Assembly (NCBI GenBank): GCA_947588655.1 | Contig: CANPYS010000002.1 | Coordinates: forward strand, 11,912-75,911 | Reading direction: 5' to 3' | Length of the DNA: 64,000 bases | Origin: an uncultured Alphaproteobacteria bacterium | GTDB taxonomy: Bacteria > Pseudomonadota > Alphaproteobacteria > RF32 > CAG-239 | Shown here: piece after piece, positions 1 to 64,000 of the stretch | Layout: each line of letters opens with the position of its first letter | How positions within the stretch are numbered: position 1 is the first letter of the stretch | Notes under the pieces: model-generated | What the model was told of the DNA's origin: nothing | Database searches by the model: none | Seen by the model: only the letters and a program-made list of their open reading frames with translations | Program-made: the position numbers and the translations under genes

Positions 1-498
1 AGGCGAAATCAAATCAATCACGCGGGTTGTATAGTCTTTTTCGCCGCAGATAATATCAAAATTAAGTTTTTCAGTCGGATACAAAGGCGTTAAGTTATCA
101 AAATTAACACGCAACTTAGATTTTTCAGGATCTTCATAATTAATTCTGTTAATTTTCATTAAAGCAAAATAACGTTCATTATCTTTTGGCGCTCTAATTT
201 CACCCTCAACCGTATCGCCTGTGCGCAAAGAATATTTTTTAACTTGACCTGGCGAAACATAAATATCATCAGGGCTTGCTAAATAATTAGACTTTGCCGA
301 GCGTAAAAACCCAAAGCCGTCTTGCATAACTTCAATAACGCCGTCGCCCTCAATAACATTATTATCGGAAGCAACTTTTTTCATAATGGCAAAAATAAGA
401 TCTTGAACACGCATAGAAGACGCATTATCAACACCCAAATCTTCAGCCCAATTCAACAATTCTTTAGGAGATTTATCCTTTAATTCTTTTATATGCAT
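1..498 (-). CDS. rho: Transcription termination factor Rho, N-terminal part (ORF runs off the 5' window edge)
   Basis: Reverse-strand translation from the ATG at 498-496 reads [15 protein letters not shown]...[46 protein letters not shown]. This matches the Rho N-terminal RNA-binding domain almost position for position (E. coli: ...[43 protein letters not shown]). Confidence 0.93.
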   Translation of the reverse strand, partial: [166 protein letters not shown]

Positions 499-938
499 GG
501 AAACCTTTTATTTGATAAATTAATATAAATTACGAATGTAATGAGCGCTTTATAATACCATTTAATTTAAAAGTCAACACTTTTTATACACCGTTCTTTT
601 TCCTTCTATTTAAATTTAAAATTTTATGTAGTTATTGTATATGATTGTTTATATTGTGGATGCAATTTTTTTAACAGATTAATCAACATTTTCCCCTCTT
701 GTGAATAAAAGATGTATAAATTTAAAATCACAATGAAGATTCAATAGGTTTTTAAAAATTAACAAGGTGTTAATTTTTTGAGTTTTTAACACATTTACCA
801 TTTGTTCATAAATTCTATGCACATGTTGATAAACTTGAGAAAATATTTTTATATTGTCTGAATAAAATGGTAAAATCGTTTCAGAAGGCTAATTTTTTAC
901 ACAGGCAATTTCTATTTTGTGGATAAAAGGCTGAAAGT

Positions 939-1508
939 ATGGAAATCATAGGCATTACAGGGCAAAGTGGCAGCGGCAAAACAACCATTGCTCAAATTTT
1001 GAGAAAAGAGGGCTTTTTGGTCTTAGACATAGATAAATGGTGCCGCCAAATGTATAATGATGCTTTGTTTTTAGAAAAAATAAGAACAAACTTTCCTTCA
1101 GCCTTTGAAAATGGTGTTTTTGATAAAAGAAAATTGAGGCATATTGTTTTTGAAAATCAAGAAAATTTAAAAGTTCTTGAAAGTTTAACGCACCCTTATT
1201 TAAAAGCCAAATTTTTAAAAACAAGGCGTTGCAATGCTTATAAAAATTATGATATTTTTGTAGATATTGCCTTGCTTTATGAAATGGGTTTAGATTGCTT
1301 TTGCACCAAAATCATAAGGGCTTGCGCGCCTTTTGAGGTTAAAATGCAAAGAGTTATAAAGCGTGATAATATTACAAAAGATGCATATAAGAAAATGCTT
1401 ATATATCAAAAAGATGATATAAAAGATGATATATTAGTAAATACGAATAAACCTTTAAACATTTTGAAAACGGATATTTTGAAATTAGTGGAAGAAATAA
1501 TATGTTAA
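939..1508 (+). CDS. coaE: Dephospho-CoA kinase
   Basis: N-terminal P-loop IGITGQSGSGKTT; 189 aa; sits immediately 5' of dnaQ as in many alphaproteobacteria. Confidence 0.88.
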   Translation: MEIIGITGQSGSGKTTIAQILRKEGFLVLDIDKWCRQMYNDALFLEKIRTNFPSAFENGVFDKRKLRHIVFENQENLKVLESLTHPYLKAKFLKTRRCNAYKNYDIFVDIALLYEMGLDCFCTKIIRACAPFEVKMQRVIKRDNITKDAYKKMLIYQKDDIKDDILVNTNKPLNILKTDILKLVEEIIC

Positions 1509-2266
1509 GAGAAATTGTTTTTGATACGGAAACAACAGGTTTTAACCCCGAAGAAGGCGACAAATTGGTTGAAATTGGCGCTGTGGAGCTCATTAACCAT
1601 ATTCCAACAGGTCGCACTTATCATCAATACATCAATCCGGATCGTGAAGTGCCGGAAGAAGTTGTTAAAGTTCATGGTTTAACGACCGAATTTTTAAAAG
1701 ATTATCCAAAAATTGGCGAAGTGGCGCAATCTTTTATAGATTTTGTTGGCGATGACGGCATTTTAGTCGCGCATAACGCCACTTTTGATATGAATTTTAT
1801 TAACTACGAATTTAAGCATAAAGGTTTTAGGACTTTTCCGGCTGATAGGGTGGTAGATACGCTTGAAATTGCTAAGTCCAAATTCCCTGGAGCGCGGAAC
1901 AATCTAGATGCTTTATGCCGTCGGTTTAATATTGATAATTCTTCGCGTACCAAGCACGGCGCTTTACTTGATGCCGAACTTTTGGCGGAGGTTTATTTAG
2001 AGCTTTTGGGCGGCGCTGAACCAAGTATGAATTTAGAAAATGCTAATTTAGAATATTCTAATTTAGAAAAAGCTAATTTAGAAAGAACTAATTTAGAAAG
2101 AACTAATTTAGAAAACGCTAATTTAGAGAATGCTAATTTAGAAAATGCTAATATACAAATCCAAAATTTTCACGAACCGCGCAGTTTTCCTTTAACTGCA
2201 GACGAGGAACAAGCACACGAAACTTTTTTAAAAGAAAAATTAACCGATGCCGTTTGGCTCAAATAA
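1502..2266 (+). CDS. dnaQ: DNA polymerase III epsilon subunit (3'-5' proofreading exonuclease) with a C-terminal pentapeptide-repeat insertion
   Basis: Exo I (VFDTETTGF), Exo II (HNATFDMNFI) and Exo III (HGALLDAELLAEVY) motifs. The C-terminal third reads NLENANLEYSNLEKANLERTNLERTNLENANLENANLENAN, encoded by 15-nt tandem units. Confidence 0.9.
   Translation: MLREIVFDTETTGFNPEEGDKLVEIGAVELINHIPTGRTYHQYINPDREVPEEVVKVHGLTTEFLKDYPKIGEVAQSFIDFVGDDGILVAHNATFDMNFINYEFKHKGFRTFPADRVVDTLEIAKSKFPGARNNLDALCRRFNIDNSSRTKHGALLDAELLAEVYLELLGGAEPSMNLENANLEYSNLEKANLERTNLERTNLENANLENANLENANIQIQNFHEPRSFPLTADEEQAHETFLKEKLTDAVWLK
2029..2163 (+). repeat. 15-bp tandem minisatellite (unit aatttagaaaatgct, about 8 units plus a degenerate unit), in frame within dnaQ; encodes pentapeptide NLENA repeats
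   Basis: Direct reading: aatttagaaaatgct / aatttagaatattct / aatttagaaaaagct / aatttagaaagaact x2 / aatttagaaaacgct / aatttagagaatgct / aatttagaaaatgct. Confidence 0.9.
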
Positions 2267-2926
2267 TTTTAAAATTATCTGATAAACTTCGGTCATATTT
2301 TTACAAAAATAAGGAATATCAAGCTTTTTAAGTTCTGAAAGATATTCTTTTTGATTTTTATGATAAAATCCAAGAAAAGCAATAGGCGTCGCGCCGGCGG
2401 CAAGGGCGGCTTTCAGACCAACAAGAGAATCTTCAACGACAACAGCGTTTTGAGGTTTTTCGCCCATTTTTTCACATGCAAGCAAAAACAAATCGGGTGC
2501 TGGTTTGCCATTTTGAACCATATCGGCGGTAAAAATATGCTTTAGAGGAAAATAATTTTCAATTTGAGCATTTTTTATTTTAAGCATTGTTTTTTCAAAA
2601 ATGCCGCCTGTGGCAATACATTGTTTAATAGGCAATTCAAAAATTTTTTCAATACCGGCGGCGCGTTCAAATTTTTGGTTTAACATAAGTTCAACATCTA
2701 AAGAATTTGCTTCATCCCAAAAGGAATCATCAACTTCAATATGATGTTCCAACAATTTTTGTGCTTTCGTTTTATCGCTCATTCCGCGCAAGGTGCGGTT
2801 AATTTTTTCCAAGTCCCAATCAATGCCAAGTTTAGATTTTAAAAGATACTGCCGATTTTTAAGCCAAAAATCTTCTGTATTGGCAATAACGCCGTCAAAA
2901 TCCCATATCAACAATTTTTTTTGCAT
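2240..2926 (-). CDS. HAD-superfamily hydrolase (beta-phosphoglucomutase-like phosphatase)
   Basis: Motif I LLIWDFDGVIANTE at the N-terminus; later motifs consistent with HAD (…VVVEDSLVGLKAALAAGA…); 228 aa. Confidence 0.7.
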   Translation of the reverse strand: MQKKLLIWDFDGVIANTEDFWLKNRQYLLKSKLGIDWDLEKINRTLRGMSDKTKAQKLLEHHIEVDDSFWDEANSLDVELMLNQKFERAAGIEKIFELPIKQCIATGGIFEKTMLKIKNAQIENYFPLKHIFTADMVQNGKPAPDLFLLACEKMGEKPQNAVVVEDSLVGLKAALAAGATPIAFLGFYHKNQKEYLSELKKLDIPYFCKNMTEVYQIILKLFEPNGIG

Positions 2927-3096
2927 TAAAACCTCGTCAAAAATTGACCTCGCCTAAAGCCCGTAGAAAGCATTTTTAATCAATTTATGATAAAGAGGTT
3001 AAAATTTCATAAAAAAGCGCTCCAAGGGCTTAAAATCGCAAATTTATAAATTTGTTAATAATTTTTGATTAAAATAAAACCCCTGATGAGGTAAAA

Positions 3097-4440
3097 ATGA
3101 CAAATCAAACCATATATGCATTATCCACGGCATGGGGCAAGTCTGGTGTGGCGATTATTCGCATATCGGGGCAAAATGCCAAAGAGGTTGTTCGTTTAAT
3201 GACCAATCTTGAAACAGTGTATTTAAAACCCCGATACGCTTATTTTACGCCCATTTTTCACAATGTTTCACGTGAAACATTAGATAAGGCGTTACTTTTA
3301 TACTTTCAAGCGCCACATTCTTTTACGGGCGAAGATTGTGTTGAAATCCAGTGCCACGGATCAAAAGCGGTTATCACGGCTATTTTAGACAGTTTATCCA
3401 CCCTGCCCGATTTCCGAATGGCAACCCAAGGCGAGTTTACCAAAAGAGCCTTTTTGAACAAAAAAATGGATTTAACAGAGGTTGACGCTCTATTAGATTT
3501 AATTAATTCAGAAACCGAAATACAACGGAAATCCGCGCTTTTGCAGATGGAAGGAAACTTAAAAGAGGTATATAAAAACTGGCGTAGTGAGTTGCTCAAA
3601 ATATATAGCTACTTAGAAGCTTATATAGATTTTCCTGATGAAGAAATACCAAATTCCATAAAAGAATCTATTTTGAACGGTGTATTTAAATTAATTAAAG
3701 AAATAGATGAACATTTTAAAACCGCACATTATAGTGAACGATTACGCGATGGTTTTAGGGTTGTTATTGCTGGACCAACCAACGCCGGCAAATCTAGCCT
3801 TTTGAACTTAATTGCCCAAAGGCAGGCGGCAATCGTATCTGACATTGCAGGCACAACGCGTGACGCTTTAGACATTTATTTAGATGTGGGCGGTTATCCA
3901 GTTATTATAACCGATACGGCGGGTTTAAGGGAGTCTTCGGATAAGATAGAGCAACAAGGCATTGAAATTACAAAAGAAAAAATCAAAGACGCCGACTATA
4001 TTTTAGCCCTTTTTGATGCCTCCAAAGATACGCCGGCGATTTTTAAAAATCTCAAAAAAGAATCTAAAAACAATATATTATATATTGCTAATAAATCCGA
4101 TACTTTAACATTTGAACAGTGTTCAGTATTTGAAAAACAAGGCTGTTTGTTGCTTTCGGCTAAGACCGGAAAAGGGCTTGAAAATTTACTTAAAACACTC
4201 GCAAACCGCATAGAATCAGATTTTTCCGGCGCGGCTTCCCTGCCCTTAACGCGCGCACGTTATCATCAATATTTGCAAAACACGCTCAACGCCTTAAAAG
4301 ACTTTAGCTTTGATAAAGAAATTGAACTTTCGGCGGAAGATATTCGCTTGGCAGCGCGTGAACTTGGCAAAATCACAGGTCAGATTGAAGTAGAAGAAAT
4401 TTTAAATAATATCTTTTCGTCATTTTGTATTGGAAAATAA
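3097..4440 (+). CDS. mnmE: tRNA modification GTPase MnmE (TrmE)
   Basis: 447 aa. G1 motif GPTNAGKSSLLN, G3 DTAGLRE, NKSD G4, C-terminal CIGK tetrapeptide. Followed by mnmG and rsmG. Confidence 0.95.
   Translation: MTNQTIYALSTAWGKSGVAIIRISGQNAKEVVRLMTNLETVYLKPRYAYFTPIFHNVSRETLDKALLLYFQAPHSFTGEDCVEIQCHGSKAVITAILDSLSTLPDFRMATQGEFTKRAFLNKKMDLTEVDALLDLINSETEIQRKSALLQMEGNLKEVYKNWRSELLKIYSYLEAYIDFPDEEIPNSIKESILNGVFKLIKEIDEHFKTAHYSERLRDGFRVVIAGPTNAGKSSLLNLIAQRQAAIVSDIAGTTRDALDIYLDVGGYPVIITDTAGLRESSDKIEQQGIEITKEKIKDADYILALFDASKDTPAIFKNLKKESKNNILYIANKSDTLTFEQCSVFEKQGCLLLSAKTGKGLENLLKTLANRIESDFSGAASLPLTRARYHQYLQNTLNALKDFSFDKEIELSAEDIRLAARELGKITGQIEVEEILNNIFSSFCIGK
3262..3281. promoter_or_regulatory. 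parS: parS centromere-like site (perfect palindrome AATGTTTCACGTGAAACATT) inside mnmE
   Basis: Exact 16-bp core TGTTTCACGTGAAACA matches the ParB-binding consensus; copy 1 of 3 identical copies. Confidence 0.85.
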
Positions 4441-4499
4441 AAAAAGCTTGCAATTTAAAGACATTTTTCTATGATGTGCCTAATTAAAAGGAACTGAAA

Positions 4500-6317
4500 A
4501 TGCAAACAGATAAAGATGTCATAGTTGTTGGCGGCGGTCATGCCGGTTGTGAGGCGGCGGCCGCGGCGGCGCGAACAGGTGCTCAAACGGTTTTAATAAC
4601 GCACAAAATCAGCACCATTGGCGAAATGTCATGCAATCCGGCAATTGGCGGTTTGGGCAAAGGTCATCTTGTGCGTGAAATTGATGCTTTAGACGGACTA
4701 ATGGCGCGCGTGATTGATAAGGCAGGCATTCAGTTTAGAATGCTTAATTCTTCCAAAGGGCCGGCAGTGCGTGGTCCGCGTGCGCAAGCTGATAGGGCTT
4801 TATATAAAAAATATATGCTTGAGGCGCTAAGAGCCGAAAAAAATCTTGAAATTTTAGAAGCCGCGGTTGAGGGTTTGCTCATCAATTCAGATAACAGTGT
4901 TGGCGGTGTCATTTTATCTAACGGACAACAGATTTCGGCAAAGGCGGTTATTTTAACAACAGGCACATTTTTAAACGGCGTGATGTTTGTTGGTCATCAA
5001 ACTTCTGAAGGTGGCAGAATTGGTGACAAATCGTGCAAAGGTATAACACCGTATTTAAATCAGCTTGGGTTAAATTTAGGGCGACTTAAAACAGGCACGC
5101 CCGCGCGATTAAATGGCAAAACAATTCATTGGGACGCGCTTGAAGTGCAATCAGGCGATGAAAACCCCGAGCCATTTTCATACTTAACGGAAAGTTTACC
5201 TCAAAAGCAAATAAACTGTTTCATCACGCACACCAACGAGCGCACACATCAAATTATTCGGGACAATTTTTCCAAATGCGCTTTGTTTTCGGGGCTGATA
5301 AAGGGTGTCGGTCCGCGTTATTGCCCAAGCATTGAGGACAAGCTTATTAAATTTGCGGGCAAAGACAGTCATCAAATTTTCTTAGAGCCTGAGGGTTATG
5401 ATACAGATGTGGTTTATCCAAACGGCATATCCACGTCTTTGCCGGCAGATGTGCAAGACGCGTTTATTCACACCATCAAAGGGCTTGAAGACGTTGAGAT
5501 TTTGCGTTACGCCTATGCCATTGAATACGATTTTGTTGATCCGCAGGAGCTTAACCGTCGGTTAGAACTCAAAAAAGCGCCCAACTTGTTTTTAGCCGGT
5601 CAAATTAACGGCACGACGGGTTATGAAGAGGCGGCGGCGCAAGGTTTGGTAGCGGGTGTCAATGCTGCTTTAAAAGCAATTTCGCCTGAAAAAGAGTTTG
5701 TGATTGACCGTTCAGAGGCTTATATAGGCGTGATGATTGATGATTTAATCAGCAAAGGTGTGGACGAGCCTTATCGTATGTTTACATCGCGTTCTGAATA
5801 CAGGTTATATTTACGCGCGGATAACGCCGATATGCGTTTAACGGAAAAAGGTTATCAAATCGGCTGTGTTGGCGAAAAACGGAACACTGTATTTAAAACG
5901 AAAAAGCAAGATGTTGAAAAGTTAAGAAACTTAGCTCAAACGCTCAAATCAAACGCAATAACTGGTCGCAAAGAAACGCTTTGGCATTTAATGACTTTAA
6001 ATAATGTTTCACGTGAAACATTGTTTAAAACCTTTCCTCAACTTGCTGAATTTTCTGATAAAATTTATGAACAGATTGAAATTGAAGCGCGTTATGAAGG
6101 CTATATGAAGCGCCAACTCGCCGACATTGAAGTTTTCAAAAAAGATGAAAGTCTTAAAATAAGAGAAGACATAGATTATAAAAAAATCGGTGGTTTATCG
6201 CGTGAAATGGTAGATAAACTTAATCGCTTGCGTCCAGAAACAATCGGGGCGGCATCGCGTATTTCAGGGGTCACGCCGGCGGCAATCACGGCGCTTTTGG
6301 GTTATTTGAAAAAATAA
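4500..6317 (+). CDS. mnmG: tRNA uridine 5-carboxymethylaminomethyl modification enzyme MnmG (GidA)
   Basis: 605 aa; N-terminal FAD-binding [14 protein letters not shown]; conserved mnmE-mnmG-rsmG order. Confidence 0.95.
6003..6022. promoter_or_regulatory. parS: parS site (AATGTTTCACGTGAAACATT) inside mnmG
   Basis: Identical 20-bp palindrome; copy 2. Confidence 0.85.
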
Positions 6318-6363
6318 ACCGGAAAGGCGACTTATTTAAAATCGTGTTTATAACTTACAAAGA

Positions 6364-7023
6364 TTGTTTATTAAAGTGGCAAGCCGCGTTATAAATTTTT
6401 TTATGGAAAATTTTATCAAAAAATATAATGTTTCACGTGAAACATTGGCCTCTCTTCAAAGGTATGTAAGCCTTTTGGAAGAATGGCAAAATATGTTTAA
6501 CCTTGTCAGCAAAAACTCGTTACCCGATGTTTGGCAACGTCATATTGCCGATTCGGCGGAACTTTTTCAATATATTGATAAAAAAGCCGGTCTGGTTTAT
6601 GACTTTGGAAGCGGCGCGGGCTTTCCGGCAATTGTTTTAGCGATTATGGCGGCAAAAGAAAAACCCAAACTTAGGTTTTTGCTGATAGAAAGTACCACAA
6701 AAAAAACAGTGTTTTTAAATGCCGTTAAAGAAGCGCTGGTGCTTAAAAATGTATATGTCATCAACGACCGAATTGAAAATTTGAAACTCCAAAAAGCCGA
6801 TTTTATAACCTCGCGCGCCTTAGCGGCGCTTCCCCAACTTTTGGAATATGCCCTGCCCTATACCGAGCTTGAGCGTACAAAGCTGATTTTTCCAAAAGGG
6901 CGCAAATATAGAGGGGAAATAGAAGAGGCCCGAAAGCAATGGTCGTTTACAACAAACGTTTACCGGAACACATCTTCAAATGACGGTGTAATTTTGGTTT
7001 TGGAAGATTTACGGAGAAAATAA
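6364..7023 (+). CDS. rsmG: 16S rRNA (guanine527-N7)-methyltransferase RsmG (GidB)
   Basis: SAM-binding YDFGSGAGFP motif. The likely true start is the ATG at 6403 (MENFIKKYNVSRETL...), the typical alphaproteobacterial GidB N-terminus. Confidence 0.9.
   Translation: MFIKVASRVINFFMENFIKKYNVSRETLASLQRYVSLLEEWQNMFNLVSKNSLPDVWQRHIADSAELFQYIDKKAGLVYDFGSGAGFPAIVLAIMAAKEKPKLRFLLIESTTKKTVFLNAVKEALVLKNVYVINDRIENLKLQKADFITSRALAALPQLLEYALPYTELERTKLIFPKGRKYRGEIEEARKQWSFTTNVYRNTSSNDGVILVLEDLRRK
6427..6446. promoter_or_regulatory. parS: parS site (AATGTTTCACGTGAAACATT) inside rsmG
   Basis: Identical 20-bp palindrome; copy 3. Confidence 0.85.
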
Positions 7024-7791
7024 ATGAAAATTATTGCGGTTGCCAACCGAAAAGGCGGTGTCGGAAAAACAACAACAGCCATAAACATAGCCACAGCCAT
7101 GGCGGCAATTGGCAAAAAAGTTTTGGTGCTTGATTTAGACCCGCAAGGCAACGCCACCACTTCTATGGGTTTGAACAAAAAAACATGCCCTTATTCTTCT
7201 TACGATGTTTTAATTAATGGTGTTGAGCCCTTAAAAGCGGTTAAAACGACAGACATTCCAAACTTTTATATTTTACCGTCTGCCCCTGCCCTTGCCGCCG
7301 CTGAAATTGAAATTGTGAACGCCGCTCAACGCGAATATATTTTAAAACGAATGCTCAAAATGTTGGAAGGGCGCTTTCATTATGTGCTGATAGATTGCCC
7401 GCCTTCGCTCAATTTTATCACAATCAACGCCTTGGTTGCCGCCGATTCGGTGATTGTGCCGCTCCAGTGCGAATTTTTGGCGCTTGAGGGTTTGACTGAT
7501 TTAATTCAAAACATAGACCGAATTAAGAAAAACTTTAACCCGACGCTCAAAGTTCAAGGCATTGTTTTAACAATGTTTGATAAGCGCAACAATTTGAGTC
7601 AAATGGTTGAGGCTGATGTTCGGCGCTACTTTGGCGATTTGGTTTATAAAACCGTTATACCGCGCAGTGTGCGTATATCGGAAGCGCCTTCGCATGGCAA
7701 GCCTGTAATGATTTATGACTTCAAGAGTGTTGGGGCGCAGGCTTACATTCAGTTGGCAAAAGAAGTTTTAACGCGTGAAAAGGAGATATAA
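7024..7791 (+). CDS. parA: Chromosome partitioning ATPase ParA
   Basis: Deviant Walker A KGGVGKTTTA; 255 aa; followed by parB. Confidence 0.93.
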   Translation: MKIIAVANRKGGVGKTTTAINIATAMAAIGKKVLVLDLDPQGNATTSMGLNKKTCPYSSYDVLINGVEPLKAVKTTDIPNFYILPSAPALAAAEIEIVNAAQREYILKRMLKMLEGRFHYVLIDCPPSLNFITINALVAADSVIVPLQCEFLALEGLTDLIQNIDRIKKNFNPTLKVQGIVLTMFDKRNNLSQMVEADVRRYFGDLVYKTVIPRSVRISEAPSHGKPVMIYDFKSVGAQAYIQLAKEVLTREKEI

Positions 7792-7793
7792 AA

Positions 7794-8669
7794 ATGCCGT
7801 CAAATAACAACAAACATGGATTGGGCAGGGGCTTAAATGCGCTTTTCGGGGACGAAAGCTTTAATTTAGACGAGGTTTTAAACGCCGATGACAAAGGCAT
7901 TAAAACGGTATCCATTGAAAAATTGCGCCCTTGTGCTTTTCAACCGCGCAAAAGCTTTGATGAAGAGGCTATAAAATCTTTAGCGCAATCCATAAAAGAG
8001 AAGGGGGTTTTGCAGCCCATTTTGGTACGTCCCAAAAACGGATTATATGAAATTGTGGCGGGTGAACGCCGTTACAGAGCCGCCAAAATGGCAGGGTTAA
8101 TTGAACTGCCTGTTATTGAAAAAGAGCTTAAAGACAACGAGGTTTTAGAAGTAGCACTGGTTGAAAACCTTGTCCGAAAAGATTTACTCCCCTTAGAAGA
8201 GGCGCACGGACTTAATTGTTTGATTAATCAGTTTAATTATACGCAAGAACGCCTTTCGGAAATTGTTGGCAAATCCAGAAGCAACATCACAAACATCTTG
8301 CGTTTGCTAACTTTGCCGGCATCTGTTCAAAAATATTTAGACGAGGGCAAATTAACCTCTGGACATGCGCGCGCCTTGGTTGGGCTTGAAAATGCCGCCG
8401 AGTTAGCCGAGCAAATTATAGGGCAGGGGCTAAGCGTCCGTCAGGTGGAAGAAATTATCAGCAAAATCAAAAAACAGGGCAACAACCCCAAGCCCAAAAA
8501 GCCCGCCATTGTAAAAGATAAGGAATTATGCCAAATTGAGCGCGATTTATCGCAAAAAATTGGAGTTCGGGTTATCATTAAAGCCGGTCAAAATGGGCGA
8601 GGGCGCGTTGTTTTGGAATACAAACAGCTTGCCGAGCTTGAAAATATTATTGATAAGCTTGAAAAATAA
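7794..8669 (+). CDS. parB: Chromosome partitioning protein ParB
   Basis: ParB box GERRYRAA, HTH region and C-terminal dimerisation domain; 291 aa. Confidence 0.93.
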   Translation: MPSNNNKHGLGRGLNALFGDESFNLDEVLNADDKGIKTVSIEKLRPCAFQPRKSFDEEAIKSLAQSIKEKGVLQPILVRPKNGLYEIVAGERRYRAAKMAGLIELPVIEKELKDNEVLEVALVENLVRKDLLPLEEAHGLNCLINQFNYTQERLSEIVGKSRSNITNILRLLTLPASVQKYLDEGKLTSGHARALVGLENAAELAEQIIGQGLSVRQVEEIISKIKKQGNNPKPKKPAIVKDKELCQIERDLSQKIGVRVIIKAGQNGRGRVVLEYKQLAELENIIDKLEK

Positions 8670-8710
8670 AAACAGAGTCTTTTCAAGCGCTGAACGGTGT
8701 ATTTAAAAAT

Positions 8711-8744
8711 CGCGGACATAAAAATTGTGTGCGCGATTTTTTAA
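8711..8744. terminator. Bidirectional intrinsic terminator between parB and recX
   Basis: aaaaatcgcg-(loop)-cgcgatttttt: GC stem flanked by an A-run and a T-run. Confidence 0.5.
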
Positions 8745-9298
8745 AAGTCGTTATCGTCATCAGCTGAGCTTTGCAAAATTTCCGAAACAACGTCATAATC
8801 AAAACCGGCGCGGATTAATGTCGCCATATCTTTTTGCCGATTCGCACGGCGGATTTCCTCATCAAAACGAAAAGGCCCAATCTTTTTCTTTTTTGCAAAT
8901 TTGAGCGCCATTTCTTTAACATCATAACCCTGATTTTCTAAAATCTGTTGCGTTAAATCTGCGTTAATGCCCTTTTGACGCAATTTAAGCTCAATATAAC
9001 GCGCGGGCTTGCCGGCGGCGAGGTAATCGCGCGTTTTAAGTTCGGCATAACGCGCGTCATCAAGATAACCCCAATGCTGAAAATCGGCCAAAACTTCTTC
9101 AATCCAGCCCAAAGCCTCGGTTTTATCAAACGAAGGATCAGCGCGCGCATAATCTGAAACGCGCCGCTTTAAAACCTGCCGCAGGTTTTCGGTTGAAGAT
9201 TCAAAGCGCTTCAAATAATAAAGCCCAATGTTTTTAAGCCGAGATTTTGTAATTTTGCGAGGCATTTTGCCGCGATTTTGAATACTTGAATCTTTCAC
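8741..9298 (-). CDS. recX: Recombination regulator RecX
   Basis: 185 aa; three-repeat helical RecX pattern (…LYYLKRFESSTENLRQVLKRR… ARYAELKTRDYL…); start may be the internal ATG (MPRKITK). Confidence 0.75.
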   Translation of the reverse strand: MKDSSIQNRGKMPRKITKSRLKNIGLYYLKRFESSTENLRQVLKRRVSDYARADPSFDKTEALGWIEEVLADFQHWGYLDDARYAELKTRDYLAAGKPARYIELKLRQKGINADLTQQILENQGYDVKEMALKFAKKKKIGPFRFDEEIRRANRQKDMATLIRAGFDYDVVSEILQSSADDDNDF

Positions 9299-9363
9299 TT
9301 GAAAAACCTTTCGTTTTGCATTAAATTTAGTTTGTACGAATTTATTATAAAGGATTTATCACA

Positions 9364-10287
9364 TTGAGTAATAAAAATTTTGATAGTTGTGTATCTTTTC
9401 ACATTAACAACGGGGCGTTTTTAGGGCGGATTGTGCGCTTAAACAACGTTTTGGATAAAATTTTAGGCAAGCATTGTTATCCGCTTGATGTTTCGGCGGC
9501 GTTAGCAGAAACAACGGCTTTGGCGACCTTACTTTCAAGCCTTTTGAAGTATGAGGGGTTGTTTACGCTCCAGATTCAGGGCAACGGGCCGGTTTCGCTT
9601 TTGGTGGCAGATGTGACTTCCGAGGGCAAAATCCGCGCTTGCTCCACATATGATGCCGAAAAACTTGCCTCTGCCAAGGCTTTGCGCAAGACCGAAAATC
9701 AAATAGAGGCGCTGCCGCACTTGGTTGGTGGCGGTTATATGGCGTTTACGGTGGATCAGGGGCAAAATACGCAGCCTTATCAAGGCGTGGTTGACTTGCA
9801 GGGTAAAACATTAACAGAAATGGCTTTGCGTTATTTCAAGCAATCGGAGCAGATTGACACAACCTTAAAATTATTTTTGAAACACCCTGAGGGCGAGAGC
9901 GACAGTTGGCTTTCAGCCGGAATTTTGCTTCAAAAAGCGCCGCTTAAAGGTGGAAAAACAATCCAAGAATCGCCGGAAGACTTAGCACAAGCTTGGGAAG
10001 ACGCCGAGGCATATATTCAGAGCCTAACAGACAACGAAATTTTTGACGAAGGCTTAACTTCGGCTGACATTTTATACCGCTTGTTTCACGCCAACAATTT
10101 AACTTTAGGCACTGAAAAGTCTTATAGTTTTAGATGTCGTTGCAGTCGTGACAAACTTTTGAACACTTTAAGAGGTTTCAAGGAAGATGAAATTGAATCC
10201 ATGCTTGAAGAGGGCAAAATTACGTTAACTTGTCATTTTTGTTCTGAAAAGTATGTGTTTGATAAGTCCGAGCTGTCCAAACACTGA
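9364..10287 (+). CDS. hslO: Redox-regulated chaperone Hsp33
   Basis: 307 aa; C-terminal zinc centre CRCSRD…CHFCSEKY (CxC…CxxC) typical of Hsp33. Confidence 0.85.
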   Translation: MSNKNFDSCVSFHINNGAFLGRIVRLNNVLDKILGKHCYPLDVSAALAETTALATLLSSLLKYEGLFTLQIQGNGPVSLLVADVTSEGKIRACSTYDAEKLASAKALRKTENQIEALPHLVGGGYMAFTVDQGQNTQPYQGVVDLQGKTLTEMALRYFKQSEQIDTTLKLFLKHPEGESDSWLSAGILLQKAPLKGGKTIQESPEDLAQAWEDAEAYIQSLTDNEIFDEGLTSADILYRLFHANNLTLGTEKSYSFRCRCSRDKLLNTLRGFKEDEIESMLEEGKITLTCHFCSEKYVFDKSELSKH

Positions 10288-10302
10288 AATTTTAAAATTT
10301 AA

Positions 10303-10965
10303 TTGATTTTTTACTTAAAACGTTGTAGCATACATTTACGTTTTCGTTTTAAGGGAAAAACTATGATAACTTTTAAAAAATTGTTTGCTCTTTCAGCCTT
10401 GGTTTTACTAGGTTCTTGCGCGCATTATAATGATACGGCGGAAACACCTAAATTTACGGAAATTCGCTTTCAAGATGAGGCTCCGATTGTTTTAGAAGTG
10501 GGGCAGATTGAAATAAAATCTGAATTTACGCCAACTTTTCAACGCCCAAATGTGGAGCATTTGTTCCCTGTTTCCATTGAAAAGAGCGCCCGCCTTTGGG
10601 CAACAGACCGCTTAAAAGCCTCGGGCGAACCGGCTGATCGCACGGCAGAATTTATCATAAAGGATGCTTCTGTTACGGAAGAAGAAGTCCCCTCTGAAAA
10701 GGCTTTTTATAAAGACAACCTGCACTACAAGGCGGTTTTATCCGTGGTTTTGAGAATAAACACACCCGACGCGCATACCCAAACAGCAATGGAGTCGTGG
10801 CGTGAAATCAGCATTCCGGTTGACACAAGCATTGAAAACAAAGAAATTGCTTGGTCAAAAATGACGGATAAACTGATGGAATCGTTTAACCAAAGTATGG
10901 AAAACAACATTCGCCAATACTTAAATATGTACGTTAAAGATAACCGCGTTATTTTTGAATACTAA
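10303..10965 (+). CDS. Hypothetical lipoprotein
   Basis: Probable start at 10363 (MITFKKLFALSALVLLGSCAH: signal peptide plus lipobox LLGSC). No recognisable domain. Confidence 0.55.
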   Translation: MIFYLKRCSIHLRFRFKGKTMITFKKLFALSALVLLGSCAHYNDTAETPKFTEIRFQDEAPIVLEVGQIEIKSEFTPTFQRPNVEHLFPVSIEKSARLWATDRLKASGEPADRTAEFIIKDASVTEEEVPSEKAFYKDNLHYKAVLSVVLRINTPDAHTQTAMESWREISIPVDTSIENKEIAWSKMTDKLMESFNQSMENNIRQYLNMYVKDNRVIFEY

Positions 10966-12347
10966 AATTTTTCCCAGTTTATAGACTTGGTTTTATGCAA
11001 ATCCAAAGGTGTTTGCGCTTGCGCTTTGGGCATATATTTTGTCATTAAGCGCTCCAAAGCCGCGGCGTTTTCTTCTTCAGTAATATAAGGCTTTAGCTCT
11101 TTACCTGCTTTTTGGACAAGGTATCTTTTTTTCTCGGCAGAAATTTTTTTACTGCGGATAGTTTCCTTTAACGCGCGTTCAAAATAAGCGCGTTTTTTGT
11201 TCGGATCAGAAAATTTTTGCCCAATATCAAGCAAGACATGAACCCTATCTTCATTTTCAAGCAATTTCAGAGCCATGTGAGTGCGTGTTTCAACCCAATC
11301 ATCAAAATGTCCGACTTGTTTTTGCAAAAGCGAAATTTTTTTGAGCATACTTAATTTATCGCCCTCAGGGGCATTTTTATAAGCTTCTTTCAAATAAAAT
11401 TCGGCGCGATTAAATTTTTCTTCCTTATCGGTTGTAATAAAGCCGACGGCGCTACTTTCATCAATATAAGTTTGAGCCAAAGCCATATTAATTTTATACA
11501 AATCGTAAGGTTTTTCGGCAGTTGTTAAAGCGCGCCGATAAGCCGCCCGAATAGCATGCATATTGCTTTTGCTATTTTTAAGGCGGTTTGTGCAATATTC
11601 AATACGTTTATAATCGGCGCTATAATCCAGCACTTTTTGCAAACAAGCGCTTTCATCCTCATTAATTTCTTTGCTAGAAGAATAAAGCAGAACATTTTTT
11701 CCCAAATTGCGATACAAAACCGAAAGATTATAATAACCGGCCGCCAAAAATTCAGGCACTAATTCAGGCGCAACATCTTCAAACATTTCCTGAATTTTAT
11801 GAATCTGATAAGATGTGTTCTTTTTATTATCGGAATCCGTTAAAATCGTTTCAACTTCGGTTTGCATGTCAAGAATTTTTTGCGCTTCAGAAAACCCTTT
11901 AATCGCGTTAATTTCCGGACGAATGGCGTTCCATTTTTGCAAAAGTTCATCCCAATCTGTTGACGAAGCGCCAGCAGGAATTTCAATGCCGATATAATCA
12001 TAAAACTTTTTAAGCCCGTCAGAAAGCCCATTTTCCAAAGTGTCGCGAATAATGTCTGAAGCCCCGTAATGAAGGCAAAATTCAGCAAAATTTTCATCAT
12101 TGACATTAACCGTCAATTCGCCGCTTTCCGAAATGGATTCGGGTTGAAAATTGGCGTAATAAGTTGCCAAATTACTTAAAAAGCAAGAATCTGCTTTTAA
12201 GTGATTATAAACCGAAAAAACAATCTTGTTTTGCATAAGCTCAATAAGCTTTTCCTGCGAAACAGATTCCTCTTCCGCGGCCTTATTTTCAGTGTTATTT
12301 TCAGACAATTTTAAAACTCCATTAAATATTTTTTCTCTATTTTGCAT
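10962..12347 (-). CDS. Hypothetical protein (461 aa, helical/TPR-like C-terminal half)
   Basis: Long uninterrupted ORF with coding-like composition; no motif I can assign. Confidence 0.5.
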   Translation of the reverse strand: MQNREKIFNGVLKLSENNTENKAAEEESVSQEKLIELMQNKIVFSVYNHLKADSCFLSNLATYYANFQPESISESGELTVNVNDENFAEFCLHYGASDIIRDTLENGLSDGLKKFYDYIGIEIPAGASSTDWDELLQKWNAIRPEINAIKGFSEAQKILDMQTEVETILTDSDNKKNTSYQIHKIQEMFEDVAPELVPEFLAAGYYNLSVLYRNLGKNVLLYSSSKEINEDESACLQKVLDYSADYKRIEYCTNRLKNSKSNMHAIRAAYRRALTTAEKPYDLYKINMALAQTYIDESSAVGFITTDKEEKFNRAEFYLKEAYKNAPEGDKLSMLKKISLLQKQVGHFDDWVETRTHMALKLLENEDRVHVLLDIGQKFSDPNKKRAYFERALKETIRSKKISAEKKRYLVQKAGKELKPYITEEENAAALERLMTKYMPKAQAQTPLDLHKTKSINWEKF

Positions 12348-12427
12348 GTTTTTGTTTATTTGTCAAGAAAAAATATATAAAAAAAGCCTTTCAAAACCGA
12401 AAGGCTTTGCAGTGATTTAAGCCAGAC

Positions 12428-12940
12428 TTATGGATTCGGTTGGTCATAAAAAGCCTTAGCGACGGTCATATCTTTCAAAAAGTCTTCCATTTCCTGCTCA
12501 TGCTCAATTTCTTTTGATAAAAGTTGTTCAGCAATCTGAAAAGTTTTATAATCTTTGCCAAAGCACATATCGCAAATGCCCTGATAACGCCCCACAGCGC
12601 AACGTTCAGCTTGCAACACTTGTTCCACGAGGGTTTTGGTATCGGGTTTAATCGGCGCATCGTACTTGCATTTTGCAATTTTGCTCCAATCGTCAGGATT
12701 AATAACGGGTGTGCCGCCAAGCTCAATAATACGATCCGCCAAAAGTTCGGCTTGTTCGCGTTCGTCATGGGCGTGTTCTTTAAATTCAGCCACAATCGCG
12801 CCGCGCATTTGCCCTTGCGCAACGCGTGCGCCAATCCAATATTGATAATAAGCCAGCCATTCTTCTGAGAACGCCTCATTTAAAACTCTAATTAACTCGC
12901 TAATATCTAGTTTAACAATTTTTTGCGCCATATCTCCCAT
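12428..12940 (-). CDS. Ferritin-like protein (bacterioferritin family)
   Basis: Four-helix-bundle di-iron ligand pattern (…EEWLAYYQYW… EHAHDEREQAELLADRI…) resembling Bfr/ferritin. Confidence 0.6.
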   Translation of the reverse strand: MGDMAQKIVKLDISELIRVLNEAFSEEWLAYYQYWIGARVAQGQMRGAIVAEFKEHAHDEREQAELLADRIIELGGTPVINPDDWSKIAKCKYDAPIKPDTKTLVEQVLQAERCAVGRYQGICDMCFGKDYKTFQIAEQLLSKEIEHEQEMEDFLKDMTVAKAFYDQPNP

Positions 12941-13076
12941 TGATTTTTCCTTTCTTAAAAATGGTTTTCAAAACATAAATAAGCGCGGTGGATTTAAAAT
13001 CAACGCGGCGGGTTTAATTTTTACGAGTATTTAAACTTTTGCCTTTATTCTAAAACCTAAAAGACAAGGAGAATTT

Positions 13077-13712
13077 ATGGTTCTGATTGCCCCCAGTATT
13101 TTATCGGCCGATTTCAGCCGTCTTGACGCCGAAATTGAGGCTTTAGACAAAGCTGGTGCCGATTATATTCATCTTGATGTTATGGACGGTCGTTTTGTGC
13201 CGAATTTTACTTTTGGTGCGCCACTGATAAGGCAGGTGCGTTCGGCAAGCAAGCTTCCGTTTGACGTGCATTTAATGATAACCGAGCCCGACAAACAGCT
13301 TGGCGCATTTGCGGCGGCGGGCGCGGATATTTTAACCGTTCATTTTGAGGCTTGCCCAAAGCTTGAGCCCATCATAAATCAGATTCATCTCTTAGGGCTA
13401 AAAGCGGGCGTGAGCCTCAAGCCCAAAACGCCGCCCGAGGTTTTGAACGGTGTTCTAGACAAGCTAGATCAAGTGTTGGTTATGACGGTTGAGCCGGGGT
13501 TTGGCGGACAAACATTTATGCAAGACCAGCTCTTTAAAATAGCTTGGCTTAAAGAACACACAAAAGGCAAAAATATCAAAATTGAGGTTGACGGCGGCAT
13601 CAATCCGCAAACGGCGGCGCTTTGCCGCGCGCAAGGAGCGGATATTTTGGTTGCTGGAACAGCGGTTTTTAAAGACAAGAATTATCGCGCCAATATGGAC
13701 GCCCTAAGATAA
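13077..13712 (+). CDS. rpe: Ribulose-phosphate 3-epimerase
   Basis: APSILSADFSRL…HLDVMDGRFVPN… signature of Rpe; 211 aa. Confidence 0.9.
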   Translation: MVLIAPSILSADFSRLDAEIEALDKAGADYIHLDVMDGRFVPNFTFGAPLIRQVRSASKLPFDVHLMITEPDKQLGAFAAAGADILTVHFEACPKLEPIINQIHLLGLKAGVSLKPKTPPEVLNGVLDKLDQVLVMTVEPGFGGQTFMQDQLFKIAWLKEHTKGKNIKIEVDGGINPQTAALCRAQGADILVAGTAVFKDKNYRANMDALR

Positions 13713-13723
13713 AGGAGAATAAA

Positions 13724-14416
13724 ATGGCAAAAATTATGGTTGTGGAAGACGAGCAAGCTTTGGCATTGTTGCTTAAATATAACCTTGAGAAAGACGGGCA
13801 TGAAGTTTTGATAGTTGAAAAGGGGAATCGCGTTGTGGCGGAAGTGGAGCGTTGGTGTCCGCAACTCATTTTACTTGACTGGATGTTGCCTGAATTAAGC
13901 GGGGTTGAAATTTTAAAAATCATTCGCACCAAGCCCGATATTAAAAATATTCCTGTCATTATGCTTACCGCCAAAGGGCAGGAAGAAGATAAAATTAAGG
14001 GCTTAAACGCGGGCGCGGACGATTACGTTACCAAACCTTTTTCAGTGCCGGAGCTTATGGCGCGCGTAAAAACAAATTTGCGCCGTGCGCCTGAGGTTAT
14101 GACGATTCGTGAAATCTGTTTTGAAGATATTCGTATGGATTTAGTTGCTAAAAAGGTATTTCGGGGCGAAAATTATGTGCATTTAGGACCAACGGAATTT
14201 AGGCTTTTGAAGCTTTTAATGGAAACGCCTGGCAAAGTTTTTAGTCGCGAATATTTGCTTAAAACGGTTTGGGGCGATAATATTTATGTTGAAAGTCGCA
14301 CAGTAGATGTTCATATCAGACGTTTACGCAAGGCGCTAAACGCATTTGGCGCGGATTATATTCGCACAGTGCGCGCCAACGGCTATGCCATAGATTGTCA
14401 GCCCATTTTGGAATAA
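13724..14416 (+). CDS. phoB: OmpR/PhoB-family response regulator (PhoB-like)
   Basis: REC domain (VVEDE…LLDWMLP…DDYVTKPF) plus winged-helix output domain (…VDVHIRRLRKAL…); near-colinear with E. coli PhoB. Confidence 0.75.
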   Translation: MAKIMVVEDEQALALLLKYNLEKDGHEVLIVEKGNRVVAEVERWCPQLILLDWMLPELSGVEILKIIRTKPDIKNIPVIMLTAKGQEEDKIKGLNAGADDYVTKPFSVPELMARVKTNLRRAPEVMTIREICFEDIRMDLVAKKVFRGENYVHLGPTEFRLLKLLMETPGKVFSREYLLKTVWGDNIYVESRTVDVHIRRLRKALNAFGADYIRTVRANGYAIDCQPILE

Positions 14417-14937
14417 ACCGCCGGCACGTTGCGAAAATGCGCGTGCGTGATAGCAATAGCTAAAGCATCGGACGAGTCGTTATTTTTGGGTTTGCAACCG
14501 GGGAGCAAAATTTTAACCATTGTTTCCACTTGTTTTTTTTCCGCTTTGCCAACGCCGACCGTTGCTTTTTTAATTTTGTTTGGCTCATATTCAAACAAAG
14601 GCAGATTATACGTCCCAGGAGCCAAAACAACCACCCCGCGCGCCATAGAAAGCTTGAGTGTTGAAACAGGGTTACTGTTTAAAAACACTCTTTCAATAGA
14701 GGCCTCATTTGGCTTATACATTTCAATCACGCCGCAGAGGGTTTTATAAATAAGGCTCAAGCGTTGTTCAATAGGTTTTTCGGCGGTTGTAGGAATAAAA
14801 CCGTCGTCAATATAACGCATGCGGTTGTTTTCAACCTCAATGACGCCCCAGCCAGTTGATGAAAGACTAGGATCAAGCCCTAAAATTCTAATCATTTTAT
14901 TCTCCGAAGAAGTATTATGAGGGCAAAAAGTAAACAT
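14398..14937 (-). CDS. ruvC: Holliday junction resolvase RuvC
   Basis: Likely start at 14895 (MIRILGLDPSLSSTGWGVIE); RNase H-like fold with catalytic D and E. Confidence 0.85.
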   Translation of the reverse strand: MFTFCPHNTSSENKMIRILGLDPSLSSTGWGVIEVENNRMRYIDDGFIPTTAEKPIEQRLSLIYKTLCGVIEMYKPNEASIERVFLNSNPVSTLKLSMARGVVVLAPGTYNLPLFEYEPNKIKKATVGVGKAEKKQVETMVKILLPGCKPKNNDSSDALAIAITHAHFRNVPAVYSKMG

Positions 14938-15231
14938 AAGATTAAGGGAACGCGTCTAATGGGCGCCTAGAGCAATTTTTTGGGCTTGTCCAATTCACGT
15001 ACCCCAACGTACGCTAAAATTGTCCAAGCCCAAAGAAATCACTCTATCCACCTCATTATCCGCATTCCCCAAACCCCTAAAAACGTCATTCTGAGGCGGT
15101 TTACCGCCGAAGAATCCAGAAAAAACGAATCAAATTGTCATGCTGAACTTGTTTCAGCATCTCTTTATGAGATCCCGAGACGTTCTTGCTCGTAAGTTTT
15201 ACGATAAAAAACAGTGCCAGAGTGGCATTTT

Positions 15232-15819
15232 TTATTTTTTTGTGGTGATGATTTTTAAAATCCGGTCAATGGATTCATCAATTAAAGCGGCGTGTTCAGC
15301 AGAATCTGAAACCTTAGTCATATAAGCCGAAACAAGCGAATCAGTGCGCTTAAGCACCGTCTGATAAATTTCGTTTCGCGTGCGGCTGATGCTCATTTTA
15401 ATATCGTTTTCAGCCTCTTGCATTTTAATTTTCGTCTTTCTTTTAAGCGCGGCGCGTTGCTCGTTCCGCAAATGCTCAATCCGCCCCTCGGCGCGCGATG
15501 AAATCTGAAAAGTCTCGTCTTTTAAATCAACGTTTTTTCGCTCGTACTTGGCAAGCAAAACTTGTGCATCATCACGCAAATTTTGCGCCTCGTTTATCTG
15601 ATGAATAACGCTTTCACGCCGCTTGCTCAAAAAGCTATAAACACCTTTGCACGCAGGTTTTAAAAGCACAGCCACCGCCAAAACAAAAGCCATTCCAACC
15701 CAAAACTCTGCCGAAAGATAAAACGGCTCGGCAGAAACATTGGTCGGCTCTAAAACCGTTTCTTCAAATGTTTGCGCCATGCCGTCCCTCTTTTTCAGAT
15801 AACGCCTCAAGTTTTTCAA
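15232..15819 (-). CDS. atpF: F0F1 ATP synthase subunit b
   Basis: Single N-terminal TM then a long charged helix; operon order atpI-atpB-atpE-b'-b typical of alphaproteobacteria; likely start at 15780. Confidence 0.8.
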   Translation of the reverse strand: MKNLRRYLKKRDGMAQTFEETVLEPTNVSAEPFYLSAEFWVGMAFVLAVAVLLKPACKGVYSFLSKRRESVIHQINEAQNLRDDAQVLLAKYERKNVDLKDETFQISSRAEGRIEHLRNEQRAALKRKTKIKMQEAENDIKMSISRTRNEIYQTVLKRTDSLVSAYMTKVSDSAEHAALIDESIDRILKIITTKK

Positions 15820-16261
15820 GCGTCGCCGTGGTTATGCCCGCTTTGTTTAACAAGCTTAGCGCAAGCAAAACCGATGTCTTGTTTAGCTTGTTTAAGCTTT
15901 CAGCGCGGAGTTTTGACATTTTTTCATCGTTTTCTTGTATTTTGCACAAAAGCGATGCCTCAAGCTCTGCCGAACTCTTTAAAGCGTCTTGCTCTAAATC
16001 TTTGCTTGCGTCTTTCAGCCTTTGCGTGGCATCTGCCTGCGCTTTCGCAAGGGCTTTTTCATACTTTTCAAGCGAGATTTGCGCCTTTTTGTTTAGTTCT
16101 TCGGCTTTTTGAATATAATCGTCAATTTTCAGGCGGCGGCTTTCTAAAACTTGCTCAATTTTTGGCACAATCAAAAAAGCCATAATTGCCCATAAGCTGA
16201 AAAAACTTATCAGCAACCAGAAAATTTGCGAAAGATATGTCGCGGTTTCAAGCTGAGGCAT
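15764..16261 (-). CDS. atpG: F0F1 ATP synthase subunit b'
   Basis: Same architecture as subunit b; lies between atpE and atpF. Confidence 0.78.
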   Translation of the reverse strand: MPQLETATYLSQIFWLLISFFSLWAIMAFLIVPKIEQVLESRRLKIDDYIQKAEELNKKAQISLEKYEKALAKAQADATQRLKDASKDLEQDALKSSAELEASLLCKIQENDEKMSKLRAESLNKLNKTSVLLALSLLNKAGITTATLEKLEALSEKEGRHGANI

Positions 16262-16268
16262 TTTTTAC

Positions 16269-16499
16269 TTAAAACAATATAATTAACGCCACAACTAAGG
16301 CATACAAAGCAATAGCCTCAATGGCGGCAAAACCTGCCCAAGCGTATAAGTCAACATCTTTTTTGACTTGCGGATTGCGCCCAACCGTTTCAATAATTGT
16401 TGTCCAAAGTTTGGTCACGCCCCATGCGGCAACAGTCATTGAAAGCGTGCACATTCCAGCGGCAATATAAGCTAATGGTTCCATTTTATTTCCTTTCAA
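16269..16499 (-). CDS. atpE: F0F1 ATP synthase subunit c
   Basis: Hairpin proteolipid …GRNPQ…AIEAIALYALVVALIILF; likely start at 16484. Confidence 0.9.
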   Translation of the reverse strand: MKGNKMEPLAYIAAGMCTLSMTVAAWGVTKLWTTIIETVGRNPQVKKDVDLYAWAGFAAIEAIALYALVVALIILF

Positions 16500-16503
16500 T
16501 CAA

Positions 16504-17226
16504 TTAATGTTGATGCAAAGCATCGCCTAAATATATGCAACTTAAAACAGTATATATATATGCTTGTAAAAGTGCAATAAACATTTCAAAAATAATAATA
16601 CACGCGTCAAACAAAAGCGGCACAACGCCCGCAATGCCTAACGCCACAATAAAACCCGCTAAAATTTTGAGCATAATATGCCCAACCGTCATATTTGCAA
16701 CAAGACGAACCGTTAAACTAAACGGCTTTGAAAGCAACGATATAGCTTCAATCGGGGCAATCAAGGGCGCTAATACAAGCGGAATCCCCTTGGGTAAAAA
16801 TGTGCGCAAGTAGCCCCATTTTTTGGTATAAATGCCTACGCAAACGTTAATCAAAAATGCTAAAACCGAAAGACACCCTACCGCCGCAACATGTGACGTG
16901 AACGTAAAACTATAAGGAAAAAGCCCTAAAAAGTTGCCAAATGCCACAAATAAAAAAAGTGAAAAAATAAGCGAAAAATATTTTAACCCTTCGTTGCCAA
17001 TTGTATCGCGTATGAGGTTTTTAATAAAATCGTACGCCGCCTCAGGCACAGATTGCGCCATTGTTGGCACAACCGCCCGATTTTTTAGGCATAATAAAAA
17101 CAAAACCGTAATCGCTAGCACAGAAACAAACATCATCAACGACGAGTTTGTAAACGAAACGTCATAACCCTTGATATAAACAGGGATTAAGGGCTGAACC
17201 TCAAATTGTTCCATGGGGTTTGACAT
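16504..17226 (-). CDS. atpB: F0F1 ATP synthase subunit a
   Basis: Polytopic 240 aa with conserved R in …LSLTVRLVANMTVGH…. Confidence 0.9.
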   Translation of the reverse strand: MSNPMEQFEVQPLIPVYIKGYDVSFTNSSLMMFVSVLAITVLFLLCLKNRAVVPTMAQSVPEAAYDFIKNLIRDTIGNEGLKYFSLIFSLFLFVAFGNFLGLFPYSFTFTSHVAAVGCLSVLAFLINVCVGIYTKKWGYLRTFLPKGIPLVLAPLIAPIEAISLLSKPFSLTVRLVANMTVGHIMLKILAGFIVALGIAGVVPLLFDACIIIFEMFIALLQAYIYTVLSCIYLGDALHQH

Positions 17227-17534
17227 TAGCGACGTTCCTCCTTTTCCGAGGCGTTTTTAAACGCGCGGTAAATGTTCAAAAAACCTGCCGCGCCGCCAAA
17301 AATTGTAAACAAAGCCAAACACAAAGGCTTTGAATGAAACACACCGTCTAAGAAATAACCAATCGCCGCGCCAAGCAAAACCGCTGCAATTAGCTCCACA
17401 GAAATTTGATAACCAAAGCCCGCGTTGGTATAAGTTTTTTGCTCCGCGAGGCTTTTTTGCGTGCGTTTGTGGTGCTTTGCCTTAAAGCCTTTAATGCGCT
17501 TGTCTAAATTTTTTATTTCTTCCGTCTGTTTCAT
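17226..17534 (-). CDS. atpI: ATP synthase protein I (AtpI)
   Basis: Small two-TM protein at the head of the atp F0 operon. Confidence 0.7.
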   Translation of the reverse strand: MKQTEEIKNLDKRIKGFKAKHHKRTQKSLAEQKTYTNAGFGYQISVELIAAVLLGAAIGYFLDGVFHSKPLCLALFTIFGGAAGFLNIYRAFKNASEKEERR

Positions 17535-17545
17535 AAAACAACCTA

Positions 17546-18274
17546 CTATTTTGCGCCGCGTTCTTCTAAATAAGCTTTCAATTCATCATAATTCGGTACG
17601 CCATAAATAATTTCATTGCGGCCACCACCTGAAATCAAAAACGCCGGAGTGCCTTGCATATTAAGTTTATCTATGCCCTCTTGGCGCGTTGCTAAAATTT
17701 GTTGCGCCAACGAATCGTTTTTAAGGCATTCTTCCGCGGCGGCTTTATCTAAACCCTCGTCAAGGGCGTATTGAATTAAAACATTTTCAGCATCTGCCGA
17801 TAAAACCCATGAACGCTGGCGACTAAATAGCTTGTTCAAAAAGTTCTCGCGTTGCGAATCCTTTAAGCACTCAGAAAGCATTGCCGCCTGCATTGCTTTT
17901 TTCTCAAGCGGAAAATTCACAAAAACCACGTTTAACAGATTTTTTGAAATAAAATCTTCTTTAAGCTTGGGCAAAATATGTAAATGAAAATCAGCACAAT
18001 GAACGCAACTTAAGGACGAAAGCTCATATAACGTTAAGGGCGCGTCAGGATTGCCGATAAGATCTGATGAGGAAAAATTAAGCGCGACATCTGGCGCTAT
18101 AGGCGTGGCAAAGCTCTGCTCCTCAGGTGTTTCAGCCGCTTGCGCCGGCGCAATCAAATCAAACCCGTTGCCCGTCCAAACAAAACCTTTCCACGACAGA
18201 TAACTGTACGCGAAAAAAACATAAACCAAAACACTTGTTACAATTAAGCTGATTGTGCGAACGACCTTTTCCAA
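17546..18274 (-). CDS. DsbA-family thiol:disulfide oxidoreductase
   Basis: N-terminal TM/signal anchor and thioredoxin-fold CVHC active site. Confidence 0.75.
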   Translation of the reverse strand: MEKVVRTISLIVTSVLVYVFFAYSYLSWKGFVWTGNGFDLIAPAQAAETPEEQSFATPIAPDVALNFSSSDLIGNPDAPLTLYELSSLSCVHCADFHLHILPKLKEDFISKNLLNVVFVNFPLEKKAMQAAMLSECLKDSQRENFLNKLFSRQRSWVLSADAENVLIQYALDEGLDKAAAEECLKNDSLAQQILATRQEGIDKLNMQGTPAFLISGGGRNEIIYGVPNYDELKAYLEERGAK

Positions 18275-18283
18275 AAATGCCTC

Positions 18284-18811
18284 CTATTTTTTGTGTCCGA
18301 ATATTTTGTTGCCCAAACTTTCAAGGCGCGATTTTAAGCCCTCGTTTTGAACATCTTTTACAATTTGCTTAATATAATTTTCTTCATGCGCGCTGACAAG
18401 ATTTTTATTAGGGTTATCTTCATTTTTTATTGAGTTTTCATTTAAGCTTAAAGAGGCGTTTTGCATTGTTTTGATTTGAGCAACCGCCTTATAGCCGAAA
18501 AAGGTGTTGACTTTATCAATTATCATCTGCGATTTATGCTGAATTTCTAGAGCGTCAGCGCCTGTTTGGCACATCAGGTGCAAAACGCCGTCTGTACGTT
18601 CGCCCCGCTTAAAATCTATTTTCATCGGCAGTGTCGTTTGAGAAAGCTCCGCGCCAACGATGTTTTTCCATTGCGCCAAAATTTCAATTTCGGTCATACC
18701 CTTATTGCCCAAAAGTTTTTGCGCCAATGAGCAAATGTTTTCGCTCATACTTTTTAAGCCACCGCCCTGATGTTCTTGAGAAATGATGTTTTTTTGCTTT
18801 TTTTGAGGCAT
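18284..18811 (-). CDS. DUF721 (DciA-like) protein
   Basis: …ILAQWKNIVGAELSQTTLPMKIDFKRG…GVLHLMCQTGADALEIQ…IIDKVNTFFGYKAV pattern of the DUF721 family. Confidence 0.5.
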   Translation of the reverse strand: MPQKKQKNIISQEHQGGGLKSMSENICSLAQKLLGNKGMTEIEILAQWKNIVGAELSQTTLPMKIDFKRGERTDGVLHLMCQTGADALEIQHKSQMIIDKVNTFFGYKAVAQIKTMQNASLSLNENSIKNEDNPNKNLVSAHEENYIKQIVKDVQNEGLKSRLESLGNKIFGHKK

Positions 18812-18815
18812 CTGT

Positions 18816-19721
18816 TTATCCTAAATCAAAATCTTTTAACGGATGTTTTTGCGCCACAGTTTGCAACAAGCGCTCCGAGGTTATGTGCGTATAAATTTCG
18901 GTGGTGGCAATATTTTCATGCCCAAGCATTTTTTGAACCGAGCGCAAATCTGCCTTGTGATTAATCAGGTTTGTCGCAAACGAATGTCTTAATGTGTGCG
19001 GCGAAACTAAAGCCGCGTTAAAACCACACTCAAGCGCCAACTTTTTAAGCGCCTTAAAAAACATATCGCGCGTGATGTGCCCGCTTGTCGCCGACTTGGA
19101 CGGAAATAAATAAGCCGAAGTTTTGCCGTTTTTGATAAACATTTGCCTGTCAGGGGCATAATCAGCAAGAACTTTAACAGCGCGCTCTGAAACAGGCACA
19201 AGCCGCTCCTTACTGCCCTTGCCTTTTACAAAAACTTGCTTTCTATCAAAATTAACATCGTTTTCTTTTAACGCCACAAGCTCCGAAACGCGCAACCCTG
19301 TCGCAAACATCAGCTCAATCATCACGCCAATTCGCCGCATACTTAAATTTTGGTGCGAAAAAGCGGCATCGCACATTTTGGCAATCTGAACGGGCGTTAA
19401 AAACTTGGGCAAAGGCTTTTGTTGCTTGGGCGCTTCAATGCTTTCCGCCGGATTTTCTTTCAAAAACTTTTCACCATATAAAAATTTGCAGAACTCTCGT
19501 ACCGCCGAAAGTTTGCGCGCTTGAGATTTTGGCGCGTAATGCTTTTGTGAAAGTGCCTGCAAATATAAGGCAATTTCTTGCGCGCCGATTTGATCTGCCG
19601 AAACGTGGCATAAGCTTAAAAATTGGCGCAAGTCATATTCGTAGGCCTCAACCGTTTTGGGCGAAGCGCCTTTTTCGGCTGAAATCATATCCAAAAACAT
19701 TTCAAGCGGTGATAAGGGCAT
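18816..19721 (-). CDS. xerD: Site-specific tyrosine recombinase XerD
   Basis: C-terminal catalytic motifs …HTLRHSFATNLINHKADLRSVQKMLGHENIATTEIYTHI. The ORF track begins at a TTG (19733); the ATG at 19721 (MPLSPLEMFLD) is the likely start. Confidence 0.9.
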   Translation of the reverse strand: MPLSPLEMFLDMISAEKGASPKTVEAYEYDLRQFLSLCHVSADQIGAQEIALYLQALSQKHYAPKSQARKLSAVREFCKFLYGEKFLKENPAESIEAPKQQKPLPKFLTPVQIAKMCDAAFSHQNLSMRRIGVMIELMFATGLRVSELVALKENDVNFDRKQVFVKGKGSKERLVPVSERAVKVLADYAPDRQMFIKNGKTSAYLFPSKSATSGHITRDMFFKALKKLALECGFNAALVSPHTLRHSFATNLINHKADLRSVQKMLGHENIATTEIYTHITSERLLQTVAQKHPLKDFDLG

Positions 19722-19722
19722 T

Positions 19723-19860
19723 TTAATCCTCAAAAATCTTTATTGTCTTTTCAGTGTGCGTGACTTCAGGCTCAACGCTTGTAAAACCTAAGTAAAAAAA
19801 GCCCCCGATAAAGGCTAAAATCAAAATGTAAAATAACCAGTTATAGTTTTTTCTTTTCAT
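19723..19860 (-). CDS. Small membrane protein (45 aa) translationally coupled to xerD
   Basis: MKRKNYNWLFYILILAFIGGFFYLGFTSVEPEVTHTEKTIKIFED; GAGGT RBS 9 nt upstream; its stop and the xerD ATG form TAAAATG. Confidence 0.4.
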   Translation of the reverse strand: MKRKNYNWLFYILILAFIGGFFYLGFTSVEPEVTHTEKTIKIFED

Positions 19861-19945
19861 CGTTTATTACCTCATAAAAAATGTTGCGCATGATTAATTA
19901 TTTTTATATTATCTAACATAATATTTTTGAAAGAAGCGTTAAAAA

Positions 19946-20500
19946 ATGATAAAAAACAACAAAATAATTCTTCTTGTCGGACTTATGGGCAGCGGTAAGA
20001 CAAGCGTGGGCAAAAGACTGGCTCAAAGACTCGCTCTTCCCTTTGTTGATGGCGACCGTGAAGTTGAAAAAGCCGCCGGCCTTTCTTTGATTGATGTTTT
20101 GAAATGCTTTGGTCCGGAAGAATATCGCGCTGGCGAAATGCGCGTGATGAAAAGGCTTTTGCAAGGCACGCCCTGCGTTTTGGCATCAGGCGGCGGCTCG
20201 TTTGTGGCGGAACAAACGCGCAATCTTGCCAAGCTTAACGCCTTGACAATTTGGCTTAAAGCCGACTTGGATTTGCTTTGTGCCCGCACCGCCCGACGCA
20301 AAAACCGCCCCTTTTTAATAGGCGCGGAAACACGCCTCAAAGAAAAATTGGAATCGTACATTGAAGTAGAATATCCTTTTTATTCTGAAGCTGATATTGT
20401 GGTTGAAACACGCAATGAAAAGGTTGAAAATACAGTCAATCGCGTGATTGAAGCTATTAACAAATTTCAACAAAAGGAAAAATCTTATGCGAAACGATGA
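19946..20500 (+). CDS. aroK: Shikimate kinase
   Basis: P-loop LVGLMGSGKTSVG; 184 aa. Confidence 0.88.
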   Translation: MIKNNKIILLVGLMGSGKTSVGKRLAQRLALPFVDGDREVEKAAGLSLIDVLKCFGPEEYRAGEMRVMKRLLQGTPCVLASGGGSFVAEQTRNLAKLNALTIWLKADLDLLCARTARRKNRPFLIGAETRLKEKLESYIEVEYPFYSEADIVVETRNEKVENTVNRVIEAINKFQQKEKSYAKR

Positions 20501-21200
20501 ACGTTTGGAAAATGCTCTACGGCAAATTGAAATTATACCCAATGTCAACCCTTACGCAGAGGGTTCTTGCTTAATTAAATGCGGCAATACGCATGTTCTT
20601 TGCACGGCAACGGTTGATGATAGAATTCCGTCATGGCTAAAAGCACAAGGTAAAGGCTGGATTAGTGCCGAATATGCGCTTTTGCCCCGCTCCACACAGA
20701 CGCGCGTTGCCCGCGAAACTTCCGGACATAGTGGCCGTACGCATGAAATTCAGCGGCTTATTGGGCGCTCTTTACGCGCTGTGACGGATTTATACGGCCT
20801 TAAAGATTTTATGGTACAAATTGATTGCGACACTCTTTTGGCAGACGGCGGCACACGCACGGCGTCTATCAGCGGTGGCTTTGTCGCTCTTTATTTGGCT
20901 ATGGAAAAATTGGTTTCAGAAGGCAAGCTTAAAGAAAACCCAATACGCGAATTTGTAGGCGCTGTTTCTTGCGGATTGCAAGGCGATGTGCCTCTTTTGG
21001 ACTTGGATTATAGCGAAGATTCCACCGCGCGCGCGGACGCTAACTTTGTTTTAACCGAAAGCGGGCGGATTGTTGAAATTCAGACCACCGCCGAAGGCGC
21101 ACCTTTTAACAGAGATCAGTTTAACGCGCTCTTTGAGCTTGCTCAAAGAGGCATTCAGCAAATCATCAAATTACAAAAACAAGCTTTGGGGTTAAAATAA
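20448..21200 (+). CDS. rph: Ribonuclease PH
   Basis: Colinear with E. coli RNase PH (…GRTHEIQRLIGRSLRAV…DCDTLLADGGTRTASISGGFVAL…); probable start at 20487 (MRNDERLEN…). Confidence 0.9.
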   Translation: MKLLTNFNKRKNLMRNDERLENALRQIEIIPNVNPYAEGSCLIKCGNTHVLCTATVDDRIPSWLKAQGKGWISAEYALLPRSTQTRVARETSGHSGRTHEIQRLIGRSLRAVTDLYGLKDFMVQIDCDTLLADGGTRTASISGGFVALYLAMEKLVSEGKLKENPIREFVGAVSCGLQGDVPLLDLDYSEDSTARADANFVLTESGRIVEIQTTAEGAPFNRDQFNALFELAQRGIQQIIKLQKQALGLK

Positions 21201-21790
21201 TGGACTTTCAAAAAATTGTTTTTGCCAGTCGCAACAAAGGCAAAATTACTGAAATAAGGGAAATGCTTGCGCCTTTTAACATTGAGGTTTTATCGGCGCT
21301 TGATTTAAATCTGCCCGATGTGGAAGAAACAGGCGCAACTTTTGAGGAAAACGCTAAAATTAAGGCGTTATCTGCCACGCGCGCCACGGGGCTTGTCGCT
21401 TTGGGCGATGATTCTGGCTTATGCGTGAACGCCTTAAACGGTCGCCCCGGGGTTTATTCGGCGCGCTATGCTCCTCAACGCAACTTTGAACTTGGCATGC
21501 AAAAACTTTTGGACGATATTGCTCAATCAGGCTCTGATGACCGGAGCGCTTATTTTGCTTGTACCTTGGTTTTGGCGTTTCCAAACGGACAAACGCAAAC
21601 TTTTGAAGGGCGCGTTGACGGCATTATCGGGCAAAGTCCACGGGGTTCGGGCGGCTTTGGGTATGATCCGCTTTTTCTCCCGCTTGGGCAAGATAAAAGC
21701 TTTGCTGAACTTTCCGCCGATTATAAAAATAAAACATCACATCGGGCGCGTGCTATGGCTAAATTTTTAGATTATCTTCGTCACAATTAA
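21200..21790 (+). CDS. rdgB: Non-canonical purine NTP pyrophosphatase RdgB (Ham1 family)
   Basis: …VFASRNKGKITEI… SARYA… FGYDPLF motifs; conserved rph-rdgB pairing. Confidence 0.85.
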   Translation: MDFQKIVFASRNKGKITEIREMLAPFNIEVLSALDLNLPDVEETGATFEENAKIKALSATRATGLVALGDDSGLCVNALNGRPGVYSARYAPQRNFELGMQKLLDDIAQSGSDDRSAYFACTLVLAFPNGQTQTFEGRVDGIIGQSPRGSGGFGYDPLFLPLGQDKSFAELSADYKNKTSHRARAMAKFLDYLRHN

Positions 21791-21799
21791 AGGGGTTTT

Positions 21800-24709
21800 A
21801 TGCAAAATCATATCTTTAATATTCCGGCAAGCTGTTCTTTTGCAGACACTCTCGCCACGCGCTTTTTGAAAGATATTGAGGATAATCCGCAAAGCTTGTC
21901 GTCGTGTTTGTTTTTGTTGCCAAATCGGCGCTCCGCATTATCTCTTCGCGATGCTTTTGTGCGCCTTTTTGGGACGAAACCCGCTATTTTGCCAAAGATG
22001 ATTCCTATTGCCGATATTGATGAAGACGAGGTTCTGTTTGGTGGCGCCGATAATGCCGATGTGCTTAAAAATCTGCCGCCAGCTATATCTTCAACCGAAA
22101 GGCTCTTTTTGCTTGCTAAGCTCATTAATGCCCGACCAACACAATACGGCTTGCCTGAAATGTCGTATGCGCAAGCGTTAGCGCTTTCTGAAGAACTTTG
22201 CAAACTGATGGATAATGTTTATAATCAGCAGTTAAGTTTTGATAAGCTCCAAGATATTGTGCCGGCGCAATATGCCGTACATTGGCAAGAAACGCTCCGC
22301 TTTTTGAAAATTATCACGCATTGGTGGCCTGAAATTTTGGCGCAAAGAGGTGTGTGCGATGTCGCCCAACGCCGCAACGCCCTTTTAGACGCTCAAGCCG
22401 ATGTTTGGGCACGGCATTTTCCAAAGCATAAAGTTATTGCCGCCGGTATTGAGGCTTGTTTTCCAGGGCTTGTGCGGATTTTGAAAGTTATTGCGCAAAT
22501 GCCTCAAGGCGAAATTTATTTTTATGGACTTGACCGCTTTTTAGATGAAAATTCGTGGCAGATGATTGATGAAAATCATCCACAATATCAGCATAAGCTA
22601 ATATTAGAAGCTTTGAATATTCAGCGCGCAGATGTTACCGATGTCGTCCAAGCGCAAAATTTGCCGCGCGAGCAATTTGTGGCTGAAATTATGCGCCCCG
22701 CCGCCGACACCCTTCGTTGGCAAGAGCTTGCAGGTAAAGAATTGCCGTCAGAGGCTGTTAAAAATCTGCACTGCATCAATTGTTTTGATAGTAGGCAAGA
22801 GGCTTTAAGCATTGCGCTTTTGCTCCGCGAAACCCTAAACACGCCCGAAAAAACCGCCGCTTTGGTCACGACTGATCGGCAATTGGCGCGCCGTGTTTGC
22901 GCTGAAATGAGGCGCTGGAACATTGAAGTTGACGACTCCGCTGGTAAGCCTTTGCACCTTTGCCCGATTGGCATTTATCTGCGCCTTATTCCGAATTTGA
23001 TTGAAACAGATTTTAGCGCCAAGGCAATTTTAGCGCTTGTTAAAAATCCGTTTGTTCGGCTTCAAACTCATCGGGTTGAGTTGTTGCAACAAATTAGGCT
23101 TTGGGAGTATCAAGAACGCAAGCCTGTTTTTGATATTTCGCAAAAAAATGCTCTGCCCGAGCCTTTGTGGCTTAAGACTTTAAAAGAAAATTACGCGCCG
23201 TTCGCCGCGCTTTTTAAAGAAAAAACGGCCGATTTTAAAACTCTTTTGACAGCACATCTCAAACTTGCCGAATCGCTTGCGGCTGATACGGAAAAATCAG
23301 GGGCGCAAAATTTGTGGCAAGGCGATGACGGCCGTATGGCGGCACAGTGGCTGAGTGAAATATTAGAAAAAGCTCATGAAATTGGCGCGATTGAAACAAG
23401 TCAATACGCTTTTGTTTTGACGGCTTTGCTTTCAACACAAACCGTGCGCCCGATTTATGGCACGCATCCGCGGCTTAAAATTTTAGGGCCGATTGAGGCG
23501 CGTTTTAATCAGTTTGACCGCGTGATTATTGGCGGCTTAAACGAAGGCGTTTGGCCGATGTTGCCTTCTAGCGATGGTTGGCTTTCGCGTCCGATGAAAA
23601 AAGAGTTTGGGCTGATGATGCCTGAAACCGCTATTGGCGCCGCCGCCGCTGATTTTGCCCGTCTGCTCTCTGCGCCAGAAGTTTATTTAACACGCGCGGA
23701 GCGTTGTGGCGGTACGCCGGCGAATAAGTCGCGTTGGTGGCTGAGGCTTGAGACAGTTTTAGAAGCTTATGGTCTGCCCAAAGACGCTCTTTCTGAAAAT
23801 GTTTATTATCCGTTGGCGCTTGCTTTGGATAACCCCATTAAAACCGAAACCCCCAAGCGGCCTATGCCCAAGCCAAGCATTCAACATCGCCCGAAAGAAC
23901 TTTCAGCAAGCGCGGTTGAAGTTTTGATGCGCGATCCTTATGAAATTTATGCCCGATATATTTTGAAATTGTATCCGCTTGAAGATATTGATTCTTCTCT
24001 TTCCATGCGCGAGTATGGTTCTGTTGTTCACAAGGTTTTGGAGCGTTTTAATCGGGCTTATCCTGAAAAATTGCCCGAAAACGCCGAAGATATTATGCTT
24101 TCCATGGGGCTTAAACTTTTTGATGAAATGGGCGTTGAACCCGAAAGCAAAGCCTTTTGGTTGCCACGGTTTGAAAAGACTGTTCGCTTTATTGCTCATC
24201 ATGAAAAAATTTATCGGCAAAACATTGTTAAAGTTGTGCCAGAAGTAGCCGGCTCGTTTTCGTTTGATACTAAAAACGGCAAATTTACCATTAAGGCGCG
24301 CGCTGATCGGCTTGATTTGACAACCGAAGGAAAAATTAATATTATTGATTACAAAACAGGCAAAATCCGCACAAAAGCCGAGGTTTTTAAAGGCTATGCG
24401 CCACAGTTGCCGATTGAGGGGCTTATTGTTCGTGAAGGCGGTTTTCAAACAAATGAATTTTCGTTTCAAACAACTGATGTCGGACGTTTGATTTATTGGC
24501 AACTTGGTGAAAAAACATCTGAAATTGACGCTGATGAAAAAAATTTGCTCAACGACACTTTAACGCGCTTGAAAATGTTAATTGAACCATTTGCAGATTT
24601 TGACACACCTTATCCGGCGCGACCAAACCCGAAACATTTGCTTGAATACGCCGATTATGAACATTTGGCGCGCGTGCAAGAATGGGCAAGCGGAGGCGAT
24701 GATGAATAA
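21800..24709 (+). CDS. addB: Double-strand break repair protein AddB (alphaproteobacterial type)
   Basis: 969 aa, immediately upstream of and overlapping addA; C-terminal PD-(D/E)xK-like nuclease region (…IIDYKTGK…). Confidence 0.8.
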   Translation: MQNHIFNIPASCSFADTLATRFLKDIEDNPQSLSSCLFLLPNRRSALSLRDAFVRLFGTKPAILPKMIPIADIDEDEVLFGGADNADVLKNLPPAISSTERLFLLAKLINARPTQYGLPEMSYAQALALSEELCKLMDNVYNQQLSFDKLQDIVPAQYAVHWQETLRFLKIITHWWPEILAQRGVCDVAQRRNALLDAQADVWARHFPKHKVIAAGIEACFPGLVRILKVIAQMPQGEIYFYGLDRFLDENSWQMIDENHPQYQHKLILEALNIQRADVTDVVQAQNLPREQFVAEIMRPAADTLRWQELAGKELPSEAVKNLHCINCFDSRQEALSIALLLRETLNTPEKTAALVTTDRQLARRVCAEMRRWNIEVDDSAGKPLHLCPIGIYLRLIPNLIETDFSAKAILALVKNPFVRLQTHRVELLQQIRLWEYQERKPVFDISQKNALPEPLWLKTLKENYAPFAALFKEKTADFKTLLTAHLKLAESLAADTEKSGAQNLWQGDDGRMAAQWLSEILEKAHEIGAIETSQYAFVLTALLSTQTVRPIYGTHPRLKILGPIEARFNQFDRVIIGGLNEGVWPMLPSSDGWLSRPMKKEFGLMMPETAIGAAAADFARLLSAPEVYLTRAERCGGTPANKSRWWLRLETVLEAYGLPKDALSENVYYPLALALDNPIKTETPKRPMPKPSIQHRPKELSASAVEVLMRDPYEIYARYILKLYPLEDIDSSLSMREYGSVVHKVLERFNRAYPEKLPENAEDIMLSMGLKLFDEMGVEPESKAFWLPRFEKTVRFIAHHEKIYRQNIVKVVPEVAGSFSFDTKNGKFTIKARADRLDLTTEGKINIIDYKTGKIRTKAEVFKGYAPQLPIEGLIVREGGFQTNEFSFQTTDVGRLIYWQLGEKTSEIDADEKNLLNDTLTRLKMLIEPFADFDTPYPARPNPKHLLEYADYEHLARVQEWASGGDDE

Positions 24710-27700
24710 TATTGAGCAAGAAACAAACGCTTTAAGTCAAATTGCGACAAGGCAACAACAAAAAGCCGCTAATCCTAAGCTTTCTGTTTGGGTGCAAGCT
24801 TCCGCCGGCACAGGCAAGACAAAAGTTCTGTCTGACCGCGTGTTGCGTCTTTTGTTGCAAAATGTTAATCCGTCACGAATTTTGTGCCTAACTTATACCA
24901 AAGCCGCCGCCGTTGAAATGAACGCGCGTATTGCGAATCGGCTTTCACACTGGGCTGTCGCGCCACAAAAAGATCTTATAAAAGACTTGCAATCTTTGGT
25001 TTCAGAAAATATGTCTGAAAAAGAATGCCAACAACTTGTTAAACGCGCACGCATTTTGTTTGCCTTGCTTTTAGATGTTCCCGGTGGGCTTAAAATTCAG
25101 ACAATTCATAGTTTTTGCCAAGAAATTTTAAAGCGCTTTCCAATAGAATCGGGCGTTTCACCTTATTTTAACGTTTTGGACGACCGCGCCGCCAAAGAAG
25201 CCCTTAACACCGCCGCCACAGAACTTTTAAGCCGTATGGAAACCGCGCCACATACGCCGGAAGCACAGGCAATGGCGTTTTTGACGACGCAGATTAAAGA
25301 ATTTTCTTTTAATAAATTAATGTCGCTTTTGATTGAAAAACGCAGTGCTTTTGCCGATATTTTAAGCGCTTATGATTGTATTCAAGACTTTGAAAAAGCT
25401 CTGATGACTCGGCTCGGACTTAAGCAAATTAAATCTTTGGCTGAGGCTGAAAAAGATTTTTATCAGACGCTTGATATAGAAAAATTGCGCCAAATCGCCG
25501 ATGTTTTGGGGCAAAGCGCCTCTGTAAACGATAAAAAAGCCGCGCGCATTATATTAGAACAAACTAATTTAGATATTGCTAAATTAGAAAATGCTAAATT
25601 AGATATTGCTAATTTAGGAAATGCTAAATTAGGAAATACTAATTTAGAAAACGCTAAATTAGAAAATACTAAATTAGGAAATGCTAAATTAGAAAACGCT
25701 AATTTAGAGAATGCTAATTTAGGAAATGCTAATTTAGGAAATACTAAATTAGAAAACGCTAATTTAGAAAACGCTAATTTAGAAAATGCTAATTTAGAAA
25801 ATGCTAAATTAGAAAATGCTAATTTAGGAAATACTAATTTAGAAAACACTAATTTAGAAAACACTAATTTAGAAAACACTAATTTAGAAAATGCTAATTT
25901 AGAAAATGCTAATTTAGAGAATGCTAATTTAGAAAATGCTAATCAATTTGATTTTGACACGTTTAAAGGCGTCTTTTTAACGGGCGATGATGAAATTCGC
26001 GATGCGATAGCCACAAAATCGTTTGTTAAAAAATTTCCGTTCGTGGGCGAATTTTTGGATAAACTGGCGCAAGATGTTTTGGCATTTGTAATGTATCTTA
26101 AACGGCTTAATTTGTTTTTATCTACGCGCGCGGTAATGATTATTGCCGGTACATTAGGAAATGCTTATACAGCCTTTAAGCGCCAAAACGCCGAGCTTGA
26201 TTATGAAGACCTTATCCACTTAACAAAGCGTCTGCTTGAAAATGAGGGCGCGGCATCATGGGTGCTATATAAACTTGACGGCGGCATTAGTCATATTTTG
26301 ATTGACGAGGCGCAAGATACTTCGCCCCAACAATGGGCTATTATCAAGGCTTTAAGCGCCGAGTTTTTTGACGGCGCAGGGCAGTCTGATGAAACGCGAA
26401 CAGTTTTTGCCGTCGGCGATCGGAAGCAATCTATTTATAGTTTTCAGGGCGCAGATCCTGCCGCTTTTGATGAAATGTCAAAATATTTTGCTCAAAAAAG
26501 CACCTCTTTTGAAAAAGTGCGGCTTGATGTTTCGTTTAGGTCAACGGCGGCGGTTTTGGAAACGGTTAATCATTTGTTTGATATGCCAACAGCTCAATCC
26601 GGCGTGGTTTTAGAAGATGAAAAAGTGTCGCACCTGCCCTTTAGGCTCGGGCAAGGCGGCCGCGTTGAAATTTGGCCCTTGATTGAACCCGAAGATGATG
26701 AAGAAGATGTTTGGTATCCGCCTGTAGAGCGCGCGCACAAGCCTTTAGCGCGAACACGGCTCGCCGAAAAAATTGCGCAAACTATTCAGCAAATGGTGGC
26801 GCGGCAAGAGGTTTTGGAATCAAAAGGGCGGGCGCTCCAATATAGCGATTTTATGGTGCTGGTGCAACGGCGCAACGCTTTTATGGACGACTTTATCCGC
26901 GCGTGCAAGCAAATTGGCGTGAATATTGCCGGCGCCGATAAAATTAAGCTTTTAGAGCATATTGCCGTTCAAGATTTGATTTCTTTGGCAAAGTTTTTGC
27001 TTTTGCCTGAAGATGATTTGAGCTTGGCGGAAGTCTTAAAATCGCCTTTGTTCGGGCTTGACGATGACGACTTAATGCAACTTTGCATTGACCGTGGCGC
27101 AACCGCATTGTGGCAAAGGTTGAAAACAAATTCAAAATATGCTCCCGCTACTGAAACGCTTTCTGCGCTTTTAGCCAAGGCAGATTATATTCGTCCGTTT
27201 GAGCTTTTTTCATACGTTTTAAGCGTTTATGGCGGGCGGCAAAAATTTGTGGCGCGCTTGGGCAAAGAAACCGAGGACGCCTTAGATGAATTTATGAATT
27301 TGACGCTTGATTTTGAGCGTGAACATACACCCTCGCTTCAGGCTTTTTTGCAATGGCTTGAAGAAGACGATGTTGAAATTAAGCGCGAAACAGAACAACC
27401 CCAAGCCAATGCTGTGCGCATTATGACGGTTCATGGTTCAAAAGGCTTGCAAGCGCCTGTCGTTATTTTGCCTGATACCGTGCGTGTGCCAAACATTAAG
27501 CGAGAGGCGGCGCTTTTGGTTGAAGATAATCAGCGCGCTTATTTTCCGCTTAATGCCGATGGTTATGAAGATATTTGCAATGCACTTTATGAAACCGAAA
27601 AGCAAAAAGAATATGACGAATATCGGCGACTTTTATACGTTGCCTTAACGCGCGCGGAAGATAGGCTTTATGTTTGCGGCTATAAATCTAAAAACAAAAT

Positions 27701-28433
27701 TAATGAGCAATGCTGGTATAATTTGTGCGCAGAAACGCTTAAAACTTGGGGCAAAGAAAAAGACGGTAATTTGGTTTATGAATCGGAACAACTCGTTGCG
27801 CCCAAAACAGCCTTAAATCAGCTGGAAGAAACGCCTCAAATTAAGCTCCCTTCATGGACTTTGGAAGACGCTCCTCAAGCCGAGCCTTTGGCGCGTCCTT
27901 ATACGCCCTCAAAGCCTGATGATGACGAAATTGCCGCAGCATCGCCTTTAAATGATGAGGGTTTTTATTATAAGCGCGGGTTGCTTATTCATAAGTTGTT
28001 GCAGTTGTTGCCTTCTGAAATTGACAAGGCGGCGCGCGAAAATTTAATGCGAATCTTTTTTAAGAAAAACGCCCCTGAACTTTCGGAAAAAACTCAAAAT
28101 CAGCTTGTGTCTGAAATTTCCGCCTTGTTTGATAATCCCTCGTTTGCCTTTATTTTTGGCGCTTGTTCGCAAGCCGAAGTACCTATTATTGGGCGCGTGG
28201 AAAACAAAATTGTTTCTGCGCAAATTGACCGTCTGATTGTTCTTAATGACAGGGTTGTTGTGGTTGATTTCAAAACAAATCGTCCTGCCGCGCAAGACAT
28301 TGCCCAAGTGCCGGCGGTTTATAAAAATCAGCTTTCAACTTATCAAAAACTTGTGGCGCAAATTTATCCCGACAGGCCTGTTGAAGGCTACATTTTGTGG
28401 ACAAATACCGGCGATTTGATGAAAGTGATTTAA
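24582..28433 (+). CDS. addA: Double-strand break repair helicase/nuclease AddA, carrying a ~130-aa pentapeptide-repeat insertion
   Basis: UvrD/Rep motif I (QASAGTGKTKVLSDRVLRLL), motif II (ILIDEAQDTSP), C-terminal RecB-type nuclease (…VVVDFKTNRP…). True start probably ATG 24699 (MMNNIEQ), overlapping the addB stop. Residues ~330-465 are (N/K)L(E/G/D)(N/I)(A/T) repeats. Confidence 0.88.
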   Translation: MNHLQILTHLIRRDQTRNICLNTPIMNIWRACKNGQAEAMMNNIEQETNALSQIATRQQQKAANPKLSVWVQASAGTGKTKVLSDRVLRLLLQNVNPSRILCLTYTKAAAVEMNARIANRLSHWAVAPQKDLIKDLQSLVSENMSEKECQQLVKRARILFALLLDVPGGLKIQTIHSFCQEILKRFPIESGVSPYFNVLDDRAAKEALNTAATELLSRMETAPHTPEAQAMAFLTTQIKEFSFNKLMSLLIEKRSAFADILSAYDCIQDFEKALMTRLGLKQIKSLAEAEKDFYQTLDIEKLRQIADVLGQSASVNDKKAARIILEQTNLDIAKLENAKLDIANLGNAKLGNTNLENAKLENTKLGNAKLENANLENANLGNANLGNTKLENANLENANLENANLENAKLENANLGNTNLENTNLENTNLENTNLENANLENANLENANLENANQFDFDTFKGVFLTGDDEIRDAIATKSFVKKFPFVGEFLDKLAQDVLAFVMYLKRLNLFLSTRAVMIIAGTLGNAYTAFKRQNAELDYEDLIHLTKRLLENEGAASWVLYKLDGGISHILIDEAQDTSPQQWAIIKALSAEFFDGAGQSDETRTVFAVGDRKQSIYSFQGADPAAFDEMSKYFAQKSTSFEKVRLDVSFRSTAAVLETVNHLFDMPTAQSGVVLEDEKVSHLPFRLGQGGRVEIWPLIEPEDDEEDVWYPPVERAHKPLARTRLAEKIAQTIQQMVARQEVLESKGRALQYSDFMVLVQRRNAFMDDFIRACKQIGVNIAGADKIKLLEHIAVQDLISLAKFLLLPEDDLSLAEVLKSPLFGLDDDDLMQLCIDRGATALWQRLKTNSKYAPATETLSALLAKADYIRPFELFSYVLSVYGGRQKFVARLGKETEDALDEFMNLTLDFEREHTPSLQAFLQWLEEDDVEIKRETEQPQANAVRIMTVHGSKGLQAPVVILPDTVRVPNIKREAALLVEDNQRAYFPLNADGYEDICNALYETEKQKEYDEYRRLLYVALTRAEDRLYVCGYKSKNKINEQCWYNLCAETLKTWGKEKDGNLVYESEQLVAPKTALNQLEETPQIKLPSWTLEDAPQAEPLARPYTPSKPDDDEIAAASPLNDEGFYYKRGLLIHKLLQLLPSEIDKAARENLMRIFFKKNAPELSEKTQNQLVSEISALFDNPSFAFIFGACSQAEVPIIGRVENKIVSAQIDRLIVLNDRVVVVDFKTNRPAAQDIAQVPAVYKNQLSTYQKLVAQIYPDRPVEGYILWTNTGDLMKVI
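25563..25940 (+). repeat. 15-bp tandem minisatellite (~25 units of aatttagaaaatgct and variants), in frame within addA
   Basis: Direct reading: actaatttagatattgct aaattagaaaatgct aaattagatattgct aatttaggaaatgct … aatttagaaaatgct. Confidence 0.92.
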
Positions 28434-28504
28434 ACAAATTTTGCTTAAAAAAAGACGCTATTTATCTTTTGCAAACATAAAAACACCTCTTAAAGAGATG
28501 TTTT

Positions 28505-28930
28505 TTACCGCCCTTGAAAGCGATTAAAATTGTTTGCTAATTTCCGATACATGTTTGACACGGGTGCCCAATGCAGTTTTTTCGGCGCTGGTTCAGGAGC
28601 AAGATGTTTTTTAAGGTACTCTGGATCTTTATGCCTTTCCTCAAGTATTTCTTTAAAATTCCGCACATATATTTCTTCCACTTGACGAATAATATCAGCA
28701 AGAGCACGACTTTTATCTTCAAACTCTGTATAACCTTGCTCCTCTAACATTTTAAAAAACTTCTCTCTCTCTTCTACGGATGATTTAAAATTCGGCCAAA
28801 TACCGCTTGAACGCGGTCCCATAGTTCTCCAACCGCCCACAAATCCACATTTATGGGTCATCTTCAAGTGCTCCATATCAAGATTCCAGTCTTTGATATA
28901 TTCCTCATATGGTGGTGGGGTGTATTGCAT
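28505..28930 (-). CDS. Hypothetical protein (141 aa) in a low-GC insertion
   Basis: Intact ORF MQYTPPPYEEYIKDWNLDMEHLKMTHKCGFVGGW…; AT-rich surroundings; no recognisable motif. Confidence 0.45.
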   Translation of the reverse strand: MQYTPPPYEEYIKDWNLDMEHLKMTHKCGFVGGWRTMGPRSSGIWPNFKSSVEEREKFFKMLEEQGYTEFEDKSRALADIIRQVEEIYVRNFKEILEERHKDPEYLKKHLAPEPAPKKLHWAPVSNMYRKLANNFNRFQGR

Positions 28931-29059
28931 TTTCTACCTTCCTTACCTGTATATATACATATTTTTTGAAATTTGTCAAGCATTTTTTAATCTTTTTACG
29001 GTTGATTTTAGAGATAAAATATAGTATAATAGGTTTATATAATTTTAAGAGAATACCCC

Positions 29060-30364
29060 ATGGAAGAATATGAAGTTTATAGTAAAATGTTAAATGATTA
29101 TTTAGATATTAATGAATATATAGATAATCACACTTTAGAAAAATTAACCGAACCAGTTATGTTGGTTTTTGGCTATGTAGAAGAAAAAAACATAAATTTA
29201 CGAAAAAGTGGCAACGCCAAGGCTGTTGAACAATACAAAAATGATAATGGCAAACAAGTTGTCCAAACTTTAAAAGATGCTGGTTATAAAGCTGCATTTT
29301 ATACTGAAAAAAGAGCTTCCCGCCCCAGTTATATTGCTGTTACTAAAACCGGTATCATCACACCTTTTTACCAACCTGATGAAGCCCCTCAAATTGCCCG
29401 CGATATTTTAGAAACGCTTGTCCGCGCCAATGTTGCCTTACCTTTAAGCTATGTTTGGGGAACAACCTTTAATCAGCTGACATACCCCGCACCACGCACC
29501 CCGGAAGATTTTCGCTCGGTTTTGGCGGGAAAATTAGCGCATCCTAACCCGAAACGTTTTGATGAAATTATGAAAAAGCATGGAAAAGATTTTTATAAAA
29601 AGATGCTTGGTGAAGCATTTAACAACAAGATGGCTCGCGCAGATATATATAAAAAATATGAGTCTTTAAATAGAGCTTATCATGGCGGTATCACAAGCCA
29701 ACCTATGGTCATTTTTGCCAAAAACAACCTTGAATCAAGGCATCTTGTTTATGGCTCTTTAGGGTTTGCCCAGGCTTATAAACATTCTATCATAGATAAT
29801 GAATCTAGAGGGCAAGGCTTTAATTATGAGCACGCTTATGGATTTTTACATATTTACAAGATTATCGGAAGCACTAAACTAGAACCTACAGGTTCTTTAG
29901 AAACACGCGGTAGTCCTAGACTTCCTATAGATATTAATGATATGGAGTTTCCTCTTTGTAAAAGCAATGTAGAATATGTTGAAACGCTCGTTTGCTTTGA
30001 AGACGGGGCTTTTTTAATCCCTAATAATGACAAAGATTGGGAAGACTTCAAAGAACTCTCTCAAGTTTCGTATTATGATGAACGAGAAAGAATGCTCTTT
30101 CGTCGTGAAAATCTAATTATGCAGCAATTTTTAAATAATAACGCTGTTATCACATATAGCCCAAGAGGAAGAATGCAAAAAGAAAGCATTGATAACGACG
30201 TTAAAAATTATATGTCTAAAGTCAGGAACAAACTGGCAAAAAAAATTGATAAAGCTCTTGGTACAAAAACAGCCCCCTTAAAAGCACCACAAATTATAAA
30301 AAAGCTTGAACGAGTAGCAAGCATTTTACGCTTCAAAGCCCTTAATAAAATGAATACAAAATAA
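29060..30364 (+). CDS. Hypothetical protein (434 aa) in a low-GC insertion
   Basis: Long intact ORF; markedly AT-rich codon usage compared with flanking addA/trxA; no recognisable motif. Confidence 0.5.
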   Translation: MEEYEVYSKMLNDYLDINEYIDNHTLEKLTEPVMLVFGYVEEKNINLRKSGNAKAVEQYKNDNGKQVVQTLKDAGYKAAFYTEKRASRPSYIAVTKTGIITPFYQPDEAPQIARDILETLVRANVALPLSYVWGTTFNQLTYPAPRTPEDFRSVLAGKLAHPNPKRFDEIMKKHGKDFYKKMLGEAFNNKMARADIYKKYESLNRAYHGGITSQPMVIFAKNNLESRHLVYGSLGFAQAYKHSIIDNESRGQGFNYEHAYGFLHIYKIIGSTKLEPTGSLETRGSPRLPIDINDMEFPLCKSNVEYVETLVCFEDGAFLIPNNDKDWEDFKELSQVSYYDERERMLFRRENLIMQQFLNNNAVITYSPRGRMQKESIDNDVKNYMSKVRNKLAKKIDKALGTKTAPLKAPQIIKKLERVASILRFKALNKMNTK

Positions 30365-30468
30365 ATGTATTATAAGATTTAATAAAAGGTTGTAATTTTT
30401 TTGTTTCTATTTAATATAAGAAAAAATTTACTATATTTTTAATCTCAGATTTTACGAAAGGAAAAACC

Positions 30469-30783
30469 ATGCAGTCAATTAAAGATGATGAATTTCAAAA
30501 AGAAGTTTTAGATTCAAAAGGTCTTGTTTTGGTGGATTTTTGGGCAGAATGGTGCGGCCCTTGCCGTCAGCTTGGCCCTGTTTTGGAAGAGGTTTCTAAA
30601 GAAATGGGCGATACTGTTAAATTTTGCAAAATGAATGTTGATGAAGCGCCAAATACCGCCGCACAATTCGGCATTAGGAGCATTCCGACAATGTTTTTGT
30701 TCAAAGACGGCAAACAAATTGATGTTAAAGTCGGCTTTAATGCCCAATCTGCTATAACTTCATGGCTCAATGGGCATAAATAA
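30469..30783 (+). CDS. trxA: Thioredoxin
   Basis: WCGPC active site; 104 aa; conserved addB-addA-trxA context. Confidence 0.93.
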   Translation: MQSIKDDEFQKEVLDSKGLVLVDFWAEWCGPCRQLGPVLEEVSKEMGDTVKFCKMNVDEAPNTAAQFGIRSIPTMFLFKDGKQIDVKVGFNAQSAITSWLNGHK

Positions 30784-30797
30784 TTTGAAACTTTGTT

Positions 30798-30828
30798 TAA
30801 AAATCCGGCTTTTTGCCGGATTTTTTAA
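30798..30828 (+). terminator. Intrinsic terminator after trxA
   Basis: aaaaatccggc-ttttt-gccggatttttt hairpin plus T-run. Confidence 0.7.
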
Positions 30829-30890
30829 TTGTTCAGTAACATTTTTAAGATAATTTATTTGTAATTGTAATATAAATAAAGGTTATATCT

Positions 30891-31853
30891 ATGGTCAAAA
30901 TTAATGACGTCCCTTTTTCGGATATTTACATCACCCCTGAAAAAGTTGCTTATATCCCCGATACACAAACCGAAAATGGCTTGCAAATTTTTGAGCCTGA
31001 AGATTTTGGCGTTTTTTATGCTCTGCTTGAAGAAAAATATAAGGGCAACTCTAGCTACTCGGTTTGTTATGAAAACGTTTTTTTCCGCGTTGAAAAAAGT
31101 ATGACCGTTACAGGCGTGCAATATTGCGCGCGCAAAATGCCCAAAACTGTGCCTGATTTTAGAAATTTGGGCTTTCATAAAGAATTAACCGAATATCTTT
31201 TAAACCTTTGCAAAGCATCGGGGCTGATTTTGTGGTCGGGCGCAACAGGCTCGGGCAAAACAACCGCGATTTCATCGCTCTTAAAAGAGTTTTTAATTCA
31301 AGAGGGCGGCTTTGCTTATACGATTGAAGACCCTGCTGAAATGCCTCTTGACGGCGAATATACCGCCTTAAACGGCTCGTTCGGACTATGCAAACAAACC
31401 AACCCGATTGATGATAAATGGGGCGAATCGTTAAAATCGGCTTTGCGTTCTAAACCGCGTTATATTTTGGTTGGCGAAATCAGAACGCCTGACGCCGCCT
31501 CTGAGTGCCTACGCGCCGCAACATCAGGGCACTTGGTGTTGTCTACCATTCACGCCAACAATATTCCTGACGCTGTTAACGCCCTTGTGAAATATGCCTC
31601 GGCAGGCGATATGAGTGAGGATTTGGCTTATGATATGCTCTCGCGCGGACTTTTGGGCGTGATGCACCAAACACTCCGCGGTACAGGCGTTAAAACGCCA
31701 GTGTTACGCTTTTTGTTCGCTAACCCCGATACGCGCAAAGGATGTCAGGTAAGATCTATTATCAAGAGCGGCAAAGTCAACCTTGCCACACCAATTGAAA
31801 CGCAAATGACGCGCTTGGCACAAGGTCGTCCTATTTTTGAAGATTATGAATAA
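30891..31853 (+). CDS. PilT/BfpF/DotB-like hexameric secretion ATPase (putative pilus retraction ATPase)
   Basis: 320 aa. Walker A WSGATGSGKTT, Asp box …YTIEDPAEM…, Walker B/His box RYILVGEIRTPDAASECLRAATSGHLVLSTIHANN. Colinear with PilT and lacks the long N-terminal domain of GspE/PilB. Confidence 0.72.
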   Translation: MVKINDVPFSDIYITPEKVAYIPDTQTENGLQIFEPEDFGVFYALLEEKYKGNSSYSVCYENVFFRVEKSMTVTGVQYCARKMPKTVPDFRNLGFHKELTEYLLNLCKASGLILWSGATGSGKTTAISSLLKEFLIQEGGFAYTIEDPAEMPLDGEYTALNGSFGLCKQTNPIDDKWGESLKSALRSKPRYILVGEIRTPDAASECLRAATSGHLVLSTIHANNIPDAVNALVKYASAGDMSEDLAYDMLSRGLLGVMHQTLRGTGVKTPVLRFLFANPDTRKGCQVRSIIKSGKVNLATPIETQMTRLAQGRPIFEDYE

Positions 31854-32417
31854 TTATTCAAAAAACCAGCTCAACGCGTTGGTTTTGCCGCAGATTTCTG
31901 CGGCTTTTTCTTTATCAATCGGGAGCGTGTTTTCGCCACCCCATTCAAACGTTTGCGTCTGATTGTCGGTGCTGATTACAATTTTTAACAAACCCGCTTT
32001 AAACGAATCGGACATCGGCGCGGCAGCTAAATAGCGGCAAGCCTTGGCGCTAATTTCAGGAATTGTAACCACAAACTCGCGACTTCCGATTGAAACCGCA
32101 TTCCCAAGCGAATCGCCACCAATTAAAAGCTCTTTGCCAAGCGCTGATATAATTTTACCGTTACGATTCATTTGCGGATCTATAATGCCTTTTTGGAGCG
32201 CTGTTGCCGTGTCTAAACCCCAATAATTGGGTTGGCGGTTATAATGCTGTCTGATAGATTCTGCTAACGATTCAACCTGAATTTGCGTCTTTTCAAAGCT
32301 TTTTTGCGCTGAAGGCCAAAGCAATATCAATAACAAAAATGCCAAAAACGCAATGCCGAAAGCCAAAACATATTTGTTTTGATAGTTTCTGATTTTCGGC
32401 AAGTTTATGGTTATCAT
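31854..32417 (-). CDS. Pilin-like / pilus structural protein candidate (occupies the pilS position after pilR)
   Basis: Start ATG 32417 is coupled to the pilR-like stop (TAAAATG). It encodes MITINLPKIRNYQNKYVLAFGIAFLAFLLLILLWPS…: a basic N-region then one hydrophobic helix, but no canonical G/(F,M)xxxE prepilin site. Confidence 0.3.
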   Translation of the reverse strand: MITINLPKIRNYQNKYVLAFGIAFLAFLLLILLWPSAQKSFEKTQIQVESLAESIRQHYNRQPNYWGLDTATALQKGIIDPQMNRNGKIISALGKELLIGGDSLGNAVSIGSREFVVTIPEISAKACRYLAAAPMSDSFKAGLLKIVISTDNQTQTFEWGGENTLPIDKEKAAEICGKTNALSWFFE

Positions 32418-32418
32418 T

Positions 32419-33537
32419 TTAGCCTCCCATAGCGCTGGTGATTTGATCTTGCATCTCAAACACGCCAAACACCGCCCAAGCAATAACGCCTGCGATTGAA
32501 AGCAACGCCACCATATTCAAAATGCCGGCTTTTTGTTCAATCATATAAACCGATTCTTCAAGCCACTCGTTGGCGAGTTTTTCAAGCGCCTCTTCAAAGT
32601 TATCCAATTCAGAATAAATTTTCAAATCGGCAATAATTTCTTTATCAGGAAAGCCCAAGCCCGTTTTCATAAGCGCTTGCCCTAAGTTATCGCCGTTTTT
32701 GATGTAAATAAGCGTTTTATCAATGCGCTCTTTCAAATAAGTGTTTGAATCGCGCCGTAAAGACGTTAAAGCGGTTGAAACAGGCACGCCACCTTTTACT
32801 AGAGCGGAAAGCGCCAAAAGCCATGTAATGCCTGAAAACACCTTGTATAATGACCAAGGCGGAATGTTATCAAACATCGCGCGAATCGGCCCCGTCCAAA
32901 TGCCGATGGTCACATATATCACAAACATAATGATTGGGAACGTTAAAAACGCCGCCAACCAGTTTTCTTTAATCCAGGCGGAAAGGTCAACCAATGTTTT
33001 TGCCGTGCCAACCCAGCGCGTGCCAGGGGCGGCATCAATCATCGGCGGCACCATATACACACCAATTGCCCAAATAATTAAAACCGCCGCCATTAACAAA
33101 AACGACGGATAAGAAATTGCGCCGATAATCGGGCGAATCATTTTGGTTGAACCCTCAGTCACTTTAATCAGGTTTAAAAGCGCGCTTTCCAAGTCTGAAA
33201 CATCGCCCACGGAAAGCATTAGTCTTTCACGGCTCGGTGCCCAACCCTTTAAAGCATCTGAAAAAGGCAAACCATTTTGTAGCGAACGTCCCCAACTTGC
33301 TAAAGCAATTGCCATAGGCTCTCCAGGGTTTTTGCCACCATTTGTTATGCCGTCATGCAACATATCAAGCGCGTCCATTAATGAAAACCGGTTGCGCATT
33401 AATGACGCTAGTTTACGATAAATTTTTAACCGCGCACTGTTTGAAAAATTGCAAACCATTTTGGCATAATAAACCTCTATGGTGTTTAATGATCTGATTG
33501 CACGACTAAAAGATTGCGTTTTATTATGTTCAGGCAT
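32419..33537 (-). CDS. Type IV pilus/T2SS inner-membrane platform protein (GspF/PilC/PilR family)
   Basis: 372 aa; cytoplasmic N-terminal GspF-like domain followed by three hydrophobic segments; adjacent to and coupled with the GspE-family ATPase. Confidence 0.72.
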   Translation of the reverse strand: MPEHNKTQSFSRAIRSLNTIEVYYAKMVCNFSNSARLKIYRKLASLMRNRFSLMDALDMLHDGITNGGKNPGEPMAIALASWGRSLQNGLPFSDALKGWAPSRERLMLSVGDVSDLESALLNLIKVTEGSTKMIRPIIGAISYPSFLLMAAVLIIWAIGVYMVPPMIDAAPGTRWVGTAKTLVDLSAWIKENWLAAFLTFPIIMFVIYVTIGIWTGPIRAMFDNIPPWSLYKVFSGITWLLALSALVKGGVPVSTALTSLRRDSNTYLKERIDKTLIYIKNGDNLGQALMKTGLGFPDKEIIADLKIYSELDNFEEALEKLANEWLEESVYMIEQKAGILNMVALLSIAGVIAWAVFGVFEMQDQITSAMGG

Positions 33538-33547
33538 AAATTATCTC

Positions 33548-35224
33548 CTAGTAAACAGGACGCTGATCCAACAAGCCGCACCAACGCTCCACTTCGTCTA
33601 AATCAATATAACCCTTTAACATACGTTCAAGCGCCGCATCACGCAACGGCCGACCGTCAAGTTCACTTACCCAATAGTCAATGGCACGTTTGGTATCGCC
33701 GCTTATCATCAACTGCAAAAACATCGCGTCTGGCAAAATAATTTCAGGCACAGACAAGCGTCCGTTAAAGCCCTTGTAGCCACACGCCTTGCACCCTGGG
33801 CCACGCACATATGTATTTTCAATGCCAAAGTCGCCCAAGGCTGTTTTTAAGCGTTCAAACGAGGGGTCTTGCATGCGCTGCTTAACCGAAACACGACAAT
33901 GCGGGCAAAGCCTTCTAAACAAACGTTGCGAGATAAGCCCTTTCATCAATTCAGGATCTGCAAGCATATAAGGCTGAACACCCATATCGCGCAGACGGGT
34001 AATAATCGCCGGCGCCGAGTTGGCGTGCAACGTTGTCCACACGCCGTGACCAGAAAGCGCGCCCTTAAAGGTTAATTCTGCGGCGGAAAGCGAACGAATT
34101 TCACCGACCATCATCACATCAGGGTCAGAACGCAAGGCGGCGTTCAAAGCTTTTGTAAATTCGCCCTCTTTTTCTTCTTCAGTGTTGGCGTTCGTCACAG
34201 GCATTTGTCGCGCACCCGGGATTGGGTACTCCGGCGGATCTTCCACTGTTAAAAGGTTGATTTCATAGTTCTTTTCTTGCAAAAGCTTAATCATATTTCT
34301 TTGCAAGGTCGTTGATTTACCGGAGCCCGTCGGACCTGCAATAATGTTTAAGCCAACCGGCACGGCGCGTAAGCGATAAAACAAATTTTCTTCACGCTCG
34401 CCAAAGCCCAAAGCACGCAAGTCCGAACTTCCGTCAGGGTTGTCATCGGCGTACAGAAGACGCATAACCAAATATTGCGAACCAAAAGCAATTGGGTTAA
34501 ATTGTAAACGAATAGCCAAAACGTTGTGTGGCAACATCAAGCGACCGTTTGAACCACGCAACGGCGTTTCGCCTAATTTTTGCGCGCCCTGAAACTCGTT
34601 CTGCGCATAGTTTGAGTCTGAAATATCGGCAGATGCAAACGCGGCACGCACAAACGCCTCGCCCCATTCTTTGTTGTATTCCATTTGCCGAACCATCATA
34701 CCGTTGATTCTGAACATCACAAGCGTTGAATCAGCCACAACAATATGCACGTCGGACACCTTTTGCACAGATGCGCGCGATACAATATTGATGAAGTCAA
34801 TCTGCATTTGCATCTGGTCAAGGTTTTCGCCCTCAATGTCCGTTAAACCGATACCGCGCTCGGCATAAGCATAAATGGCGCTGATTTCGTTTTGCGAAAC
34901 ATAATTTGGCGGATTTATCGGCAGTTTGCGGCGCTTGATGGTCTTTTCAAAGTTATAAACCAAACCGTCAAAACGGTGTTCTTTTGAAACCAAATATGTG
35001 CCGTCTGAAAACAACGCCAACAGGCGGCGCGTTTCATCGCTGATTTGAATATCAGGGTTGCTCGGCAGTGTGATAAGCTTGTTGCCTGCGCCAAAAAGCT
35101 TTTCTAAGATATTAACCTTATGCGTCTGCTCAGTAGATGTTTCAAGCAAATAAGAACCGGAAGAAGGCGTCTCGGTTTTGGCGTCTTGCTGATTGGGCGA
35201 AGTATTTTCCTTTTTATCGGCCAT
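33548..35224 (-). CDS. Type IVb pilus assembly ATPase (GspE/PilB/PilQ-R64/BfpD family)
   Basis: Walker A GPTGSGKSTTL, Asp box LLTVEDPPEYPIPG, Walker B DVMMVGEIR, His box SGHGVWTTLHANSA, tetracysteine CPHC…CKAC; 558 aa. Confidence 0.88.
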   Translation of the reverse strand: MADKKENTSPNQQDAKTETPSSGSYLLETSTEQTHKVNILEKLFGAGNKLITLPSNPDIQISDETRRLLALFSDGTYLVSKEHRFDGLVYNFEKTIKRRKLPINPPNYVSQNEISAIYAYAERGIGLTDIEGENLDQMQMQIDFINIVSRASVQKVSDVHIVVADSTLVMFRINGMMVRQMEYNKEWGEAFVRAAFASADISDSNYAQNEFQGAQKLGETPLRGSNGRLMLPHNVLAIRLQFNPIAFGSQYLVMRLLYADDNPDGSSDLRALGFGEREENLFYRLRAVPVGLNIIAGPTGSGKSTTLQRNMIKLLQEKNYEINLLTVEDPPEYPIPGARQMPVTNANTEEEKEGEFTKALNAALRSDPDVMMVGEIRSLSAAELTFKGALSGHGVWTTLHANSAPAIITRLRDMGVQPYMLADPELMKGLISQRLFRRLCPHCRVSVKQRMQDPSFERLKTALGDFGIENTYVRGPGCKACGYKGFNGRLSVPEIILPDAMFLQLMISGDTKRAIDYWVSELDGRPLRDAALERMLKGYIDLDEVERWCGLLDQRPVY

Positions 35225-35241
35225 CTTCCAGTTTTCCAGTC

Positions 35242-36789
35242 TTATTTAACAAACATACCCGCACCTAATGAAGGCATACCTTTCGTTGCGGTTAAGCCTG
35301 CATTTGTATTGCCCTTTTTCTTAGGAGCAATAATCTTTTTGGCTTTATTGATTGTGCCTGAAAGCGTTTCCTCAGATTCAACAAAAGGCTCCGGTTCAAC
35401 ATTTGTCGCTGATGTGCTGGTGTATAAAAAGTCTTTTAAGCCGTTTCTATCAAACTGAATATAGTTCTTGCCGATTTTTTCAACCGCGTGCCCTGTTTGC
35501 AAAAGCGTGCCCTCGCGCACCATAAACGACTGACCATCCTTGTTCATTAAGGTCGCGTTCATTTCATCGCCTTTGCCTGTGATGTCTAAAATGGCATATT
35601 CCTTGGCAATGGCAATAGGAGCAATTTCTGCGTCAATCTCATCACCCTCATCTGTTACGGTTTTGCCGTCAGCTGTTGTTGTTTCGCTAGGTTTGCCCGA
35701 GAACGGATTTTCGGTTTTATTTTTAAGCTCTAATTCGGTTGCTTCCAAACGCTTGCGCAACTGCACATTCTGCGCCGTTAAATTTGCAATGGCGCGGTCA
35801 TGATTGCCCTTTGCCTCGCTGGCAACGTTGACAAGCTTGTCCGTCCTGTTTGAAAGATTTTCTAGCTTTTCTTTATAAACATCTGAAATGCGCTTGCGGT
35901 CTTCTTCAACATCTTGAATTTTTTTGTAAAGCTTGGCATTTTCTTGAATCCAAGTCTGATTTTCTTTCAACATCTGATTCATATAAGCCGTTAAAACTTT
36001 GCGCTGTTTTAATTTTTCAAGCTGAATTTCCTTTTCCTTTAAGGCTTGCTGTTCGCGCAAAATTTTAGCTTTCTGTTCTGTTTCCCATTCTTGTTGCTTG
36101 CGCTGTTTTTCTTCTTCAGCCGCCAATTTTTCCTGATAAGCTTTTTCGCGCTGTTCCTTAATTGCCGCCAATTCGTTCTTCAATTTTTCGCGGCGCAGTT
36201 CAAGCGTTAAAAGCGTTGTTTGCTTTTCAATATCTGACATCTGGCTGAAAAGATCATTATTAATCAACGAAAGCAGGCTATCACCAAATTGCGGTTCAGA
36301 TTTCGGTACAATTTCTTCAACCGTGGCAAGCGGTGCAGTTGCCGTTGCCGTTGTTGTTTCCGGCAAAGCTGGTTTTGTTTCAGGCGAGGCTTGCTCCGGC
36401 TGATTTTTTAATTCAAGCGAAAAATCTTCCGGTTTGCTATCCTCCGCAGGTTTTTCTTCAGCCTTAGGCGCTTCTTCAGCCTTAGACGTTTCTTCAACTT
36501 GCGTATCAGGAAGAGCCTCTTCCGGTGTCGGTGGGGTTATCAGAGCACTCTCGTCAAGCGGAATAATCTCGTCAGTTGTTTCCAAAACCTCAACTTCCGC
36601 CTGTGGCTTTTCTTCTTCCGTGGTCGCGGGTGTTGCCGCCGGTTCTTTATTTTCCAAAGAAGGCGCGTCGGTTTCTTCAACAAGCGTAACCACGCCTTGT
36701 GCCTTAGCATTGCTCACCCCAAGCAAAACCAAAACAACGGCGAAAAGCATATTTTTATTCAACTTATAAAACATAGATTGCTCCTTCAT
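35242..36789 (-). CDS. Periplasmic coiled-coil protein with a PilP-like C-terminal domain (PilP position)
   Basis: Signal peptide (MLFAVVLVLLGVSNAKA); ~150-aa P/E/T-rich low-complexity region; ~170-aa K/E/Q coiled coil; C-terminal β-rich segment (…AILDITGKGDEMNATLMNKDGQSFMVREGTLLQTGHAVEKIG…) resembling PilP/GspC secretin-binding domains. Confidence 0.4.
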   Translation of the reverse strand: MKEQSMFYKLNKNMLFAVVLVLLGVSNAKAQGVVTLVEETDAPSLENKEPAATPATTEEEKPQAEVEVLETTDEIIPLDESALITPPTPEEALPDTQVEETSKAEEAPKAEEKPAEDSKPEDFSLELKNQPEQASPETKPALPETTTATATAPLATVEEIVPKSEPQFGDSLLSLINNDLFSQMSDIEKQTTLLTLELRREKLKNELAAIKEQREKAYQEKLAAEEEKQRKQQEWETEQKAKILREQQALKEKEIQLEKLKQRKVLTAYMNQMLKENQTWIQENAKLYKKIQDVEEDRKRISDVYKEKLENLSNRTDKLVNVASEAKGNHDRAIANLTAQNVQLRKRLEATELELKNKTENPFSGKPSETTTADGKTVTDEGDEIDAEIAPIAIAKEYAILDITGKGDEMNATLMNKDGQSFMVREGTLLQTGHAVEKIGKNYIQFDRNGLKDFLYTSTSATNVEPEPFVESEETLSGTINKAKKIIAPKKKGNTNAGLTATKGMPSLGAGMFVK

Positions 36790-38056
36790 ATTGCCAGTTG
36801 TTACTGTCTACGTTATACCTTATAGTATTGACCTTAAGTCCTGAAAATTTTGTTAACAAATCGTTCCATTCCAACGGATTATGCGTTGAACCAAAACTAA
36901 AGCCTATCAGCCTATATACTTTTTGCTGTGGCGATGTCCAGGTTTGTGGTTGCATTGAGATAGGCATTTCCAAGGCTTGAAACAAGTCGTTTATTGTATT
37001 AATTAAATCTGTCTGATTTTTATCAGGTGGCGAATTAAGCGTTTGAGGCTTATCAACCGCGATTGAAACAATAACACTGTTGCCGTCTGGCGATATTGAA
37101 CGGCTTGTAAAAGGCAAGCCCGAATTATTTAACGCTTTATCAATCCATGTAATACGCCCAATTTCACGCCGCCAAGAAGTGACAAGCGATGACGAATTAC
37201 AAGTGATGCCCTGCAACTTCCACCCCGGTGTCATTAACTGCACAACCGCTTGTGTGGCATAATAACAATGCGCTAAAACTTGCGTTGGATTTTCCACGCT
37301 TTCCCAAGGTTTTGGCTCAGGCGGTGGCGGTGGTGGCGTTTCAATGCGGCGCACCGGCACCGGCGCGATAATCGGCTTTTTGGGCGCTGATAAGAACAAA
37401 CTGTTCACAAGCGTTGAAATAAGCCAAATTCCAACAATGCCCGCCGCCGCCCATACCGCTAAAAGCTTGGCGCCGCGCAAAGCACGAATTTTTTCAAGTT
37501 TGGCGACTGTGCCTCTTTGTAAAATTTCGGCTAAATCAGGGTTTTCAGTTTCATCAATGCCCCATTCCGCCGGCGCAATCTTGCGTCCCCAATCCGGCAC
37601 GGCAAGCATAGACATAAACTGATCTTTAGCGTCTTGCTCGTTGACAAAGAGCATATCGCCATCGGAAAGGATAATATCGTTACGGGCGCAGACATACCAC
37701 CAACCTTTGTCAACCTTGAAAACCGCTAAAAATGATGTCCTATCCGACCAAGCCGTTGCCAAAGCGACTGCTGCCGCCGGCATACCCTTTTTATAACCCT
37801 GAAAAGATATGCACAAACCAAATTGTGTGGCTTTGCCAGGTTTAATTGTAAATAAATCAGCACCCTCTAAAACGTTTTCAGAGGCGTCAATAATTTCAGG
37901 AAACGGATCATCGCGGCGTTGCAAGGACTGCCAAAACAGGCTTGCGGCATAGCTCACACCACCAAGCGTAAAGTTTGTTTCCCAAGCTTTAGCTTCGTCC
38001 CTTGGCGCTTGCTCCGTGACCGGCGTGTTCTCGTCTAATTTGGCGTCCTCTAACAT
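36764..38056 (-). CDS. Bitopic inner-membrane assembly protein (PilO of R64 / BfpC-like)
   Basis: 430 aa; ~200-aa cytoplasmic domain, a single TM (KLLAVWAAAGIVGIWLISTLV), proline-rich linker, ~200-aa periplasmic domain; it sits between the secretin and PilP-like genes as in R64 pilN-pilO-pilP. Confidence 0.45.
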   Translation of the reverse strand: MLEDAKLDENTPVTEQAPRDEAKAWETNFTLGGVSYAASLFWQSLQRRDDPFPEIIDASENVLEGADLFTIKPGKATQFGLCISFQGYKKGMPAAAVALATAWSDRTSFLAVFKVDKGWWYVCARNDIILSDGDMLFVNEQDAKDQFMSMLAVPDWGRKIAPAEWGIDETENPDLAEILQRGTVAKLEKIRALRGAKLLAVWAAAGIVGIWLISTLVNSLFLSAPKKPIIAPVPVRRIETPPPPPPEPKPWESVENPTQVLAHCYYATQAVVQLMTPGWKLQGITCNSSSLVTSWRREIGRITWIDKALNNSGLPFTSRSISPDGNSVIVSIAVDKPQTLNSPPDKNQTDLINTINDLFQALEMPISMQPQTWTSPQQKVYRLIGFSFGSTHNPLEWNDLLTKFSGLKVNTIRYNVDSNNWQYEGAIYVL

Positions 38057-38072
38057 TTACGTTCCTTTTAGC

Positions 38073-39725
38073 CTAAAGTTTCATACGCGATTCCGGCATT
38101 AAGGGTGATTCCAAAACCACCGGCGTCAACATAATAACCAAAATACTGCGTGTTTTTTCAGCTGTGGCGGTACCGCCCAAAATTGAATTTTCAGCCGAGC
38201 CCGTACCTGTCTTATTCACAGAGTTTTCAACACGCTCATAACCGCTCAAAATAAGCGTTTCGCCTGATGTTAAAGCAACTTCCTGCGTAAAACCGCGCGT
38301 TTCAATAATCGGGTTTTGAATGTATTGACCGCTATTCGGATTTTCCGGATCGCTTGAACCGCCTAAGTCAACCTTTTCAAGCGCAATCAAGTCAGAAAGC
38401 GTAAGGTTAAACATCATCATCATACGACCATGCTCCAAAATGCGGGGCAAAACGTCAAGCGTGAAACCTGTTTCAATTTCTTCCGTTTCGGTGGAAAGAT
38501 CATAATAACTGCCGTCCGAACCCGAGTTTGTTTTGGTAATTTCAGAAATGTAGTTTTGTGTCTGAATAACTTGAATCGGCGCGGGCTTGTTGTTCAAGGT
38601 TGTCACCGTACCGCTCGTAATTAAGTTCGTGGTGCCTTGCTCTGAAAGCGCTTGCAAAACGGCGTTAATGTTCCAATCGCCCGAAACAATGTTCATAGAA
38701 AGCGTGTTCGGGACTTCAGCACCCAAGCCACCCGCACCGGCAATACCGACGTTACGAATCGCATTTTTAGAGCTTGCAAACGCCGCGTTTAAGTCTAAAC
38801 CATACTGGTCGCTATCTGTTATATTAACTTGCAAGACTTTAACACTAATTGCCACTTGGCGCGAAAGTCTGATGTTTTGCTCGTGGATAAACTTCGCCGC
38901 CTTGCGAATATCCATCGGCGTACCCGTTAAGGTAATTGTGCCGTTAGATTGGTCGGTTGTCATTGTCGCGCCCTTGCTGATTAAAGACTTTAAGGAGCTT
39001 TCAATGTTTGACCACAAATCAATAGAAATGTTGGAGCTTAAAGAAACAGACGACGAACCGCCACTTCCTTCTGTGGACGAGCCACCAACGTTAACAGACA
39101 ACGACGGCTTGGTTGGCAACGAATATAGCACAAATGTTTTGGTGATGTATTTATAAAACGTGATTTGTTTCTTTTCATACTTCCACCAAATGCCAAAACG
39201 ATTGCTCACTTCATCAAGCAAGCCGCTTAAAGGCCCTTTATATGAGAGGAGCATTTTATCGCTTTCTGTCCATTGTGCGCCAATCGTTTCCAAACTGGGC
39301 TGATTGTTATCCGCAACACGAATCGCATCTTGCTCTAAGTCATTTTCATAGCGCACGGACAATGATGTGATTTTATTAATCATATCGCCAATTTCATAAA
39401 GCGAAATCGGGCGGTTGCTGATTAAAGTAATGCCGTCCGGCCCTTCTAAGTAACTTGGCAAAGGCAAGCCCTCGTATTCAACCTCGCTTGTATCGCCAAG
39501 CCAAATATCGTTTTTAACCCGCACCACATCATTCGTGGCAACGGGCATGGGCGTTTTTGCCTCTTCTTTTAAACGCACCGTATTTTCAACCTCGCGCTCA
39601 ATGGTCGCGTCCATATCGGTTGAGATGGAGCAGGCGGCCAAACCCGTTAAAGCCGCACCCAAGGTTAAACAAACAGCCTTATTCATACGCATTTTCATCC
39701 TCCATCGTTTCAACAACCAAGACAC
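38073..39725 (-). CDS. Outer-membrane lipoprotein secretin (PilN-R64 / BfpB type)
   Basis: Lipobox LTGLAAC after an n/h region. C-terminal secretin signature …GETLILSGYERVENS…KTRSILVIMLTPVVL; glycine/serine-rich central region; ~530-550 aa like R64 PilN/BfpB. Confidence 0.8.
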   Translation of the reverse strand: MSWLLKRWRMKMRMNKAVCLTLGAALTGLAACSISTDMDATIEREVENTVRLKEEAKTPMPVATNDVVRVKNDIWLGDTSEVEYEGLPLPSYLEGPDGITLISNRPISLYEIGDMINKITSLSVRYENDLEQDAIRVADNNQPSLETIGAQWTESDKMLLSYKGPLSGLLDEVSNRFGIWWKYEKKQITFYKYITKTFVLYSLPTKPSLSVNVGGSSTEGSGGSSSVSLSSNISIDLWSNIESSLKSLISKGATMTTDQSNGTITLTGTPMDIRKAAKFIHEQNIRLSRQVAISVKVLQVNITDSDQYGLDLNAAFASSKNAIRNVGIAGAGGLGAEVPNTLSMNIVSGDWNINAVLQALSEQGTTNLITSGTVTTLNNKPAPIQVIQTQNYISEITKTNSGSDGSYYDLSTETEEIETGFTLDVLPRILEHGRMMMMFNLTLSDLIALEKVDLGGSSDPENPNSGQYIQNPIIETRGFTQEVALTSGETLILSGYERVENSVNKTGTGSAENSILGGTATAEKTRSILVIMLTPVVLESPLMPESRMKL

Positions 39726-40515
39726 GGTTTCCTTTATAGAACGTGGCTATCGGCGCAGGGCGCGCTCTGGCAAATGCCCTGATTAAAGCCGAACTCACAT
39801 CGGCAAAATTACCTCTAAAGATGGCGCCCGCACTTAAAACATAGTTGCGGTTTGTGTTCCAAATTAAGCGCCAACCCGAAATCTCGCTCCATTCGGTCAA
39901 CAAAGCCTTTAAGTTTTGCCCTTCATCAGCCACCCAATCTTTGACTTCATCGTCTGAGGGTTCTTTTTCTTCGTCTTCATCTTCAATGGCAACGCAAGTT
40001 TCTTCATACATTAAGCCTTCGGGGCAATTTTCGCCTTCTGTCGCAAGCTCGGCAGGAGCAGGCGCAGGCTCTGATGTTTGTTCAGCTGTCGGTTCTGACG
40101 CCTTTTCTTCAGGCTCGCTTATAATTTGCGCACCGGCTTCGTAAGCCACAACTTCATCTTCAATGGACGGGGGAATAGACGCCGAGATGTTGTTGCCGGC
40201 CGCCGCCTGCGAAATGCGTTGATCACGTGGTGTGCGCTCGCCGTAACGTCTAAAATCAGCCGGTGTGCGTGTGTAGTTTACAAATGGATCTGTGGCGCAA
40301 AGGCTTGGATCGCCACCGTCTTGGCAAACAGTTGCCGGCGCTGGCGCATACGACTCTTCTACAATAACCGTACTATTTGGACAATCCGGCCCAAAGCAAT
40401 CACTCTCGCCCCACAATCTGTTCCATGTGGAATTAAATGTGGAACAGCCACAAAGAGCAAGAATTCCGGCCAATAAAAACATTTTATTGTACATATTTAT
40501 TCCCCTGTTATTCAT
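39679..40515 (-). CDS. Pilus-associated lipoprotein (PilL/TcpQ-like)
   Basis: Lipobox LALCGCS; acidic/proline-rich middle; C-terminal …WSEISGWRLIWNTNRNYVLSAGAIFRGNFADVSSALIRAFARARPAPIATFYKGNRVLVV resembling the TcpQ/PilL domain. It overlaps the secretin start. Confidence 0.4.
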   Translation of the reverse strand: MNNRGINMYNKMFLLAGILALCGCSTFNSTWNRLWGESDCFGPDCPNSTVIVEESYAPAPATVCQDGGDPSLCATDPFVNYTRTPADFRRYGERTPRDQRISQAAAGNNISASIPPSIEDEVVAYEAGAQIISEPEEKASEPTAEQTSEPAPAPAELATEGENCPEGLMYEETCVAIEDEDEEKEPSDDEVKDWVADEGQNLKALLTEWSEISGWRLIWNTNRNYVLSAGAIFRGNFADVSSALIRAFARARPAPIATFYKGNRVLVVETMEDENAYE

Positions 40516-40581
40516 AATTTTTTAACCATCATACATACCTTAAAACAAATAATCAAGCTCAACAAAGCACTTATTACCAAC

Positions 40582-42126
40582 TCAATAATAGCTTTCTTTT
40601 ATCGGCAATTGAACTCCCTCTAACGTATTTTCTTCCTCCTCATCGCCAAACCGAATGTTACGAATAACAAAAGAGTTTGGCTCACGCGCCGTAAAGACAA
40701 CGTTTATTTTCCTAAAATCAACACCGCGCTCGGCTAATATGCTTGAAAGCAAATTTAAGCGCTTTTTCTGCAATGCTTGTGGCGCGGACGCATCTATGCG
40801 GATTTCAATAATCACGTTATCGTTATCGCGCGCATTGTCGGCAAAGCCACGAATCCATTTAAGCGTTTGCCCTGAAATTTCAGCGCGGTTCGGCTGGAAC
40901 GACAAACGCAATTCAGCCGGCAAGATCGTGGCAGGCTTGTCAATTGGCGGCGGGGTGGCTGATTTTTTAGGTTTGTTCGCTTTTGGATTAGATGGCGTTG
41001 CCGTTTCGGCCAAGTTTTCTTCCGTCACGTTCTCTTCGCCCCCGCTTTTCTCATCGGCCTTTTTCTCGGAAAACCACGATGTTATGCGTTTAAACAAGCC
41101 CGATTTTTTATCGGTTTCATCAAGCGGCTCGTCTTGAACTTGAGGTTTTTCCTCAGTTTTTTCCGCTTTCTCTTTATTTTCAGGTGCATTCGGCTCAAAA
41201 GAAAGTTGCGGCGTTAAATCGGCATCGTTTAAAATCTCGTCCGGAATAGGAATAAGCAGATTTTGAATCATCTTATAAGCAAGTTTGCTTGCCTCGTCAG
41301 GCGTTTGCAACAGTTTGGGACGAAAAGTTTCTTCAACGCTCGCCACATCCGCCGCCGGCAATTCGGGCGCAACCTCAACCGCAGGTTCCGGCGCCTTTAA
41401 TTCTTCTTTGGGCGCGGTTTCTTCTTTTGGCGCTGGCTTTAGCTTTTCAAAGGCCTCAACCGCCATTTTGTTCTTGGCATATTTGTTGCCCCGCGCCATT
41501 GTCCACGGATTTTCAGGTTTATCTTGCGCCAACTCTTTTAAGTTTTCATCAACAATGTCACGGCTTGTTTTACCGTAAGCCACGCCGCCGTCATAAACAG
41601 CGCCGTCCAAAATAACCGACTTTGCCAATGCCGCAAAATCCGCTCGCTCCACGTTTTGATGCACAACCTCGGTCGTTTCCTCAATCGGTAAAATGGTTTC
41701 CCCTGATATTTCAGGTTCATAAACAACTTTTTGCCCGTCAAAGGGCTTTCTGCTCACAATTTCTTCATCTAAAACAATAGCGTGCGCTTTATCAAGCCCA
41801 TAAGTCGTATCAGGCTTAATTTTCCAAGGTTTTTGCCGTGGCACAGGCGCTTTGGCTATTTTTTGAGGTTTCGGTTTTTCAACCGCAAGCGTTTCTATGG
41901 AAGAATAATCAACCTTTTCAAAGGGTGTCGGGGAGATATTTGACAACTCCGTGACTTCAGCTTTATCTTCTGCAAATAGCGAAACGCTTTGCACATCAAG
42001 ATTTTTGGAAGAATTTGCTAAATTTTTGCTTTGGGGCGACTGAAAGAACGTTTTGTCGGCCAATATAACCGCAAATATGGATAAAATAAAACTGCACACA
42101 AAATTTTTAATGCCGTTTTTTTGCAT
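40582..42126 (-). CDS. Secreted/periplasmic proline-lysine-glutamate-rich protein with an OmpA/MotB-like C-terminal domain (first gene of the pil operon)
   Basis: N-terminal signal sequence; long disordered K/P/E region. The last ~100 aa (…LKWIRGFADNARDNDNVIIEIRIDASAPQALQKKRLNLLSSILAERGVDFRKINV…) resemble a peptidoglycan-binding OmpA-like fold. Confidence 0.3.
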   Translation of the reverse strand: MQKNGIKNFVCSFILSIFAVILADKTFFQSPQSKNLANSSKNLDVQSVSLFAEDKAEVTELSNISPTPFEKVDYSSIETLAVEKPKPQKIAKAPVPRQKPWKIKPDTTYGLDKAHAIVLDEEIVSRKPFDGQKVVYEPEISGETILPIEETTEVVHQNVERADFAALAKSVILDGAVYDGGVAYGKTSRDIVDENLKELAQDKPENPWTMARGNKYAKNKMAVEAFEKLKPAPKEETAPKEELKAPEPAVEVAPELPAADVASVEETFRPKLLQTPDEASKLAYKMIQNLLIPIPDEILNDADLTPQLSFEPNAPENKEKAEKTEEKPQVQDEPLDETDKKSGLFKRITSWFSEKKADEKSGGEENVTEENLAETATPSNPKANKPKKSATPPPIDKPATILPAELRLSFQPNRAEISGQTLKWIRGFADNARDNDNVIIEIRIDASAPQALQKKRLNLLSSILAERGVDFRKINVVFTAREPNSFVIRNIRFGDEEEENTLEGVQLPIKESYY

Positions 42127-42383
42127 TTAACGTTCTTCTCCCCTGTCGGCAAAAGCCCGAAAAACCTAGGTATTGCCGATATATATGTTATTTTCAATAC
42201 CTTAAAGCCGATTCGCCGTCAAGAGCTTTTTTTGATTACTCCACTTCATTTTACATTTTTAAAAAAACAAGCAATTGTCGCGAGTCTCTTACAAGGAAAA
42301 GTGTATATAAGCTTTATCAAGCATAATTAAACCCTTTTATAGAAAAATATGCTTGATAAACTTAGATGTTGAGAAGTTTTTGT

Positions 42384-43013
42384 TTAGATTAAGCCCATTT
42401 TTTGCGCCGTGACGACCGCTTGTGTGCGATTGTTGACCTTTAGTGAACGCAAAAGCGCATTAATATGCAGTTTAACCGTCGCTTCAGAAACGCCTATTTC
42501 ATAAGCTATTTGCTTGTTTGACTTGCCTTGCGCAATGAGGTCAAGAACTTGCGATTGCCGATTTGTGAGCATTTTGCCACTCGCGCGGCGACCTGTTCCG
42601 TTTAAGCCTTCAGAAGAATTTTCTATCAGCGCTGGAGGAATATAGGTGCCACCATCTAAAATAAGTTTGAGCGCATTATTCATAACTTTGGGCTCGGAGC
42701 GCTTGGGAATGTAGCCCTTTATGCCACTTGATAAAACTTTTCGGATATTACGAATGTCTTCAGAGGCTGAAACAACAACAATATCAATGCCTTCGGCCTT
42801 TTGGCGGATTTGCTCAATGCCGTCTTCCCATTTCATATCGGGCATATCTAAATCAACAATTATGAGGTTCATACCTGTTTCTTTATCCAAAATTTTTATT
42901 GCCTGCGAAAAGGTTGCCGCCTGCTCTATAACAATTTCCGGATTAATTTCTTCCAGACGCATTGCCAAACCGTCCCTGAACAATGCGTGATCGTCGGCAA
43001 TCAAAACTTTCAT
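42384..43013 (-). CDS. NarL/FixJ (LuxR-HTH) family response regulator at the head of the pil locus
   Basis: REC domain (MKVLIADDHALFRDGL…IIVDLDMPDM…) and C-terminal LuxR HTH (LTNRQSQVLDLIAQGKSNKQIAYEIGVSEATVKLH). True start is ATG 43013 with an AAGGAGG RBS. Confidence 0.85.
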   Translation of the reverse strand: MKVLIADDHALFRDGLAMRLEEINPEIVIEQAATFSQAIKILDKETGMNLIIVDLDMPDMKWEDGIEQIRQKAEGIDIVVVSASEDIRNIRKVLSSGIKGYIPKRSEPKVMNNALKLILDGGTYIPPALIENSSEGLNGTGRRASGKMLTNRQSQVLDLIAQGKSNKQIAYEIGVSEATVKLHINALLRSLKVNNRTQAVVTAQKMGLI

Positions 43014-43126
43014 ATTATCCTCCTTAACTTGTTCATCAGGCGTTTTTAAACGCCACTTGTCCGCTGATATAATCATAAGTGCAGACATTTAAAGTCCAGA
43101 AGTCAAAAAAAACAGTTCTTTGCTTG

Positions 43127-43627
43127 TTAAGCTTTATCCACAGGAAGCTCAATATATTCTACGCCAGCTTCCTTAAACATCTCGGCAGAATATTGGAGCT
43201 TGTCGCGCCAAGTGCCTTTGGGCGTGTTTTCGGTTATTTCAACCGCATTGGTAATAACGGTTTTAATGCCTGCCTGAATGATAGCGCGTGCGCAATCGGT
43301 GCAAGGCGCATGTGTGGCATACATCACGCAGCCTTTTAACGATGTGCCTGTTAAGCATGCATTATAAATAGCGTTGCGTTCGGCATGTTCAAAAAAGTCA
43401 TATTTTGTAGGGCGTTCCAACCGTTCGGGCTTGTTATCATCTACACCGCGCACCAAACCATTGTAACCCGTGGCGCGAATCTCACGATCAGGGCCAACAA
43501 CAACCGCGCCCGTTTTGGTTGACGTGTCTTTAGACCACGACGCCACCAAAAATGCCATTTCCATAAAACGCTTGTTCCACTTGTCCGAAAACATACTTTT
43601 CTCCCTTTGAAAACAAATTTTATCCAC
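43127..43627 (-). CDS. dCMP/cytidine deaminase family protein (ComEB-like)
   Basis: Zinc-binding HAERNAI … PCTDCARAI motifs; probable start at 43594. Confidence 0.8.
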   Translation of the reverse strand: MDKICFQREKSMFSDKWNKRFMEMAFLVASWSKDTSTKTGAVVVGPDREIRATGYNGLVRGVDDNKPERLERPTKYDFFEHAERNAIYNACLTGTSLKGCVMYATHAPCTDCARAIIQAGIKTVITNAVEITENTPKGTWRDKLQYSAEMFKEAGVEYIELPVDKA

Positions 43628-43710
43628 ATATTATTAAAAAAAAACTAAAATTTAATCTTTCTCTTGACAAGCGCAAAAAAATAGTCCAGTTTATAAAAGT
43701 TATATTTTGA

Positions 43711-45033
<1,323 letters not shown>

Positions 45034-45034
45034 C

Positions 45035-45075
45035 ATTCTAAATTAGTATTTCTAAATTAGTATTTCAAATTTTGT
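45035..45075 (-). repeat. Intergenic remnant of the 15-bp minisatellite (two units, reverse orientation)
   Basis: ttctaaattagtatt tctaaattagtattt is the reverse complement of aatttagaaatacta x2; it starts directly after the eno stop. Confidence 0.7.
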
Positions 45076-45089
45076 TATAAACTTACAAA

Positions 45090-45126
45090 AAATATCCGAG
45101 GTAATTGCCTCGGGTATTTTTTTTGT
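45090..45126. terminator. Bidirectional intrinsic terminator after eno
   Basis: aaaaaatatccgagg-taattg-cctcgggtatttttttt. Confidence 0.65.
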
Positions 45127-45195
45127 TTTAATCGCTAAAAATCAGATTTTTGCGGGGTGTTTTTTACGATTTTAAATGTGCGAGTGTTGTTTGTT

Positions 45196-45888
45196 TTAGA
45201 TTTCTGCAGGAGTTTCAGATTTCTGCCTGCACAAAACAAGGGCGTCAACGCATTCTTCAACGCCTTTATATGCCGCGTCAATAAACGTTTTATCTTTGGT
45301 GGAATTTTCATTATAAAAAATGCGAATGGTTGTTAGACCGGCCTCTTTTGCCATTTCTAAATTAGAATAACTATCATCAACAAAAAGGCATTCTTGTGGC
45401 GCAAGCCCAATTTTTTTGCAGCAACGGCGATAAATTTCGGCATCTTCATTTTTTTTGGTCACGCCAAAATCTTCCACTGAATAAAATTTGTCGGCAAACA
45501 TTTCCCATAAGCCGATGTGCTTTAAAATACGCACCGTACATTCGCGCGTGCTGGCGGTAAAAATATATTGCAAAAACGGCACTTTCGCCAACTTTTGCGC
45601 CAAATTTTCATAAGGTTTAATCAGCTCAACCGGAATGCGCTGATGATAAGCCTTTGAAAGCGCCTCGGGCGTAATGCCGTAGCGGCGGTAAAAAACCTCG
45701 CCGCCATCGCGATATTGTTTGTAAGAGGCTTTGACTTCATGCTTGCAGGTTAAAAAATCCATAGGGACATTTAAATCTTGAACAAGCGCATGCGCCATAA
45801 CCTCGTCAAGCTTGTCGGCAAGCTCAGGCGTGATGCGGTATAATGTGTTGTCTAAGTCCCAAATAACGGCTTTTTTATCGCAAAACAC
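45196..45888 (-). CDS. HAD-family hydrolase (nucleotidase-like)
   Basis: Motif I VIWDLDNTLY; motif IV …CLFVDDS…. Confidence 0.7.
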   Translation of the reverse strand: MFCDKKAVIWDLDNTLYRITPELADKLDEVMAHALVQDLNVPMDFLTCKHEVKASYKQYRDGGEVFYRRYGITPEALSKAYHQRIPVELIKPYENLAQKLAKVPFLQYIFTASTRECTVRILKHIGLWEMFADKFYSVEDFGVTKKNEDAEIYRRCCKKIGLAPQECLFVDDSYSNLEMAKEAGLTTIRIFYNENSTKDKTFIDAAYKGVEECVDALVLCRQKSETPAEI

Positions 45889-46046
45889 GAAAAATTTATC
45901 CTTTTTTATTTAAACCTTCTATTTTTTAGCCGAAAACAAGCGTGCGGTCAAGTAAAAAAAGCTCAAGCCTATTGATTATATTGAAGATTTTTTCTTAAGG
46001 CTTACCTCAAAGTTTGGAAAATAATCTTTTATAAGGAGTTTTTTAT

Positions 46047-46538
46047 ATGAGAAAAATGACATATATAGCCGGCGCGGCGGTTGTGGCTTTGGCCGGTCTT
46101 GGAATTTATGCTTCTGAGGCACAAAACGCCGGCACAAACAACAATGCCGATACAGGCGTTTTGGTTATTGAGGAAGAAAGTTACACACCTGAACAAAATA
46201 ACGGCATGAGGGCAGAAAACCCGAACCGTATGCAAAACACAGGTGCGTTTAATAATTCGCAAAACCCGCGTCAGGGTGTGAATGACGGGCTTTCAAGCGG
46301 CAACAATTCAGGCAATATGAATAGTCGCGCCAATATGAATAATCCGTCCACCAACACAAATACCGCACCAAACCAAGGGTTTGAAAATCTGCCAGACAAT
46401 CCGGGCGTTGAGGTTGCCCCTGATAATCAGCCCGTTGTTTCAAAGGCTATGAAAAACCAAAACCCAAATTATAACAACGGCAACGCAATGCCAACTGATA
46501 CAATTATTGAAGAAGATATGATTGAAACCGCTGAATAA
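46047..46538 (+). CDS. Secreted Asn/Gly/Pro-rich low-complexity protein
   Basis: Signal peptide MRKMTYIAGAAVVALAGLGIYASEA followed by N-rich repeats (…NNSGNMNSRANMNNPSTNTNTAPN…). Confidence 0.5.
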   Translation: MRKMTYIAGAAVVALAGLGIYASEAQNAGTNNNADTGVLVIEEESYTPEQNNGMRAENPNRMQNTGAFNNSQNPRQGVNDGLSSGNNSGNMNSRANMNNPSTNTNTAPNQGFENLPDNPGVEVAPDNQPVVSKAMKNQNPNYNNGNAMPTDTIIEEDMIETAE

Positions 46539-46542
46539 GATA

Positions 46543-46572
46543 AAAGCTCCTCAAATGAGGAGCTTTTACCCT
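46543..46572. terminator. Intrinsic terminator
   Basis: aaaagctcctc-aaat-gaggagctttt. Confidence 0.65.
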
Positions 46573-46625
46573 TTCTAAAAAAGTTATTGATATAAAAAAT
46601 AAAATAAAAAAAAGATTAATAATAA

Positions 46626-47213
46626 TTAGAAGATATATCGTGTTCCGACATAGACTTCCTGAGCCGATATATCGGCTTTTTCCAGTCTACCCATGTCATA
46701 GTAGCGATAACCTACGTCAATATTCCAGCGATTGGTCATCTTTAAAGACAAACCACCGCCGATTGCCCATGTAAAACGAGTCGTATCAAAACTATTACGA
46801 ACCGTCTCAAGGGCAATAGAGTGATATTTTACCTTTGAAAAGCCTAAACCTAAATCAACATAAGGTGTAAGCCAGTTATATGGCAAAATATCCCAATAGA
46901 AGTTCAACATATAAGAATATGTTTTGAATTTTTGCGAAATGTCTTCATCGCCTTGTTTAACATAATCACGCCAAACAAATTCAAGCTCTGTTCTAAACCA
47001 TTCATAACGGTAACCGATTGAACCAGCCAACATCAGCTTTTCATCATCAAAATTACCGTCACCGCCACCAATGATACCACTATCATCAGAAACATCGTTG
47101 GAAACAGCACCTGCTCTGGCGCCTAAGTACCAGCCATTGCATTCAGCCTCAGCCGGTGCGCTAAAACCAAACAACATCAAGGCCAATGAAAGCATTGAAA
47201 TTATTTTTTTCAT
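46626..47213 (-). CDS. Small outer-membrane β-barrel protein (Omp25/Omp31/Pap31-like porin-family fold)
   Basis: Signal peptide (MKKIISMLSLALMLFGFSAPAEA), alternating amphipathic β-strands, C-terminal aromatic …YVGTRYIF. Confidence 0.65.
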   Translation of the reverse strand: MKKIISMLSLALMLFGFSAPAEAECNGWYLGARAGAVSNDVSDDSGIIGGGDGNFDDEKLMLAGSIGYRYEWFRTELEFVWRDYVKQGDEDISQKFKTYSYMLNFYWDILPYNWLTPYVDLGLGFSKVKYHSIALETVRNSFDTTRFTWAIGGGLSLKMTNRWNIDVGYRYYDMGRLEKADISAQEVYVGTRYIF

Positions 47214-47380
47214 AAAATAGCTCCTTAAAAAAATTTAACTAAGCTTATTTAAGTAAAATAATCTTAAAAAATTCTTAATGCCACATTATATACATAAAAA
47301 TTTTTTAAATGCAACAACTTTTTTAAAAAACTGTGATTTTTTTCAGTTGCTTTTTTAAAAATATGCGTTAGTCTTGTTCA

Positions 47381-47770
47381 AAGAGGCGGCCGGACAGCTG
47401 CGCGGCAAAAAGTAAGATTTGACTGTGAGGAAAGTCCGGGCTTTATGGAAACAAGACACCGGATAACTTCCGGCCGGAGGAATCCGAGGGAAAGCGCCAC
47501 AGAAAATTACCGCCGAAAATTTTTTCGGTAAGGTTGAAAAGGCGAGGTAAAAGCTCACCGCTGGGGCAGAAATGTCACAGGCAAGGCAAGCCCTGTCTAA
47601 AGCAAGACCAAGTTAGGGTAAGGTTTATCCTTAGTGGAGCGTTTTCACTCCGGCCCAGGAGGTAGGTCGCAAGAGCGGTTTGGCAACAATCCGCCAAGAT
47701 GAATAGCTGTCGCGGATATCTTTGCTTGCAAAGCAATATCTGTCACAAAACCCGGCTTATAGGTCGCCTT
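47381..47770 (+). ncRNA. rnpB: RNase P RNA (bacterial type A)
   Basis: Universally conserved GAGGAAAGUCCGGGCU (P4 5' strand), …AAGGUUGAAAAGGCGAGGUAAAAGCUCACCG… (P10-12 region), 3' …ACAAAACCCGGCUUAUAGGUCGCCU pairing with the 5' AAGAGGCGGCC (P1). Confidence 0.85.
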
Positions 47771-47791
47771 AAATTTTGAATTGGAGGATAG

Positions 47792-48637
47792 ATGTTTCAA
47801 AAAACCTTAAAAGCAGATCTTCAAATTGAAGGTGTCGGACTCCATTCGGGCGAGGCTTCCGTTATTCAAATTAAGCCGGCGGAAGCAGATAGTGGCATTG
47901 TGTTTGAACGTGACGGGCAAAAAATTGGCGCGCTTTATTCTCATGTTTCAGATACTTTAAACTGCACGGCTTTGGCGCAAAACGGCGTAAACATTAGCAC
48001 CATTGAGCATTTGATGGCCGCTTTATATGCCGCGGATATTGACAATGCGCTCATCACATGTTCGGCGTTAGAATTGCCAATTATGGACGGCGCGGCAGAA
48101 ATTTTTTATAAAAAGCTCAAGGCTGTCGGCACACAAACGCAAAACGCCCCTCGCCGCTTTTTAAAGGTTTTGAAACCCGTTGTTTTTGAGGACGGCAAAG
48201 GCGCAAAAGCTGAGCTTTTGCCAGCTAAAACGAATGCGCTTTTCGTTCATTTTGAAATAGATTTTCCGTCCGCGGTTGTTGGGCATCAGGTTTTTGAGGG
48301 CAATCCGCTTGATGTCTTTGAAAGCCAAATTGCGCCTTGCCGCACTTTTTGCGAAAAGCAACAAATTGATTATTTGCGTTCGCTCGGCTTAATTAAAGGC
48401 GGAAATCTTGATAACGCGGTTGTTTTGGACGGCGATTCAATCTTGAATCCAAACGGCTTTAAAGTGCCCAATGAATGTGTGAATCATAAGGTTTTAGACG
48501 CTTTGGGCGATATGTTTACTTCGGGCTTTCACCTTATTGCTGATTTTAAAGGCTTCAAAACCGGACATTATCATAACAATCAGCTCTTGAAAAAACTTTT
48601 TGAAAATCAAAATAATTATGAAATATGGATAGGATAA
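47792..48637 (+). CDS. lpxC: UDP-3-O-acyl-N-acetylglucosamine deacetylase
   Basis: MFQKTLK…GVGLHSGE… N-terminus and HxxxD zinc motifs; 281 aa. Confidence 0.93.
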   Translation: MFQKTLKADLQIEGVGLHSGEASVIQIKPAEADSGIVFERDGQKIGALYSHVSDTLNCTALAQNGVNISTIEHLMAALYAADIDNALITCSALELPIMDGAAEIFYKKLKAVGTQTQNAPRRFLKVLKPVVFEDGKGAKAELLPAKTNALFVHFEIDFPSAVVGHQVFEGNPLDVFESQIAPCRTFCEKQQIDYLRSLGLIKGGNLDNAVVLDGDSILNPNGFKVPNECVNHKVLDALGDMFTSGFHLIADFKGFKTGHYHNNQLLKKLFENQNNYEIWIG

Positions 48638-49374
48638 ATATCATGAAATACAAATATATTTTACTTTCAGTTCTCTTGCTTTTAGGCGCTTGCGCCTCGC
48701 ATACGGACGATTCTTCCAAAACCGCGGAAGAACTTTATCGCCAAGGCTATGAATATATGCAAAAAACTTCATGGGAAAAGGCGGCAAAATCTTTTGAAAA
48801 GGTTGAAATTGAACATCCTTATTCGCGCTGGGCGGTTAAAGCTAAGCTGATGAGCGCTTACGCTTATTATAAAAACGAGCAATATGACGATGCCGTCATG
48901 AGTTTGGATAGATATATTAAATTTCACCCCGGAAATAAAGACGCGCCGTATGCTTATTATTTAAAAGCATTGTGCTATTATAATCAAATTGGGCCGGCGG
49001 AAAAAGATCAATCAAACACGCTTAAGGCGCAAGATGCTTTTCAACAGGTTATTTTGCTTTATCCCGAAACGCCGTACGCTATTGACGCCTCGCACAAAAT
49101 GAACCTGATTTTGGATCATTTGGCAGGGCAAGAAATGCAAATTGGGCGTTATTATCTCCAAAACCAAAACTATTTATCGGCGCTTAATCGGTTTCAGACC
49201 GTGGTTAAAAATTATCAGCTAACCCCTCAGATTGAAGAGGCGCTTTATCGGCAAACAGAGCTTTATACCATTTTGGGCATGCAAGATGAGGCTTTGCTGT
49301 CGTTAAAGGTTATGGAAACGAATTATCCGCAAAGCGCGTGGACCGAAAAAGCCCGCAATGTGCTGAATAACTAA
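48625..49374 (+). CDS. bamD: Outer-membrane protein assembly factor BamD
   Basis: Lipobox LLLGACASH (start probably 48643), TPR repeats; lpxC-bamD-recN order. Confidence 0.85.
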   Translation: MDRINIMKYKYILLSVLLLLGACASHTDDSSKTAEELYRQGYEYMQKTSWEKAAKSFEKVEIEHPYSRWAVKAKLMSAYAYYKNEQYDDAVMSLDRYIKFHPGNKDAPYAYYLKALCYYNQIGPAEKDQSNTLKAQDAFQQVILLYPETPYAIDASHKMNLILDHLAGQEMQIGRYYLQNQNYLSALNRFQTVVKNYQLTPQIEEALYRQTELYTILGMQDEALLSLKVMETNYPQSAWTEKARNVLNN

Positions 49375-49383
49375 GGGCTTAAA

Positions 49384-51051
49384 ATGTTAAAAACGCTGTC
49401 GGTGCGTCATGTTGTTTTGATTGATAAGCTGGACTTGGATTTTTCCGGTGGCTTGGTTGTTTTGAGTGGCGAAACAGGCGCGGGAAAATCTGTCTTGCTT
49501 GATTCTTTGGGGCTTTTGCTTGGGAATCGGGCGGATACGGGGCTTATTCGCGCCGGTGCGGAAAAACTCTCGGTTTGCGGGGTTTTTGAGCTTAAAGATA
49601 AAAACAATCCATTTTTTGAGCTTTGCGCTGAAAATGAAATTGAGCTTGATCAGGAAATTATTATCAAGCGCACGCTTGACCGCAGTGGCAAAGGCAAAAT
49701 TTTGATTAATGATCAGCCCGTCAGTCAGCGCTTTTTGAAAGATGTCGCGCCTTTTTTGGTTGAAATTCATGGACAATTTGATAATCAGGGCTTGCTTAAT
49801 CCCGCCACGCATTTAAGCGTTTTAGACGCTTTTGGTGGCTATAAGCAAGCTTTGCTTGAAACATCGCAGGCGTTTTTTTTATATCAAAACCTCAAAAACG
49901 AGCTTTGCAATGCTCAAAACGCGTTGGCTTCAGCGCTTGCTGATGAAGAAAATCTGCGTCATTGGGCTGATGAGCTTGAAAAAGCAAATGTTTTGGAAAA
50001 TGAAGAAGAAACGCTTAATCGCAAGCATGCCGATTTTATGCACGCTGAAAAACTGATTGAAAACCTTAATACCGCGTATCAATCTTTGCAAGGGCGCGAT
50101 ATTGCCTCGTTTATTCAACGGGCGCAAGGTGCTTTGGCGCGCGTTAATCAGCTGACTGAAAATCGCTATGCCGATGTTTCAGAGGCTTTGGACACGGCTT
50201 TGGTTCAACTTGACGAGGCAACCGCGCGGATTGAAAAAGCGAGCGCGGAAATCAGCCTTTCCGCCTCAGAGGCCGATTTTGTGGAAGAGCGTCTTTTTGC
50301 CCTCAAAGCCTTGGCGCGCAAACATCAGACTGAAATTAACAATTTACCAATGGTGCTTTCGGAAATTAAGAAAAAGCTGGCGGCGCTTGATAAAGGTGGC
50401 GAAAATATTGCTGATTTGGAACGTGCCACAAAAAGTGCCTTTGAAAATTATCAAAAAGCGGCCAAAAATCTTTCAGCCTTACGGCAAAATGCCGCGCAAA
50501 CGCTTAGTTCCGCGGTTATGCGCGAGTTGCCGCCGCTTAAAATGGAACGCGCGGTTTTTAAGGTTGAAATGAGTGAATTGCCAACTTCAATGTGGGGCGA
50601 AAAAGGCATAGATTCTGTTTGCTTTACCGTTTCAACAAACCCTAACACACCGCAAGGACCGTTGCAAAAAATTGCTTCCGGTGGCGAATTGGCGCGCTTT
50701 ATGCTTGCCTTAAAGGTTAATTTGGCACAAAAAAGCAGTGTTGAAACGCTTGTTTTTGATGAAGTTGATTCCGGCATTGGCGGCGCAACGGCGCAGGCTG
50801 TCGGCGAAAGGTTGGCGCGACTTTCAAATTCGGTGCAGGTTTTTGTGGTGACGCACGCGCCGCAAGTTGCCGCTTTTAGTCATGAACACTTTAAGGTTTC
50901 TAAAGCCCTTATAAACGGGCAAAATGTGACAAGCGTTACCCTTTTAAATGCCGAACAGAAAAAAGAAGAAATTGCGCGTATGCTTTCAGGGCAAACCATT
51001 AGCGATGAGGCGCGCGCTGCCGCTGATATTTTGATTGCGGGCGCTAACTAG
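49384..51051 (+). CDS. recN: DNA repair protein RecN
   Basis: SMC-like: Walker A GETGAGKS, long coiled coil, signature/Walker B …LVFDEVDSGIGG…. Confidence 0.93.
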   Translation: MLKTLSVRHVVLIDKLDLDFSGGLVVLSGETGAGKSVLLDSLGLLLGNRADTGLIRAGAEKLSVCGVFELKDKNNPFFELCAENEIELDQEIIIKRTLDRSGKGKILINDQPVSQRFLKDVAPFLVEIHGQFDNQGLLNPATHLSVLDAFGGYKQALLETSQAFFLYQNLKNELCNAQNALASALADEENLRHWADELEKANVLENEEETLNRKHADFMHAEKLIENLNTAYQSLQGRDIASFIQRAQGALARVNQLTENRYADVSEALDTALVQLDEATARIEKASAEISLSASEADFVEERLFALKALARKHQTEINNLPMVLSEIKKKLAALDKGGENIADLERATKSAFENYQKAAKNLSALRQNAAQTLSSAVMRELPPLKMERAVFKVEMSELPTSMWGEKGIDSVCFTVSTNPNTPQGPLQKIASGGELARFMLALKVNLAQKSSVETLVFDEVDSGIGGATAQAVGERLARLSNSVQVFVVTHAPQVAAFSHEHFKVSKALINGQNVTSVTLLNAEQKKEEIARMLSGQTISDEARAAADILIAGAN

Positions 51052-51122
51052 CCTTTTTGCCGGCTTATTTTTCTTGACAATTTCAATAAAAATGATATTT
51101 GTAACGTTATAAAATTCCTATT

Positions 51123-51647
51123 GTGTTTATATTATTAAAATTAAAGATTATGAAAAAGATTTTTAAAAAAGACGGCTGGTATCTGAAAGATAAGCCCGAT
51201 GGTAACGCTTTATACCGTCATGATGGAACGCTCGTTGCCGACAAATTGCTTTTCTGTTTTTCGTGTAAAAATGGTTGGTACGGTTTGCAAACAAAAGACG
51301 GGTTTGCGCTTTACCGCGCTGACGAATCGCTCGTTGCTGACAAATTGCTTTCGTGCTTTGTTTATAGCAACGGTTGGTACAAGGTTCAAACAGAAGAAGG
51401 TGTTGCTTTGTACCGCGCCGACGGCTCTTTGGTCGCTGATAATTTGCGTTCTTGTTGTGTTTTTGACAACGGTTGGTATGAATTGCACACCAAAGAAGGC
51501 TCTGCCCTTTATCGTGATGACGAATCACTCGTCGCTGATAACTTGCTTTTCTGCCTTGCCTATGGCAATGGCGCTTACGAATTACATACAACAAACGGCG
51601 TGTGTATATACACAGGCGACAATACATTAAAAAAATTTATGCCGTAA
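51123..51647 (+). CDS. Repeat protein with five tandem ~30-aa WG-like modules
   Basis: Modules NGWY(G/K/E)LQTK(D/E)G(F/V/S)ALYR(A/D)D(E/G)SLVAD(K/N)LL…; likely start at 51150. Confidence 0.55.
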   Translation: MFILLKLKIMKKIFKKDGWYLKDKPDGNALYRHDGTLVADKLLFCFSCKNGWYGLQTKDGFALYRADESLVADKLLSCFVYSNGWYKVQTEEGVALYRADGSLVADNLRSCCVFDNGWYELHTKEGSALYRDDESLVADNLLFCLAYGNGAYELHTTNGVCIYTGDNTLKKFMP

Positions 51648-51666
51648 GTTTAGCTGTTTCATTAAA

Positions 51667-51704
51667 AAACGCCGAATACTTTATGTGTTCGGCGTTTTTT
51701 GTTT
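51667..51704 (+). terminator. Intrinsic terminator
   Basis: aaaaaacgccgaa-tactttatgtg-ttcggcgttttttg. Confidence 0.7.
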
Positions 51705-52017
51705 TAAACTTATTTTTGAGCTTTGGAATTCCACTAAAAAAGCGCATAAAAATATCAAGCAAAATCAATTGATTACATAGAAAAACATCAAGAAAACGTA
51801 CGTTTAAATGCGAAAAATGTCAAGTATTTTTTTTCAAAAAAATCAAATATTTATTTTTTTAAAAATACCTGAAAAAATGCACATTTAAACGTACAATAAA
51901 ATTGTAAAAACTATTATTATGGATATTATAAGTAAATCTTGCAGATTGCATGGTTTCATATGTATTTATAATAATAGTTTTTTTATAAAGATTATTATTA
52001 ACTAAAATACAAAAAAT

Positions 52018-52260
52018 ATGAAAACAACGAAAAATTTAAAAAAGAATAAAGATATAATTACATCTTCACTGATGTTATTAGTATCTATTTCTTCCTTAAT
52101 TGTTTTTATTTTATTTTTTGAAAATCTGGATCTCAGGGTAGCAATATTGCTCGGCACCGGTGTGTGTCTGGGCATGGTGGGTTGCCCTGTCCTCCTTGAC
52201 ATCGTCAGTTGTTTCTTTGAAACAACTGAAACAGAGGAGGAATCTGATTCCGATCTGTAA
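52018..52260 (+). CDS. Small hypothetical membrane protein with an acidic tail
   Basis: 80 aa, two hydrophobic segments, C-terminal ETTETEEESDSDL. No clear RBS, but a strong terminator lies immediately downstream. Confidence 0.3.
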   Translation: MKTTKNLKKNKDIITSSLMLLVSISSLIVFILFFENLDLRVAILLGTGVCLGMVGCPVLLDIVSCFFETTETEEESDSDL

Positions 52261-52267
52261 GGTTTAT

Positions 52268-52305
52268 GAACCCCCGAATACTTTATTGTATTCGGGGGTT
52301 CTTTT
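52268..52305 (+). terminator. Strong intrinsic terminator
   Basis: gaacccccgaata-ctttattg-tattcgggggttctttttttg. Confidence 0.8.
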
Positions 52306-52330
52306 TTTGAGGGGTGGCCGTTTGAAAAAT

Positions 52331-53500
52331 TTATTTTTTTAATTCAATGATGATGTCTTTCTTTATGGTATCATAGCATAAAATTGCTTTACCCTTGCGA
52401 AAAGCCAAAGCGTATTGCCCAAACATTTCATATCGCCAGCCTTGAAGCGCAGGGTTTTCTTTGTCGTTATTTCCACAGGCAATTTGGCGCAAATCCTGCT
52501 CGGTGGCAATCAGGCGCGCCACAACGCCCTCTTGCTCGCTCCTGATTTTTAAAACCATACGCAAAACTTCCATTAAAGCGGCGGAAGTCGGCGGAACGAT
52601 AACTTGTTTTTCGCGCTCAATTTTGCGTAAATCGTTGCTTAAAGGCTCGGCAAGCGCTTTTTGCACAGCCTCAACAATCTCAGCCCCGAGTTTGCCTTTT
52701 GCCACATCGGCGCGCATATTGCGCACTTTAGCCAATTCCTCAAGGCTTTGAGGCATCGCGGCGGTAATATTTAACAAAAGCTCGTCTTTTATAAGCGTTC
52801 GGCGCGGCTGATTATATTTTATGGCTCGGGTTTCGCGCCATGTTGCCAAGGCTTTTAGCACCGCCAAAAACTTGGGGCTATGCGCCGTATGGTGTATTTT
52901 TTGCCAAGCATTTTCAGGATCAGGCTTGTACAAAGCCTCATCGCAAAGCGCGGCGGTCTCTTCTTTTATCCAGCTTTCGCGATTATGCGTTTTAAGATAA
53001 TCTGCCAAATATTGATAGCACGGAATTAAAAACGTCACATCACGGAGCGCGTATTCCAGTTGCGTTTTATCAAGGGGGCGCTTGCTCCAATCGGTTAAAC
53101 GGCTAGATTTATCAAGCTCGGTCTGCGTTATCGCGCGAACCAAGCCGTCATAACTGATTGACGCGCCAAAACCTGCCACCATAGCGGCAATTTGCGTATC
53201 AAAAACAGGGGTCGGGATTTTGCCGCTGATGTTATAAAAAATTTCAATATCTTGCCGCCCCGAATGAAAAACTTTTAAGATTTTTTTGTTTTGCATAATC
53301 TTTAAAAAAGGCTCTAAATCAAGCCCTTGCGCCAAAGGGTCAATAATAGCGGCATCGTCTAACCAGCCCACTTGCAAAAGGCAAAGCATAGGAAAATAAG
53401 TTTTTTCACGCACAAATTCCGAATCTACCGTGATAAACTTCTGCTTTTTTAACTCACGACAAAGCGTTTTTAAATCTTTGGTATTTTCAATTATTCTCAT
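52331..53500 (-). CDS. rnd: Ribonuclease D
   Basis: DEDDy exonuclease motifs (…FITVDSEF…), HRDC region; 389 aa. Confidence 0.88.
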   Translation of the reverse strand: MRIIENTKDLKTLCRELKKQKFITVDSEFVREKTYFPMLCLLQVGWLDDAAIIDPLAQGLDLEPFLKIMQNKKILKVFHSGRQDIEIFYNISGKIPTPVFDTQIAAMVAGFGASISYDGLVRAITQTELDKSSRLTDWSKRPLDKTQLEYALRDVTFLIPCYQYLADYLKTHNRESWIKEETAALCDEALYKPDPENAWQKIHHTAHSPKFLAVLKALATWRETRAIKYNQPRRTLIKDELLLNITAAMPQSLEELAKVRNMRADVAKGKLGAEIVEAVQKALAEPLSNDLRKIEREKQVIVPPTSAALMEVLRMVLKIRSEQEGVVARLIATEQDLRQIACGNNDKENPALQGWRYEMFGQYALAFRKGKAILCYDTIKKDIIIELKK

Positions 53501-53617
53501 TTTTTTCCCTAAAAGGGGATTTTAACGGGCATTGCTTAATATTTTTTTAATTTTGTGTTGCTTTTTAGAGAAAGTGATTCTAAAACTAAACCAGATTAAA
53601 AATTAAACGAGGAAATT

Positions 53618-55384
53618 ATGAAAGAATATCGGACTCATACCTGCGGCGAACTCCGCAACACCCATATCGGGCAAAAAGTTAAGCTCGCCGGCTGGATTCA
53701 TCGCAAACGCAACTTGGGTAATTTGTGCTTTGTGGACTTACGCGATCATTACGGCATAACGCAATGCGTGGTGGATTCATCGTCCGATTTGTTTGAAAAA
53801 ATTGAAAATACGCGCGTGGAAAGCGTGGTTGGCTTTGAGGGCGAAGTTGTGGCGCGTGAAAGCGTTAATAAAAATATGCCAACCGGCGATATTGAAATTA
53901 AGGTTTCAAGCATGGTGGTTTATTCCGAGGCCGATGTTTTGCCGATTCAGGTTTTTGGCGAAGATGACTCTCCTGAAGAATTGCGCTTGAAATATCGGTT
54001 TTTGGATTTGCGCAAAGAGCGGATTCATAACAACATCAAACTCCGCTCGCAAGTAATTGCCGAAATGCGCCGCTTGATGACCGAGCAAGGCTTTACAGAA
54101 TATCAAACCCCTATTTTGACCGCGTCATCGCCCGAGGGCGCGCGCGACTTTTTGGTGCCTTCGCGGATTAATCCGGGGCGGTTTTATGCCTTGCCCCAAG
54201 CGCCACAACAGTTCAAGCAACTTTTAATGGTTTCAGGCTTTGATAAATATTTTCAAATTGCGCCGTGTTTCCGTGATGAAGACCCGCGCGCCGACCGTAG
54301 CCCTGGCGAATTTTATCAGCTTGATATGGAAATGTCTTTTGCCACGCAAGAAGATGTCTTTGGCGTGATTGAACATACCATGGGTGGCATTTTTAACAAA
54401 TTCGCCAATGGTAAAACCGTTTCGCAAGCGCCTTGGATTCGCATTCCGTTTAGAGAGGCGATGCTTAAATATGGCTCTGATAAGCCTGATTTGCGCAACC
54501 CGCTCATCATTCAAGACGCAACAGACTTTTTTCACAATTCCGGCTTTGGGCTTTATGATTCCAAAGTCCAAAATGATGAAAAAATTCGCGCTATTGTTGC
54601 ACCTCAAGCCGGCGATAAGCCGCGCTCGTTCTTTGATAAAATGGACGGCTTTGCTAAAGAAGAAAATATGGGTGGCGTGGCGTATGTGGCGTTTTCTGCC
54701 TCGGGCGCCAAAGGTATTGCCAAGTTTTTGAGCGCCGAAAAGCTTGATGAACTTAAGCAAAAATTCGGCGTTGCCGAAGGCGATGCTGTTCTTTTTGTTG
54801 GCGGAAAAGAAAAGGTTTTGAATAAATTTGCCGGCAAACTCCGCAATAAATTGGGCGAAGAGCTTGGCTTGTTTGATTATAATGCGTTCAAAATTTGCTG
54901 GATTGTTGATTTTCCGATGTATGAGGAAAATGAAGAAACCGGCAAAGTGGAATTTTCGCATAATCCGTTTTCTATGCCCCAAGGCGGTATGGATGCTTTG
55001 CAAAACAAAAACCCGCTTGATATTTTGGCTTATCAGTATGATATGGTTTGCAACGGCGTGGAGCTTGCCTCGGGCGCGGTGCGTAACCATAAGCCCGAAA
55101 TTATGTATAAGGCGTTTGAAATTGCCGGTTATGACCACTCGGTTGTTGATTCTAAATTCGGCGGTATGATTAATGCCTTTAAATATGGCGCGCCACCGCA
55201 CGCGGGAGCGGCGCCAGGGGTTGACCGTACGGTGATGTTGCTCCTTGATGAGCCGATTATTCGGGATGTGATTATCTTTCCGCTAAACGGCAAAGCGCAA
55301 GATTTGTTGATGCAAGCACCGAATGTGGTGACGGAGGAGCAACTTGCAGAACTCCACATTGCTATCGTAAAGAAAGACGTATAG
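53618..55384 (+). CDS. aspS: Aspartate--tRNA ligase
   Basis: Class II aaRS motifs (…[21 protein letters not shown]…, C-terminal …[23 protein letters not shown]…); 588 aa. Confidence 0.95.
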
Positions 55385-55392
55385 CAGCACAG

Positions 55393-57567
<2,175 letters not shown>

Positions 57568-58044
57568 TTAAGCTTGCATAGGTTCTTTTTTGCCTTTTTT
57601 CTTGACGTTAATTTTTTTATAATTTTCTTGTTCCAGATGCATTTTTGGAATTTTGACAGTTAGCACGCCATCGTCGTATTGAGCGTCAGCGGCGGCATAG
57701 TCCAAATTCCTTGGCAGAGGAATACTGCGTTTAAACATACCGTAAGAAATTTCTGAAAAATAATTATTTTTAGAAGTTTATTCCGTTAAGTGCCGTTTTT
57801 CGCCTGAAATGGTCAAATAGCCTTCATCTGAGATTTTAAGGTCAATATCATCTTCCTTAATCCCTGGCATTTCAGCCGCGACCAAAACAGAGTCTTTATG
57901 ATCCGTAACGTCAATTTTAGGCTCTAAATCGCCCATATCTTCGCCACTAAAGTCAAAAAAGTAGTTCCAAAGGCTTTTCAAGTCGTGCGAGCGTGTGCTT
58001 AAAGCCTGATTTTCTTTGGCAGAATTTGAAACAAGGTTTTTCAT
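57568..58044 (-). pseudogene. Hsp20/α-crystallin small heat-shock protein gene interrupted by an in-frame TAA
   Basis: ATG 58044 (AAGGAG RBS) …EPKIDVTDHKDSVLVAAEMPGIKEDDIDLKISDEGYLTISGEKRHLTE-TAA-TSKNNYFSEISYGMFKRSIPLPRNLDYAAADAQYDDGVLTVKIPK… The same frame continues for 69 codons after the stop at 57780-57778 and completes a normal ~155-aa Hsp20. Confidence 0.6.
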
Positions 58045-58066
58045 CTTCTGTACTCCTTGGAAAAAA

Positions 58067-58252
58067 TTAGTATTCAAAATCTTCTTCTTCAATTTCAACG
58101 ACTTCATCATCAGCCGGATGAGCTTTACAGCCACAGCCGCAACCGCCACTTTTTTCAGCGCCTTGTTTTTTATTTTCGCCTTGGAAAGTGTTGCCGCTTT
58201 CATTATTGTTTTCCGAAGAGTTATTTTCGTTATCCATTGCGTATTTATCCAT
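58067..58252 (-). CDS. Small acidic Asn/Glu-rich protein with a GGCGCGC motif (61 aa)
   Basis: AGGAGG RBS 6 nt upstream of the ATG; MDKYAMDNENNSSENNNESGNTFQGENKKQGAEKSGGCGCGCKAHPADDEVVEIEEEDFEY; located just upstream of the Hsp20 gene. Confidence 0.45.
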   Translation of the reverse strand: MDKYAMDNENNSSENNNESGNTFQGENKKQGAEKSGGCGCGCKAHPADDEVVEIEEEDFEY

Positions 58253-58345
58253 GGTATCCTCCTAAATGTTAAAGTTAAAAAAAGTTTTAGTTGTTCCACG
58301 CACAAAGATATGAGTTCTTTGCCTAATTTTTAGCTAGACAATCGG

Positions 58346-59290
58346 TTAAGCCGTAAACATTCCGCCTGTCACGCTATAAACCTGCGCGGTTGTATAAGAC
58401 GATTCGTCTGAGGCCAATAAGACATAAACGCCCGAAAGCTCCACAGGTTGCCCAGCACGTTTTAAGAGTGTTTCTTGCCCAAAGGGCGGAATTTTTTCAT
58501 CAGGTTGTCCGCCGCTAATTTGCAACGCTGTCCAAATTGGCCCTGGCGCAACGGCATTCACGCGGATTCCTTTTGGGGCGAGTTGCGTTGCCAAAGCCTT
58601 TGTAAAGGCAATAATCGCGCTCTTGGTAGCGGAATAATCAAGCAAAAGTTCGCTTGGCTGAAAAGCCACCACGGAGCTTGTTGTAATAATGCTTGAGCCG
58701 GCTTCCAAAAACGGCAGGGCGGCTTTGACTGTCCAAAACATTGAAAAGAGGTTTACTTCAAAGGTTTTGCGCAGTTGCTGAGTGTCTAAATCTTCAATTT
58801 TGCGTACAAACTGTTGCTGACCGGCATTCAGCGTTAAAATGTCTAAACCGTTGAGTTCTTGGTGCGCGCGCTTGACCATTTCGGCGCAAAAAAGCTCGTC
58901 GCTTACATCGCCTTCAATCAAAACAGCCTTTTGTCCGGCGGCTTCAATCAAGTTTTTCACTTCTTCGGCGTCTTGGCGCTCTGAGGGCAAAAAGCTAATC
59001 GCCACATCTGCCCCTTCGCGAGCATAAGCAATCGCCGCCGCGCGCCCAATGCCCGAGTCGCCACCGGTGACAAGGGCTTTGCGTCCTTGCAAGCGGGCGC
59101 AACCCTCGTACGATTCTTCGCCGCAATCGGGCTTGGGGAGCATATCGGTTTCAACGCCAGGGCGTTTTTGGTGCTGAAGCTCAAAATCGGTGTGATGAAA
59201 TTTTGTTAGCGGGTTGATTAAAATGCTTTTCTTTTTCATGATATTTCTCCTTTTCAGGCAATATGTAGAATAAGAAACGCAAAAATCCAT
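58346..59290 (-). CDS. SDR-family NAD(P)-dependent oxidoreductase (YghA/YhxC-like)
   Basis: Rossmann TGGDSGIGRA, catalytic YSATKSA; probable start at 59239 (MKKKSIL). Confidence 0.8.
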   Translation of the reverse strand: MDFCVSYSTYCLKRRNIMKKKSILINPLTKFHHTDFELQHQKRPGVETDMLPKPDCGEESYEGCARLQGRKALVTGGDSGIGRAAAIAYAREGADVAISFLPSERQDAEEVKNLIEAAGQKAVLIEGDVSDELFCAEMVKRAHQELNGLDILTLNAGQQQFVRKIEDLDTQQLRKTFEVNLFSMFWTVKAALPFLEAGSSIITTSSVVAFQPSELLLDYSATKSAIIAFTKALATQLAPKGIRVNAVAPGPIWTALQISGGQPDEKIPPFGQETLLKRAGQPVELSGVYVLLASDESSYTTAQVYSVTGGMFTA

Positions 59291-59384
59291 AATCCGAAAG
59301 GCTAAAACGTCTTGACAAAATTTGAAAAAAGAGTAACATGCGCTTACAAAAAAATTATGATGTTTAACTATTAATTCTTATATT

Positions 59385-60494
59385 ATGGGAACAAAGTTCT
59401 TTTATGCAGGATCTTTTGATCCTTTTACTTGCGGACATTTAAGTATTGTGTTGCAAGCGCTAAATGTTTTTGACAAAGGAATTATTGCCATTGGCAAAAA
59501 TGATAGCAAAGAGCCTTGGTATAGCCTCAACCTACGCAAACAGATGATTGCTGAGAGCCTAAAGTATTATGATCGGGTAACGGGCAGAAACTTTTCCTCA
59601 AGGGTTGAGATTACTTCTTACGAGGGCTTAACAGTTGATGCGGCTTATCGGCTTGGGGCAACGCACATGGTGCGCGGCTACCGCAACCGTGATGAAAAGC
59701 GAAAAGAAAACCTTTTGTCTGATGTCAATAACAAGCTGTTATCAATCCGTGGAATAAGCATCATTCAGGAGAGCTTTTCGGCGGGGCGAGGGCTAGAAGG
59801 TGTTTCTTCTTCATTAACCAAGAGCCTTTTGGAGCAAGCGGAGTTTATCGCCGCGGCGGCGTATGTGTTGCCACCGGTGTTTAACTTATGCGTTGGCGGC
59901 TTGTCAAACTTTAACCAACAAATGGTTGAGGCGGGCTTTTCTAACAATGTTCAATGGCTAGCAACAATGTCAAAGAGGGAATATCACAACATCGGGCATG
60001 TCGCCTATATGCTGAATTGGCTCAAGATATATCGGAGTCTTTACGGCAAAGAGGAAGATACGCAAAGCCTGTTAAGAGCGATATTCTACCACGACTATGT
60101 TAAGGACGATATTCAAAAATCGTTTGAGGAGTCGGGTTTGCCGGAAGAAAAGTTCGGGTTGTTTGAGGCAACGGATCACTTAAACCTCAAGCGCGAGCTT
60201 AAAGGCGATGAAAGGCTAATACATGACTTTGATTTGGCAATTCTTGCCAATGATGAGCTTTATTACCACTATAAGTGTTGCGTACGTCTTGAATATGCCG
60301 ATGTGCCTTTATCTGCGTATATTGAAGGGCGGCTTGAGGTTTTGCGAAAGCTTTACCGTAACTTCAGGTTTTATGTGTTAAACCCTGTGCTTGAAAGAAA
60401 AGCCAAAGAAAACATCTCGCGTGAGATAGCTTTTTGGGAAAAAGTCAAAAAGCATGGGCTACCGACACATTATGCTGGACTTGAAAATTGCTAA
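59385..60494 (+). CDS. Fusion protein: phosphopantetheine adenylyltransferase-like nucleotidyltransferase (N) plus HD-motif domain (C)
   Basis: N-terminal 130 aa colinear with CoaD (YAGSFDPFTCGHLSIV…IAIGKNDSKEPWYSL…MVRGYRNRDEKRKENLLS). The C-terminal ~200 aa carries H…H(x32)HD…D (…EYHNIGHVAYM…AIFYHDYVKD…DFDLAIL). Confidence 0.6.
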   Translation: MGTKFFYAGSFDPFTCGHLSIVLQALNVFDKGIIAIGKNDSKEPWYSLNLRKQMIAESLKYYDRVTGRNFSSRVEITSYEGLTVDAAYRLGATHMVRGYRNRDEKRKENLLSDVNNKLLSIRGISIIQESFSAGRGLEGVSSSLTKSLLEQAEFIAAAAYVLPPVFNLCVGGLSNFNQQMVEAGFSNNVQWLATMSKREYHNIGHVAYMLNWLKIYRSLYGKEEDTQSLLRAIFYHDYVKDDIQKSFEESGLPEEKFGLFEATDHLNLKRELKGDERLIHDFDLAILANDELYYHYKCCVRLEYADVPLSAYIEGRLEVLRKLYRNFRFYVLNPVLERKAKENISREIAFWEKVKKHGLPTHYAGLENC

Positions 60495-60498
60495 CAAA

Positions 60499-60531
60499 AA
60501 CACCGTTCTTTTTTAAGAACGGTGTTTTTTT
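60499..60531 (+). terminator. Intrinsic terminator
   Basis: aaaaacaccgttctt-tttt-aagaacggtgttttttt. Confidence 0.8.
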
Positions 60532-60608
60532 GCTTTTTAAGGCAAAATCAGCGCAGTGTACATAAAGGTGAGGACTCTTTTAAGGATTAAAATTGCTCTA
60601 AATACCAG

Positions 60609-60860
60609 CTAGACGCATCCCCCTATAATTTGTTTGTATTCTTGAGTTAACACATAGCTCCTATTCTTTTTCGCTTTATTGCCAAGCCTTAAAAAGCCCT
60701 TACTAACCCATTTATTTAGCAATAAACGCGCAGATTGATCCGAAACGTCCAAAAATGCCGCCGCCTGCGCCGTGCTTATTTGCTGATAGCTTGAAAAGAG
60801 TTCTAAAATTCGGCGTTGTTTTAAGTCAAGCTTGCGGAGAAAAATTTCCTGTAAATGTAA
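60609..60860 (-). pseudogene. Startless 83-codon remnant encoding a winged-helix (Fic/AlbA_2-type C-terminal wHTH) domain
   Basis: …KQRRILELFSSYQQISTAQAAAFLDVSDQSARLLLNKWVSKGFLRLGNKAKKNRSYVLTQEY…; preceded by an in-frame stop and no start codon; embedded in an AT-rich junction. Confidence 0.35.
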
Positions 60861-60978
60861 TTAATTTATGATTATTTTATGATTAAATCAAGAAGATTAT
60901 TACTTGACGAAATAATAAAAGCAGGTATAGATTCCAAGAAAGTCTAGTACTTTACTGCTGAATAGAAAGGAAAAGGAT

Positions 60979-61212
60979 ATGCAACAAAAACATACCCCGA
61001 TTACATGGGTCGTTGGTTCGGATTTAAACGCGCTTCTAAAAGAAGATGAAATTTTGGTTTTAGAATTACAAAATCAAAAAATAACTGGTCATGCTCAAAT
61101 TATGCGGCGTGATCAAATTCATACGGATGATGAAAAACTGCGTGCCGAGCTTGAAAAAAAGCCTGCTTATGTTTTAATAAACAAAGAGGCAATGCACTTG
61201 TGCTTTAAATAG
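60979..61212 (+). CDS. Hypothetical small protein (77 aa)
   Basis: AGGAAAAGGA RBS; MQQKHTPITWVVGSDLNALLKEDEILVLELQNQ…. Confidence 0.35.
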   Translation: MQQKHTPITWVVGSDLNALLKEDEILVLELQNQKITGHAQIMRRDQIHTDDEKLRAELEKKPAYVLINKEAMHLCFK

Positions 61213-61216
61213 GTTG

Positions 61217-61936
61217 TTATTGCAGCGGCGGAATATTAAGCTGAGCAATATTGCCGGGCTTGATTTTAACGCTGGAATAACGCATATTTCCTGTTTCAAT
61301 CACAAAGCGCTGACGACCGGTTAATTGTGACGCTAAGTCATAAAAATCGCGTCCGTTGAGGTCTTGCCGTTGCGGATTCATGACGTATAAAACACAGCCT
61401 TGTGTTTTTTCCGCCACACCGCAGCGACTCCGACCTTGCGGCACTTCCGGATTAATAACAACGCCTTGCAAGCCGTTGCGTACGACTTGTTCCGAGGAAA
61501 ACATCAATTTGCCGAAAATAAGCCCTACAAAAAAGCATCCGAGCAAGAGCGCCACAAACTTTTTAGCGTCAAGCCGCGCCATAAACATATCAAACGATGT
61601 TTGATGTTCATAATACGATTCGTTGTCGTATTCATCAGGCTGTTGTGCATAATTTTCGTTATAAGAAGAAACAGGCGCGCGGTTAATTGCGGGTGGTTGT
61701 ATTCCAGCGCTTTGCCCCTGAGATTGAGCGTTTTGCGCCGTATTTACAACAGAAGCCCCCGAAACAGGCTGATTATAATCTGTAATTGGACCCTGATGCG
61801 TTTTCGGGCGCTTGATTTTTCTTAATCTCGGCATATTAGAATTATCAGAATCTTGAAACCAGCCGCCTTGTTCAGCGGTTTGTGTGTTATTTGTTCCCGA
61901 TTCGTTTTTATTTTCAAAATCAGCCATTTGTTTCAC
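61217..61936 (-). CDS. Bitopic membrane protein (N/Q-rich cytoplasmic N-terminus, one TM, ~90-aa periplasmic domain) downstream of a secretin-like gene
   Basis: TM FVALLLGCFFVGLIFGKLMF; starts 2 nt after the stop of the upstream lipoprotein gene. Confidence 0.5.
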   Translation of the reverse strand: MKQMADFENKNESGTNNTQTAEQGGWFQDSDNSNMPRLRKIKRPKTHQGPITDYNQPVSGASVVNTAQNAQSQGQSAGIQPPAINRAPVSSYNENYAQQPDEYDNESYYEHQTSFDMFMARLDAKKFVALLLGCFFVGLIFGKLMFSSEQVVRNGLQGVVINPEVPQGRSRCGVAEKTQGCVLYVMNPQRQDLNGRDFYDLASQLTGRQRFVIETGNMRYSSVKIKPGNIAQLNIPPLQ

Positions 61937-61938
61937 CT

Positions 61939-63201
61939 TTAAAGATTATTTTTAATTTCTTCCGTTGTTTCCATGGTGCGGATAATGCGGGGCACCATAA
62001 AAATGACCGTTTCCGAACGAGTCTCTTCATTGCCGAAAAGCTCGTTAGGCAACCCGATAATCATAAAGTTTTCGCCAAGTTTGTTGCGCACCTTAAAGCG
62101 CGTGACTTGTCCTTGCGTTGTTTCAAGCGTAATTTCAGAGCTTATGTGATTATCATCAGATACATCCGCTTTGGCAAGAATAGACATATCCGATTCGGCG
62201 CAACGCATTTTGCCGCATTTGCCGACATCAAAGCGCGAAAGCCACAAGTTGGGCGAAACAAACTTGCCCTCTGCCACGGGCACAATCCGCGCATTGCGTC
62301 CTAAAAAGCGGCTCAAGTTTTCAAGACTAAGCTCGTTGGTGGTGGTTAAAACCCTGCCAATAACGCCTGTTTGGGCGGTTGTGATTGTGCCAAAATCAAA
62401 CGTATCAAGCAAATTTTTCCACTCAATGTCGCAACCATCGTTCGGAATAATTTTGATAATACCCACGTCATAAGCCACCAACGATGGATTCGTTTTAAAA
62501 TATTCAATCAGATTGACAATGTTGTTCTGAACTTCAACATCGGCATTAAACATAATGGAATAATCCGCCCAGTTGGTTGTCATATCCGTAATGCCCGCGC
62601 CCCGCAACACATCAAGAATAGCAAGCATAATAGGGCGCGAATGTGGCGTAAAGAGCAACAAATCAACCCGACGCGAAAGTGTCATGACTTTGTTTTCGGC
62701 ATTGTAAGTATAAAAAATTTCAGCGGCTTGGGTAATCATATCCACAACATCGGCAAATTCGCCACGGAGATTATCGCCTGAAATGCTTTCGTAAGGCGCG
62801 TCTTTGGCAACAAGCTTAATGCCTGCCTCGTCGGTTAATTGCAAAAGGGCTTGCTCGGCGGGCTGTGTTTCAAACGTAAAGCCCGTAACCTCAAAGCGGG
62901 GCAAGGGGTCATTGCGCGAGGCGCGAACAAGCTTAAAAGAATTGTTAAAAGGGAGCGTTAAAAGCATTTGTTGCGTTTCCCAATTCACATTGCAACGAAG
63001 TGGCGTTTCCAAATCAAGCGCGTTGGCGCCATCAGGGGTGCGAATAGCGCTCTCGCCCATGGGATAAACGGCGTCTGCGTCATATTGCGGGGGCAAAACA
63101 ACTTCAGGCTCTTTCTTAAAATATTGACAGCCGAATAATAAAATTAAACTGCAAAAAAACAAAATCTGTTGGACAGCATGTTTCATTTTAATTTTCTCCA
63201 C
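61939..63201 (-). CDS. Outer-membrane lipoprotein with a secretin-like C-terminal domain (second, smaller secretin-family protein)
   Basis: Probable start 63186 (MKHAVQQILFFCSLILLFGCQ: lipobox LLFGC), coupled TAAAATG to the upstream gene. N0/N1-like segments (…ALLQLTDEAGIKLVAKD…); C-terminal …KVRNKLGENFMIIGLPNELFGNEETRSETVIFMVPRIIR resembling the secretin C-terminus. Confidence 0.5.
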   Translation of the reverse strand: MEKIKMKHAVQQILFFCSLILLFGCQYFKKEPEVVLPPQYDADAVYPMGESAIRTPDGANALDLETPLRCNVNWETQQMLLTLPFNNSFKLVRASRNDPLPRFEVTGFTFETQPAEQALLQLTDEAGIKLVAKDAPYESISGDNLRGEFADVVDMITQAAEIFYTYNAENKVMTLSRRVDLLLFTPHSRPIMLAILDVLRGAGITDMTTNWADYSIMFNADVEVQNNIVNLIEYFKTNPSLVAYDVGIIKIIPNDGCDIEWKNLLDTFDFGTITTAQTGVIGRVLTTTNELSLENLSRFLGRNARIVPVAEGKFVSPNLWLSRFDVGKCGKMRCAESDMSILAKADVSDDNHISSEITLETTQGQVTRFKVRNKLGENFMIIGLPNELFGNEETRSETVIFMVPRIIRTMETTEEIKNNL

Positions 63202-63787
63202 TTTCGGTCTTTAGGGCATCAGGTTTAATTTCCGGTGCTTTAGGCTCGCTTGGTGTAAAAGGTTCTTCAGGGGCAATTTGTGGCGCATTTTCAGAAGATT
63301 CTTCTGCTTCTTGATTTTCTTTTGCCTGTTGTTCGTTTAAAAGTTTGTTGACAATGTCATCCATACTCATACCCGCGCCAACAGTCGGGTCAACTGACTT
63401 ATCAACCTCGCCCAAAGCCTCTTTCATTTTATTAAGCTCCTGTGGATCTTGCTTAAGCATTTCAGGCGAAGAATTGTTGCGCAACTCTTCCTGATAAAGA
63501 TTAAGGTTGTCTTCAAGTGCTTTAATGCCGCCGGCAATCTTTTTTTCAACATATGGATGCAAAGCGGGTGTGCTTAAAATATGGTTGCCCGTATCGCAAA
63601 TTTCTTCCAACACATCTAAAATATAGCCATAAAACGGATATTCTTCCATAGCGATATTGCCCATGCGGACACATCTAGCGGCGATTCGCGAAATGGTGCG
63701 GTCGTAATAATCCCTTAAAACGAGGTAATTATCAACATACCAAAGTTCGTCTTTACGAACTGAAACAGGCTTATCATCAGCGCTCAT
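63188..63787 (-). CDS. Hypothetical cytoplasmic protein with an acidic disordered tail, first gene seen of the second secretin locus
   Basis: AGGAG RBS upstream of ATG 63787; 199 aa; no TM. Confidence 0.45.
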   Translation of the reverse strand: MSADDKPVSVRKDELWYVDNYLVLRDYYDRTISRIAARCVRMGNIAMEEYPFYGYILDVLEEICDTGNHILSTPALHPYVEKKIAGGIKALEDNLNLYQEELRNNSSPEMLKQDPQELNKMKEALGEVDKSVDPTVGAGMSMDDIVNKLLNEQQAKENQEAEESSENAPQIAPEEPFTPSEPKAPEIKPDALKTESGEN

Positions 63788-63872
63788 CTTTTTACTCCTA
63801 TTTTTTAGAATAAATAAGAGTTGTACGTTTGTAAATCAATTTTTTACAGATTTTTACAGGCAAAATAAGTTT

Positions 63873-64000
63873 TTATGACGATTTTGGCTGATTAGGGTCT
63901 GAACCGTCGTCTTCAACATAAGCCCATTCCCAATCTTCGTCGTTATTTTCTGCCGATTCGGCAGGTTTACTCTCAGAGTTTGACCCATCGTCTTCAACAT
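63873..64000 (-). CDS. C-terminal end of an ORF with acidic VEDDGS(N/D) repeats (runs off the window)
   Basis: …VEDDGSNSESKPAESAENNDEDWEWAYVEDDGSDPNQPKSS*; stop at 63875-63873. Confidence 0.3.
   Translation of the reverse strand, partial: VEDDGSNSESKPAESAENNDEDWEWAYVEDDGSDPNQPKSS

Follow-up and report, generated by a model that had tools for sequence, protein, structure and literature searches.

The dnaQ and addA genes and their repeat arrays

The window, a stretch of 64,000 nt from an uncultured alphaproteobacterium, carries two arrays of the same 15-bp unit, one inside dnaQ and the other inside addA. The features of this locus are, in order of position:

1502-2266 (+): dnaQ, DNA polymerase III epsilon proofreading subunit, 254 aa, with RNase_T and epsilon structure matches
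2018-2035 (+): EPSMNL, aligned with the E. coli epsilon clamp-binding motif QTSMAF (residues 182-187)
2030-2152 (+): dnaQ 15-bp array, 8 units + AAT, NLENA NLEYS NLEKA NLERT NLERT NLENA NLENA NLENA
21800-24709 (+): addB, partner of addA and immediately upstream of it, 969 aa, no repeat; Pfam PDDEXK_1, E 6.5e-24
24702-28433 (+): addA, subunit A of the double-strand-break repair helicase-nuclease, 1243 aa starting with the ATG at 24702
25463-25879 (-): antisense ORF of 138 aa that runs across the addA array with SKLAF repeats; in all likelihood not a gene
25563-25943 (+): addA 15-bp array, 25 units + GCTAAT, residues 288-413, (A/T)(N/K)L(E/G/D)(N/I)
45036-45071 (-): candidate related 14-bp repeat, 2.6 copies of ATACTAATTTAGAA, intergenic, just after the enolase stop codon

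The dnaQ product matches Pfam RNase_T over residues 5-165 (E 7.7e-41) and the E. coli epsilon structures 2gui, 1j53 and 5fku over residues 2-173 (E about 1e-49). It has the architecture of epsilon, with a DEDDh exonuclease domain followed by a linker and then a C-terminal alpha-binding segment. The protein can be aligned to E. coli epsilon residues 6-186, its exonuclease domain ends at residue 173, and H239, F242 and W252 of the C-terminal tail are conserved in orthologs. The array starts at residue 177, right after the exonuclease domain and ahead of the conserved tail, and is followed by the decayed units ANIQI and QNFHE up to about position 2176. This site is the flexible epsilon linker between the position of the clamp-binding motif and the alpha-binding tail, where length is tolerated. 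Both the clamp-binding motif and the flexible linker have been described for E. coli epsilon (PMC3642679). From the alignment, EPSMNL is a putative clamp-binding motif, and its last two codons, AAT TTA, are also the first two codons of the repeat. Among DnaQ orthologs, L178 never varies, and P174 and M176 hardly do. The Y and R residues that stand out within the array coincide with Y and R positions of repeat-free orthologs (MNLDSKDNEY...IDRV; VLERTYRAPRSF), and the array looks as if it had partly grown from native linker sequence.

AddA contains the Pfam domains UvrD-helicase, UvrD_C and PDDEXK_1 (PD-(D/E)XK), and its homologs are named AddA by their sources. In a Foldseek search, the top matches of the AddA model were B. 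subtilis AddA (4cei_A, the best) and RecB; a profile match to 3u44_A was obtained as well (E 1.9e-51). An SF1A UvrD-like helicase is thus combined with a C-terminal RecB-type nuclease and an adjoining addB, as is characteristic of AddA, and the addB-addA gene order is kept in the sister strain. The array lies between motif I (GTGKT, residues 36-40) and motif II (DEAQD, residues 535-539), both of which are invariant, and takes the place of a loop of ~6-10 residues in the 1B domain. Orthologs vary by 6-10 residues at the insertion site, B. subtilis AddA has a 7-residue indel of its own there, and the profile alignment places the insert near B. subtilis AddA residues 265-275. The 1B arm of AddA contacts the duplex (PMC3321194).

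The unit reads GCT AAT TTA GAA AAT (A-N-L-E-N), with an identical consensus and the same unit frame in both genes. Tandem Repeats Finder delimited the dnaQ array at 2030-2152 (period 15, 8.2 copies, 87% matches, score 169) and the addA array at 25564-25943 (period 15, 25.3 copies, 87% matches, score 522). In both genes the units run head to tail, have a length that is a multiple of three and are in frame, as in a coding VNTR or minisatellite. The initial annotation had described an in-frame 15-bp minisatellite common to dnaQ and addA, located between the exonuclease domain and the C-terminal tail of DnaQ and between motifs I and II of AddA, and these statements were borne out. Allowing up to 3 mismatches, AATTTAGAAAATGCT occurs 49 times, compared to 11.3 ± 3.4 times in shuffled sequences, none of which (0/100) reached 49. 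For the core CTAAWTTAG, invariant in the units, we counted 35 occurrences where 0.58 would be expected across the window. Only three of them lie outside the two arrays, namely those of the intergenic 14-bp repeat (45036-45071) and one more at 45357-45365 inside a HAD hydrolase gene. The intergenic repeat, whose site is identical in another strain, is possibly related to the 15-bp arrays.

The arrays are low in G+C, with 0.20 in the dnaQ array versus 0.40 in the rest of the gene and 0.22 versus 0.44 for addA. Within the units, the leucine is invariant and the other inward-facing position is occupied by A, T or S only, while the outward-facing positions vary. Both tracts are acidic by computed net charge (19 D+E versus 8 K+R in AddA, 8 versus 3 in DnaQ).

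On each strand of the unit, two of the three frames contain TAA or TAG, so that only one frame per strand is open. We therefore rejected the common reading frame as a sign of selection. Phase variation was rejected as well, since a 15-bp unit never shifts the frame. The antisense FSKLA ORF is a by-product of the single stop-free frame on its strand. This antisense reading, from which the initial annotation had concluded that the element is symmetric at the level of the protein code, is real, but the symmetry itself is trivial, because it follows from the quasi-palindromic CTAAWTTAG core and the stop codons in the other frames.

Variation among strains and distribution

Every sampled strain of a single uncultured species of alphaproteobacteria carries both arrays. 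For DnaQ we found four alleles with 7 or 8 units, which recur in independent samples and differ inside the array only, the rest of the protein being identical. The AddA array has 25 units here versus 22 in two other assemblies, in reshuffled order, and the AddA flanks show just 12-13 substitutions in 1117 residues between strains. The DNA flanking the arrays is 98.2-98.7% identical. Copy number hence differs between strains next to conserved flanks, the polymorphism characteristic of a coding VNTR, and the arrays pass the strain comparison that had been proposed as a VNTR test, both in copy number and in unit order. The assemblies are derived from short-read metagenomes with 2-9x coverage, and the dnaQ array is cut off by the end of one contig (L063). 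For the addA array, which spans 381 bp, the number of copies could be imprecise in such assemblies, though an identical 22-unit array was recovered in two independent ones.

Between strains, the DnaQ flanks carry 0 nonsynonymous versus 4-11 synonymous differences, and pN/pS is 0.03-0.08 for the AddA flanks and 0.056 for AddB. Outside the arrays, dnaQ and addA are under strong purifying selection. The low pN/pS values of AddA and AddB, together with the lack of nonsynonymous changes in DnaQ, indicate that the host genes are functional.

The next relatives found, with about 70% identity for DnaQ and at most 61% for AddA, are both without arrays. Among the best 120 DnaQ and the best 120 AddA homologs, PF00805 was detected in same-species clusters only (97% and 96% identity), and the array-free homologs are 228-239 aa and 1112-1148 aa long, respectively. 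Going by these homologs, the arrays are species-specific.

In the about 75 kb examined, the unit occurs in two genes and at one doubtful intergenic site; ~10 kb of extended locus sequence contained no further array. A scan of genome contigs for the unit yielded 50 single matches, which fall in unrelated genes for pentapeptide-repeat proteins from A+T-rich taxa (cyanobacteria, clostridia, one Rickettsiales protein), apart from a chance match in a recN-like gene. A corresponding scan of metagenomes gave three contigs, which carry either short arrays or pentapeptide-repeat genes that stand alone. Searching the pure AddA array against 5.8 billion proteins returned two small ordinary pentapeptide-repeat proteins only, in a search in which low-complexity words were probably not indexed. 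With the C-terminal 104 residues of DnaQ as query against a representative library of 1.84 billion proteins, no epsilon subunit with an insert appeared among the best 150 matches, all of which are long multi-repeat proteins of 413-4980 aa.

Origin of the arrays and nature of the encoded tracts

The unit uses the non-preferred codons GCT (0.23) and TTA (0.22), and the chance that the same ANLEN codons would be used in both arrays is about 0.013. The last 36 nt of the dnaQ and addA arrays are identical, including a synonymous GAG. Together with the G+C content of 20-22%, these identities suggest a common DNA ancestry of the two arrays. With a probability of roughly 0.6, we consider the arrays to be a lineage-specific, hypervariable coding minisatellite (in-frame VNTR) that is driven by slippage and tolerated by its host genes. 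Tolerated selfish slippage had been the fallback of the initial annotation, and it is the reading that the evidence favors. Possibly, a pentapeptide-repeat domain has been caught here at its birth.

In this scenario, short native homologies (TTAGAA / AATTT) were probably the sites at which a copy of one array entered the other gene, or at which both genes received the repeat from a shared A+T-rich source. The arrays would then lengthen and shorten through replication slippage or unequal recombination. In addA, the N-type CTAATTTAG is the reverse complement of the K-type CTAAATTAG, so that adjacent units could pair as 9-bp hairpins, which may aid instability. The predicted single-stranded DNA fold of the addA array has -54 kcal/mol (z = -7.9) and that of the dnaQ array has z = -0.4, which supports hairpin-driven instability for addA only. 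The encoded tract would be an appendage exposed to solvent, with a short beta-solenoid or no ordered structure, that is tolerated rather than selected for function, an argument from absence drawn from few strains of one species.

Two observations run against tolerance. The combination of conservative inward-facing and variable outward-facing positions also fits selection for a pentapeptide-repeat fold, and both hosts are DNA-metabolism proteins, which could exceed coincidence.

Both sites natively contain TTAGAA-like seeds, so that the arrays conceivably arose in part independently. The two arrays would then have arisen by slippage in place from native NL(E/D)-like sequences (MNLE at the position of the epsilon clamp-binding motif, ILEQ ... 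NQFDF in AddA) and converged on one unit later. Native unit-like sequences indeed flank both arrays at conserved residues, and the 5' units of the dnaQ array retain the ancestral Y and R positions. Moreover, A+T-rich organisms carry units with the same ANLEN codons in other, unrelated pentapeptide-repeat genes, which means that this DNA word can originate more than once. Yet the 15-nt consensus is identical despite the non-preferred codons (P about 0.013 given the peptide), the identity of the terminal 36 nt extends to a synonymous variant, and both events would have to be confined to the same young lineage. Two separate births therefore appear rather unlikely.

The array peptides are, by sequence, genuine pentapeptide repeats of the canonical form A(N/K)L(E/G)N, whose periodicity the initial annotation had already noted. 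Pfam Pentapeptide (PF00805) scored 43.8 bits for DnaQ (residues 177-215) and 92.5 bits for AddA at a cut-off of 20.2; for AddA, Pentapeptide_4 (59.4 versus 38) and Pentapeptide_3 (37.2 versus 27) were above their cut-offs as well. The solved pentapeptide-repeat (Rfr) proteins 4yfo, 4yc5, 3du1, 2j8k and 2o6w match the arrays with E values of 1e-12 to 1e-24. The right-handed quadrilateral beta-helix of pentapeptide repeats has four units per coil. DNA mimics of the MfpA/Qnr type are dimeric rods with a DNA-like negative surface that bind gyrase or another DNA enzyme. We modeled AddA in context with AlphaFold2 from a 56-sequence alignment; residues 325-413 came out as helix or coil, with pLDDT values below 50. 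Modeling the array alone gave a single long helix in 1/5 models and pLDDT values of 39-71 in the other four. With only two sequences covering the insert, this modeling is a weak test. Neither run produced a confident model of the insert, and we rejected the single-helix model as evidence for a helix. As AlphaFold2 predicted no beta-helix, a beta-helix fold of the tracts and any DNA mimicry are unsupported, as is the modulation of fidelity or recombination that the initial annotation had considered.

It has to be considered whether the tracts are functional modules, that is, acidic right-handed quadrilateral beta-helices acting as built-in DNA mimics or rigid spacers, which would tune the geometry of epsilon, clamp and polymerase as well as the way in which the AddA arm touches duplex DNA. 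In its favor are the Pfam scores and the matches to solved or designed proteins (4yfo, 4yc5, 2j8k, 3du1), the conserved inward-facing positions (always L; A/T/S) beside variable outward-facing ones, and the presence of the arrays in every strain seen. The tracts are also acidic, both hosts bind DNA and the AddA 1B arm touches the duplex (PMC3321194). However, besides the lack of a predicted beta-helix, the dnaQ tract has only 8-9 units, or ~two coils, without capping elements, unit number and order drift freely between very close strains, and all other relatives found do without arrays. The conserved positions furthermore coincide with the core of the DNA palindrome, so that a cause at the DNA level is equally possible. 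We regard such a module as distinctly unlikely.

A still bolder proposal, that a mobile 15-bp minisatellite builds pentapeptide modules (beta-solenoid, DNA-mimic-like) in DNA-processing enzymes as a strain-variable regulator of proofreading and break processing, we hold to be very improbable. If true, it could for instance adjust how firmly AddAB grips duplex DNA or how sensitive the enzyme is to DNA-mimic inhibitors encoded by phages, and a repeat-protein domain would have been born by slippage inside an essential enzyme. In the literature we found no report of pentapeptide-repeat modules built into a replicase subunit or a recombination helicase; if functional, the tracts would be the first of this kind.

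There is similarly little to recommend a foreign origin, in which a fragment of an A+T-rich pentapeptide-repeat gene, e.g., from a phage or another bacterium, entered by illegitimate recombination, expanded and spread. The arrays do have 20-22% G+C compared to 40-44% in the host genes and codons atypical for the genome, and stand-alone ANLENANLEN pentapeptide-repeat genes with the same DNA occur in metagenomes and A+T-rich genomes. But no donor was found, the best outside matches being short, ordinary pentapeptide-repeat proteins with heterogeneous units; any amplified A+T-rich seed lowers the G+C content without transfer, and ancestral linker residues are kept in the dnaQ array.

An assembly or sequencing artefact, which low-coverage (2-9x) short-read metagenome contigs, the contig stopping inside the dnaQ array and an addA array exceeding the typical read length might suggest, has a negligible probability, because at least eight independent assemblies show these arrays at identical sites, the same alleles return across several samples, the dnaQ array is only 108-123 bp long and the reading frames are intact in every copy.

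If the arrays are a tolerated, slippage-driven minisatellite, they illustrate cleanly, in nature, how a structural repeat family can arise: a short DNA unit prone to slippage encodes the pentapeptide consensus by chance and then expands within conserved enzymes, and closely related strains preserve intermediate states. They are also a natural experiment on the extra length tolerated by the epsilon tether and by the 1B arm of AddA, and a strain-typing marker for an uncultured species.

Comparison with known repeat systems

With pentapeptide repeat proteins (PF00805; Rfr fold; MfpA, Qnr, AlbG, Np275/Np276 and the designed 'beta1' solenoids), the arrays share the tandem A(D/N)LXX units with a central leucine, a small residue two positions before it and acidic outward-facing positions. 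The arrays described here are not stand-alone proteins or terminal domains, however. They are near-perfect and young, lie within a helicase and a subunit of a polymerase, vary in their number of units and gave no beta-helix with AlphaFold2.

Bacterial intragenic repeats usually reside in surface or secreted proteins. The intragenic tandem repeats of Legionella pneumophila, which are coding VNTRs (PMC2639597), resemble the arrays in their head-to-tail in-frame units, a unit length that is a multiple of three and a strain-variable copy number. They differ in that here one unit occurs in two cytoplasmic DNA-metabolism enzymes and codes for a recognised structural repeat family.

Rickettsia palindromic elements (RPEs) were reportedly recognised by Ogata et al. 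in 2000 as selfish DNA placed in frame in protein-coding genes. Like RPEs, the arrays are alphaproteobacterial, lineage-specific and palindrome-containing and lie within conserved genes that stay intact. RPEs, which are 100-150 bp long, occur singly and dispersed in many copies (PMC1779305), in contrast to the 15-bp tandem unit with a 9-bp quasi-palindromic core found here in two genes and at one doubtful intergenic site in about 75 kb. PARCELs likewise are tandem coding repeats of variable copy number with dyad-symmetric DNA, in which both strands are open with similar repeat peptides. Their motif of 25 residues is found in functionally uncharacterised ORFs, which are often targeted to the membrane and linked to mobile elements, unlike the pentapeptide units in housekeeping enzymes described here.

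In A+T-rich genomes such as that of Plasmodium, conserved proteins contain low-complexity inserts. As with these, slippage-prone, A+T-rich and asparagine-rich tracts are tolerated in loops of essential proteins, but the tracts here, instead of being homopolymers, strictly repeat a structural unit of 5 residues and are common to two genes. In dnaQ, the insertion lies in the epsilon linker, a tether whose flexibility and lack of conservation are established for E. coli (PMC3642679).

Repeat arrays and their host genes

The initial annotation had described two in-frame arrays with a 15-bp period, in dnaQ and addA, and both were confirmed at the following window positions.

ORF 1502-2266: dnaQ, epsilon proofreading subunit, with an RNase_T domain (E 7.7e-41)
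2030-2152: dnaQ array, period 15 bp, 8.2 copies, 87% matches, score 169
ORF 24702-28433: addA, with UvrD-helicase, UvrD_C and PD-(D/E)XK domains
25564-25943: addA array, period 15 bp, 25.3 copies, 87% matches, score 522

One unit frame is common to both arrays, GCT AAT TTA GAA AAT, read as A-N-L-E-N in the ORF frame. The 15-mer occurs 49 times in the window at ≤3 mismatches (11.3 ± 3.4 in shuffles), and its invariant 9-bp core CTAAWTTAG is found 35 times (0.58 expected). Every unit contains TAA or TAG in the remaining two frames of each strand, hence it survives inside a gene only in the A-N-L-E-N or the antisense A-F-S-K-L frame. The shared frame is therefore no evidence of protein-level selection. 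The antisense repeat reading noticed previously does exist, as a 138-aa ORF (25463-25879), and is explained by the stop codons in the other frames.

DnaQ aligns with residues 6-186 of E. coli epsilon (E about 1e-49). The best structural matches of AddA are B. subtilis AddA (4cei_A) and RecB, and its profile matches 3u44_A (E 1.9e-51); motifs I (GTGKT, 36-40) and II (DEAQD, 535-539) are invariant and addB lies directly upstream. Between strains, pN/pS is 0.03-0.08 in the AddA flanks and 0.056 in AddB, while the DnaQ flanks show 0 nonsynonymous versus 4-11 synonymous differences. Both host genes are clearly functional. Their surroundings, with coaE-dnaQ, trmE, gidA, gidB, parAB, dciA and F0 ATP synthase genes, point to an alphaproteobacterium, and homologs are likewise labelled 'MAG: Alphaproteobacteria bacterium' at source. 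The order uvrB, rho, coaE, dnaQ, trmE, gidA, gidB, parA, parB (window 1-9300 and contig L058, 1-4400) presumably indicates that the window is close to the chromosomal replication origin.

Just downstream of addA, about 1.5 kb (28814-30303) holding most of ORF 29060-30364 (434 aa, no Pfam match, own protein cluster) is absent in the sister strain (contig L001), which marks a strain-specific insertion or deletion. Unrelated to the 15-bp arrays, a second coding repeat at 51229-51553 (99 bp, 3.3 copies, 71% matches, in ORF 51123-51647) translates into 33-residue repeats (NGWY.LQT.DG.ALYRAD.SLVADKLL.C) that match no Pfam family at E 0.001. A type IVb-like pilus gene cluster occupies about 30891-42126, annotated in the sister strain with T2SSE ATPases, T2SSF, secretin, PilO-like, TcpQ-like and bundlin-like products. 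An 18-bp tandem repeat at 36454-36496 (2.4 copies, 92% matches), in ORF 35242-36789 on the minus strand, may be another length-polymorphic coding repeat since the product has 515 aa here and 508 aa in the sister strain.

Pentapeptide-repeat tracts and their sites in the proteins

The assignment of the tracts to the pentapeptide repeats, first suspected from the sequence alone, proved correct. DnaQ residues 177-215 score 43.8 bits and the AddA tract 92.5 bits against Pfam Pentapeptide (PF00805; curated cut-off 20.2 bits), and the latter also exceeds the thresholds of Pentapeptide_3 and Pentapeptide_4. Solved pentapeptide-repeat proteins match both tracts at E 1e-12 to 1e-24, including the designed 'beta1' solenoids (4yfo, 4yc5), Np275/Np276 (2j8k), All3740 (3du1) and Rfr (2o6w). 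At the sequence level, both are bona fide pentapeptide repeats.

The epsilon exonuclease domain ends at residue 173. In the alignment, EPSMNL (173-178) lies where E. coli epsilon carries its clamp-binding motif, QTSMAF (182-187), which is followed by a flexible linker (PMC3642679); among DnaQ orthologs L178 never changes, and P174 and M176 hardly do. The repeat begins at N177-L178 and occupies the linker as far as the conserved C-terminal tail, giving a protein of 254 aa compared with 228-239 aa in repeat-free orthologs and, by our count from the ortholog alignment, roughly doubling the linker. The AddA tract (residues 288-413) replaces a loop varying by 6-10 residues among orthologs; here B. 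subtilis AddA, too, carries an indel, of 7 residues and located near its residue 270. This site belongs to the 1B accessory domain, between motifs I and II; the tip of the 1B 'arm' touches duplex DNA in AddAB (PMC3321194).

AlphaFold2 modelled the helicase well for AddA residues 1-666 with 56 homologs (mean pLDDT 79) and placed the insert as helix or coil at pLDDT <50. Run alone without an alignment, the tract gave one long helix in the best model (pLDDT 93; 39-71 in the other four), which we regard as a typical single-sequence artefact. A beta-helix was predicted neither in context nor for the isolated tract, but given the strong sequence match to solved solenoids the tracts may still adopt this fold. 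As a solenoid, the 8-9 units of the epsilon tract would form about two coils. The proposal that the inserts are DNA mimics modulating fidelity and recombination finds no support beyond composition and context.

Strain polymorphism and array turnover

Among the best 120 DnaQ and best 120 AddA homologs, PF00805 is restricted to same-species clusters (97% DnaQ and 96% AddA identity); the relatives that follow (about 69-71% BLASTP identity for DnaQ, ≤61% identity for AddA) lack the tracts. Within the species the flanking DNA is 98.2-98.7% identical, and the tracts nonetheless differ. In the proposed VNTR test, copy number varies between strains, with 7 or 8 units in DnaQ and 25 or 22 in AddA. The four DnaQ alleles leave the remainder of the 254-aa protein 100% identical.

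DnaQ alleles (P numbers are protein handles)
Window and P0241, 8 units: MNLEN ANLEY SNLEK ANLER TNLER TNLEN ANLEN ANLEN
P0001, 7 units: MNLEN ANLEY SNLEK ANLER TNLEK TNLEN ANLEN
P0242, 7 units: MNLEN ANLEY ANLER TNLEN ANLEK TNLEN ANLEN
P0243, 7 units: MNLEN ANLEK ANLER TNLEN ANLEN ANLEN ANLEN

Four more samples carry the 8-unit allele, and the P0243 allele was seen in two samples; this recurrence indicates that the alleles are real and stable over short times. In the window the AddA tract comprises 25 units; two independent assemblies have 22, in different order, with just 12-13 substitutions in 1117 flanking residues. A metagenome contig (L063, 5184-5735) stops exactly within the dnaQ array, after MNLENANLE, showing that the repeat breaks short-read assemblies.

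The alleles differ in whole units and in the reshuffling of a small set of unit variants, a signature of slippage or unequal exchange, by which the arrays would change. In the addA array, positions 1 (A/T), 6 (N/K), 11 and 12 (E/G/D), 14 (N/I) and 15 (synonymous) vary, while the core CTAA.TTAG is constant throughout, synonymous sites included. The core of units encoding N at the second residue, CTAATTTAG, is the reverse complement of that of units encoding K, CTAAATTAG, so neighbouring addA units can pair in perfect 9-bp stems. As a single strand this array folds at -54 kcal/mol versus -26 in shuffles (z = -7.9); the dnaQ array lacks K units and does not fold in this way (z = -0.4). The conserved positions fit a DNA-level palindrome constraint or a pentapeptide-repeat fold (inward-facing L, A/T/S) equally well, and in this pattern unit variants are not independent events since they spread by duplication.

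Origin of the arrays and comparable phenomena

The consensus units of the two arrays agree at each of the 15 nt, even though neither GCT (0.23) nor TTA (0.22) is a preferred codon in the genome; five matching codons for ANLEN would be drawn by chance with a probability of about 0.013. G+C content is 20-22% in the arrays versus 40-44% in the host genes, and the last 36 nt are identical between the arrays, including a synonymous GAG. These features suggest common DNA ancestry rather than convergence. The atypical residues of the dnaQ array, Y in unit 2 and R in units 4 and 5, coincide exactly in position with Y and R of repeat-free orthologs (MNLDSKDNEY...KIDRV in contig L064; VLERTYRAPRSF in protein P0029), as remnants of the native linker. 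The addA array, too, is bordered by native words that resemble the unit (ATA TTA GAA = ILE before, AAT..TTT GAT = N.FD after). We infer that the unit arose or was homogenised in one of the two genes and was then copied to the other at short homologies, with dnaQ the better candidate source. Alternatively, though less probably, the repeat may stem from a foreign A+T-rich donor, as stand-alone pentapeptide-repeat genes elsewhere carry ANLENANLEN tracts and identical DNA.

In a JGI metagenome contig (L056, 86-1826), a related 15-bp unit (ATGCTAATTTAAAAA) is repeated about 100 times. The copies make up two neighbouring stand-alone pentapeptide-repeat genes, with products of 220 and 201 aa, after which come 17 copies of a 13-bp repeat. 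Outside the arrays, the window has three array cores (0.58 expected), all in an intergenic 14-bp repeat at 45036-45071 (2.6 copies of TTCTAAATTAGTAT, flanked by the stop codon of enolase and a terminator-like hairpin) or, as one further CTAAATTAG, at 45357-45365 within the adjoining HAD hydrolase gene. The intergenic site is identical in another strain (contig L053) and may represent a remnant or the seed of the minisatellite, or else a site for protein binding.

The evidence best supports a young coding VNTR driven by slippage, which two essential/repair enzymes tolerate at permissive sites and whose arrays share DNA ancestry. The arrays might then show a repeat domain as it is born, and the dnaQ array would offer a natural test of how much linker the replicase tolerates. 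Literature searches turned up no description of such repeats in epsilon or AddA; the nearest known parallels are intragenic VNTRs (PMC2639597), in-frame Rickettsia palindromic elements (PMC1779305) and PARCELs (PMC2996958).

Follow-up and report, generated by a model that had tools for sequence, protein, structure and literature searches.

Three identical predicted parS palindromes within mnmE, mnmG and rsmG upstream of parAB in an uncultured alphaproteobacterium, and their VSRET imprint on protein sequence

In Bacillus subtilis, a parS site is reportedly located inside spo0J (Lin and Grossman 1998). parS sites within genes have been reported before from Caulobacter, Pseudomonas and Mycobacterium, and the locus described here is a further case. 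In the alphaproteobacterium Caulobacter crescentus, 16-bp parS sites are clustered within a few kb at parAB (Toro 2008; PMC5815017); the genes that contain them are essential or costly to lose, the distance to the origin is about 8 kb, and ParB covers ~10 kb around the cluster (Tran et al. 2018, PMC5815017). Nine of the ten parS sites of Pseudomonas aeruginosa (parS1-3 and 5-10) are intragenic, and parS has been mutated synonymously in this species so as to leave the proteins unaltered (Jecz et al. 2015, PMC4368675). In mycobacteria, parS is found ahead of gidB and also inside parA (Casart et al. 2008, PMC2346475), and the same article quotes the parS consensus TGTTNCACGTGAAACA and the perfect palindrome TGTTTCACGTGAAACA. 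In the Firmicutes, Noc, a ParB-family paralogue, binds NBS, a related 16-bp palindrome that differs from parS at positions 1 (A) and 6 (C).

The window analysed here is a 64-kb stretch of DNA from an uncultured, apparently animal-associated alphaproteobacterium known from metagenomes. When the whole window was scanned, the exact 20-mer AATGTTTCACGTGAAACATT was found three times (Table 1), matching the identical palindromes that the first-pass annotation had placed at 3262, 6003 and 6427, and no further copy was found elsewhere in the 64 kb with up to three mismatches allowed. Shuffles of the window give an expectation of 0.01 copies, and none of 100 shuffles reached three, which rules out chance or base composition as the source. 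The 16-bp core TGTTTCACGTGAAACA has the same three perfect matches, each of them also a perfect match to the inverted-repeat consensus TGTTNCACGTGAAACA; one extra match at 9291, with three mismatches, is within chance. The three sites span 3.2 kb, separated by 2.7 kb and then by 0.4 kb, and are positioned 0.6-3.8 kb upstream of parA-parB, with none in the other 57.5 kb of the window. Enrichment of the half-site GTTTCAC, as in P. aeruginosa, was not detected in the window, with four half-sites outside the full sites and 6.9 in total expected by chance.

Table 1. Predicted centromere sites and genes of the mnmE-parB region (window coordinates).
Feature	Position	Strand	Description and evidence
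mnmE (tRNA modification GTPase)	3097..4440	+	NF003661, 546.9 bits (cutoff 380); hosts parS-1
parS-1 (predicted)	3262..3281	.	perfect 20-bp palindrome, core 3264-3279; mnmE codons 56-62 (NVSRETL)
mnmG/gidA	4500..6317	+	TIGR00136, 828.9 bits (cutoff 524.85); hosts parS-2
parS-2 (predicted)	6003..6022	.	perfect 20-bp palindrome; mnmG codons 502-508 (NVSRETL)
rsmG/gidB	6404..7023	+	TIGR00138, 141.1 bits (cutoff 99.5); hosts parS-3
parS-3 (predicted)	6427..6446	.	perfect 20-bp palindrome, rsmG 5' end; codons 9-15 from the probable start ATG 6404
parA (partition ATPase, putative)	7024..7791	+	KGGVGKTT deviant Walker A; several ParA-superfamily NCBIfam models matched, none reaching its equivalog cutoff
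parB (predicted parS-binding CTPase clamp)	7794..8669	+	TIGR00180 parB_part, 188.7 bits (cutoff 58.45)

Gene identities, assigned from open reading frames and NCBIfam equivalog models with the model cutoffs, agree with the earlier placement of the palindromes within mnmE, mnmG and rsmG upstream of parAB, and the translations contain the peptides that had been listed for them, HNVSRETLDKA in MnmE, YNVSRETLASL in RsmG and the one given for MnmG. In mnmE the VSRET codons are in frame at nt 167. The rsmG open frame reaches up to a TTG at 6364; in the nearest relative (L090), rsmG starts 26 nt before the core, and the start here is probably ATG 6404, which sets the codon numbering of parS-3. All three positions correspond to variable, indel-prone segments of solved homologues: parS-1 falls in such a stretch of the MnmE N-terminal domain, aligned with 'FKDADGSVLD' of the Escherichia coli protein, parS-2 in a gap-rich, poorly conserved part of the MnmG C-terminal region, and parS-3 in the N-terminal segment aligned with 'SLSPRQL' of B. 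subtilis GidB.

The gene directly before parB is identified, from this position and its sub-cutoff ParA-superfamily matches, as the putative chromosomal parA. Among solved structures the window ParB is closest to that of Caulobacter (best PDB match 6t1f, E = 3e-56), with the GERRYRAA, GKSR and GHAR segments aligned. The arginine patch of the N-terminal box II (GERRxRA) is the CTP-binding site of ParB proteins; the window protein has GERRYRAA there, aligned with the GERRWRAA of Caulobacter and the GERRFRAA of B. subtilis. Mutations in box II impair ParB spreading (PMC5815017). Specificity for parS relies on R173 and G201 in Caulobacter numbering, whereas Noc has Q173, K179, K184 and R201 (10.1101/724823); the window protein has R, I, T and G, that is, R173 and G201 with I and T at the variable positions, and is predicted to be of the parS type and not of the Noc type. 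A Noc-NBS nucleoid occlusion system was considered, the Noc model giving the highest NCBIfam score of the protein (223.4 bits), and was rejected because this score is under the cutoff of 315, the residues are those just given and the DNA is canonical parS.

Taken together, the three palindromes are very probably chromosomal parS, the predicted loading sites for the ParB encoded 1.3 kb downstream. Following the established ParABS mechanism, a ParB dimer would recognise each 16-bp core through its helix-turn-helix domain, bind CTP, close as a clamp and slide onto the flanking DNA. Spaced as they are, the sites would nucleate one partition complex over roughly the mnmE-parB operon, which ParA would move so that the origin region is segregated, and which would probably also load SMC. 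The result thereby places the predicted partition complex and ParB-loading sites of this uncultured bacterium, and leaves the current understanding of ParABS unchanged.

Caulobacter has five to seven sites of graded affinity, whereas the window has three perfect and identical ones, and the positions of the predicted sites at mnmE codon 56 and mnmG codon 502 are specific to an uncultured clade. As in B. subtilis and P. aeruginosa, the centromere sites are embedded in coding sequence; in those species, however, they lie farther apart or are scattered round the genome, with many Pseudomonas sites off-consensus, whereas here they occupy three consecutive genes of an operon ending in parAB. Mycobacteria share the palindrome TGTTTCACGTGAAACA beside gidB-parA-parB, one copy being intragenic, but their gidB-proximal site lies upstream of the gene and overlaps a promoter, whereas in the window, as in most sampled Alphaproteobacteria, it is found inside the first 15 codons of rsmG.

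Each of the three sites is read as GTT TCA CGT GAA ACA, encoding VSRET, and the N and L of the heptapeptide result from the AA and TT flanks. The observation in the first-pass annotation that the same NVSRETL occurs in three proteins is true of the translations, with the caveat that sharing a frame is almost unavoidable: in frame 1 the core reads TGT TTC ACG TGA, which ends in a stop, and the palindrome is identical on both strands, so a perfect intragenic parS can encode only VSRET or FHVK[H/Q]. The prior for three sites falling in one frame is about 1 in 4. In relatives, 15 stop-free readings in the FHVK frame were found, mostly upstream of the gene alignments; these look like 5' extensions and were left out of the intragenic count.

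The claim that a DNA-site constraint shapes the proteins was upheld by codon usage. In a comparison set of 88 related loci, with expected codon matches computed from local codon usage, all 54 VSRET peptides of RsmG, from genomes of 28-68% GC, are encoded by GTTTCACGTGAAAC, against 0.21 expected, and 51 of them occupy the same N-terminal column as parS-3; for MnmG the parS codons are used in 13/13 VSRET peptides, against 0.12 expected. In genomes of 56-68% GC, the per-site probability in this test ranges from 1e-7 to 2e-3 and is mostly below 1e-4. The constraint is weaker at MnmE, where 4 of 7 VSRET peptides keep the 14-mer. Codons flanking the sites have diverged freely among relatives. Where the DNA site is missing, the columns concerned hold unrelated residues in MnmE and MnmG orthologues, which, together with the variability of the segments, argues that the peptide is dispensable. 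In one locus (L038) a site with one mismatch lies just upstream of rsmG, and the protein has VSDHD instead. These comparisons indicate that the constraint acts on the DNA, VSRET being in all likelihood the imprint of the site and not a protein motif. The earlier description of VSRET as native to RsmG N-termini has consequently to be revised, as it appears to be itself a parS imprint, encoded by GTTTCACGTGAAAC even at 64-68% GC.

It could be argued that VSRET, or NVSRETL, is a functional motif of the three enzymes, the DNA identity coming from codon bias and the likeness to parS being incidental. VSRET does persist in MnmE of several relatives despite synonymous drift (TCC, CGA, ACT, ACC), it occupies the parS-1 column in 45 of 120 MnmE homologue clusters, and it is nearly always followed by a hydrophobic residue. 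Such a motif is nevertheless extremely unlikely: the RsmG and MnmG codons are invariant; orthologues of MnmE and MnmG from outside the clade lack the peptide, as do the solved homologues (E. coli, Thermotoga, Aquifex, B. subtilis); and the peptide occurs at differing positions by lineage, each time with parS DNA. Independent in-frame VSRET peptides are found at about residue 479 of MnmG in two loci (L072, L085) and at about residue 121 of RsmG in three (L016, L019, L033). In MnmE, where only 4 of 7 cases retain the 14-mer, the peptide can outlive the perfect site, which also shows that the protein tolerates VSRET or slightly favours it.

The three imprinted parS sites seem to differ in age. 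In 15 relatives from the clade, with MnmE identities of 53-68%, sites fall on orthologous codons, and in relatives they are almost confined to the stretch from mnmE to rsmG, the loci being up to 21 kb long. Of the sampled alphaproteobacterial loci having rsmG, most carry a site at the N-terminal column of RsmG, which suggests that this one is of old date and widely distributed in the Alphaproteobacteria sampled. At the mnmG column, a perfect core is found in L007, L010, L011, L087-L091 and L094 and a site with one mismatch in L012, L092 and L093; in Alphaproteobacteria outside the clade the column holds unrelated peptides. The mnmG site is specific to this clade, whose members are uncultured and apparently animal-associated, and was presumably acquired by their common ancestor. 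The mnmE site is perfect only in this genome. Relatives show one mismatch (L007, L008, L011, L087-L092) or two (L093), of eight kinds in ten genomes, and no site was found at the mnmE column in L009, L010, L012, L013, L014 and L094. This distribution points to a younger site that arose within the clade and was degraded in relatives, with VSRET kept in some as a fossil; being degraded where relatives have one, the mnmE site may be redundant or only marginally selected. Outside the clade, most alphaproteobacteria have a second site in the mnmE-mnmG spacer, and the window has no spacer site.

That the 20-mers might be recent copies, made by gene conversion or a small mobile repeat and not independently maintained, is suggested by their uniformity, since among 29 loci with at least two perfect cores only the window has an identical 20-mer at all sites, and the mnmG column shows AATG..CATT in the window and GATG..CAAT in relatives. 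This origin has next to no probability. Relatives with MnmE identities of 57-68% have all three sites on orthologous codons, and the sites must on that account be old; the identity stops at 20 bp and the flanks are not shared. Moreover, 20 bp is very short for homologous recombination, and AA-core-TT is the commonest extended form (27/86 sites), giving a chance of about 3% that three sites are identical.

A role of the palindromes mainly as RNA hairpins, or as operators (for instance of a CACGTG-binding factor) tuning the mnmE-mnmG-rsmG-parAB operon with no centromere function, was also considered. In the mRNA each site forms a hairpin of 8-15 bp (with flanks of 15 nt, -7.5 to -14.2 kcal/mol; z = -2.6 to -5.5), and around parS-2 a longer near-palindrome at 5996-6029 gives an extended stem visible in the RNA fold. 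In addition, repression of adjacent promoters by ParB-parS has been proposed or reported elsewhere (PMC2346475; PMC5521831). A hairpin is, however, the automatic by-product of any palindrome; the exact 16-bp sequence is conserved with no compensatory stem changes among relatives, many of which have sites of the same sequence in intergenic DNA, and no other candidate binding protein was identified. A role without centromere function is for these reasons very improbable. Promoter and terminator predictions near the sites are at the shuffle level. Should ParB binding have a regulatory side-effect as well, this would fit the parS reading without replacing it.

By the known rule of parS clustering and by synteny, the window would be origin-proximal, as the first-pass annotation had it. 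GC skew is flat over the window and uninformative on the origin. DnaA-box matches are above expectation across it, with small clusters at 653-926 (weak) and 43134-43956, the latter flanking deaminase and enolase genes and not dnaA.

The locus offers a clean, quantifiable case in which a DNA-binding site overrides codon choice and fixes amino acids in unrelated proteins, and it could serve in teaching, or as a benchmark, to illustrate dual coding. A pairing of VSRET with parS was not found in the literature searched, from which Livny et al. 2007 was missing. It is tentatively proposed, with more doubt than confidence, that parS sites within genes can be recognised, and dated, by the footprint they leave on the protein. 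If so, the footprint would be VSRET for true intragenic sites and an artefactual MFHVKH/Q N-terminus for sites immediately ahead of a gene; the site at the RsmG N-terminus would be a dual-coding element of great age, present widely across Alphaproteobacteria; as intergenic sites vanished, variable loops of mnmE, mnmG and rsmG would time and again have taken up new ones; and the peptide would outlive the DNA site, as VSHET, VSRES and VTRET do in MnmE. Gain, loss and turnover of bacterial centromeres could then be mined from protein databases alone. The uniform 20-bp form of the predicted parS sites in the window might also mean that ParB reads bases outside the 16-bp core. For annotation, VSRET in RsmG should not be taken for a catalytic or structural motif, and parS just upstream of genes can yield spurious MFHVKH/Q N-terminal extensions.

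Exact copies of the 20-mer AATGTTTCACGTGAAACATT stand at 3262-3281, 6003-6022 and 6427-6446 of the 64-kb window (parS-1, parS-2 and parS-3), and a 20-mer search of the rest of the window gave no further copies with up to three mismatches; dinucleotide-preserving shuffles of the window predict 0.01 matches. A search with the 16-bp core returned the same three perfect matches and one three-mismatch match at 9291, which is at chance level, all perfect sites lying within 3.2 kb and none in the remaining 57.5 kb. The sites fall within mnmE, mnmG and rsmG, followed by parA and parB in a series of five successive plus-strand genes called from ORFs and NCBIfam models, and at all three the codons read GTT TCA CGT GAA ACA (RsmG peptide YNVSRETLASL). 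Exact search and translations thus agree with the first-pass annotation, which had reported three identical palindromes encoding one heptapeptide. The true rsmG start is probably ATG 6404, favoured because the start of the closest relative lies 26 nt ahead of the core, and this would place parS-3 at codons 9-15. parS-2, the mnmG site, is contained in a longer near-palindrome at 5996-6029 (TTTAAAt-AATGTTTCACGTGAAACATT-gTTTAAA), which as RNA folds into a stem of 15 bp (-14.2 kcal/mol, z = -5.5); this extension may be a coincidence of AT-rich coding sequence.

Genes of the site-bearing region in the window, and degraded copies of the mnmE site in comparison loci
Feature	Position or locus	Strand	Score or sequence
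mnmE	3097-4440	+	546.9 bits (cutoff 380)
mnmG	4500-6317	+	828.9 bits (cutoff 524.85)
rsmG	6364/6404-7023	+	141.1 bits (cutoff 99.5)
parA	7024-7791	+	KGGVGKTT deviant Walker A motif
parB	7794-8669	+	parB_part 188.7 bits (cutoff 58.45)
Degraded mnmE site	L007		GAATCA
Degraded mnmE site	L008		GTTACA
Degraded mnmE site	L011		CACATG
Degraded mnmE site	L087 and L088		TCC
Degraded mnmE site	L089		ACT
Degraded mnmE site	L090		CCGTTT
Degraded mnmE site	L091		CGA
Degraded mnmE site	L092		ACC
Degraded mnmE site	L093		two mismatches

Base for base, the core matches the perfect parS palindrome known from B. subtilis and M. tuberculosis (PMC2346475), and the parB gene lies 1.3 kb downstream of the sites. 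The closest solved structure to its product is Caulobacter ParB (6t1f, E = 3e-56), and aligning the two proteins shows the GERRYRAA box II motif and, within the DNA-binding domain, GKSR and GHAR. Jalal et al. showed that ParBs which bind parS always have R173 and G201, Noc having Q173, K179, K184 and R201 (10.1101/724823); the window protein carries R, I, T and G at these four positions and is of the parS type. A Noc identity was rejected, since the NCBIfam Noc model scored under its cutoff and these are not Noc residues. Canonical sites, a parS-type ParB, an adjacent ParA, clustering within 3.2 kb and deep conservation of the DNA are established here at the level of sequence. The ParABS mechanism is itself established (PMC5815017, PMC7053999 and PMC8367383), and on this model ParB dimers would nucleate at every one of the cores, take up CTP, close as clamps and slide along the DNA, forming one partition complex across roughly the mnmE-parB operon, which ParA would segregate. 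Location in housekeeping genes could conceivably shield the sites against deletion, and by sitting 25 nt inside rsmG, ParB might exert feedback on the expression of parAB.

One frame of the core (TGT TTC ACG TGA) ends in a stop and the palindrome is identical on either strand, so that a perfect intragenic parS encodes only VSRET or FHVK[H/Q], whichever the orientation of the gene; the N and L of the NVSRETL peptide arise because AA and TT flank the core. Given the DNA, a peptide common to three proteins is not very surprising; what is non-trivial is the three perfect sites themselves, their placement and their conservation. The latter was followed in 80 mnmE-centred loci from species-representative genomes and 8 from contigs encoding selected homologues (handles of the type L007), all 88 being submitted to a parS scan and tblastn mapping. 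The window MnmE was found on a few short metagenomic contigs, and its best 120 homologue clusters were alphaproteobacterial MAG proteins of 60-68% identity, plus one at 99%. Across the loci 86 perfect cores were counted, 61 in long open frames as VSRET, 10 intergenic and 15 read as FHVK.

In rsmG, a parS is present at the same N-terminal column in most sampled alphaproteobacterial loci with this gene and mnmE-mnmG-rsmG-parA-parB synteny, including those labelled Pelagibacteraceae, Rhodospirillales, Parvibaculum, Hyphomicrobiales, Dongiaceae and others, and the site is old. RsmG VSRET is encoded by GTTTCACGTGAAAC in 54 of 54 peptides (51 at the N-terminal column and three at a second one), with 0.21 predicted from local codon usage; where the genome has 56-68% GC, the probability of these codons at a single site is 1e-7 to 2e-3, mostly <1e-4. 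Locus L038, which has no site inside rsmG, encodes VSDHD at that column and carries a one-mismatch parS in the spacer just upstream. Given this codon invariance and L038, RsmG VSRET is an imprint of the DNA site and no native protein motif, which overturns the earlier proposal that VSRET is native to alphaproteobacterial RsmG.

The mnmG site is specific to a clade of uncultured, apparently animal-associated alphaproteobacteria that includes the genome of the window. All clade members with a complete mnmG (L007, L010, L011, L012 and L087-L094) have a perfect or one-mismatch site at a single column of the alignment (nt 1505-1547), with a GATG..CAAT form in relatives where the window has AATG..CATT, other alphaproteobacteria having unrelated residues there (e.g. 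DVDVARL, VNMSKI, IGLRELL), and MnmG VSRET lies on exact parS codons in 13 of 13 cases versus 0.12 expected. In L087-L094, mnmG is set apart from rsmG by between one and three additional genes with PHP and/or HD/HDOD domains; the window spacer is of only 86 bp (6318-6403), which makes its mnmG and rsmG sites unusually close (424 bp).

The mnmE site is younger and under weaker constraint, being perfect in the window alone, degraded in 10 relatives, and not found by locus scan at this column in L009, L010, L012, L013, L014 and L094. Because a number of these one-base differences are silent, VSRET in MnmE outlives the site as a fossil. Among the best 120 homologue clusters the column reads VSRET in 45, VSHET in 22, VSRES and VTRET in six each, and ASRET and VSQET in three each, the remainder being scattered other variants and unrelated peptides. 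Outside the clade it is a variable glycine-rich turn (e.g. PETGAAL, NTSELI). Most alphaproteobacteria outside the clade have a second parS in the mnmE-mnmG spacer, where the window has none. With both the codon test and these outgroup peptides against it, VSRET as a protein-level motif is excluded. The three sites might also be recent copies of each other, and it is odd that of 29 multi-site loci only the window has all-identical 20-mers, which might reflect ParB contacts with bases outside the 16-bp core; AA-core-TT is however the commonest extended form (27/86 perfect cores), seen even in the 60% GC locus L072, a frequency that gives a chance of ~3% for three identical sites, and recent copying is ruled out, since each of the three positions has its orthologue in relatives. 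Function through RNA hairpins is another rival; the hairpins do form (-5.9 kcal/mol for the 20-mer alone, -7.5 to -14.2 kcal/mol with flanks), but are automatic for any palindrome, and relatives keep the sequence itself and present no compensatory stem changes.

Alignments with solved homologues place all three sites in poorly conserved, indel-prone segments: the N-terminal domain of MnmE (opposite 'FKDADGSVLD' in E. coli and 'HEN--GEDVD' in Thermotoga), a stretch with many gaps in the C-terminal region of MnmG, and the N-terminal segment of RsmG (opposite 'SLSPRQL' in B. subtilis), which fits sites tolerated at permissive places in the protein. Further parS sites that encode VSRET in frame, independent of these, are present at MnmG ~aa 479 in L072 (L072:12940) and L085 (L085:12801), and at RsmG ~aa 121 in L016 (14042), L019 (14046) and L033 (13628); their occurrence at other codons in unrelated alphaproteobacterial lineages indicates that parS recruitment into mnmG and rsmG is recurrent. 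L016 is a contig of 1.5 Mb under the gammaproteobacterial label Halopseudomonas aestusnigri, and L019 is labelled Kiloniella sp., an alphaproteobacterium; since their locus layout, parS set and RsmG N-terminus are near-identical, one label is probably wrong. Most of the 15 FHVK readings fall upstream of gene alignments, and these look like intergenic sites ahead of real starts that happen to be joined to the gene by a frame lacking stops. An A ahead of the core creates ATG TTT CAC GTG AAA, read as 'MFHVKH/Q' in a frame that runs without a stop into the gene downstream (L030:11300, L041:11325, L014:2132, L072:13402 and others), and parS just upstream of genes is likely to cause systematic errors in start-codon calls near parAB.

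The presence of parS inside coding genes near parAB is already documented in three systems, Caulobacter, Pseudomonas and Mycobacterium, and the window thus represents a known kind of arrangement in an uncultured lineage. In P. aeruginosa 9 of 10 parS are likewise intragenic, and were mutated synonymously there (PMC4368675); in Mycobacterium one parS lies within parA and one upstream of gidB (PMC2346475). No paper tying VSRET to parS was found in the literature searched, and the generality of the imprint may or may not have been described before.

The parS interpretation of the first-pass annotation is essentially right, except for the direction of causality in RsmG and the claim of proximity to the origin, which is putative. 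The GC skew of the window is flat, and only a small cluster of DnaA-box-like 9-mers is found at 653-926, in the AT-rich rho-coaE spacer. This spacer (499-938, 440 bp, between divergent genes) has such 9-mers at 700, 824 and 918, the last one perfect, and TGTGGAT at ~655; it could be oriC or merely promoters, the window beginning inside rho and so hiding the far side.

Elsewhere in the window, a DnaQ-like RNase_T exonuclease (1502-2266) bears C-terminal pentapeptide repeats (aa 177-215), and an AddA-like UvrD helicase (24582-28433) has a pentapeptide-repeat insertion at ~aa 378-455, a fusion that is unusual for both DNA-metabolism proteins. A minus-strand cluster at 32-42 kb encodes a T2SSE-type secretion ATPase (33548-35224) and a secretin (38073-39725), several of their neighbours having no Pfam family match, and is presumably a Tad or type IV pilus-like system. 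The sole Rfam match in the window at gathering threshold is a bacterial class A RNase P RNA at 47382-47775 (268.8 bits).

Follow-up and report, generated by a model that had tools for sequence, protein, structure and literature searches.

A type IVb pilin-fold protein with a predicted uncleavable signal anchor, coupled to the platform gene of an R64-like pilus locus from an uncultured gut alphaproteobacterium

Among described systems, the locus analysed here is closest to the PilL-PilV clusters of R64 and of Salmonella Typhi SPI-7, with which it shares both gene set and gene order (PilL-PilN-PilO-PilP-PilQ-PilR, followed by a pilin-family gene, the PilN and PilP assignments being probable), including a probable PilN-family lipoprotein secretin, a PilO of the PF06864 family and a PilL carrying a TcpQ domain. 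Unlike R64 and SPI-7, it lies on the chromosome between housekeeping genes; PilM, PilK, the PilT lytic transglycosylase, the PilU peptidase and the PilV adhesin are absent, and there is apparently no shufflon. At the PilS position lies a 187-aa ORF (hereafter S') whose product has no class III signal peptide but whose head resembles S. Typhi PilS (3fhu). The locus further differs from that of R64 by the presence of a PilT-like ATPase, which R64 is not known to encode. The S'-carrying locus is best read as a variant of the known R64-like type IVb system in which a predicted uncleavable pilin paralogue is the new element.

In the window (the whole stretch of 64 kb that was analysed), the minus-strand cluster 31854-42126 corresponds to an R64-like type IVb machine, towards which a gene for a PilT-like ATPase is convergently oriented (Table 1). 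PilO, PilL (TcpQ), the PilQ ATPase and the PilR platform are encoded in one operon, with PF06864, PF10671, PF00437 and PF00482 all scoring above their cutoffs. The secretin falls just short of its TIGR02520 cutoff but exceeds that of PF00263 (56 bits); it has a lipobox (LAAC) and its likely start, MRMNKAVCLTLGAALTGLAAC, gives a product of 539 aa that matches the gene call in locus L001. In the PilP-like protein, a signal peptide and an acidic/coiled-coil region precede the PilP-like domain at the C-terminus. The position of its gene is conserved in all related loci, and so is that of the 514-aa first gene, of which each has a homologue. For the latter and for orphan neighbours, no match was found in Pfam, NCBIfam, the PDB or PADLOC. 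The PilT-like ATPase, whose closest PDB structures are those of PilT (2gsz, 2ewv and 5fl3), accompanies the pilus locus in every lineage, its orientation varying, and is probably a retraction ATPase. Finally, the LuxR/NarL-type response regulator is a possible regulator of the pilus operon, a link that is uncertain and an adjacency seen in same-species contigs only.

Table 1. Features of the pilus locus in the window
Feature	Position	Strand	Length (aa)	Family match or remark
PilT-like ATPase	30891..31853	plus	320	convergent on and abutting S'; TIGR01420, 111 bits
S'	31854..32417	minus	187	pilin-fold protein, predicted uncleavable N-terminal signal anchor
PilR-type platform	32419..33537	minus	372	GspF/PilC family; PF00482 T2SSF, 86 bits
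PilQ-type extension ATPase	33548..35224	minus	558	PF00437 T2SSE, 222 bits; GspE/PilB models
PilP-like protein	35242..36789	minus	515	TIGR03021, 22 bits, below cutoff (34.65)
PilO, R64-type pilin accessory protein	36764..38056	minus	430	PF06864 PAP_PilO, 58.5 bits
PilN-type lipoprotein secretin	38073..39692	minus		TIGR02520, 274.8 bits (cutoff 287.65); PF00263
PilL-like lipoprotein	39679..40515	minus		C-terminal TcpQ domain; PF10671 TcpQ, 58 bits
Conserved first gene of the operon	40582..42126	minus	514	TM segment or signal sequence at the N-terminus; no match to any family
LuxR/NarL-type response regulator	42384..43088	minus		PF00072 and PF00196; just upstream of the operon

The S' gene is read from 32417 to 31854, and the coordinates given in the sequence-only reading that preceded this work were all correct. 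Its ATG lies 1 nt past the TAA of the platform gene, to which it is translationally coupled, and is preceded by GGAGG 7-11 nt upstream. The product comprises a basic tail (residues 1-15), a TM helix (16-34), a helix corresponding to alpha1C (37-58) and a globular domain (59-187) that contains a Cys127-Cys176 pair. The ORF had not been considered recognisable as a pilin, a view that has to be revised: S' matches the Pfam Bundlin family (PF05307) with 28.5 bits, above the gathering cutoff of 22.3, while its score against PilS_N (PF08805) is 18.1 bits, below the cutoff of 22. An S' profile matches canonical pilins with E-values of ca. 1e-15 to 1e-5, and S' is 26% identical over 155 aa to a pilin of a sister locus; a phmmer search of PDB sequences with S' gave chance matches only. 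The AF2 model, built on an alignment of 81 sequences, has a pLDDT of 95.6 and a pTM of 0.85 (an alignment of 6 sequences gave a pLDDT of 45). When this model was compared to the PDB using Foldseek, the best 11 matches were type IVb major pilins only (CofA, PilS and TcpA), with E-values of 1.6e-5 to 4e-3 and TM-scores of ca. 0.51-0.57 (0.41 for the NMR model of PilS). The modelled protein shows the architecture that defines the pilin fold, an antiparallel sheet against which a long N-terminal helix packs. C127 and C176 are invariant in alignments of 69 and 81 family members, and this conserved pair predicts the D-region disulfide of type IV pilins. Judged from sequence and model, S' is pilin-derived and has a true type IVb pilin fold.

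In class III signal peptides, Gly or Ala is the last residue of a hydrophilic leader, and 20-25 hydrophobic residues come immediately after it (PMC10191384). S' has no leader of this kind, nor does it have Glu at mature position 5, a frequent but not universal feature of pilins. In alignments, S' I9 falls on the canonical G(-1) and N14 on E(+5), and among 69 family members Gly does not exceed 22% in any N-terminal column and Glu is at 0% across the TM columns. The non-canonical N-terminus that had been pointed out for the ORF at the pilS position is a property of the whole family: neither Gly(-1) nor Glu(+5) is present in its ca. 100 clusters of sequences, which originate from uncultured Alphaproteobacteria of the gut. 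The tentative cleavage point between G21 and I was rejected, Gly occurring in that column in 5% of the family only. Matches to [GA]x4E in three of the 69 members were also discarded as spurious, charged residues coming next or the match lying past the TM segment. Instead, the family has an apolar run with a median length of 21 aa (at least 18 aa in 91% of members) preceded by a median net charge of +3, and by its sequence the N-terminus is a positive-inside signal anchor. We infer that a prepilin peptidase could not cut S', since there is no Gly(-1), and that the charged tail and the missing Glu(+5) would prevent its extraction into a fibre core, so that the protein would stay in the inner membrane without processing, its pilin-like head in the periplasm.

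Conservation within the S' family is inverted when compared to real pilins. Indeed, the TM segment of S' has 1.45 bits versus 2.09 bits for the head, whereas in canonical pilins of the same systems alpha1N reaches 4.09 bits versus 2.10 bits for the head. The gene is always single-copy and always follows PilR; among 23 distinct loci, 21 have a spacing of 0-4 nt between the two. This conservation pattern, the copy number and the coupling to the platform gene argue against S' being the major subunit of the fibre. Of the suggestion that the ORF is an unusual pilin, the type IVb pilin fold thus holds but a role as major subunit is unlikely, and S' probably serves as a permanent component of the machine rather than as a fibre subunit. 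When sequences are clustered at 50% identity, the family is represented by 96 clusters at E <= 1e-10. Relatives of the system stem mostly from metagenomes of human and animal guts; a single S' cluster comprises 346 members, and one of these was found on 158 contigs. No S' homologue was detected by tblastn in 72,556 PLSDB plasmids, and a literature search on pili in gut Alphaproteobacteria (RF32) returned nothing relevant.

A different role within the fibre would be that of a priming minor pilin located at the tip, which nucleates the fibre and exits the membrane uncleaved, its position making Glu5 dispensable. No known type IV filament does without a priming minor pilin; the filaments assemble from the tip, and their tip-capping subunits are typically without Glu5 (PMC10191384). 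The single copy of S' and its co-transcription with the platform gene are in line with such a role, as is the situation in several sister loci that have just one canonical pilin next to S', which is then the sole other pilin-like gene, hence the only candidate minor pilin. In one locus (L057), moreover, the positional orthologue of S', P0090, keeps a canonical N-terminus, GRSTIEMLAVLAI; its product scores 102 bits with an HMM of the S' head and 97 bits with one of canonical heads, and reads as an evolutionary intermediate between canonical pilins and S'. However, the known minor pilins all undergo processing and have retained Gly/Ala(-1) (PMC10191384). A tail of ca. 15 residues with a median charge of +3 would also have to cross the membrane and enter the hydrophobic core of the fibre, and the poor conservation of the S' TM segment is unlike that of a fibre-packing alpha1N. 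A tip location therefore appears unlikely to us.

The absence from the window of a canonical prepilin, a peptidase and a PilV adhesin, as stated in the sequence-only reading, was confirmed by a six-frame scan, tblastn and a check of polytopic ORFs. No prepilin-like N-terminus was found in the 64 kb when every possible ORF start was scanned for G-x4-E with a hydrophobic stretch, and tblastn with the canonical pilins of sister loci returned the 187-aa ORF as sole match. There is no A24 peptidase candidate in the window, where the platform protein and subunit a of the ATP synthase are the only polytopic membrane ORFs, and neither a PilV-like gene nor a class III ORF of any size was detected. Near-identical metagenomic contigs that extend ca. 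10 kb past the right end and ca. 4 kb past the left end carry neither a pilin nor a peptidase, which brings the searched region of the S'-carrying genome to 64 kb plus ca. 14 kb of flanks. A TrbL-containing cluster is located beyond the right end, and Rho and UvrB beyond the left end. On a larger scale, a motif heuristic (GxGD[VIL][KR]) revealed no A24-like polytopic ORF in the 0.98 Mb formed by the window and related loci.

In sister lineages, one to three canonical prepilins (Gly followed by RSMVEMLGVLAI) are encoded directly 3' of the S' gene; S' and these pilins occur together in L006, L010, L013 and ca. 25 metagenomic loci. Prepilins of the same type also stand by themselves in 12 or more metagenomic loci, separated from any machine gene by no less than 10 kb, and none of the polytopic ORFs beside them has an A24 motif; a tblastn search with window ORFs of at least 150 aa gave no match in these standalone loci and no tie of them to the window lineage. 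Taken with the lack of a peptidase in every examined locus of the clade and with the interleaving, by PilQ/PilR identity, of loci with and without linked pilins, the sister prepilins and the standalone loci lend indirect support to the option that pilin and peptidase are encoded in trans. Alternatively, the canonical pilins and the peptidase may have been lost, leaving S' alone as a short membrane-tethered periplasmic pseudopilus or plug in a secretion or uptake device, or in a decaying locus. Such a loss would account for the 64 kb and flanks free of prepilin and peptidase, and the pilin-less layout recurs in L005, L011, L008/L009 and L012. Against it, the nine genes of the locus are intact and conserved over deep divergence (68-93% identity for PilQ/PilR and 25-57% for S'), which makes decay unlikely, and the S' N-terminus does not look adapted to a solo role because it is of the same kind in lineages that carry canonical pilins. 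Standalone canonical pilins are, in addition, common in related metagenomic DNA, and the retraction-type ATPase has been kept. We regard the loss of the pilins as improbable, and the related proposal of a secretion machine instead of a pilus finds no support, the PilT-like ATPase and the canonical pilins of sister loci pointing to a dynamic pilus.

Another option for the N-terminus of S' is a Sec signal peptide, whose cleavage by signal peptidase I would release a soluble periplasmic protein with a pilin head, such as a chaperone or plug. The basic n-region followed by a hydrophobic core would suit this, as would the small residues (P-S-A) that come after the core in the S' of the window. Apolar runs as long as those of the S' family, the property on which cleavage was judged, are typical of membrane anchors and not of Sec signal h-regions; besides, no AxA-like motif is conserved past the run and AF2 gives a continuous TM helix with a short linker to alpha1C, making this cleavage highly improbable. 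Just as improbable is a lineage devoid of any cleavable prepilin or prepilin peptidase, in which the PilQ and PilT-like ATPases would drive uncleaved S' as a periplasmic stub or piston tethered to the membrane; this would amount to a peptidase-independent type IV filament system.

Our main reading, to which we assign a probability of roughly 0.55, is that S' is an uncleavable, non-polymerising component of the machine and that fibre pilins and peptidase are supplied in trans. The locus would encode an R64-like type IVb pilus machine on the chromosome of an uncultured alphaproteobacterium of the gut, in which a pilin gene situated directly behind the platform gene gave rise to S'. Of the ancestral pilin, S' would have retained alpha1C, the globular alpha-beta head and the disulfide, and the class III signal peptide would have been replaced by a plain signal anchor made of a basic cytoplasmic tail and ca. 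20 apolar residues. Produced in step with the platform protein and at low stoichiometry, S' would be held in the inner membrane with its head facing the periplasm, most likely as a fixed assembly component that, for instance, docks or primes incoming pilins at the platform or holds the base of the fibre. The fibre itself would be made of the canonical prepilins, encoded elsewhere in the genome of the window and matured by a peptidase that is unlinked to the locus throughout the clade. Extension would rely on PilQ and retraction on the adjoining PilT-like ATPase. By analogy, the role of S' might be akin to that of the archaellin-like, unprocessed FlaF/FlaG in the archaellum.

When compared to the type IVb major pilins CofA, TcpA and BfpA (bundlin), S' shares alpha1C, the beta-sheet head and the C-terminal disulfide, but has none of their long leader to Gly, Glu5 or highly conserved alpha1N. 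PAPI-1 and other ICE-borne PilL-PilV-like type IVb clusters are not known to carry a peptidase gene of their own and rely on a chromosomal one; their PilS2 is a canonical prepilin, unlike S'. Similarities also exist with the Glu5-less tip minor pilins of the GspK/PilK class and with TcpB/CofB, which are of low abundance, as S' is expected to be, and likewise pilin-like and encoded with the machine. These proteins are needed to start assembly, and the cap subunit is without Glu5 (PMC10191384). They differ, however, in being incorporated into the fibre after processing at Gly/Ala(-1), and TcpB/CofB are large and modular, whereas S' is small and predicted to be uncleavable.

FlaF of the archaellum has an archaellin-like domain, no class III signal peptide and a monotopic topology, and remains outside the filament (PMC4425475). 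FlaF/FlaG and S' have in common a filament-subunit-like domain on a monotopic N-terminal helix, the lack of a class III signal peptide and a gene in the machine operon. FlaF, however, is a beta-sandwich that binds the S-layer as stator of a rotating filament and has no sequence or fold homology to S', and FlaG/FlaF appeared in the S' Foldseek search only at E > 1; the parallel is one of logic only, not of family. Because its relatives come mostly from gut metagenomes and because of the large S' cluster mentioned above, the system is likely to be one of the main organelles on the surface of these gut Alphaproteobacteria, a group about which little is known. In described bacterial type IV filament systems all pilin-like parts are processed by the peptidase, whereas S' would be a paralogue that gave up processing and stays coupled to the platform. 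If confirmed, S' would offer a handle on how pilins are presented or primed at the platform in type IVb machines, which are without PilMNOP, and on how the base of the fibre is held, and would constitute a bacterial counterpart of archaellum FlaF/FlaG.

The interval 31854-33537 consists of two minus-strand genes encoding the platform protein and S', the 187-aa product in the pilS position. Both belong to a chromosomal R64-like type IVb pilus locus. The locus lies among housekeeping genes, enolase and dCMP deaminase at one end and thioredoxin and AddAB at the other, in a window of unremarkable GC content. The solved structures closest to the 320-aa ATPase are PilT retraction ATPases (2gsz, 2ewv, 5fl3). 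Two orphan genes located between addA and thioredoxin, with no Pfam or PADLOC match, are missing in the near-identical contig L001, where only a 106-aa ORF is found; this pair is a strain-specific insertion adjoining the pilus locus.

Coordinates of the pilus locus, of other features in the window and of features in related loci
Feature	Sequence	Position	Strand	Remarks
Conserved 514-aa protein	window	upstream, same strand	-	no family match
PilL-like lipoprotein	window	upstream, same strand	-	TcpQ domain
PilN-family lipoprotein secretin	window	upstream, same strand	-	TIGR02520, 274.8 bits (cutoff 287.65)
PilO	window	upstream, same strand	-	PF06864, 58.5 bits
PilP-like protein, 515 aa	window	upstream, same strand	-	weak TIGR03021 match, 22 bits
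T2SSE extension ATPase (PilQ)	window	33548-35224	-	upstream of platform gene
Platform protein (PilR), 372 aa	window	32419-33537	-	PF00482 (T2SSF), 86 bits
S', 187 aa	window	32417->31854	-	ATG 1 base past platform TAA; GGAGG ahead of ATG
PilT-like ATPase, 320 aa	window	30891-31853	+	convergent on S', abutting
PilT-like ATPase	L006	12999-13961
PilT-like ATPase	L010	13350-14312
Canonical prepilins	L006	10646-12920
Canonical prepilins	L010	10573-11774
Canonical prepilins	L013	1442-2020
P0090, at the S' position	L057 (contig Ga0193952_1005155)	836-1375
Orphan pair	window	28505-30364		141 aa (-), 434 aa (+)
Repeats in DnaQ-like exonuclease	window	2030-2152		8 copies
Repeats in AddA	window	25564-25943		25 copies
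Reverse-complement repeat remnant	window	45036-45071		just after enolase
Orphan ORF, 174 aa	window	51123-51647		3.3 copies of a 99-nt (33-aa) repeat
Three orphans	window	61217-63787	-	239 aa, 420-aa lipoprotein, 199 aa
Continuation of the orphan cluster	L093	1-10000		TrbL/VirB6 (PF04610), several large orphans

Elsewhere in the window, a 15-nt in-frame tandem unit, AATTTAGAAAATGCT, encoding N-L-E-N-A pentapeptides, occurs in two unrelated housekeeping genes and as a remnant. Product lengths differ between near-identical strains (AddA, 1283 aa in the window vs 1228 aa in L001; DnaQ, 254 vs 249 aa), which suggests that the copy number of the repeat varies between strains. The 33-aa repeat of the 174-aa orphan (...DG.ALYR.D.SLVAD.LL.C....NGWY...) has no family match.

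The sequence-only reading, in which the pilus locus has no recognisable prepilin peptidase, major pilin or PilV-type adhesin, was confirmed. No prepilin-like N-terminus (G-x4-E with a hydrophobic stretch) was found at any ORF start in the six frames of the whole window, and S' was the sole match in tblastn searches with the canonical pilins of sister loci (26% identical across 155 residues). Two polytopic membrane proteins alone are encoded in the 64 kb, the platform protein and subunit a of ATP synthase; therefore, the window contains no A24 peptidase. Near-identical metagenomic contigs reach ca. 10 kb past the right end, into a TrbL-containing cluster, and ca. 4 kb past the left end, where Rho and UvrB are encoded; neither a pilin nor a peptidase was found in these extensions. 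Across 0.98 Mb (the window plus the related loci), the A24 motif GxGD[VIL][KR] was not detected in any polytopic ORF, and the peptidase therefore seems to be unlinked in the whole clade, even where canonical pilins need one. The three orphans at the right end, which have no Pfam match, run on into the TrbL cluster, probably a type IV secretion-like locus located ca. 20 kb from the pilus locus. In L010, a TrbC gene lies directly upstream of the pilus operon.

S' is pilin-derived. It matches Pfam Bundlin over residues 39-179 with 28.5 bits (gathering cutoff 22.3) and PilS_N with 18.1 bits, just short of the cutoff of 22; no NCBIfam model matches it. The AlphaFold model (81-sequence alignment; pLDDT 95.6, pTM 0.85) displays a helix at 12-32, a brief break at WPSA, a second helix at 37-58 and an alpha-beta head. 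In the structural comparison, the best 11 Foldseek matches in the PDB are without exception type IVb major pilins, among them CofA (3s0t, 3vor), S. Typhi PilS (3fhu, 1q5f), TcpA (3hrv, 8uhf) and the ETEC type IVb pilus (9iuf), with E-values of 1.6e-5 to 4e-3, the following match being at 0.16. TM-scores of the top matches are ca. 0.51-0.57, and lower (0.41) for the NMR PilS model 1q5f. Cys127 and Cys176, at the position of the pilin D-region disulfide, are invariant in the family. With a profile built on S' plus five close homologues as the query, a search of 1.84 billion representative proteins retrieved 223 relatives at E <= 1e-3, of which 96 reached E <= 1e-10. Members of the family occur widely in gut metagenomes; no homologue was found on 72,556 plasmids and no description of S' in the literature.

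The non-canonical N-terminus noticed at first sight extends to the family. In an alignment of S' with canonical relatives, I9 stands at the G(-1) and N14 at the E(+5) position. All but two (P0090 and P0102) of the ca. 100 closest representatives begin with a basic tail that leads into an apolar helix, neither Gly nor Glu being conserved. In 69 family members, Gly reaches at most 22% in any N-terminal column and Glu is absent from all TM columns. The median length of the apolar run in the family is 21 residues (at least 18 in 91% of members), and the segment ahead of it carries a net charge of +3 (median). G21 of the window is not a shared feature (Gly in 5% of the 69 members), and three register-free [GA]x4E matches were spurious. 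More distant profile matches are mostly canonical prepilins (e.g. ...NGRSMIEMLGVLAIIGVLSVGGIAGY... and ...RGLTLIEAAMVLA...). Absence of the class III signal peptide is thus a family-wide trait, and the N-terminus has the predicted properties of a positive-inside signal anchor, not those of a Sec signal peptide or of a prepilin leader. In the latter, the last residue is always Gly or Ala, with 20-25 hydrophobic residues after it (PMC10191384), a definition by which S' is not a prepilin.

In related loci, S' is invariably the next gene after the platform gene, with a gap of 0-4 nt in 21 of 23 distinct loci. Two arrangements were found. In the window, the MAG contig CANRJO010000004.1 ("uncultured Alphaproteobacteria"; S' 57% identical), L011, L008/L009 and L012, the convergent PilT-like ATPase directly follows S' and no canonical pilin occurs within 10 kb. 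In L006 (a 450-kb contig), L010, L013 and ca. 25 human-gut or other metagenome loci, one to three canonical prepilin genes come between S' and the same ATPase. Their products are matched by the Pfam Bundlin and PilS models and have an N-terminus of G followed by RSMVEMLGVLAIIGVLSVGGIAGY; the same type stands alone in at least 12 metagenomic loci whose flanks of at least 10 kb contain no machine genes. By PilQ/PilR identity to the window, the arrangements are interleaved (75-78% for L006 and L010 vs 68-72% for the pilin-less L008 and L012), and pilin genes have therefore entered or left the locus more than once. Linkage of the PilT-like ATPase to the locus is constant, but its orientation varies: it abuts S' convergently where pilins are lacking and is co-directional after them where they are present. 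The interleaving of its two arrangements implies that this junction was rearranged repeatedly. In L006, L010, L013 and a set of 79 loci, the clade prepilins share an almost invariant N-terminus, G then RSM(V/I)EMLGVLAI, whose G(-1)/E(+5) spacing places Arg at mature +1, where it is unusual because this residue should lie within the fibre core. Tandem pilin copies that are nearly identical (97% in L006) occur in some loci.

Subunits whose helices pack in a fibre core are expected to combine a conserved alpha1N with a variable head. Canonical pilins do so (4.09 of 4.32 bits for alpha1N, almost invariant, vs 2.10 for the head), whereas the pattern is reversed in S' (tail 1.34, TM 1.45, alpha1C 1.49, head 2.09 bits), which, at the level of sequence, argues against a fibre-subunit role. 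S' is also single-copy, translationally coupled to the platform gene and alike with or without linked pilins, while most canonical pilin genes are preceded by an intergenic region of their own (15-409 nt in L006, L010 and L013). P0090, at the S' position in L057, retains a canonical class III signal, GRSTIEMLAVLAI; the S'-head HMM gives its head 102 bits and the canonical-head HMM 97, compared with 48-69 and 121-144, respectively, for the three pilins downstream. P0090 looks like an evolutionary intermediate, and S' thus seems to have arisen from the first pilin gene behind the platform gene, whose class III signal was lost.

Taken together, the fold, the homology, the nature of the N-terminus, the synteny and the distribution of conserved positions favour, with a probability of roughly 55%, S' as a pilin-derived, uncleavable machine part anchored in the inner membrane, with fibre prepilins and peptidase encoded in trans. 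S' would be produced in step with the platform protein and stay in the membrane without polymerising, its pilin-like periplasmic head docking or priming pilins or holding the fibre base; canonical prepilins, matured by a peptidase supplied in trans, would form the fibre, with PilQ driving extension and the PilT-like ATPase retraction. Of the options raised from sequence alone, genes in trans is the favoured one, with indirect support from the standalone prepilins, although such genes are only presumed in this genome, and "unusual pilin" holds for fold and descent but probably not for a fibre subunit, which conservation, copy number and platform coupling oppose. That S' is a tip or priming minor pilin is unlikely: in its favour, some loci carry only a single canonical pilin and tip subunits lack Glu5 (PMC10191384), but processing is universal among known minor pilins and the charged tail of ca. 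15 residues is hard to fit in a fibre core. Somewhat less likely still, pilins and peptidase were lost, S' serving alone in a secretion-type device or the locus decaying; however, deep divergence has left all nine genes intact, and lineages that bear pilins have an unchanged S' N-terminus. A peptidase-independent type IV filament system, a subset of this explanation, is improbable. Equally so is cleavage by signal peptidase I into a soluble periplasmic protein, given the long apolar run and no conserved cleavage motif in the family.

PilO, PilL, the ATPase and the platform, together with a secretin that scores just under the PilN-family cutoff, place the machine in the R64 / S. Typhi PilL-PilV kind. 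PilM, PilK, PilT (transglycosylase), PilU and PilV are missing, and a PilT-like ATPase is present. S' folds like CofA, TcpA and PilS, but its N-terminus does not have the features that define a prepilin. FlaF of the archaellum, to which Foldseek detected no homology, has an archaellin-like domain without class III signal peptide, is monotopic and is absent from the filament (PMC4425475); by analogy, S' may follow the same logic.

Follow-up and report, generated by a model that had tools for sequence, protein, structure and literature searches.

The gene at 59385..60494 very probably encodes, on a single polypeptide of 369 aa, a phosphopantetheine adenylyltransferase (PPAT, CoaD) followed by an HD-superfamily phosphohydrolase domain, and the recurrence of this pairing among its relatives strongly suggests that, in many lineages, the HD family functions in connection with PPAT. 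Taken jointly, the two domain identities and the functional coupling of PPAT with HD are very probable. Our preferred reading, to which we give a probability of roughly 40%, is that the protein is a bifunctional enzyme of CoA metabolism whose HD domain is predicted to turn over or proofread the products of PPAT. The features on which the argument draws are listed below; the window is the whole stretch of DNA analysed, 64 kb in length.

939..1508, forward strand: separate coaE gene, predicted dephospho-CoA kinase (Pfam CoaE 104.4 bits, E = 7e-30)
59312..59339, forward strand: candidate sigma-70-like promoter, TTGACA, 16-nt spacer, TAACAT, 46 nt before the start codon (consensus scan)
59385..60494, forward strand: coding sequence of the predicted bifunctional PPAT(CoaD)-HD protein, 369 aa (ORF list and sequence)
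59385..59900, forward strand: predicted PPAT/CoaD domain, about aa 1-172 (Pfam, TIGR01510, PDB sequences, Foldseek and alignment with E. coli CoaD)
59901..59981, forward strand: predicted helical linker, about aa 173-199 (AF2 secondary structure and per-block pLDDT)
59982..60494, forward strand: predicted HD-superfamily phosphohydrolase domain, aa 200-369 (family profile, AF2, Foldseek and conservation)
60496..60539, forward strand: intrinsic terminator with a 15-bp stem, 4-nt loop and T-run, directly past the stop codon (terminator scan and sequence reading)

The coding sequence opens with ATG, the first start codon past the upstream stop, and in the alignment this start matches the N-termini of the homologues. 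An identical protein (P0001) is present in public MAG assemblies, and the AF2 model of the full-length product has a pLDDT of 95.0 and a pTM of 0.92. No Shine-Dalgarno-like sequence is visible just 5' of the start. The promoter candidate agrees with the consensus at 10 of 12 positions, which is a pattern match alone and no evidence of function. The earlier note on this DNA had credited the gene with a terminator of its own, and this was borne out by the 15-bp hairpin and T-run at 60496-60529. The gene is monocistronic, its neighbours are an SDR gene and unannotatable ORFs, and the operon context is thus uninformative, as it likewise is for the relatives P0025 and P0289.

The N-terminal domain is very probably a divergent but catalytically complete PPAT, as predicted from profile matches, fold and active-site residues. 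Pfam CTP_transf_like (PF01467), which had been proposed as a check, matched it with E = 5e-9, while the coaD model TIGR01510 covers residues 6-153 (E = 8e-25) at 87.6 bits and does not reach its equivalog cut-off of 103.3. Matches were also obtained with 34 PPAT sequences in the PDB (best E = 1.4e-11), and all 50 Foldseek matches listed for the AF2 model are PPAT structures (target-normalised TM 0.74-0.91, best rmsd below 2 A). Every one of the E. coli CoaD residues H18, K42, R88, R91, E99, N106 and S128-130 is conserved in the alignment, and the domain carries FDPFTCGH with H18 (59436-59438), K42, R97-G-x-R100, N115 and S141-S142-S143. In PPAT structures, K42, R88, R91, N106 and S128-S130 (E. 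coli numbering) have substrate and transition-state roles. The FTCGH motif with its H18, an (H/T)xGH nucleotide-binding motif near the N-terminus, lines up with E. coli T15-N-G-H18 and does not vary among the 25 family members aligned, and the other active-site residues are invariant or nearly so. The domain hence shares with bacterial CoaD/PPAT (TIGR01510, PF01467) the fold and the T/HxGH, K42, RGxR, N106 and SSS motifs, but differs in its position below the equivalog cut-off and in two short, lineage-specific insertions; compared with E. coli CoaD (159 aa), the protein adds a C-terminal HD part of ~200 aa. Where the earlier note had seen a CoaD-like N-terminus of ~130 aa, the PPAT identity stands and the extent has to be revised, as the match spans a complete domain of about 170 aa.

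This domain looks like a pathway PPAT and not a signalling enzyme, because its catalytic residues are kept, some relatives carry CoaE on the same polypeptide, and the window has coaE as a gene of its own. The coaE gene at 939..1508 lies 58 kb from 59385..60494, with a dnaQ-like exonuclease gene next after it, and is also matched by an HMM derived from the CoaE domains found in the fused relatives (E = 7e-22). Within the 64-kb window, 59385..60494 is the only PPAT-like ORF.

The helical linker differs in length between the aligned family members and holds the least confident stretch of the AF2 model (pLDDT 78 in the block around residues 181-190). The HD domain that follows displays a set of conserved residues, Y200-H201-N-x-x-H205, H236-D237, T263-x-H265, D281-x-D283, E303, R316 and N343, in which H201-x3-H205 is encoded at 59985-59999, H236-D237 at 60090-60095, and D281 and D283 at 60225-60233. 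Every residue of the H-x3-H…HD…D metal-ligand motif that had been read from the C-terminus is therefore present. Among 296 aligned family domains, H201, H205 and D281 are invariant (296/296), one domain lacks H236 and five lack D237, a degree of conservation far beyond chance. The core H-H-HD-D is complete in 77 of the 82 fused domains and in 212 of the 214 standalone ones, and the YHNxxH…HD…DxD motif in the window protein and about 95% of the family members.

A profile search with the HD domain retrieved 15,572 cluster representatives (50% identity), most of them standalone proteins of about 205 aa. The family is named 'predicted metal-dependent HD superfamily phosphohydrolase' in its source (JGI), is often mis-annotated in databases as 'NMDA receptor NMDAR2C subunit', and is presumably COG4339 / InterPro IPR009218. 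An HMM made from the standalone members matches the product of 59385..60494 at E = 4.8e-26, with homology from end to end of the domain. Both forms have the invariant YHNxxH, HD, TxH, DxD, E, R and N in common; the difference is that the HD domain of the window protein sits fused behind a PPAT. The C-terminal domain is thus not an ad hoc extension, and belongs to a widespread standalone family.

Detection by an HD profile, on whose failure the earlier note would have abandoned its call, was not obtained with Pfam, where the HD model (PF01966) gave the C-terminal domain 13.0-14.3 bits against a gathering score of 22; the standalone relatives reach 15-20 bits on the same model. Pfam and NCBIfam scans of this domain returned sub-threshold HD matches alone and no named family. 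The AF2 model of the domain by itself is all-helical (pLDDT 91.7), and its top 36 Foldseek matches, weak as they are (E = 0.04-1, TM about 0.3-0.55), are all HD or phosphodiesterase structures, including 2pjq, RelH, 2qgs, PDE10/4/5 and YedJ. A sequence-profile search of the PDB gave marginal matches to the HD protein 3b57 (E = 0.013) and to PDE9A (E = 0.3), whose class I phosphodiesterase metal site lines up with the YHNxxH and HD motifs. A match from the PDB to an unrelated cyclohydrolase (E = 0.003) was discounted because it covers only part of the domain and none of the motif residues. Neither the PDB profile search nor Foldseek found a close solved structure for the family, and the literature searched held no functional study or biochemical data for any of its members. 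We therefore rest membership of the HD superfamily on the conserved motif, on weak fold matches that are exclusively to HD and phosphodiesterase structures, and on family membership, in place of Pfam. The domain is very probably a member, with a predicted intact catalytic site, of a very large and uncharacterised family of HD-superfamily phosphohydrolases, and the view that a CoaD-type nucleotidyltransferase is here joined to an HD-motif hydrolase was right.

The linkage between PPAT and this HD family is seen in several arrangements. Among 301 family proteins, 79 are PPAT-HD, six are CoaE-PPAT-HD and one is HD-PPAT. An N-terminal CoaE domain, giving the order CoaE-CoaD-HD, is found for instance in P0023, P0025, P0026 and P0059, and a canonical CoaD is fused to HD in P0289, P0203, P0341 and P0347 (TIGR01510, 127-169 bits, above the cut-off). 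Moreover, three clusters (P0185, P0350 and P0358) show the reverse order, with HD followed by an archaeal-type PPAT (NF001985, 131-153 bits, cut-off 104). The pairing is also found between neighbouring genes. When 68 diverse metagenomic loci that carry a standalone-type HD gene with enough upstream sequence were considered, coaD was directly upstream, overlapping or fused in 15, and was the only recurrent neighbour of the HD genes. The HD proteins of these 15 loci are themselves diverse (median identity 48%), and at one locus (L095) a CoaD-CoaE fusion is followed by the HD gene.

In named genomes, coaD adjoins a standalone HD member in one of four cases. In species genomes, 79 canonical coaD loci were covered and no HD homologue was found within 10 kb of any, indicating that the linkage is lineage-restricted and not universal. 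As most members are standalone and these two counts are low (1/4 and 0/79), the role of the family may be broader than CoA. The species-genome scan used the PPAT motif as its pattern and was swamped by generic coaD matches; it yielded one true full-length relative, in an uncultured alphaproteobacterial MAG (L002). A tblastn search of the plasmid collection found ordinary coaD genes alone.

According to the preferred reading, the PPAT domain would convert 4'-phosphopantetheine and ATP into dephospho-CoA and PPi, and the dephospho-CoA would pass to the separately encoded CoaE (939..1508). The HD domain would cut a phosphoanhydride or phosphoester linkage in the product of the fused transferase, and so may assist PPAT by turning over or proofreading what it makes. 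Such hydrolysis is suggested by precedents in which an HD domain is combined with a transferase or synthetase, namely NadD-YqeK, GlnD and Rel/SpoT. Candidate substrates are dephospho-CoA itself, or erroneous analogues formed from non-ATP nucleotides; this specific substrate class is less probable than not, unlike the domain identities and the coupling. Reversal of the PPAT reaction by a hydrolase would seem a waste, except under regulation or if wrong products were singled out. The CoaE-CoaD-HD triple fusions would be explained no less well by a linear pathway of three steps.

The resemblance of these triple fusions, and of the CoaD-CoaE fusion plus HD gene at L095, to consecutive pathway steps would also be expected if HD were a substrate-supplying phosphodiesterase that, like AcpH, releases 4'-phosphopantetheine from holo-acyl-carrier or peptidyl-carrier proteins, so that PPAT and then CoaE rebuild CoA in a three-step salvage line. 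AcpH is itself generally known to belong to the HD superfamily, the YHNxxH motif resembles the general-acid/metal-ligand motif of class I phosphodiesterases, and PDE4, PDE5 and PDE10 are found by Foldseek. However, an hhalign comparison of the family profile with E. coli AcpH gave no relationship (probability 0.08%, E = 0.62), and acpP, acpS and carrier-protein genes are not recurrent beside the HD genes, where coaD alone recurs; we consider a salvage phosphodiesterase decidedly unlikely. A phosphomonoesterase, which may act either as a CoA 3'-phosphatase (CoA to dephospho-CoA) in homeostasis of the pool or in damage control on 4'-phosphopantetheine or its oxidised forms, in the manner of the DUF89 domain fused to pantothenate kinase 4 (PANK4), is rather unlikely. 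The structures closest to the HD domain include small alarmone hydrolases (RelH, SAH), enzymes that split a ribose 3'-O-P ester, and the strong and specific linkage to coaD applies equally to a phosphomonoesterase. The DUF89 family paper that PMC9426524 cites supplies a precedent for a fused metal phosphatase in damage control of CoA synthesis. On the other hand, a 3'-phosphatase would work directly against CoaE, a domain to which some relatives are fused, and the structural similarity is weak (E >= 0.04).

It is also conceivable that the C-terminal domain is non-catalytic or unrelated to CoA, being an appendage with a structural or regulatory role, or else a general nucleotide-housekeeping hydrolase that was fused fortuitously. 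Some fused members have indeed lost core residues (P0014 with HH, P0021 with ND, and P0036, P0041 and P0042 with HN), P0023 carries the variant motif WHNLSY / YQH, and most of the family is standalone without conserved neighbours. The motif is nevertheless complete in the window protein and kept by 94% of the fused members, and a fortuitous origin is very unlikely in view of the independent fusions to two PPAT families and in both domain orders, and of the overlapping coaD-HD gene pairs in diverse lineages; such an appendage therefore appears very doubtful. The sub-threshold TIGR01510 score (87.6 vs 103.3), the lineage-specific insertions, and weak cross-matches to NMN/NaMN adenylyltransferase and citrate-lyase-ligase models would be in keeping with a re-purposed nucleotidyltransferase that makes another conjugate or signal (e.g. 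Ap4A-like), which HD then degrades. Against this, every substrate-binding and catalytic residue of PPAT is conserved, the top matches in PDB sequence and in fold are PPATs throughout, CoaE occurs fused in relatives, and the same HD family is fused or paired in other lineages with canonical CoaD well above the cut-off. A re-purposed transferase, which corresponds to the signalling module of the earlier note, is thus extremely improbable, and nothing was found that specifically supports Ap4A or (p)ppGpp signalling.

PPAT catalyses the second-to-last step of CoA synthesis; it is an essential enzyme and a target for antibacterial drugs. The pathway, with its five steps, is, to our knowledge, considered complete. 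In many independent lineages the HD family shows fusion to, or translational coupling with, PPAT of both the bacterial and the archaeal type, and this recurrence provides the first testable clue to a role for the family in CoA metabolism. It suggests an unrecognised accessory reaction, for instance product proofreading, turnover of the pool or 4'-phosphopantetheine salvage. There is just short of an even chance that the HD family (>15,000 clusters, many bacterial phyla) is a missing accessory hydrolase of CoA metabolism that partners PPAT, either in proofreading and turnover of dephospho-CoA-type products or in liberating 4'-phosphopantetheine for salvage. If so, the fusion protein would be a self-contained module of synthesis and quality control (or salvage), a very large 'unknown' family would gain a function, and the textbook pathway an extra step. 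One two-domain protein offers a concrete and cheap experimental entry to a family whose members number in the thousands.

Among known systems, the acyl carrier protein phosphodiesterase AcpH is an HD-superfamily enzyme and has the superfamily in common with the family described here, whereas detectable homology is absent; its product, 4'-phosphopantetheine, is the substrate of PPAT, which makes it a tempting functional model. A fusion of PPAT with a hydrolase has already been catalogued in archaea as NF002250 (bifunctional pantetheine-phosphate adenylyltransferase/NTP phosphatase), but its PPAT is archaeal-type, its hydrolase domain is a different one, and the window protein does not match the model. 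In NadD-YqeK fusions, erroneous products of NadD are hydrolysed by the HD domain of YqeK, which acts on mis-made dinucleotides and on Ap4A (PMC9426524). Searches with the full protein and with 18 C-terminal domains gave no NCBIfam match to YqeK at E <= 1, so the NadD/YqeK analogy drawn earlier is reasonable as a functional precedent (PMC9426524) but does not extend to family membership. Both systems join a cofactor adenylyltransferase of one nucleotidyltransferase superfamily to an HD hydrolase, and in both the pairing takes the form of a fusion in some lineages and of operon adjacency in others, the pathway served being that of NAD in NadD-YqeK and that of CoA here.

The 369-aa protein under study is a phosphopantetheine adenylyltransferase (PPAT, CoaD), probably an active one, covalently joined to a probably active HD-type metal-dependent phosphohydrolase. 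The gene and its signals lie in the window as follows:

59312-59339, + strand: promoter-like TTGACA-16-TAACAT (consensus scan)
59385..60494, + strand: PPAT(CoaD)-HD ORF, 369 aa (ORF list)
60496-60529, + strand: 15-bp hairpin and T-run directly 3' of the stop codon (terminator scan and reading)

The ORF starts at ATG, the earliest start codon past the upstream stop, and its N-terminus MGTKFFYAGSFDP… aligns with the starts of all homologues. The earlier note had given the gene its own strong terminator and a weak ribosome-binding site; the hairpin abuts the stop codon, and no Shine-Dalgarno-like sequence is visible 5' of the start. One flank is occupied by a short-chain dehydrogenase gene on the opposite strand, divergently oriented, and the other by ORFs without Pfam match. 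No operon partner was found among the flanking genes in the Pfam scan, and the gene looks monocistronic. Proteins identical to its product are present in NCBI and ENA metagenome assemblies; species genomes yielded a single full-length relative (33% identity), in an uncultured alphaproteobacterial MAG.

Other features were observed around the gene. Just past the terminator, ORFs of 77, 239, 420 and 199 aa (60979..63787) have no Pfam match, and on the public contig L001 (1627..11142) this run is continued by genes for an HTH regulator and for a TrbL-type component of type IV secretion (conjugation); the region may mark the boundary of a conjugative or integrative element. Two consecutive ORFs of 56 and 175 aa at 57568..58305 (-), with sequences …DVTDHKDSVLVAAEMPGIKEDDIDLKISDEGYLTISGEKRH / …YDDGVLTVKIPK, together resemble the two parts of a broken small heat-shock (alpha-crystallin) protein, and a frameshift or a pseudogene could explain this; Pfam gave nothing at E <= 0.001 for the 175-aa ORF.

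The N-terminal domain is a PPAT by its modelled fold and its residues, though it scores under the curated equivalog level. NCBIfam TIGR01510 (coaD) matches residues 6-153 (E = 8e-25) with 87.6 bits against an equivalog cut-off of 103.3, and a PDB sequence search returned 34 PPAT sequences (best E = 1.4e-11). In the AlphaFold2 model, based on 25 homologues (pLDDT 95.0, pTM 0.92), PPAT structures account for 50 of the 50 Foldseek matches listed, with target-normalised TM up to 0.91. When aligned with E. coli CoaD from MG1655, H18 (TxGH motif), K42, R88, R91, E99, N106 and S128-S130 are all kept, and the active-site positions are invariant or nearly so across the protein's family. The CoaD-type identity proposed in the earlier note is therefore upheld by Pfam, TIGR01510, PDB and fold, but not its extent of ~130 aa: the domain spans ~172 aa with two short insertions, and is complete and probably active.

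No other PPAT-like ORF occurs in the 64-kb window and coaBC was not found there, while the gene for the next enzyme, dephospho-CoA kinase, lies near its start. At gathering threshold, Rfam matched a single family in the window, bacterial RNase P RNA class A:

939..1508, + strand: coaE (Pfam CoaE, 104 bits)
47382..47775, + strand: RNase P RNA, bacterial class A (full length, 268.8 bits)

Downstream of coaE (189 aa), and overlapping it by 7 nt, lies a gene for a 254-aa DnaQ/RNase T-type exonuclease (together 939..2266, +). A coaE-dnaQ arrangement is typical of Alphaproteobacteria. The fusion of this exonuclease (Pfam RNase_T, E = 8e-41) to C-terminal pentapeptide repeats (Pentapeptide, E = 2e-11) is unusual. 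The GC content of 1..4000 is 0.34, compared with 0.38-0.47 elsewhere in the window.

The C-terminal domain almost escapes ordinary profile tools. Of the two Pfam profiles suggested in the earlier note, CTP_transf_like matches the N-terminal domain (E = 5e-9), but HD reaches only 13-14 bits on the C-terminal one, under its threshold of 22; an NCBIfam scan of this domain gave no match. PDB profile matches are marginal (HD protein 3b57, E = 0.013; PDE9A, 0.3), with the YHNxxH…HD segment aligning with the metal-site motif of PDE9A. A separate AF2 model is confident and all-helical (pLDDT 91.7). Its leading Foldseek matches (2pjq, the small alarmone hydrolase RelH, 2qgs, PDE10/4/5 and YedJ) come without exception from the HD superfamily or from cyclic-nucleotide phosphodiesterases, albeit weak (E = 0.04-1, TM ~0.5), hence suggesting a divergent HD/PDE-like fold with no close relative solved. 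By its motif, and more weakly by its predicted fold neighbourhood, the domain is nevertheless a probable HD-superfamily member.

Its own profile, run against 1.84 billion cluster representatives, retrieved 15,572 proteins (E <= 1e-3), of which 10,945 reach E <= 1e-10; the majority stand alone, are 195-220 aa long and match over their whole length. Among the sources that give them a name, JGI has "predicted metal-dependent HD superfamily phosphohydrolase", UniRef has "HD domain-containing protein", and NCBI has, in a well-known mis-annotation, "N-methyl-D-aspartate receptor NMDAR2C subunit"; we take the family to be COG4339 / IPR009218. Named members come from Cyanobacteria, Chloroflexi, Patescibacteria, Verrucomicrobia, Desulfobacterales, Gamma- and Betaproteobacteria, Flavobacteriia, Actinobacteria and Calditrichia. 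An HMM built from standalone members only finds the window ORF at E = 4.8e-26, and by sequence the protein clearly belongs to this uncharacterised 'predicted HD phosphohydrolase' family.

The metal-ligand motif recognised by the earlier note is confirmed, and all family invariants (Y-H-N/T-x-x-H, H-D, T-x-H, D-x-D, E, R, N) are present in the window protein. Across the family, 77 of 82 fused domains and 212 of 214 standalone ones keep every residue of the H-H-HD-D core, which suggests that the HD domain is catalytically active and under purifying selection. A minority of fused members (P0014, P0021, P0023, P0036, P0041, P0042) lack core residues (HD->HH, ND, HN), P0023 reading WHNLSY / YQH at the motif, and the domain may be non-catalytic in their lineages. 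Six HD-family proteins (P0082, P0123, P0152, P0165, P0171, P0183) have N-terminal extensions of 60-150 aa in which no PPAT domain was detected; when the set that includes them was scanned with Pfam, the only families to match two or more proteins were CTP_transf_like, Citrate_ly_lig and CoaE.

Linkage of coaD to this HD family is recurrent and independent, but not universal. A word-indexed search found 28 close homologues of the window protein, all CoaD-like plus HD, and four proteins (P0023, P0025, P0026, P0059) carry an extra N-terminal dephospho-CoA kinase (CoaE-CoaD-HD). Canonical CoaD-HD fusions occur in other lineages (P0289, P0203, P0341, P0347; TIGR01510 127-169 bits, above cut-off). 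In three separate clusters (P0185, P0350, P0358) the domains are swapped, HD being N-terminal and an archaeal/eukaryotic-type PPAT C-terminal (NF001985 131-153 bits, cut-off 104); this fusion is independent because its PPAT is of a different family from bacterial CoaD. An approximate neighbour-joining tree built from 296 HD domains places the fused forms in a clade of 58 with the window protein, a clade of 10, a clade of 4 made up of canonical CoaD-HD forms, and several singletons, consistent with several fusion events.

Gene neighbourhoods show the same pairing. A metagenome scan with an alignment of standalone HD proteins gave 80 loci, 68 with at least 450 nt upstream; in 15 of these 68 (22%) a canonical coaD lies immediately upstream on the same strand, 12 overlapping and 3 fused. 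All-against-all clustering of every neighbouring ORF revealed coaD as the only recurrent neighbour. The 15 linked HD proteins do not represent one over-sampled clade, since their median identity is 48% (13 clusters at 60%) and they are interspersed with unlinked ones. In one MAG, likewise, a standalone HD gene is immediately preceded by a canonical coaD (146 bits), and the two overlap by 32 nt. Conversely, 3 of 4 standalone HD genes in long contigs have unrelated neighbours, and of 79 canonical coaD loci taken from species genomes, not one has an HD homologue within 10 kb. Taken together, the PPAT-HD pairing has very probably been selected for in many lineages, with CoaE in some. At one metagenomic locus, L095 (2796..4525), a CoaD-CoaE fusion, in domain order opposite to CoaE-CoaD-HD, precedes an overlapping standalone HD gene.

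We prefer the reading in which the HD domain hydrolyses the product of the fused transferase: dephospho-CoA or, more usefully, erroneous analogues with the wrong nucleotide. By analogy it would be a turnover or proofreading partner of PPAT, because it would cleave what PPAT makes. An attractive alternative is an AcpH-like phosphodiesterase freeing 4'-phosphopantetheine for PPAT and CoaE, which suits the triple fusions and the PDE-like motif, but the family has no homology to AcpH (hhalign probability 0.08%, hence membership was rejected) and no carrier-protein genes recur beside the HD genes of the clustered loci. In a further rival reading the domain would be a phosphomonoesterase; it might act as a CoA 3'-phosphatase, or carry out damage control on 4'-phosphopantetheine in the manner of DUF89/PANK4.

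A non-catalytic or CoA-unrelated appendage is disfavoured by the conservation of the HD residues and by the independent fusions. Likewise, the nucleotide-signalling module envisaged in the earlier note, with a re-purposed nucleotidyltransferase, is disfavoured because the PPAT residues are conserved and relatives are fused to CoaE.

Pairing of a transferase or synthetase with an HD domain that undoes its product is familiar from GlnD and Rel/SpoT, and cofactor nucleotidyltransferase plus HD hydrolase is already known as an architecture in NadD-YqeK, GlnD and the CCA-adding enzyme. The searchable literature appears to hold no description of a CoA version with this HD family, and no functional study of the family was found in it. 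A single PPAT-HD gene is not startling, but the coaD linkage seen across the family opens the function of this very large 'unknown' group to direct testing. YqeK membership was rejected for the window protein; the likeness to NadD/YqeK drawn in the earlier note is nevertheless the closest documented precedent, in which an HD domain fused to or clustered with an adenylyltransferase of the same superfamily as PPAT cleaves Ap4A and 8-oxo-GTP as well as mis-made cytidine and uridine analogues of NaAD (PMC9426524).
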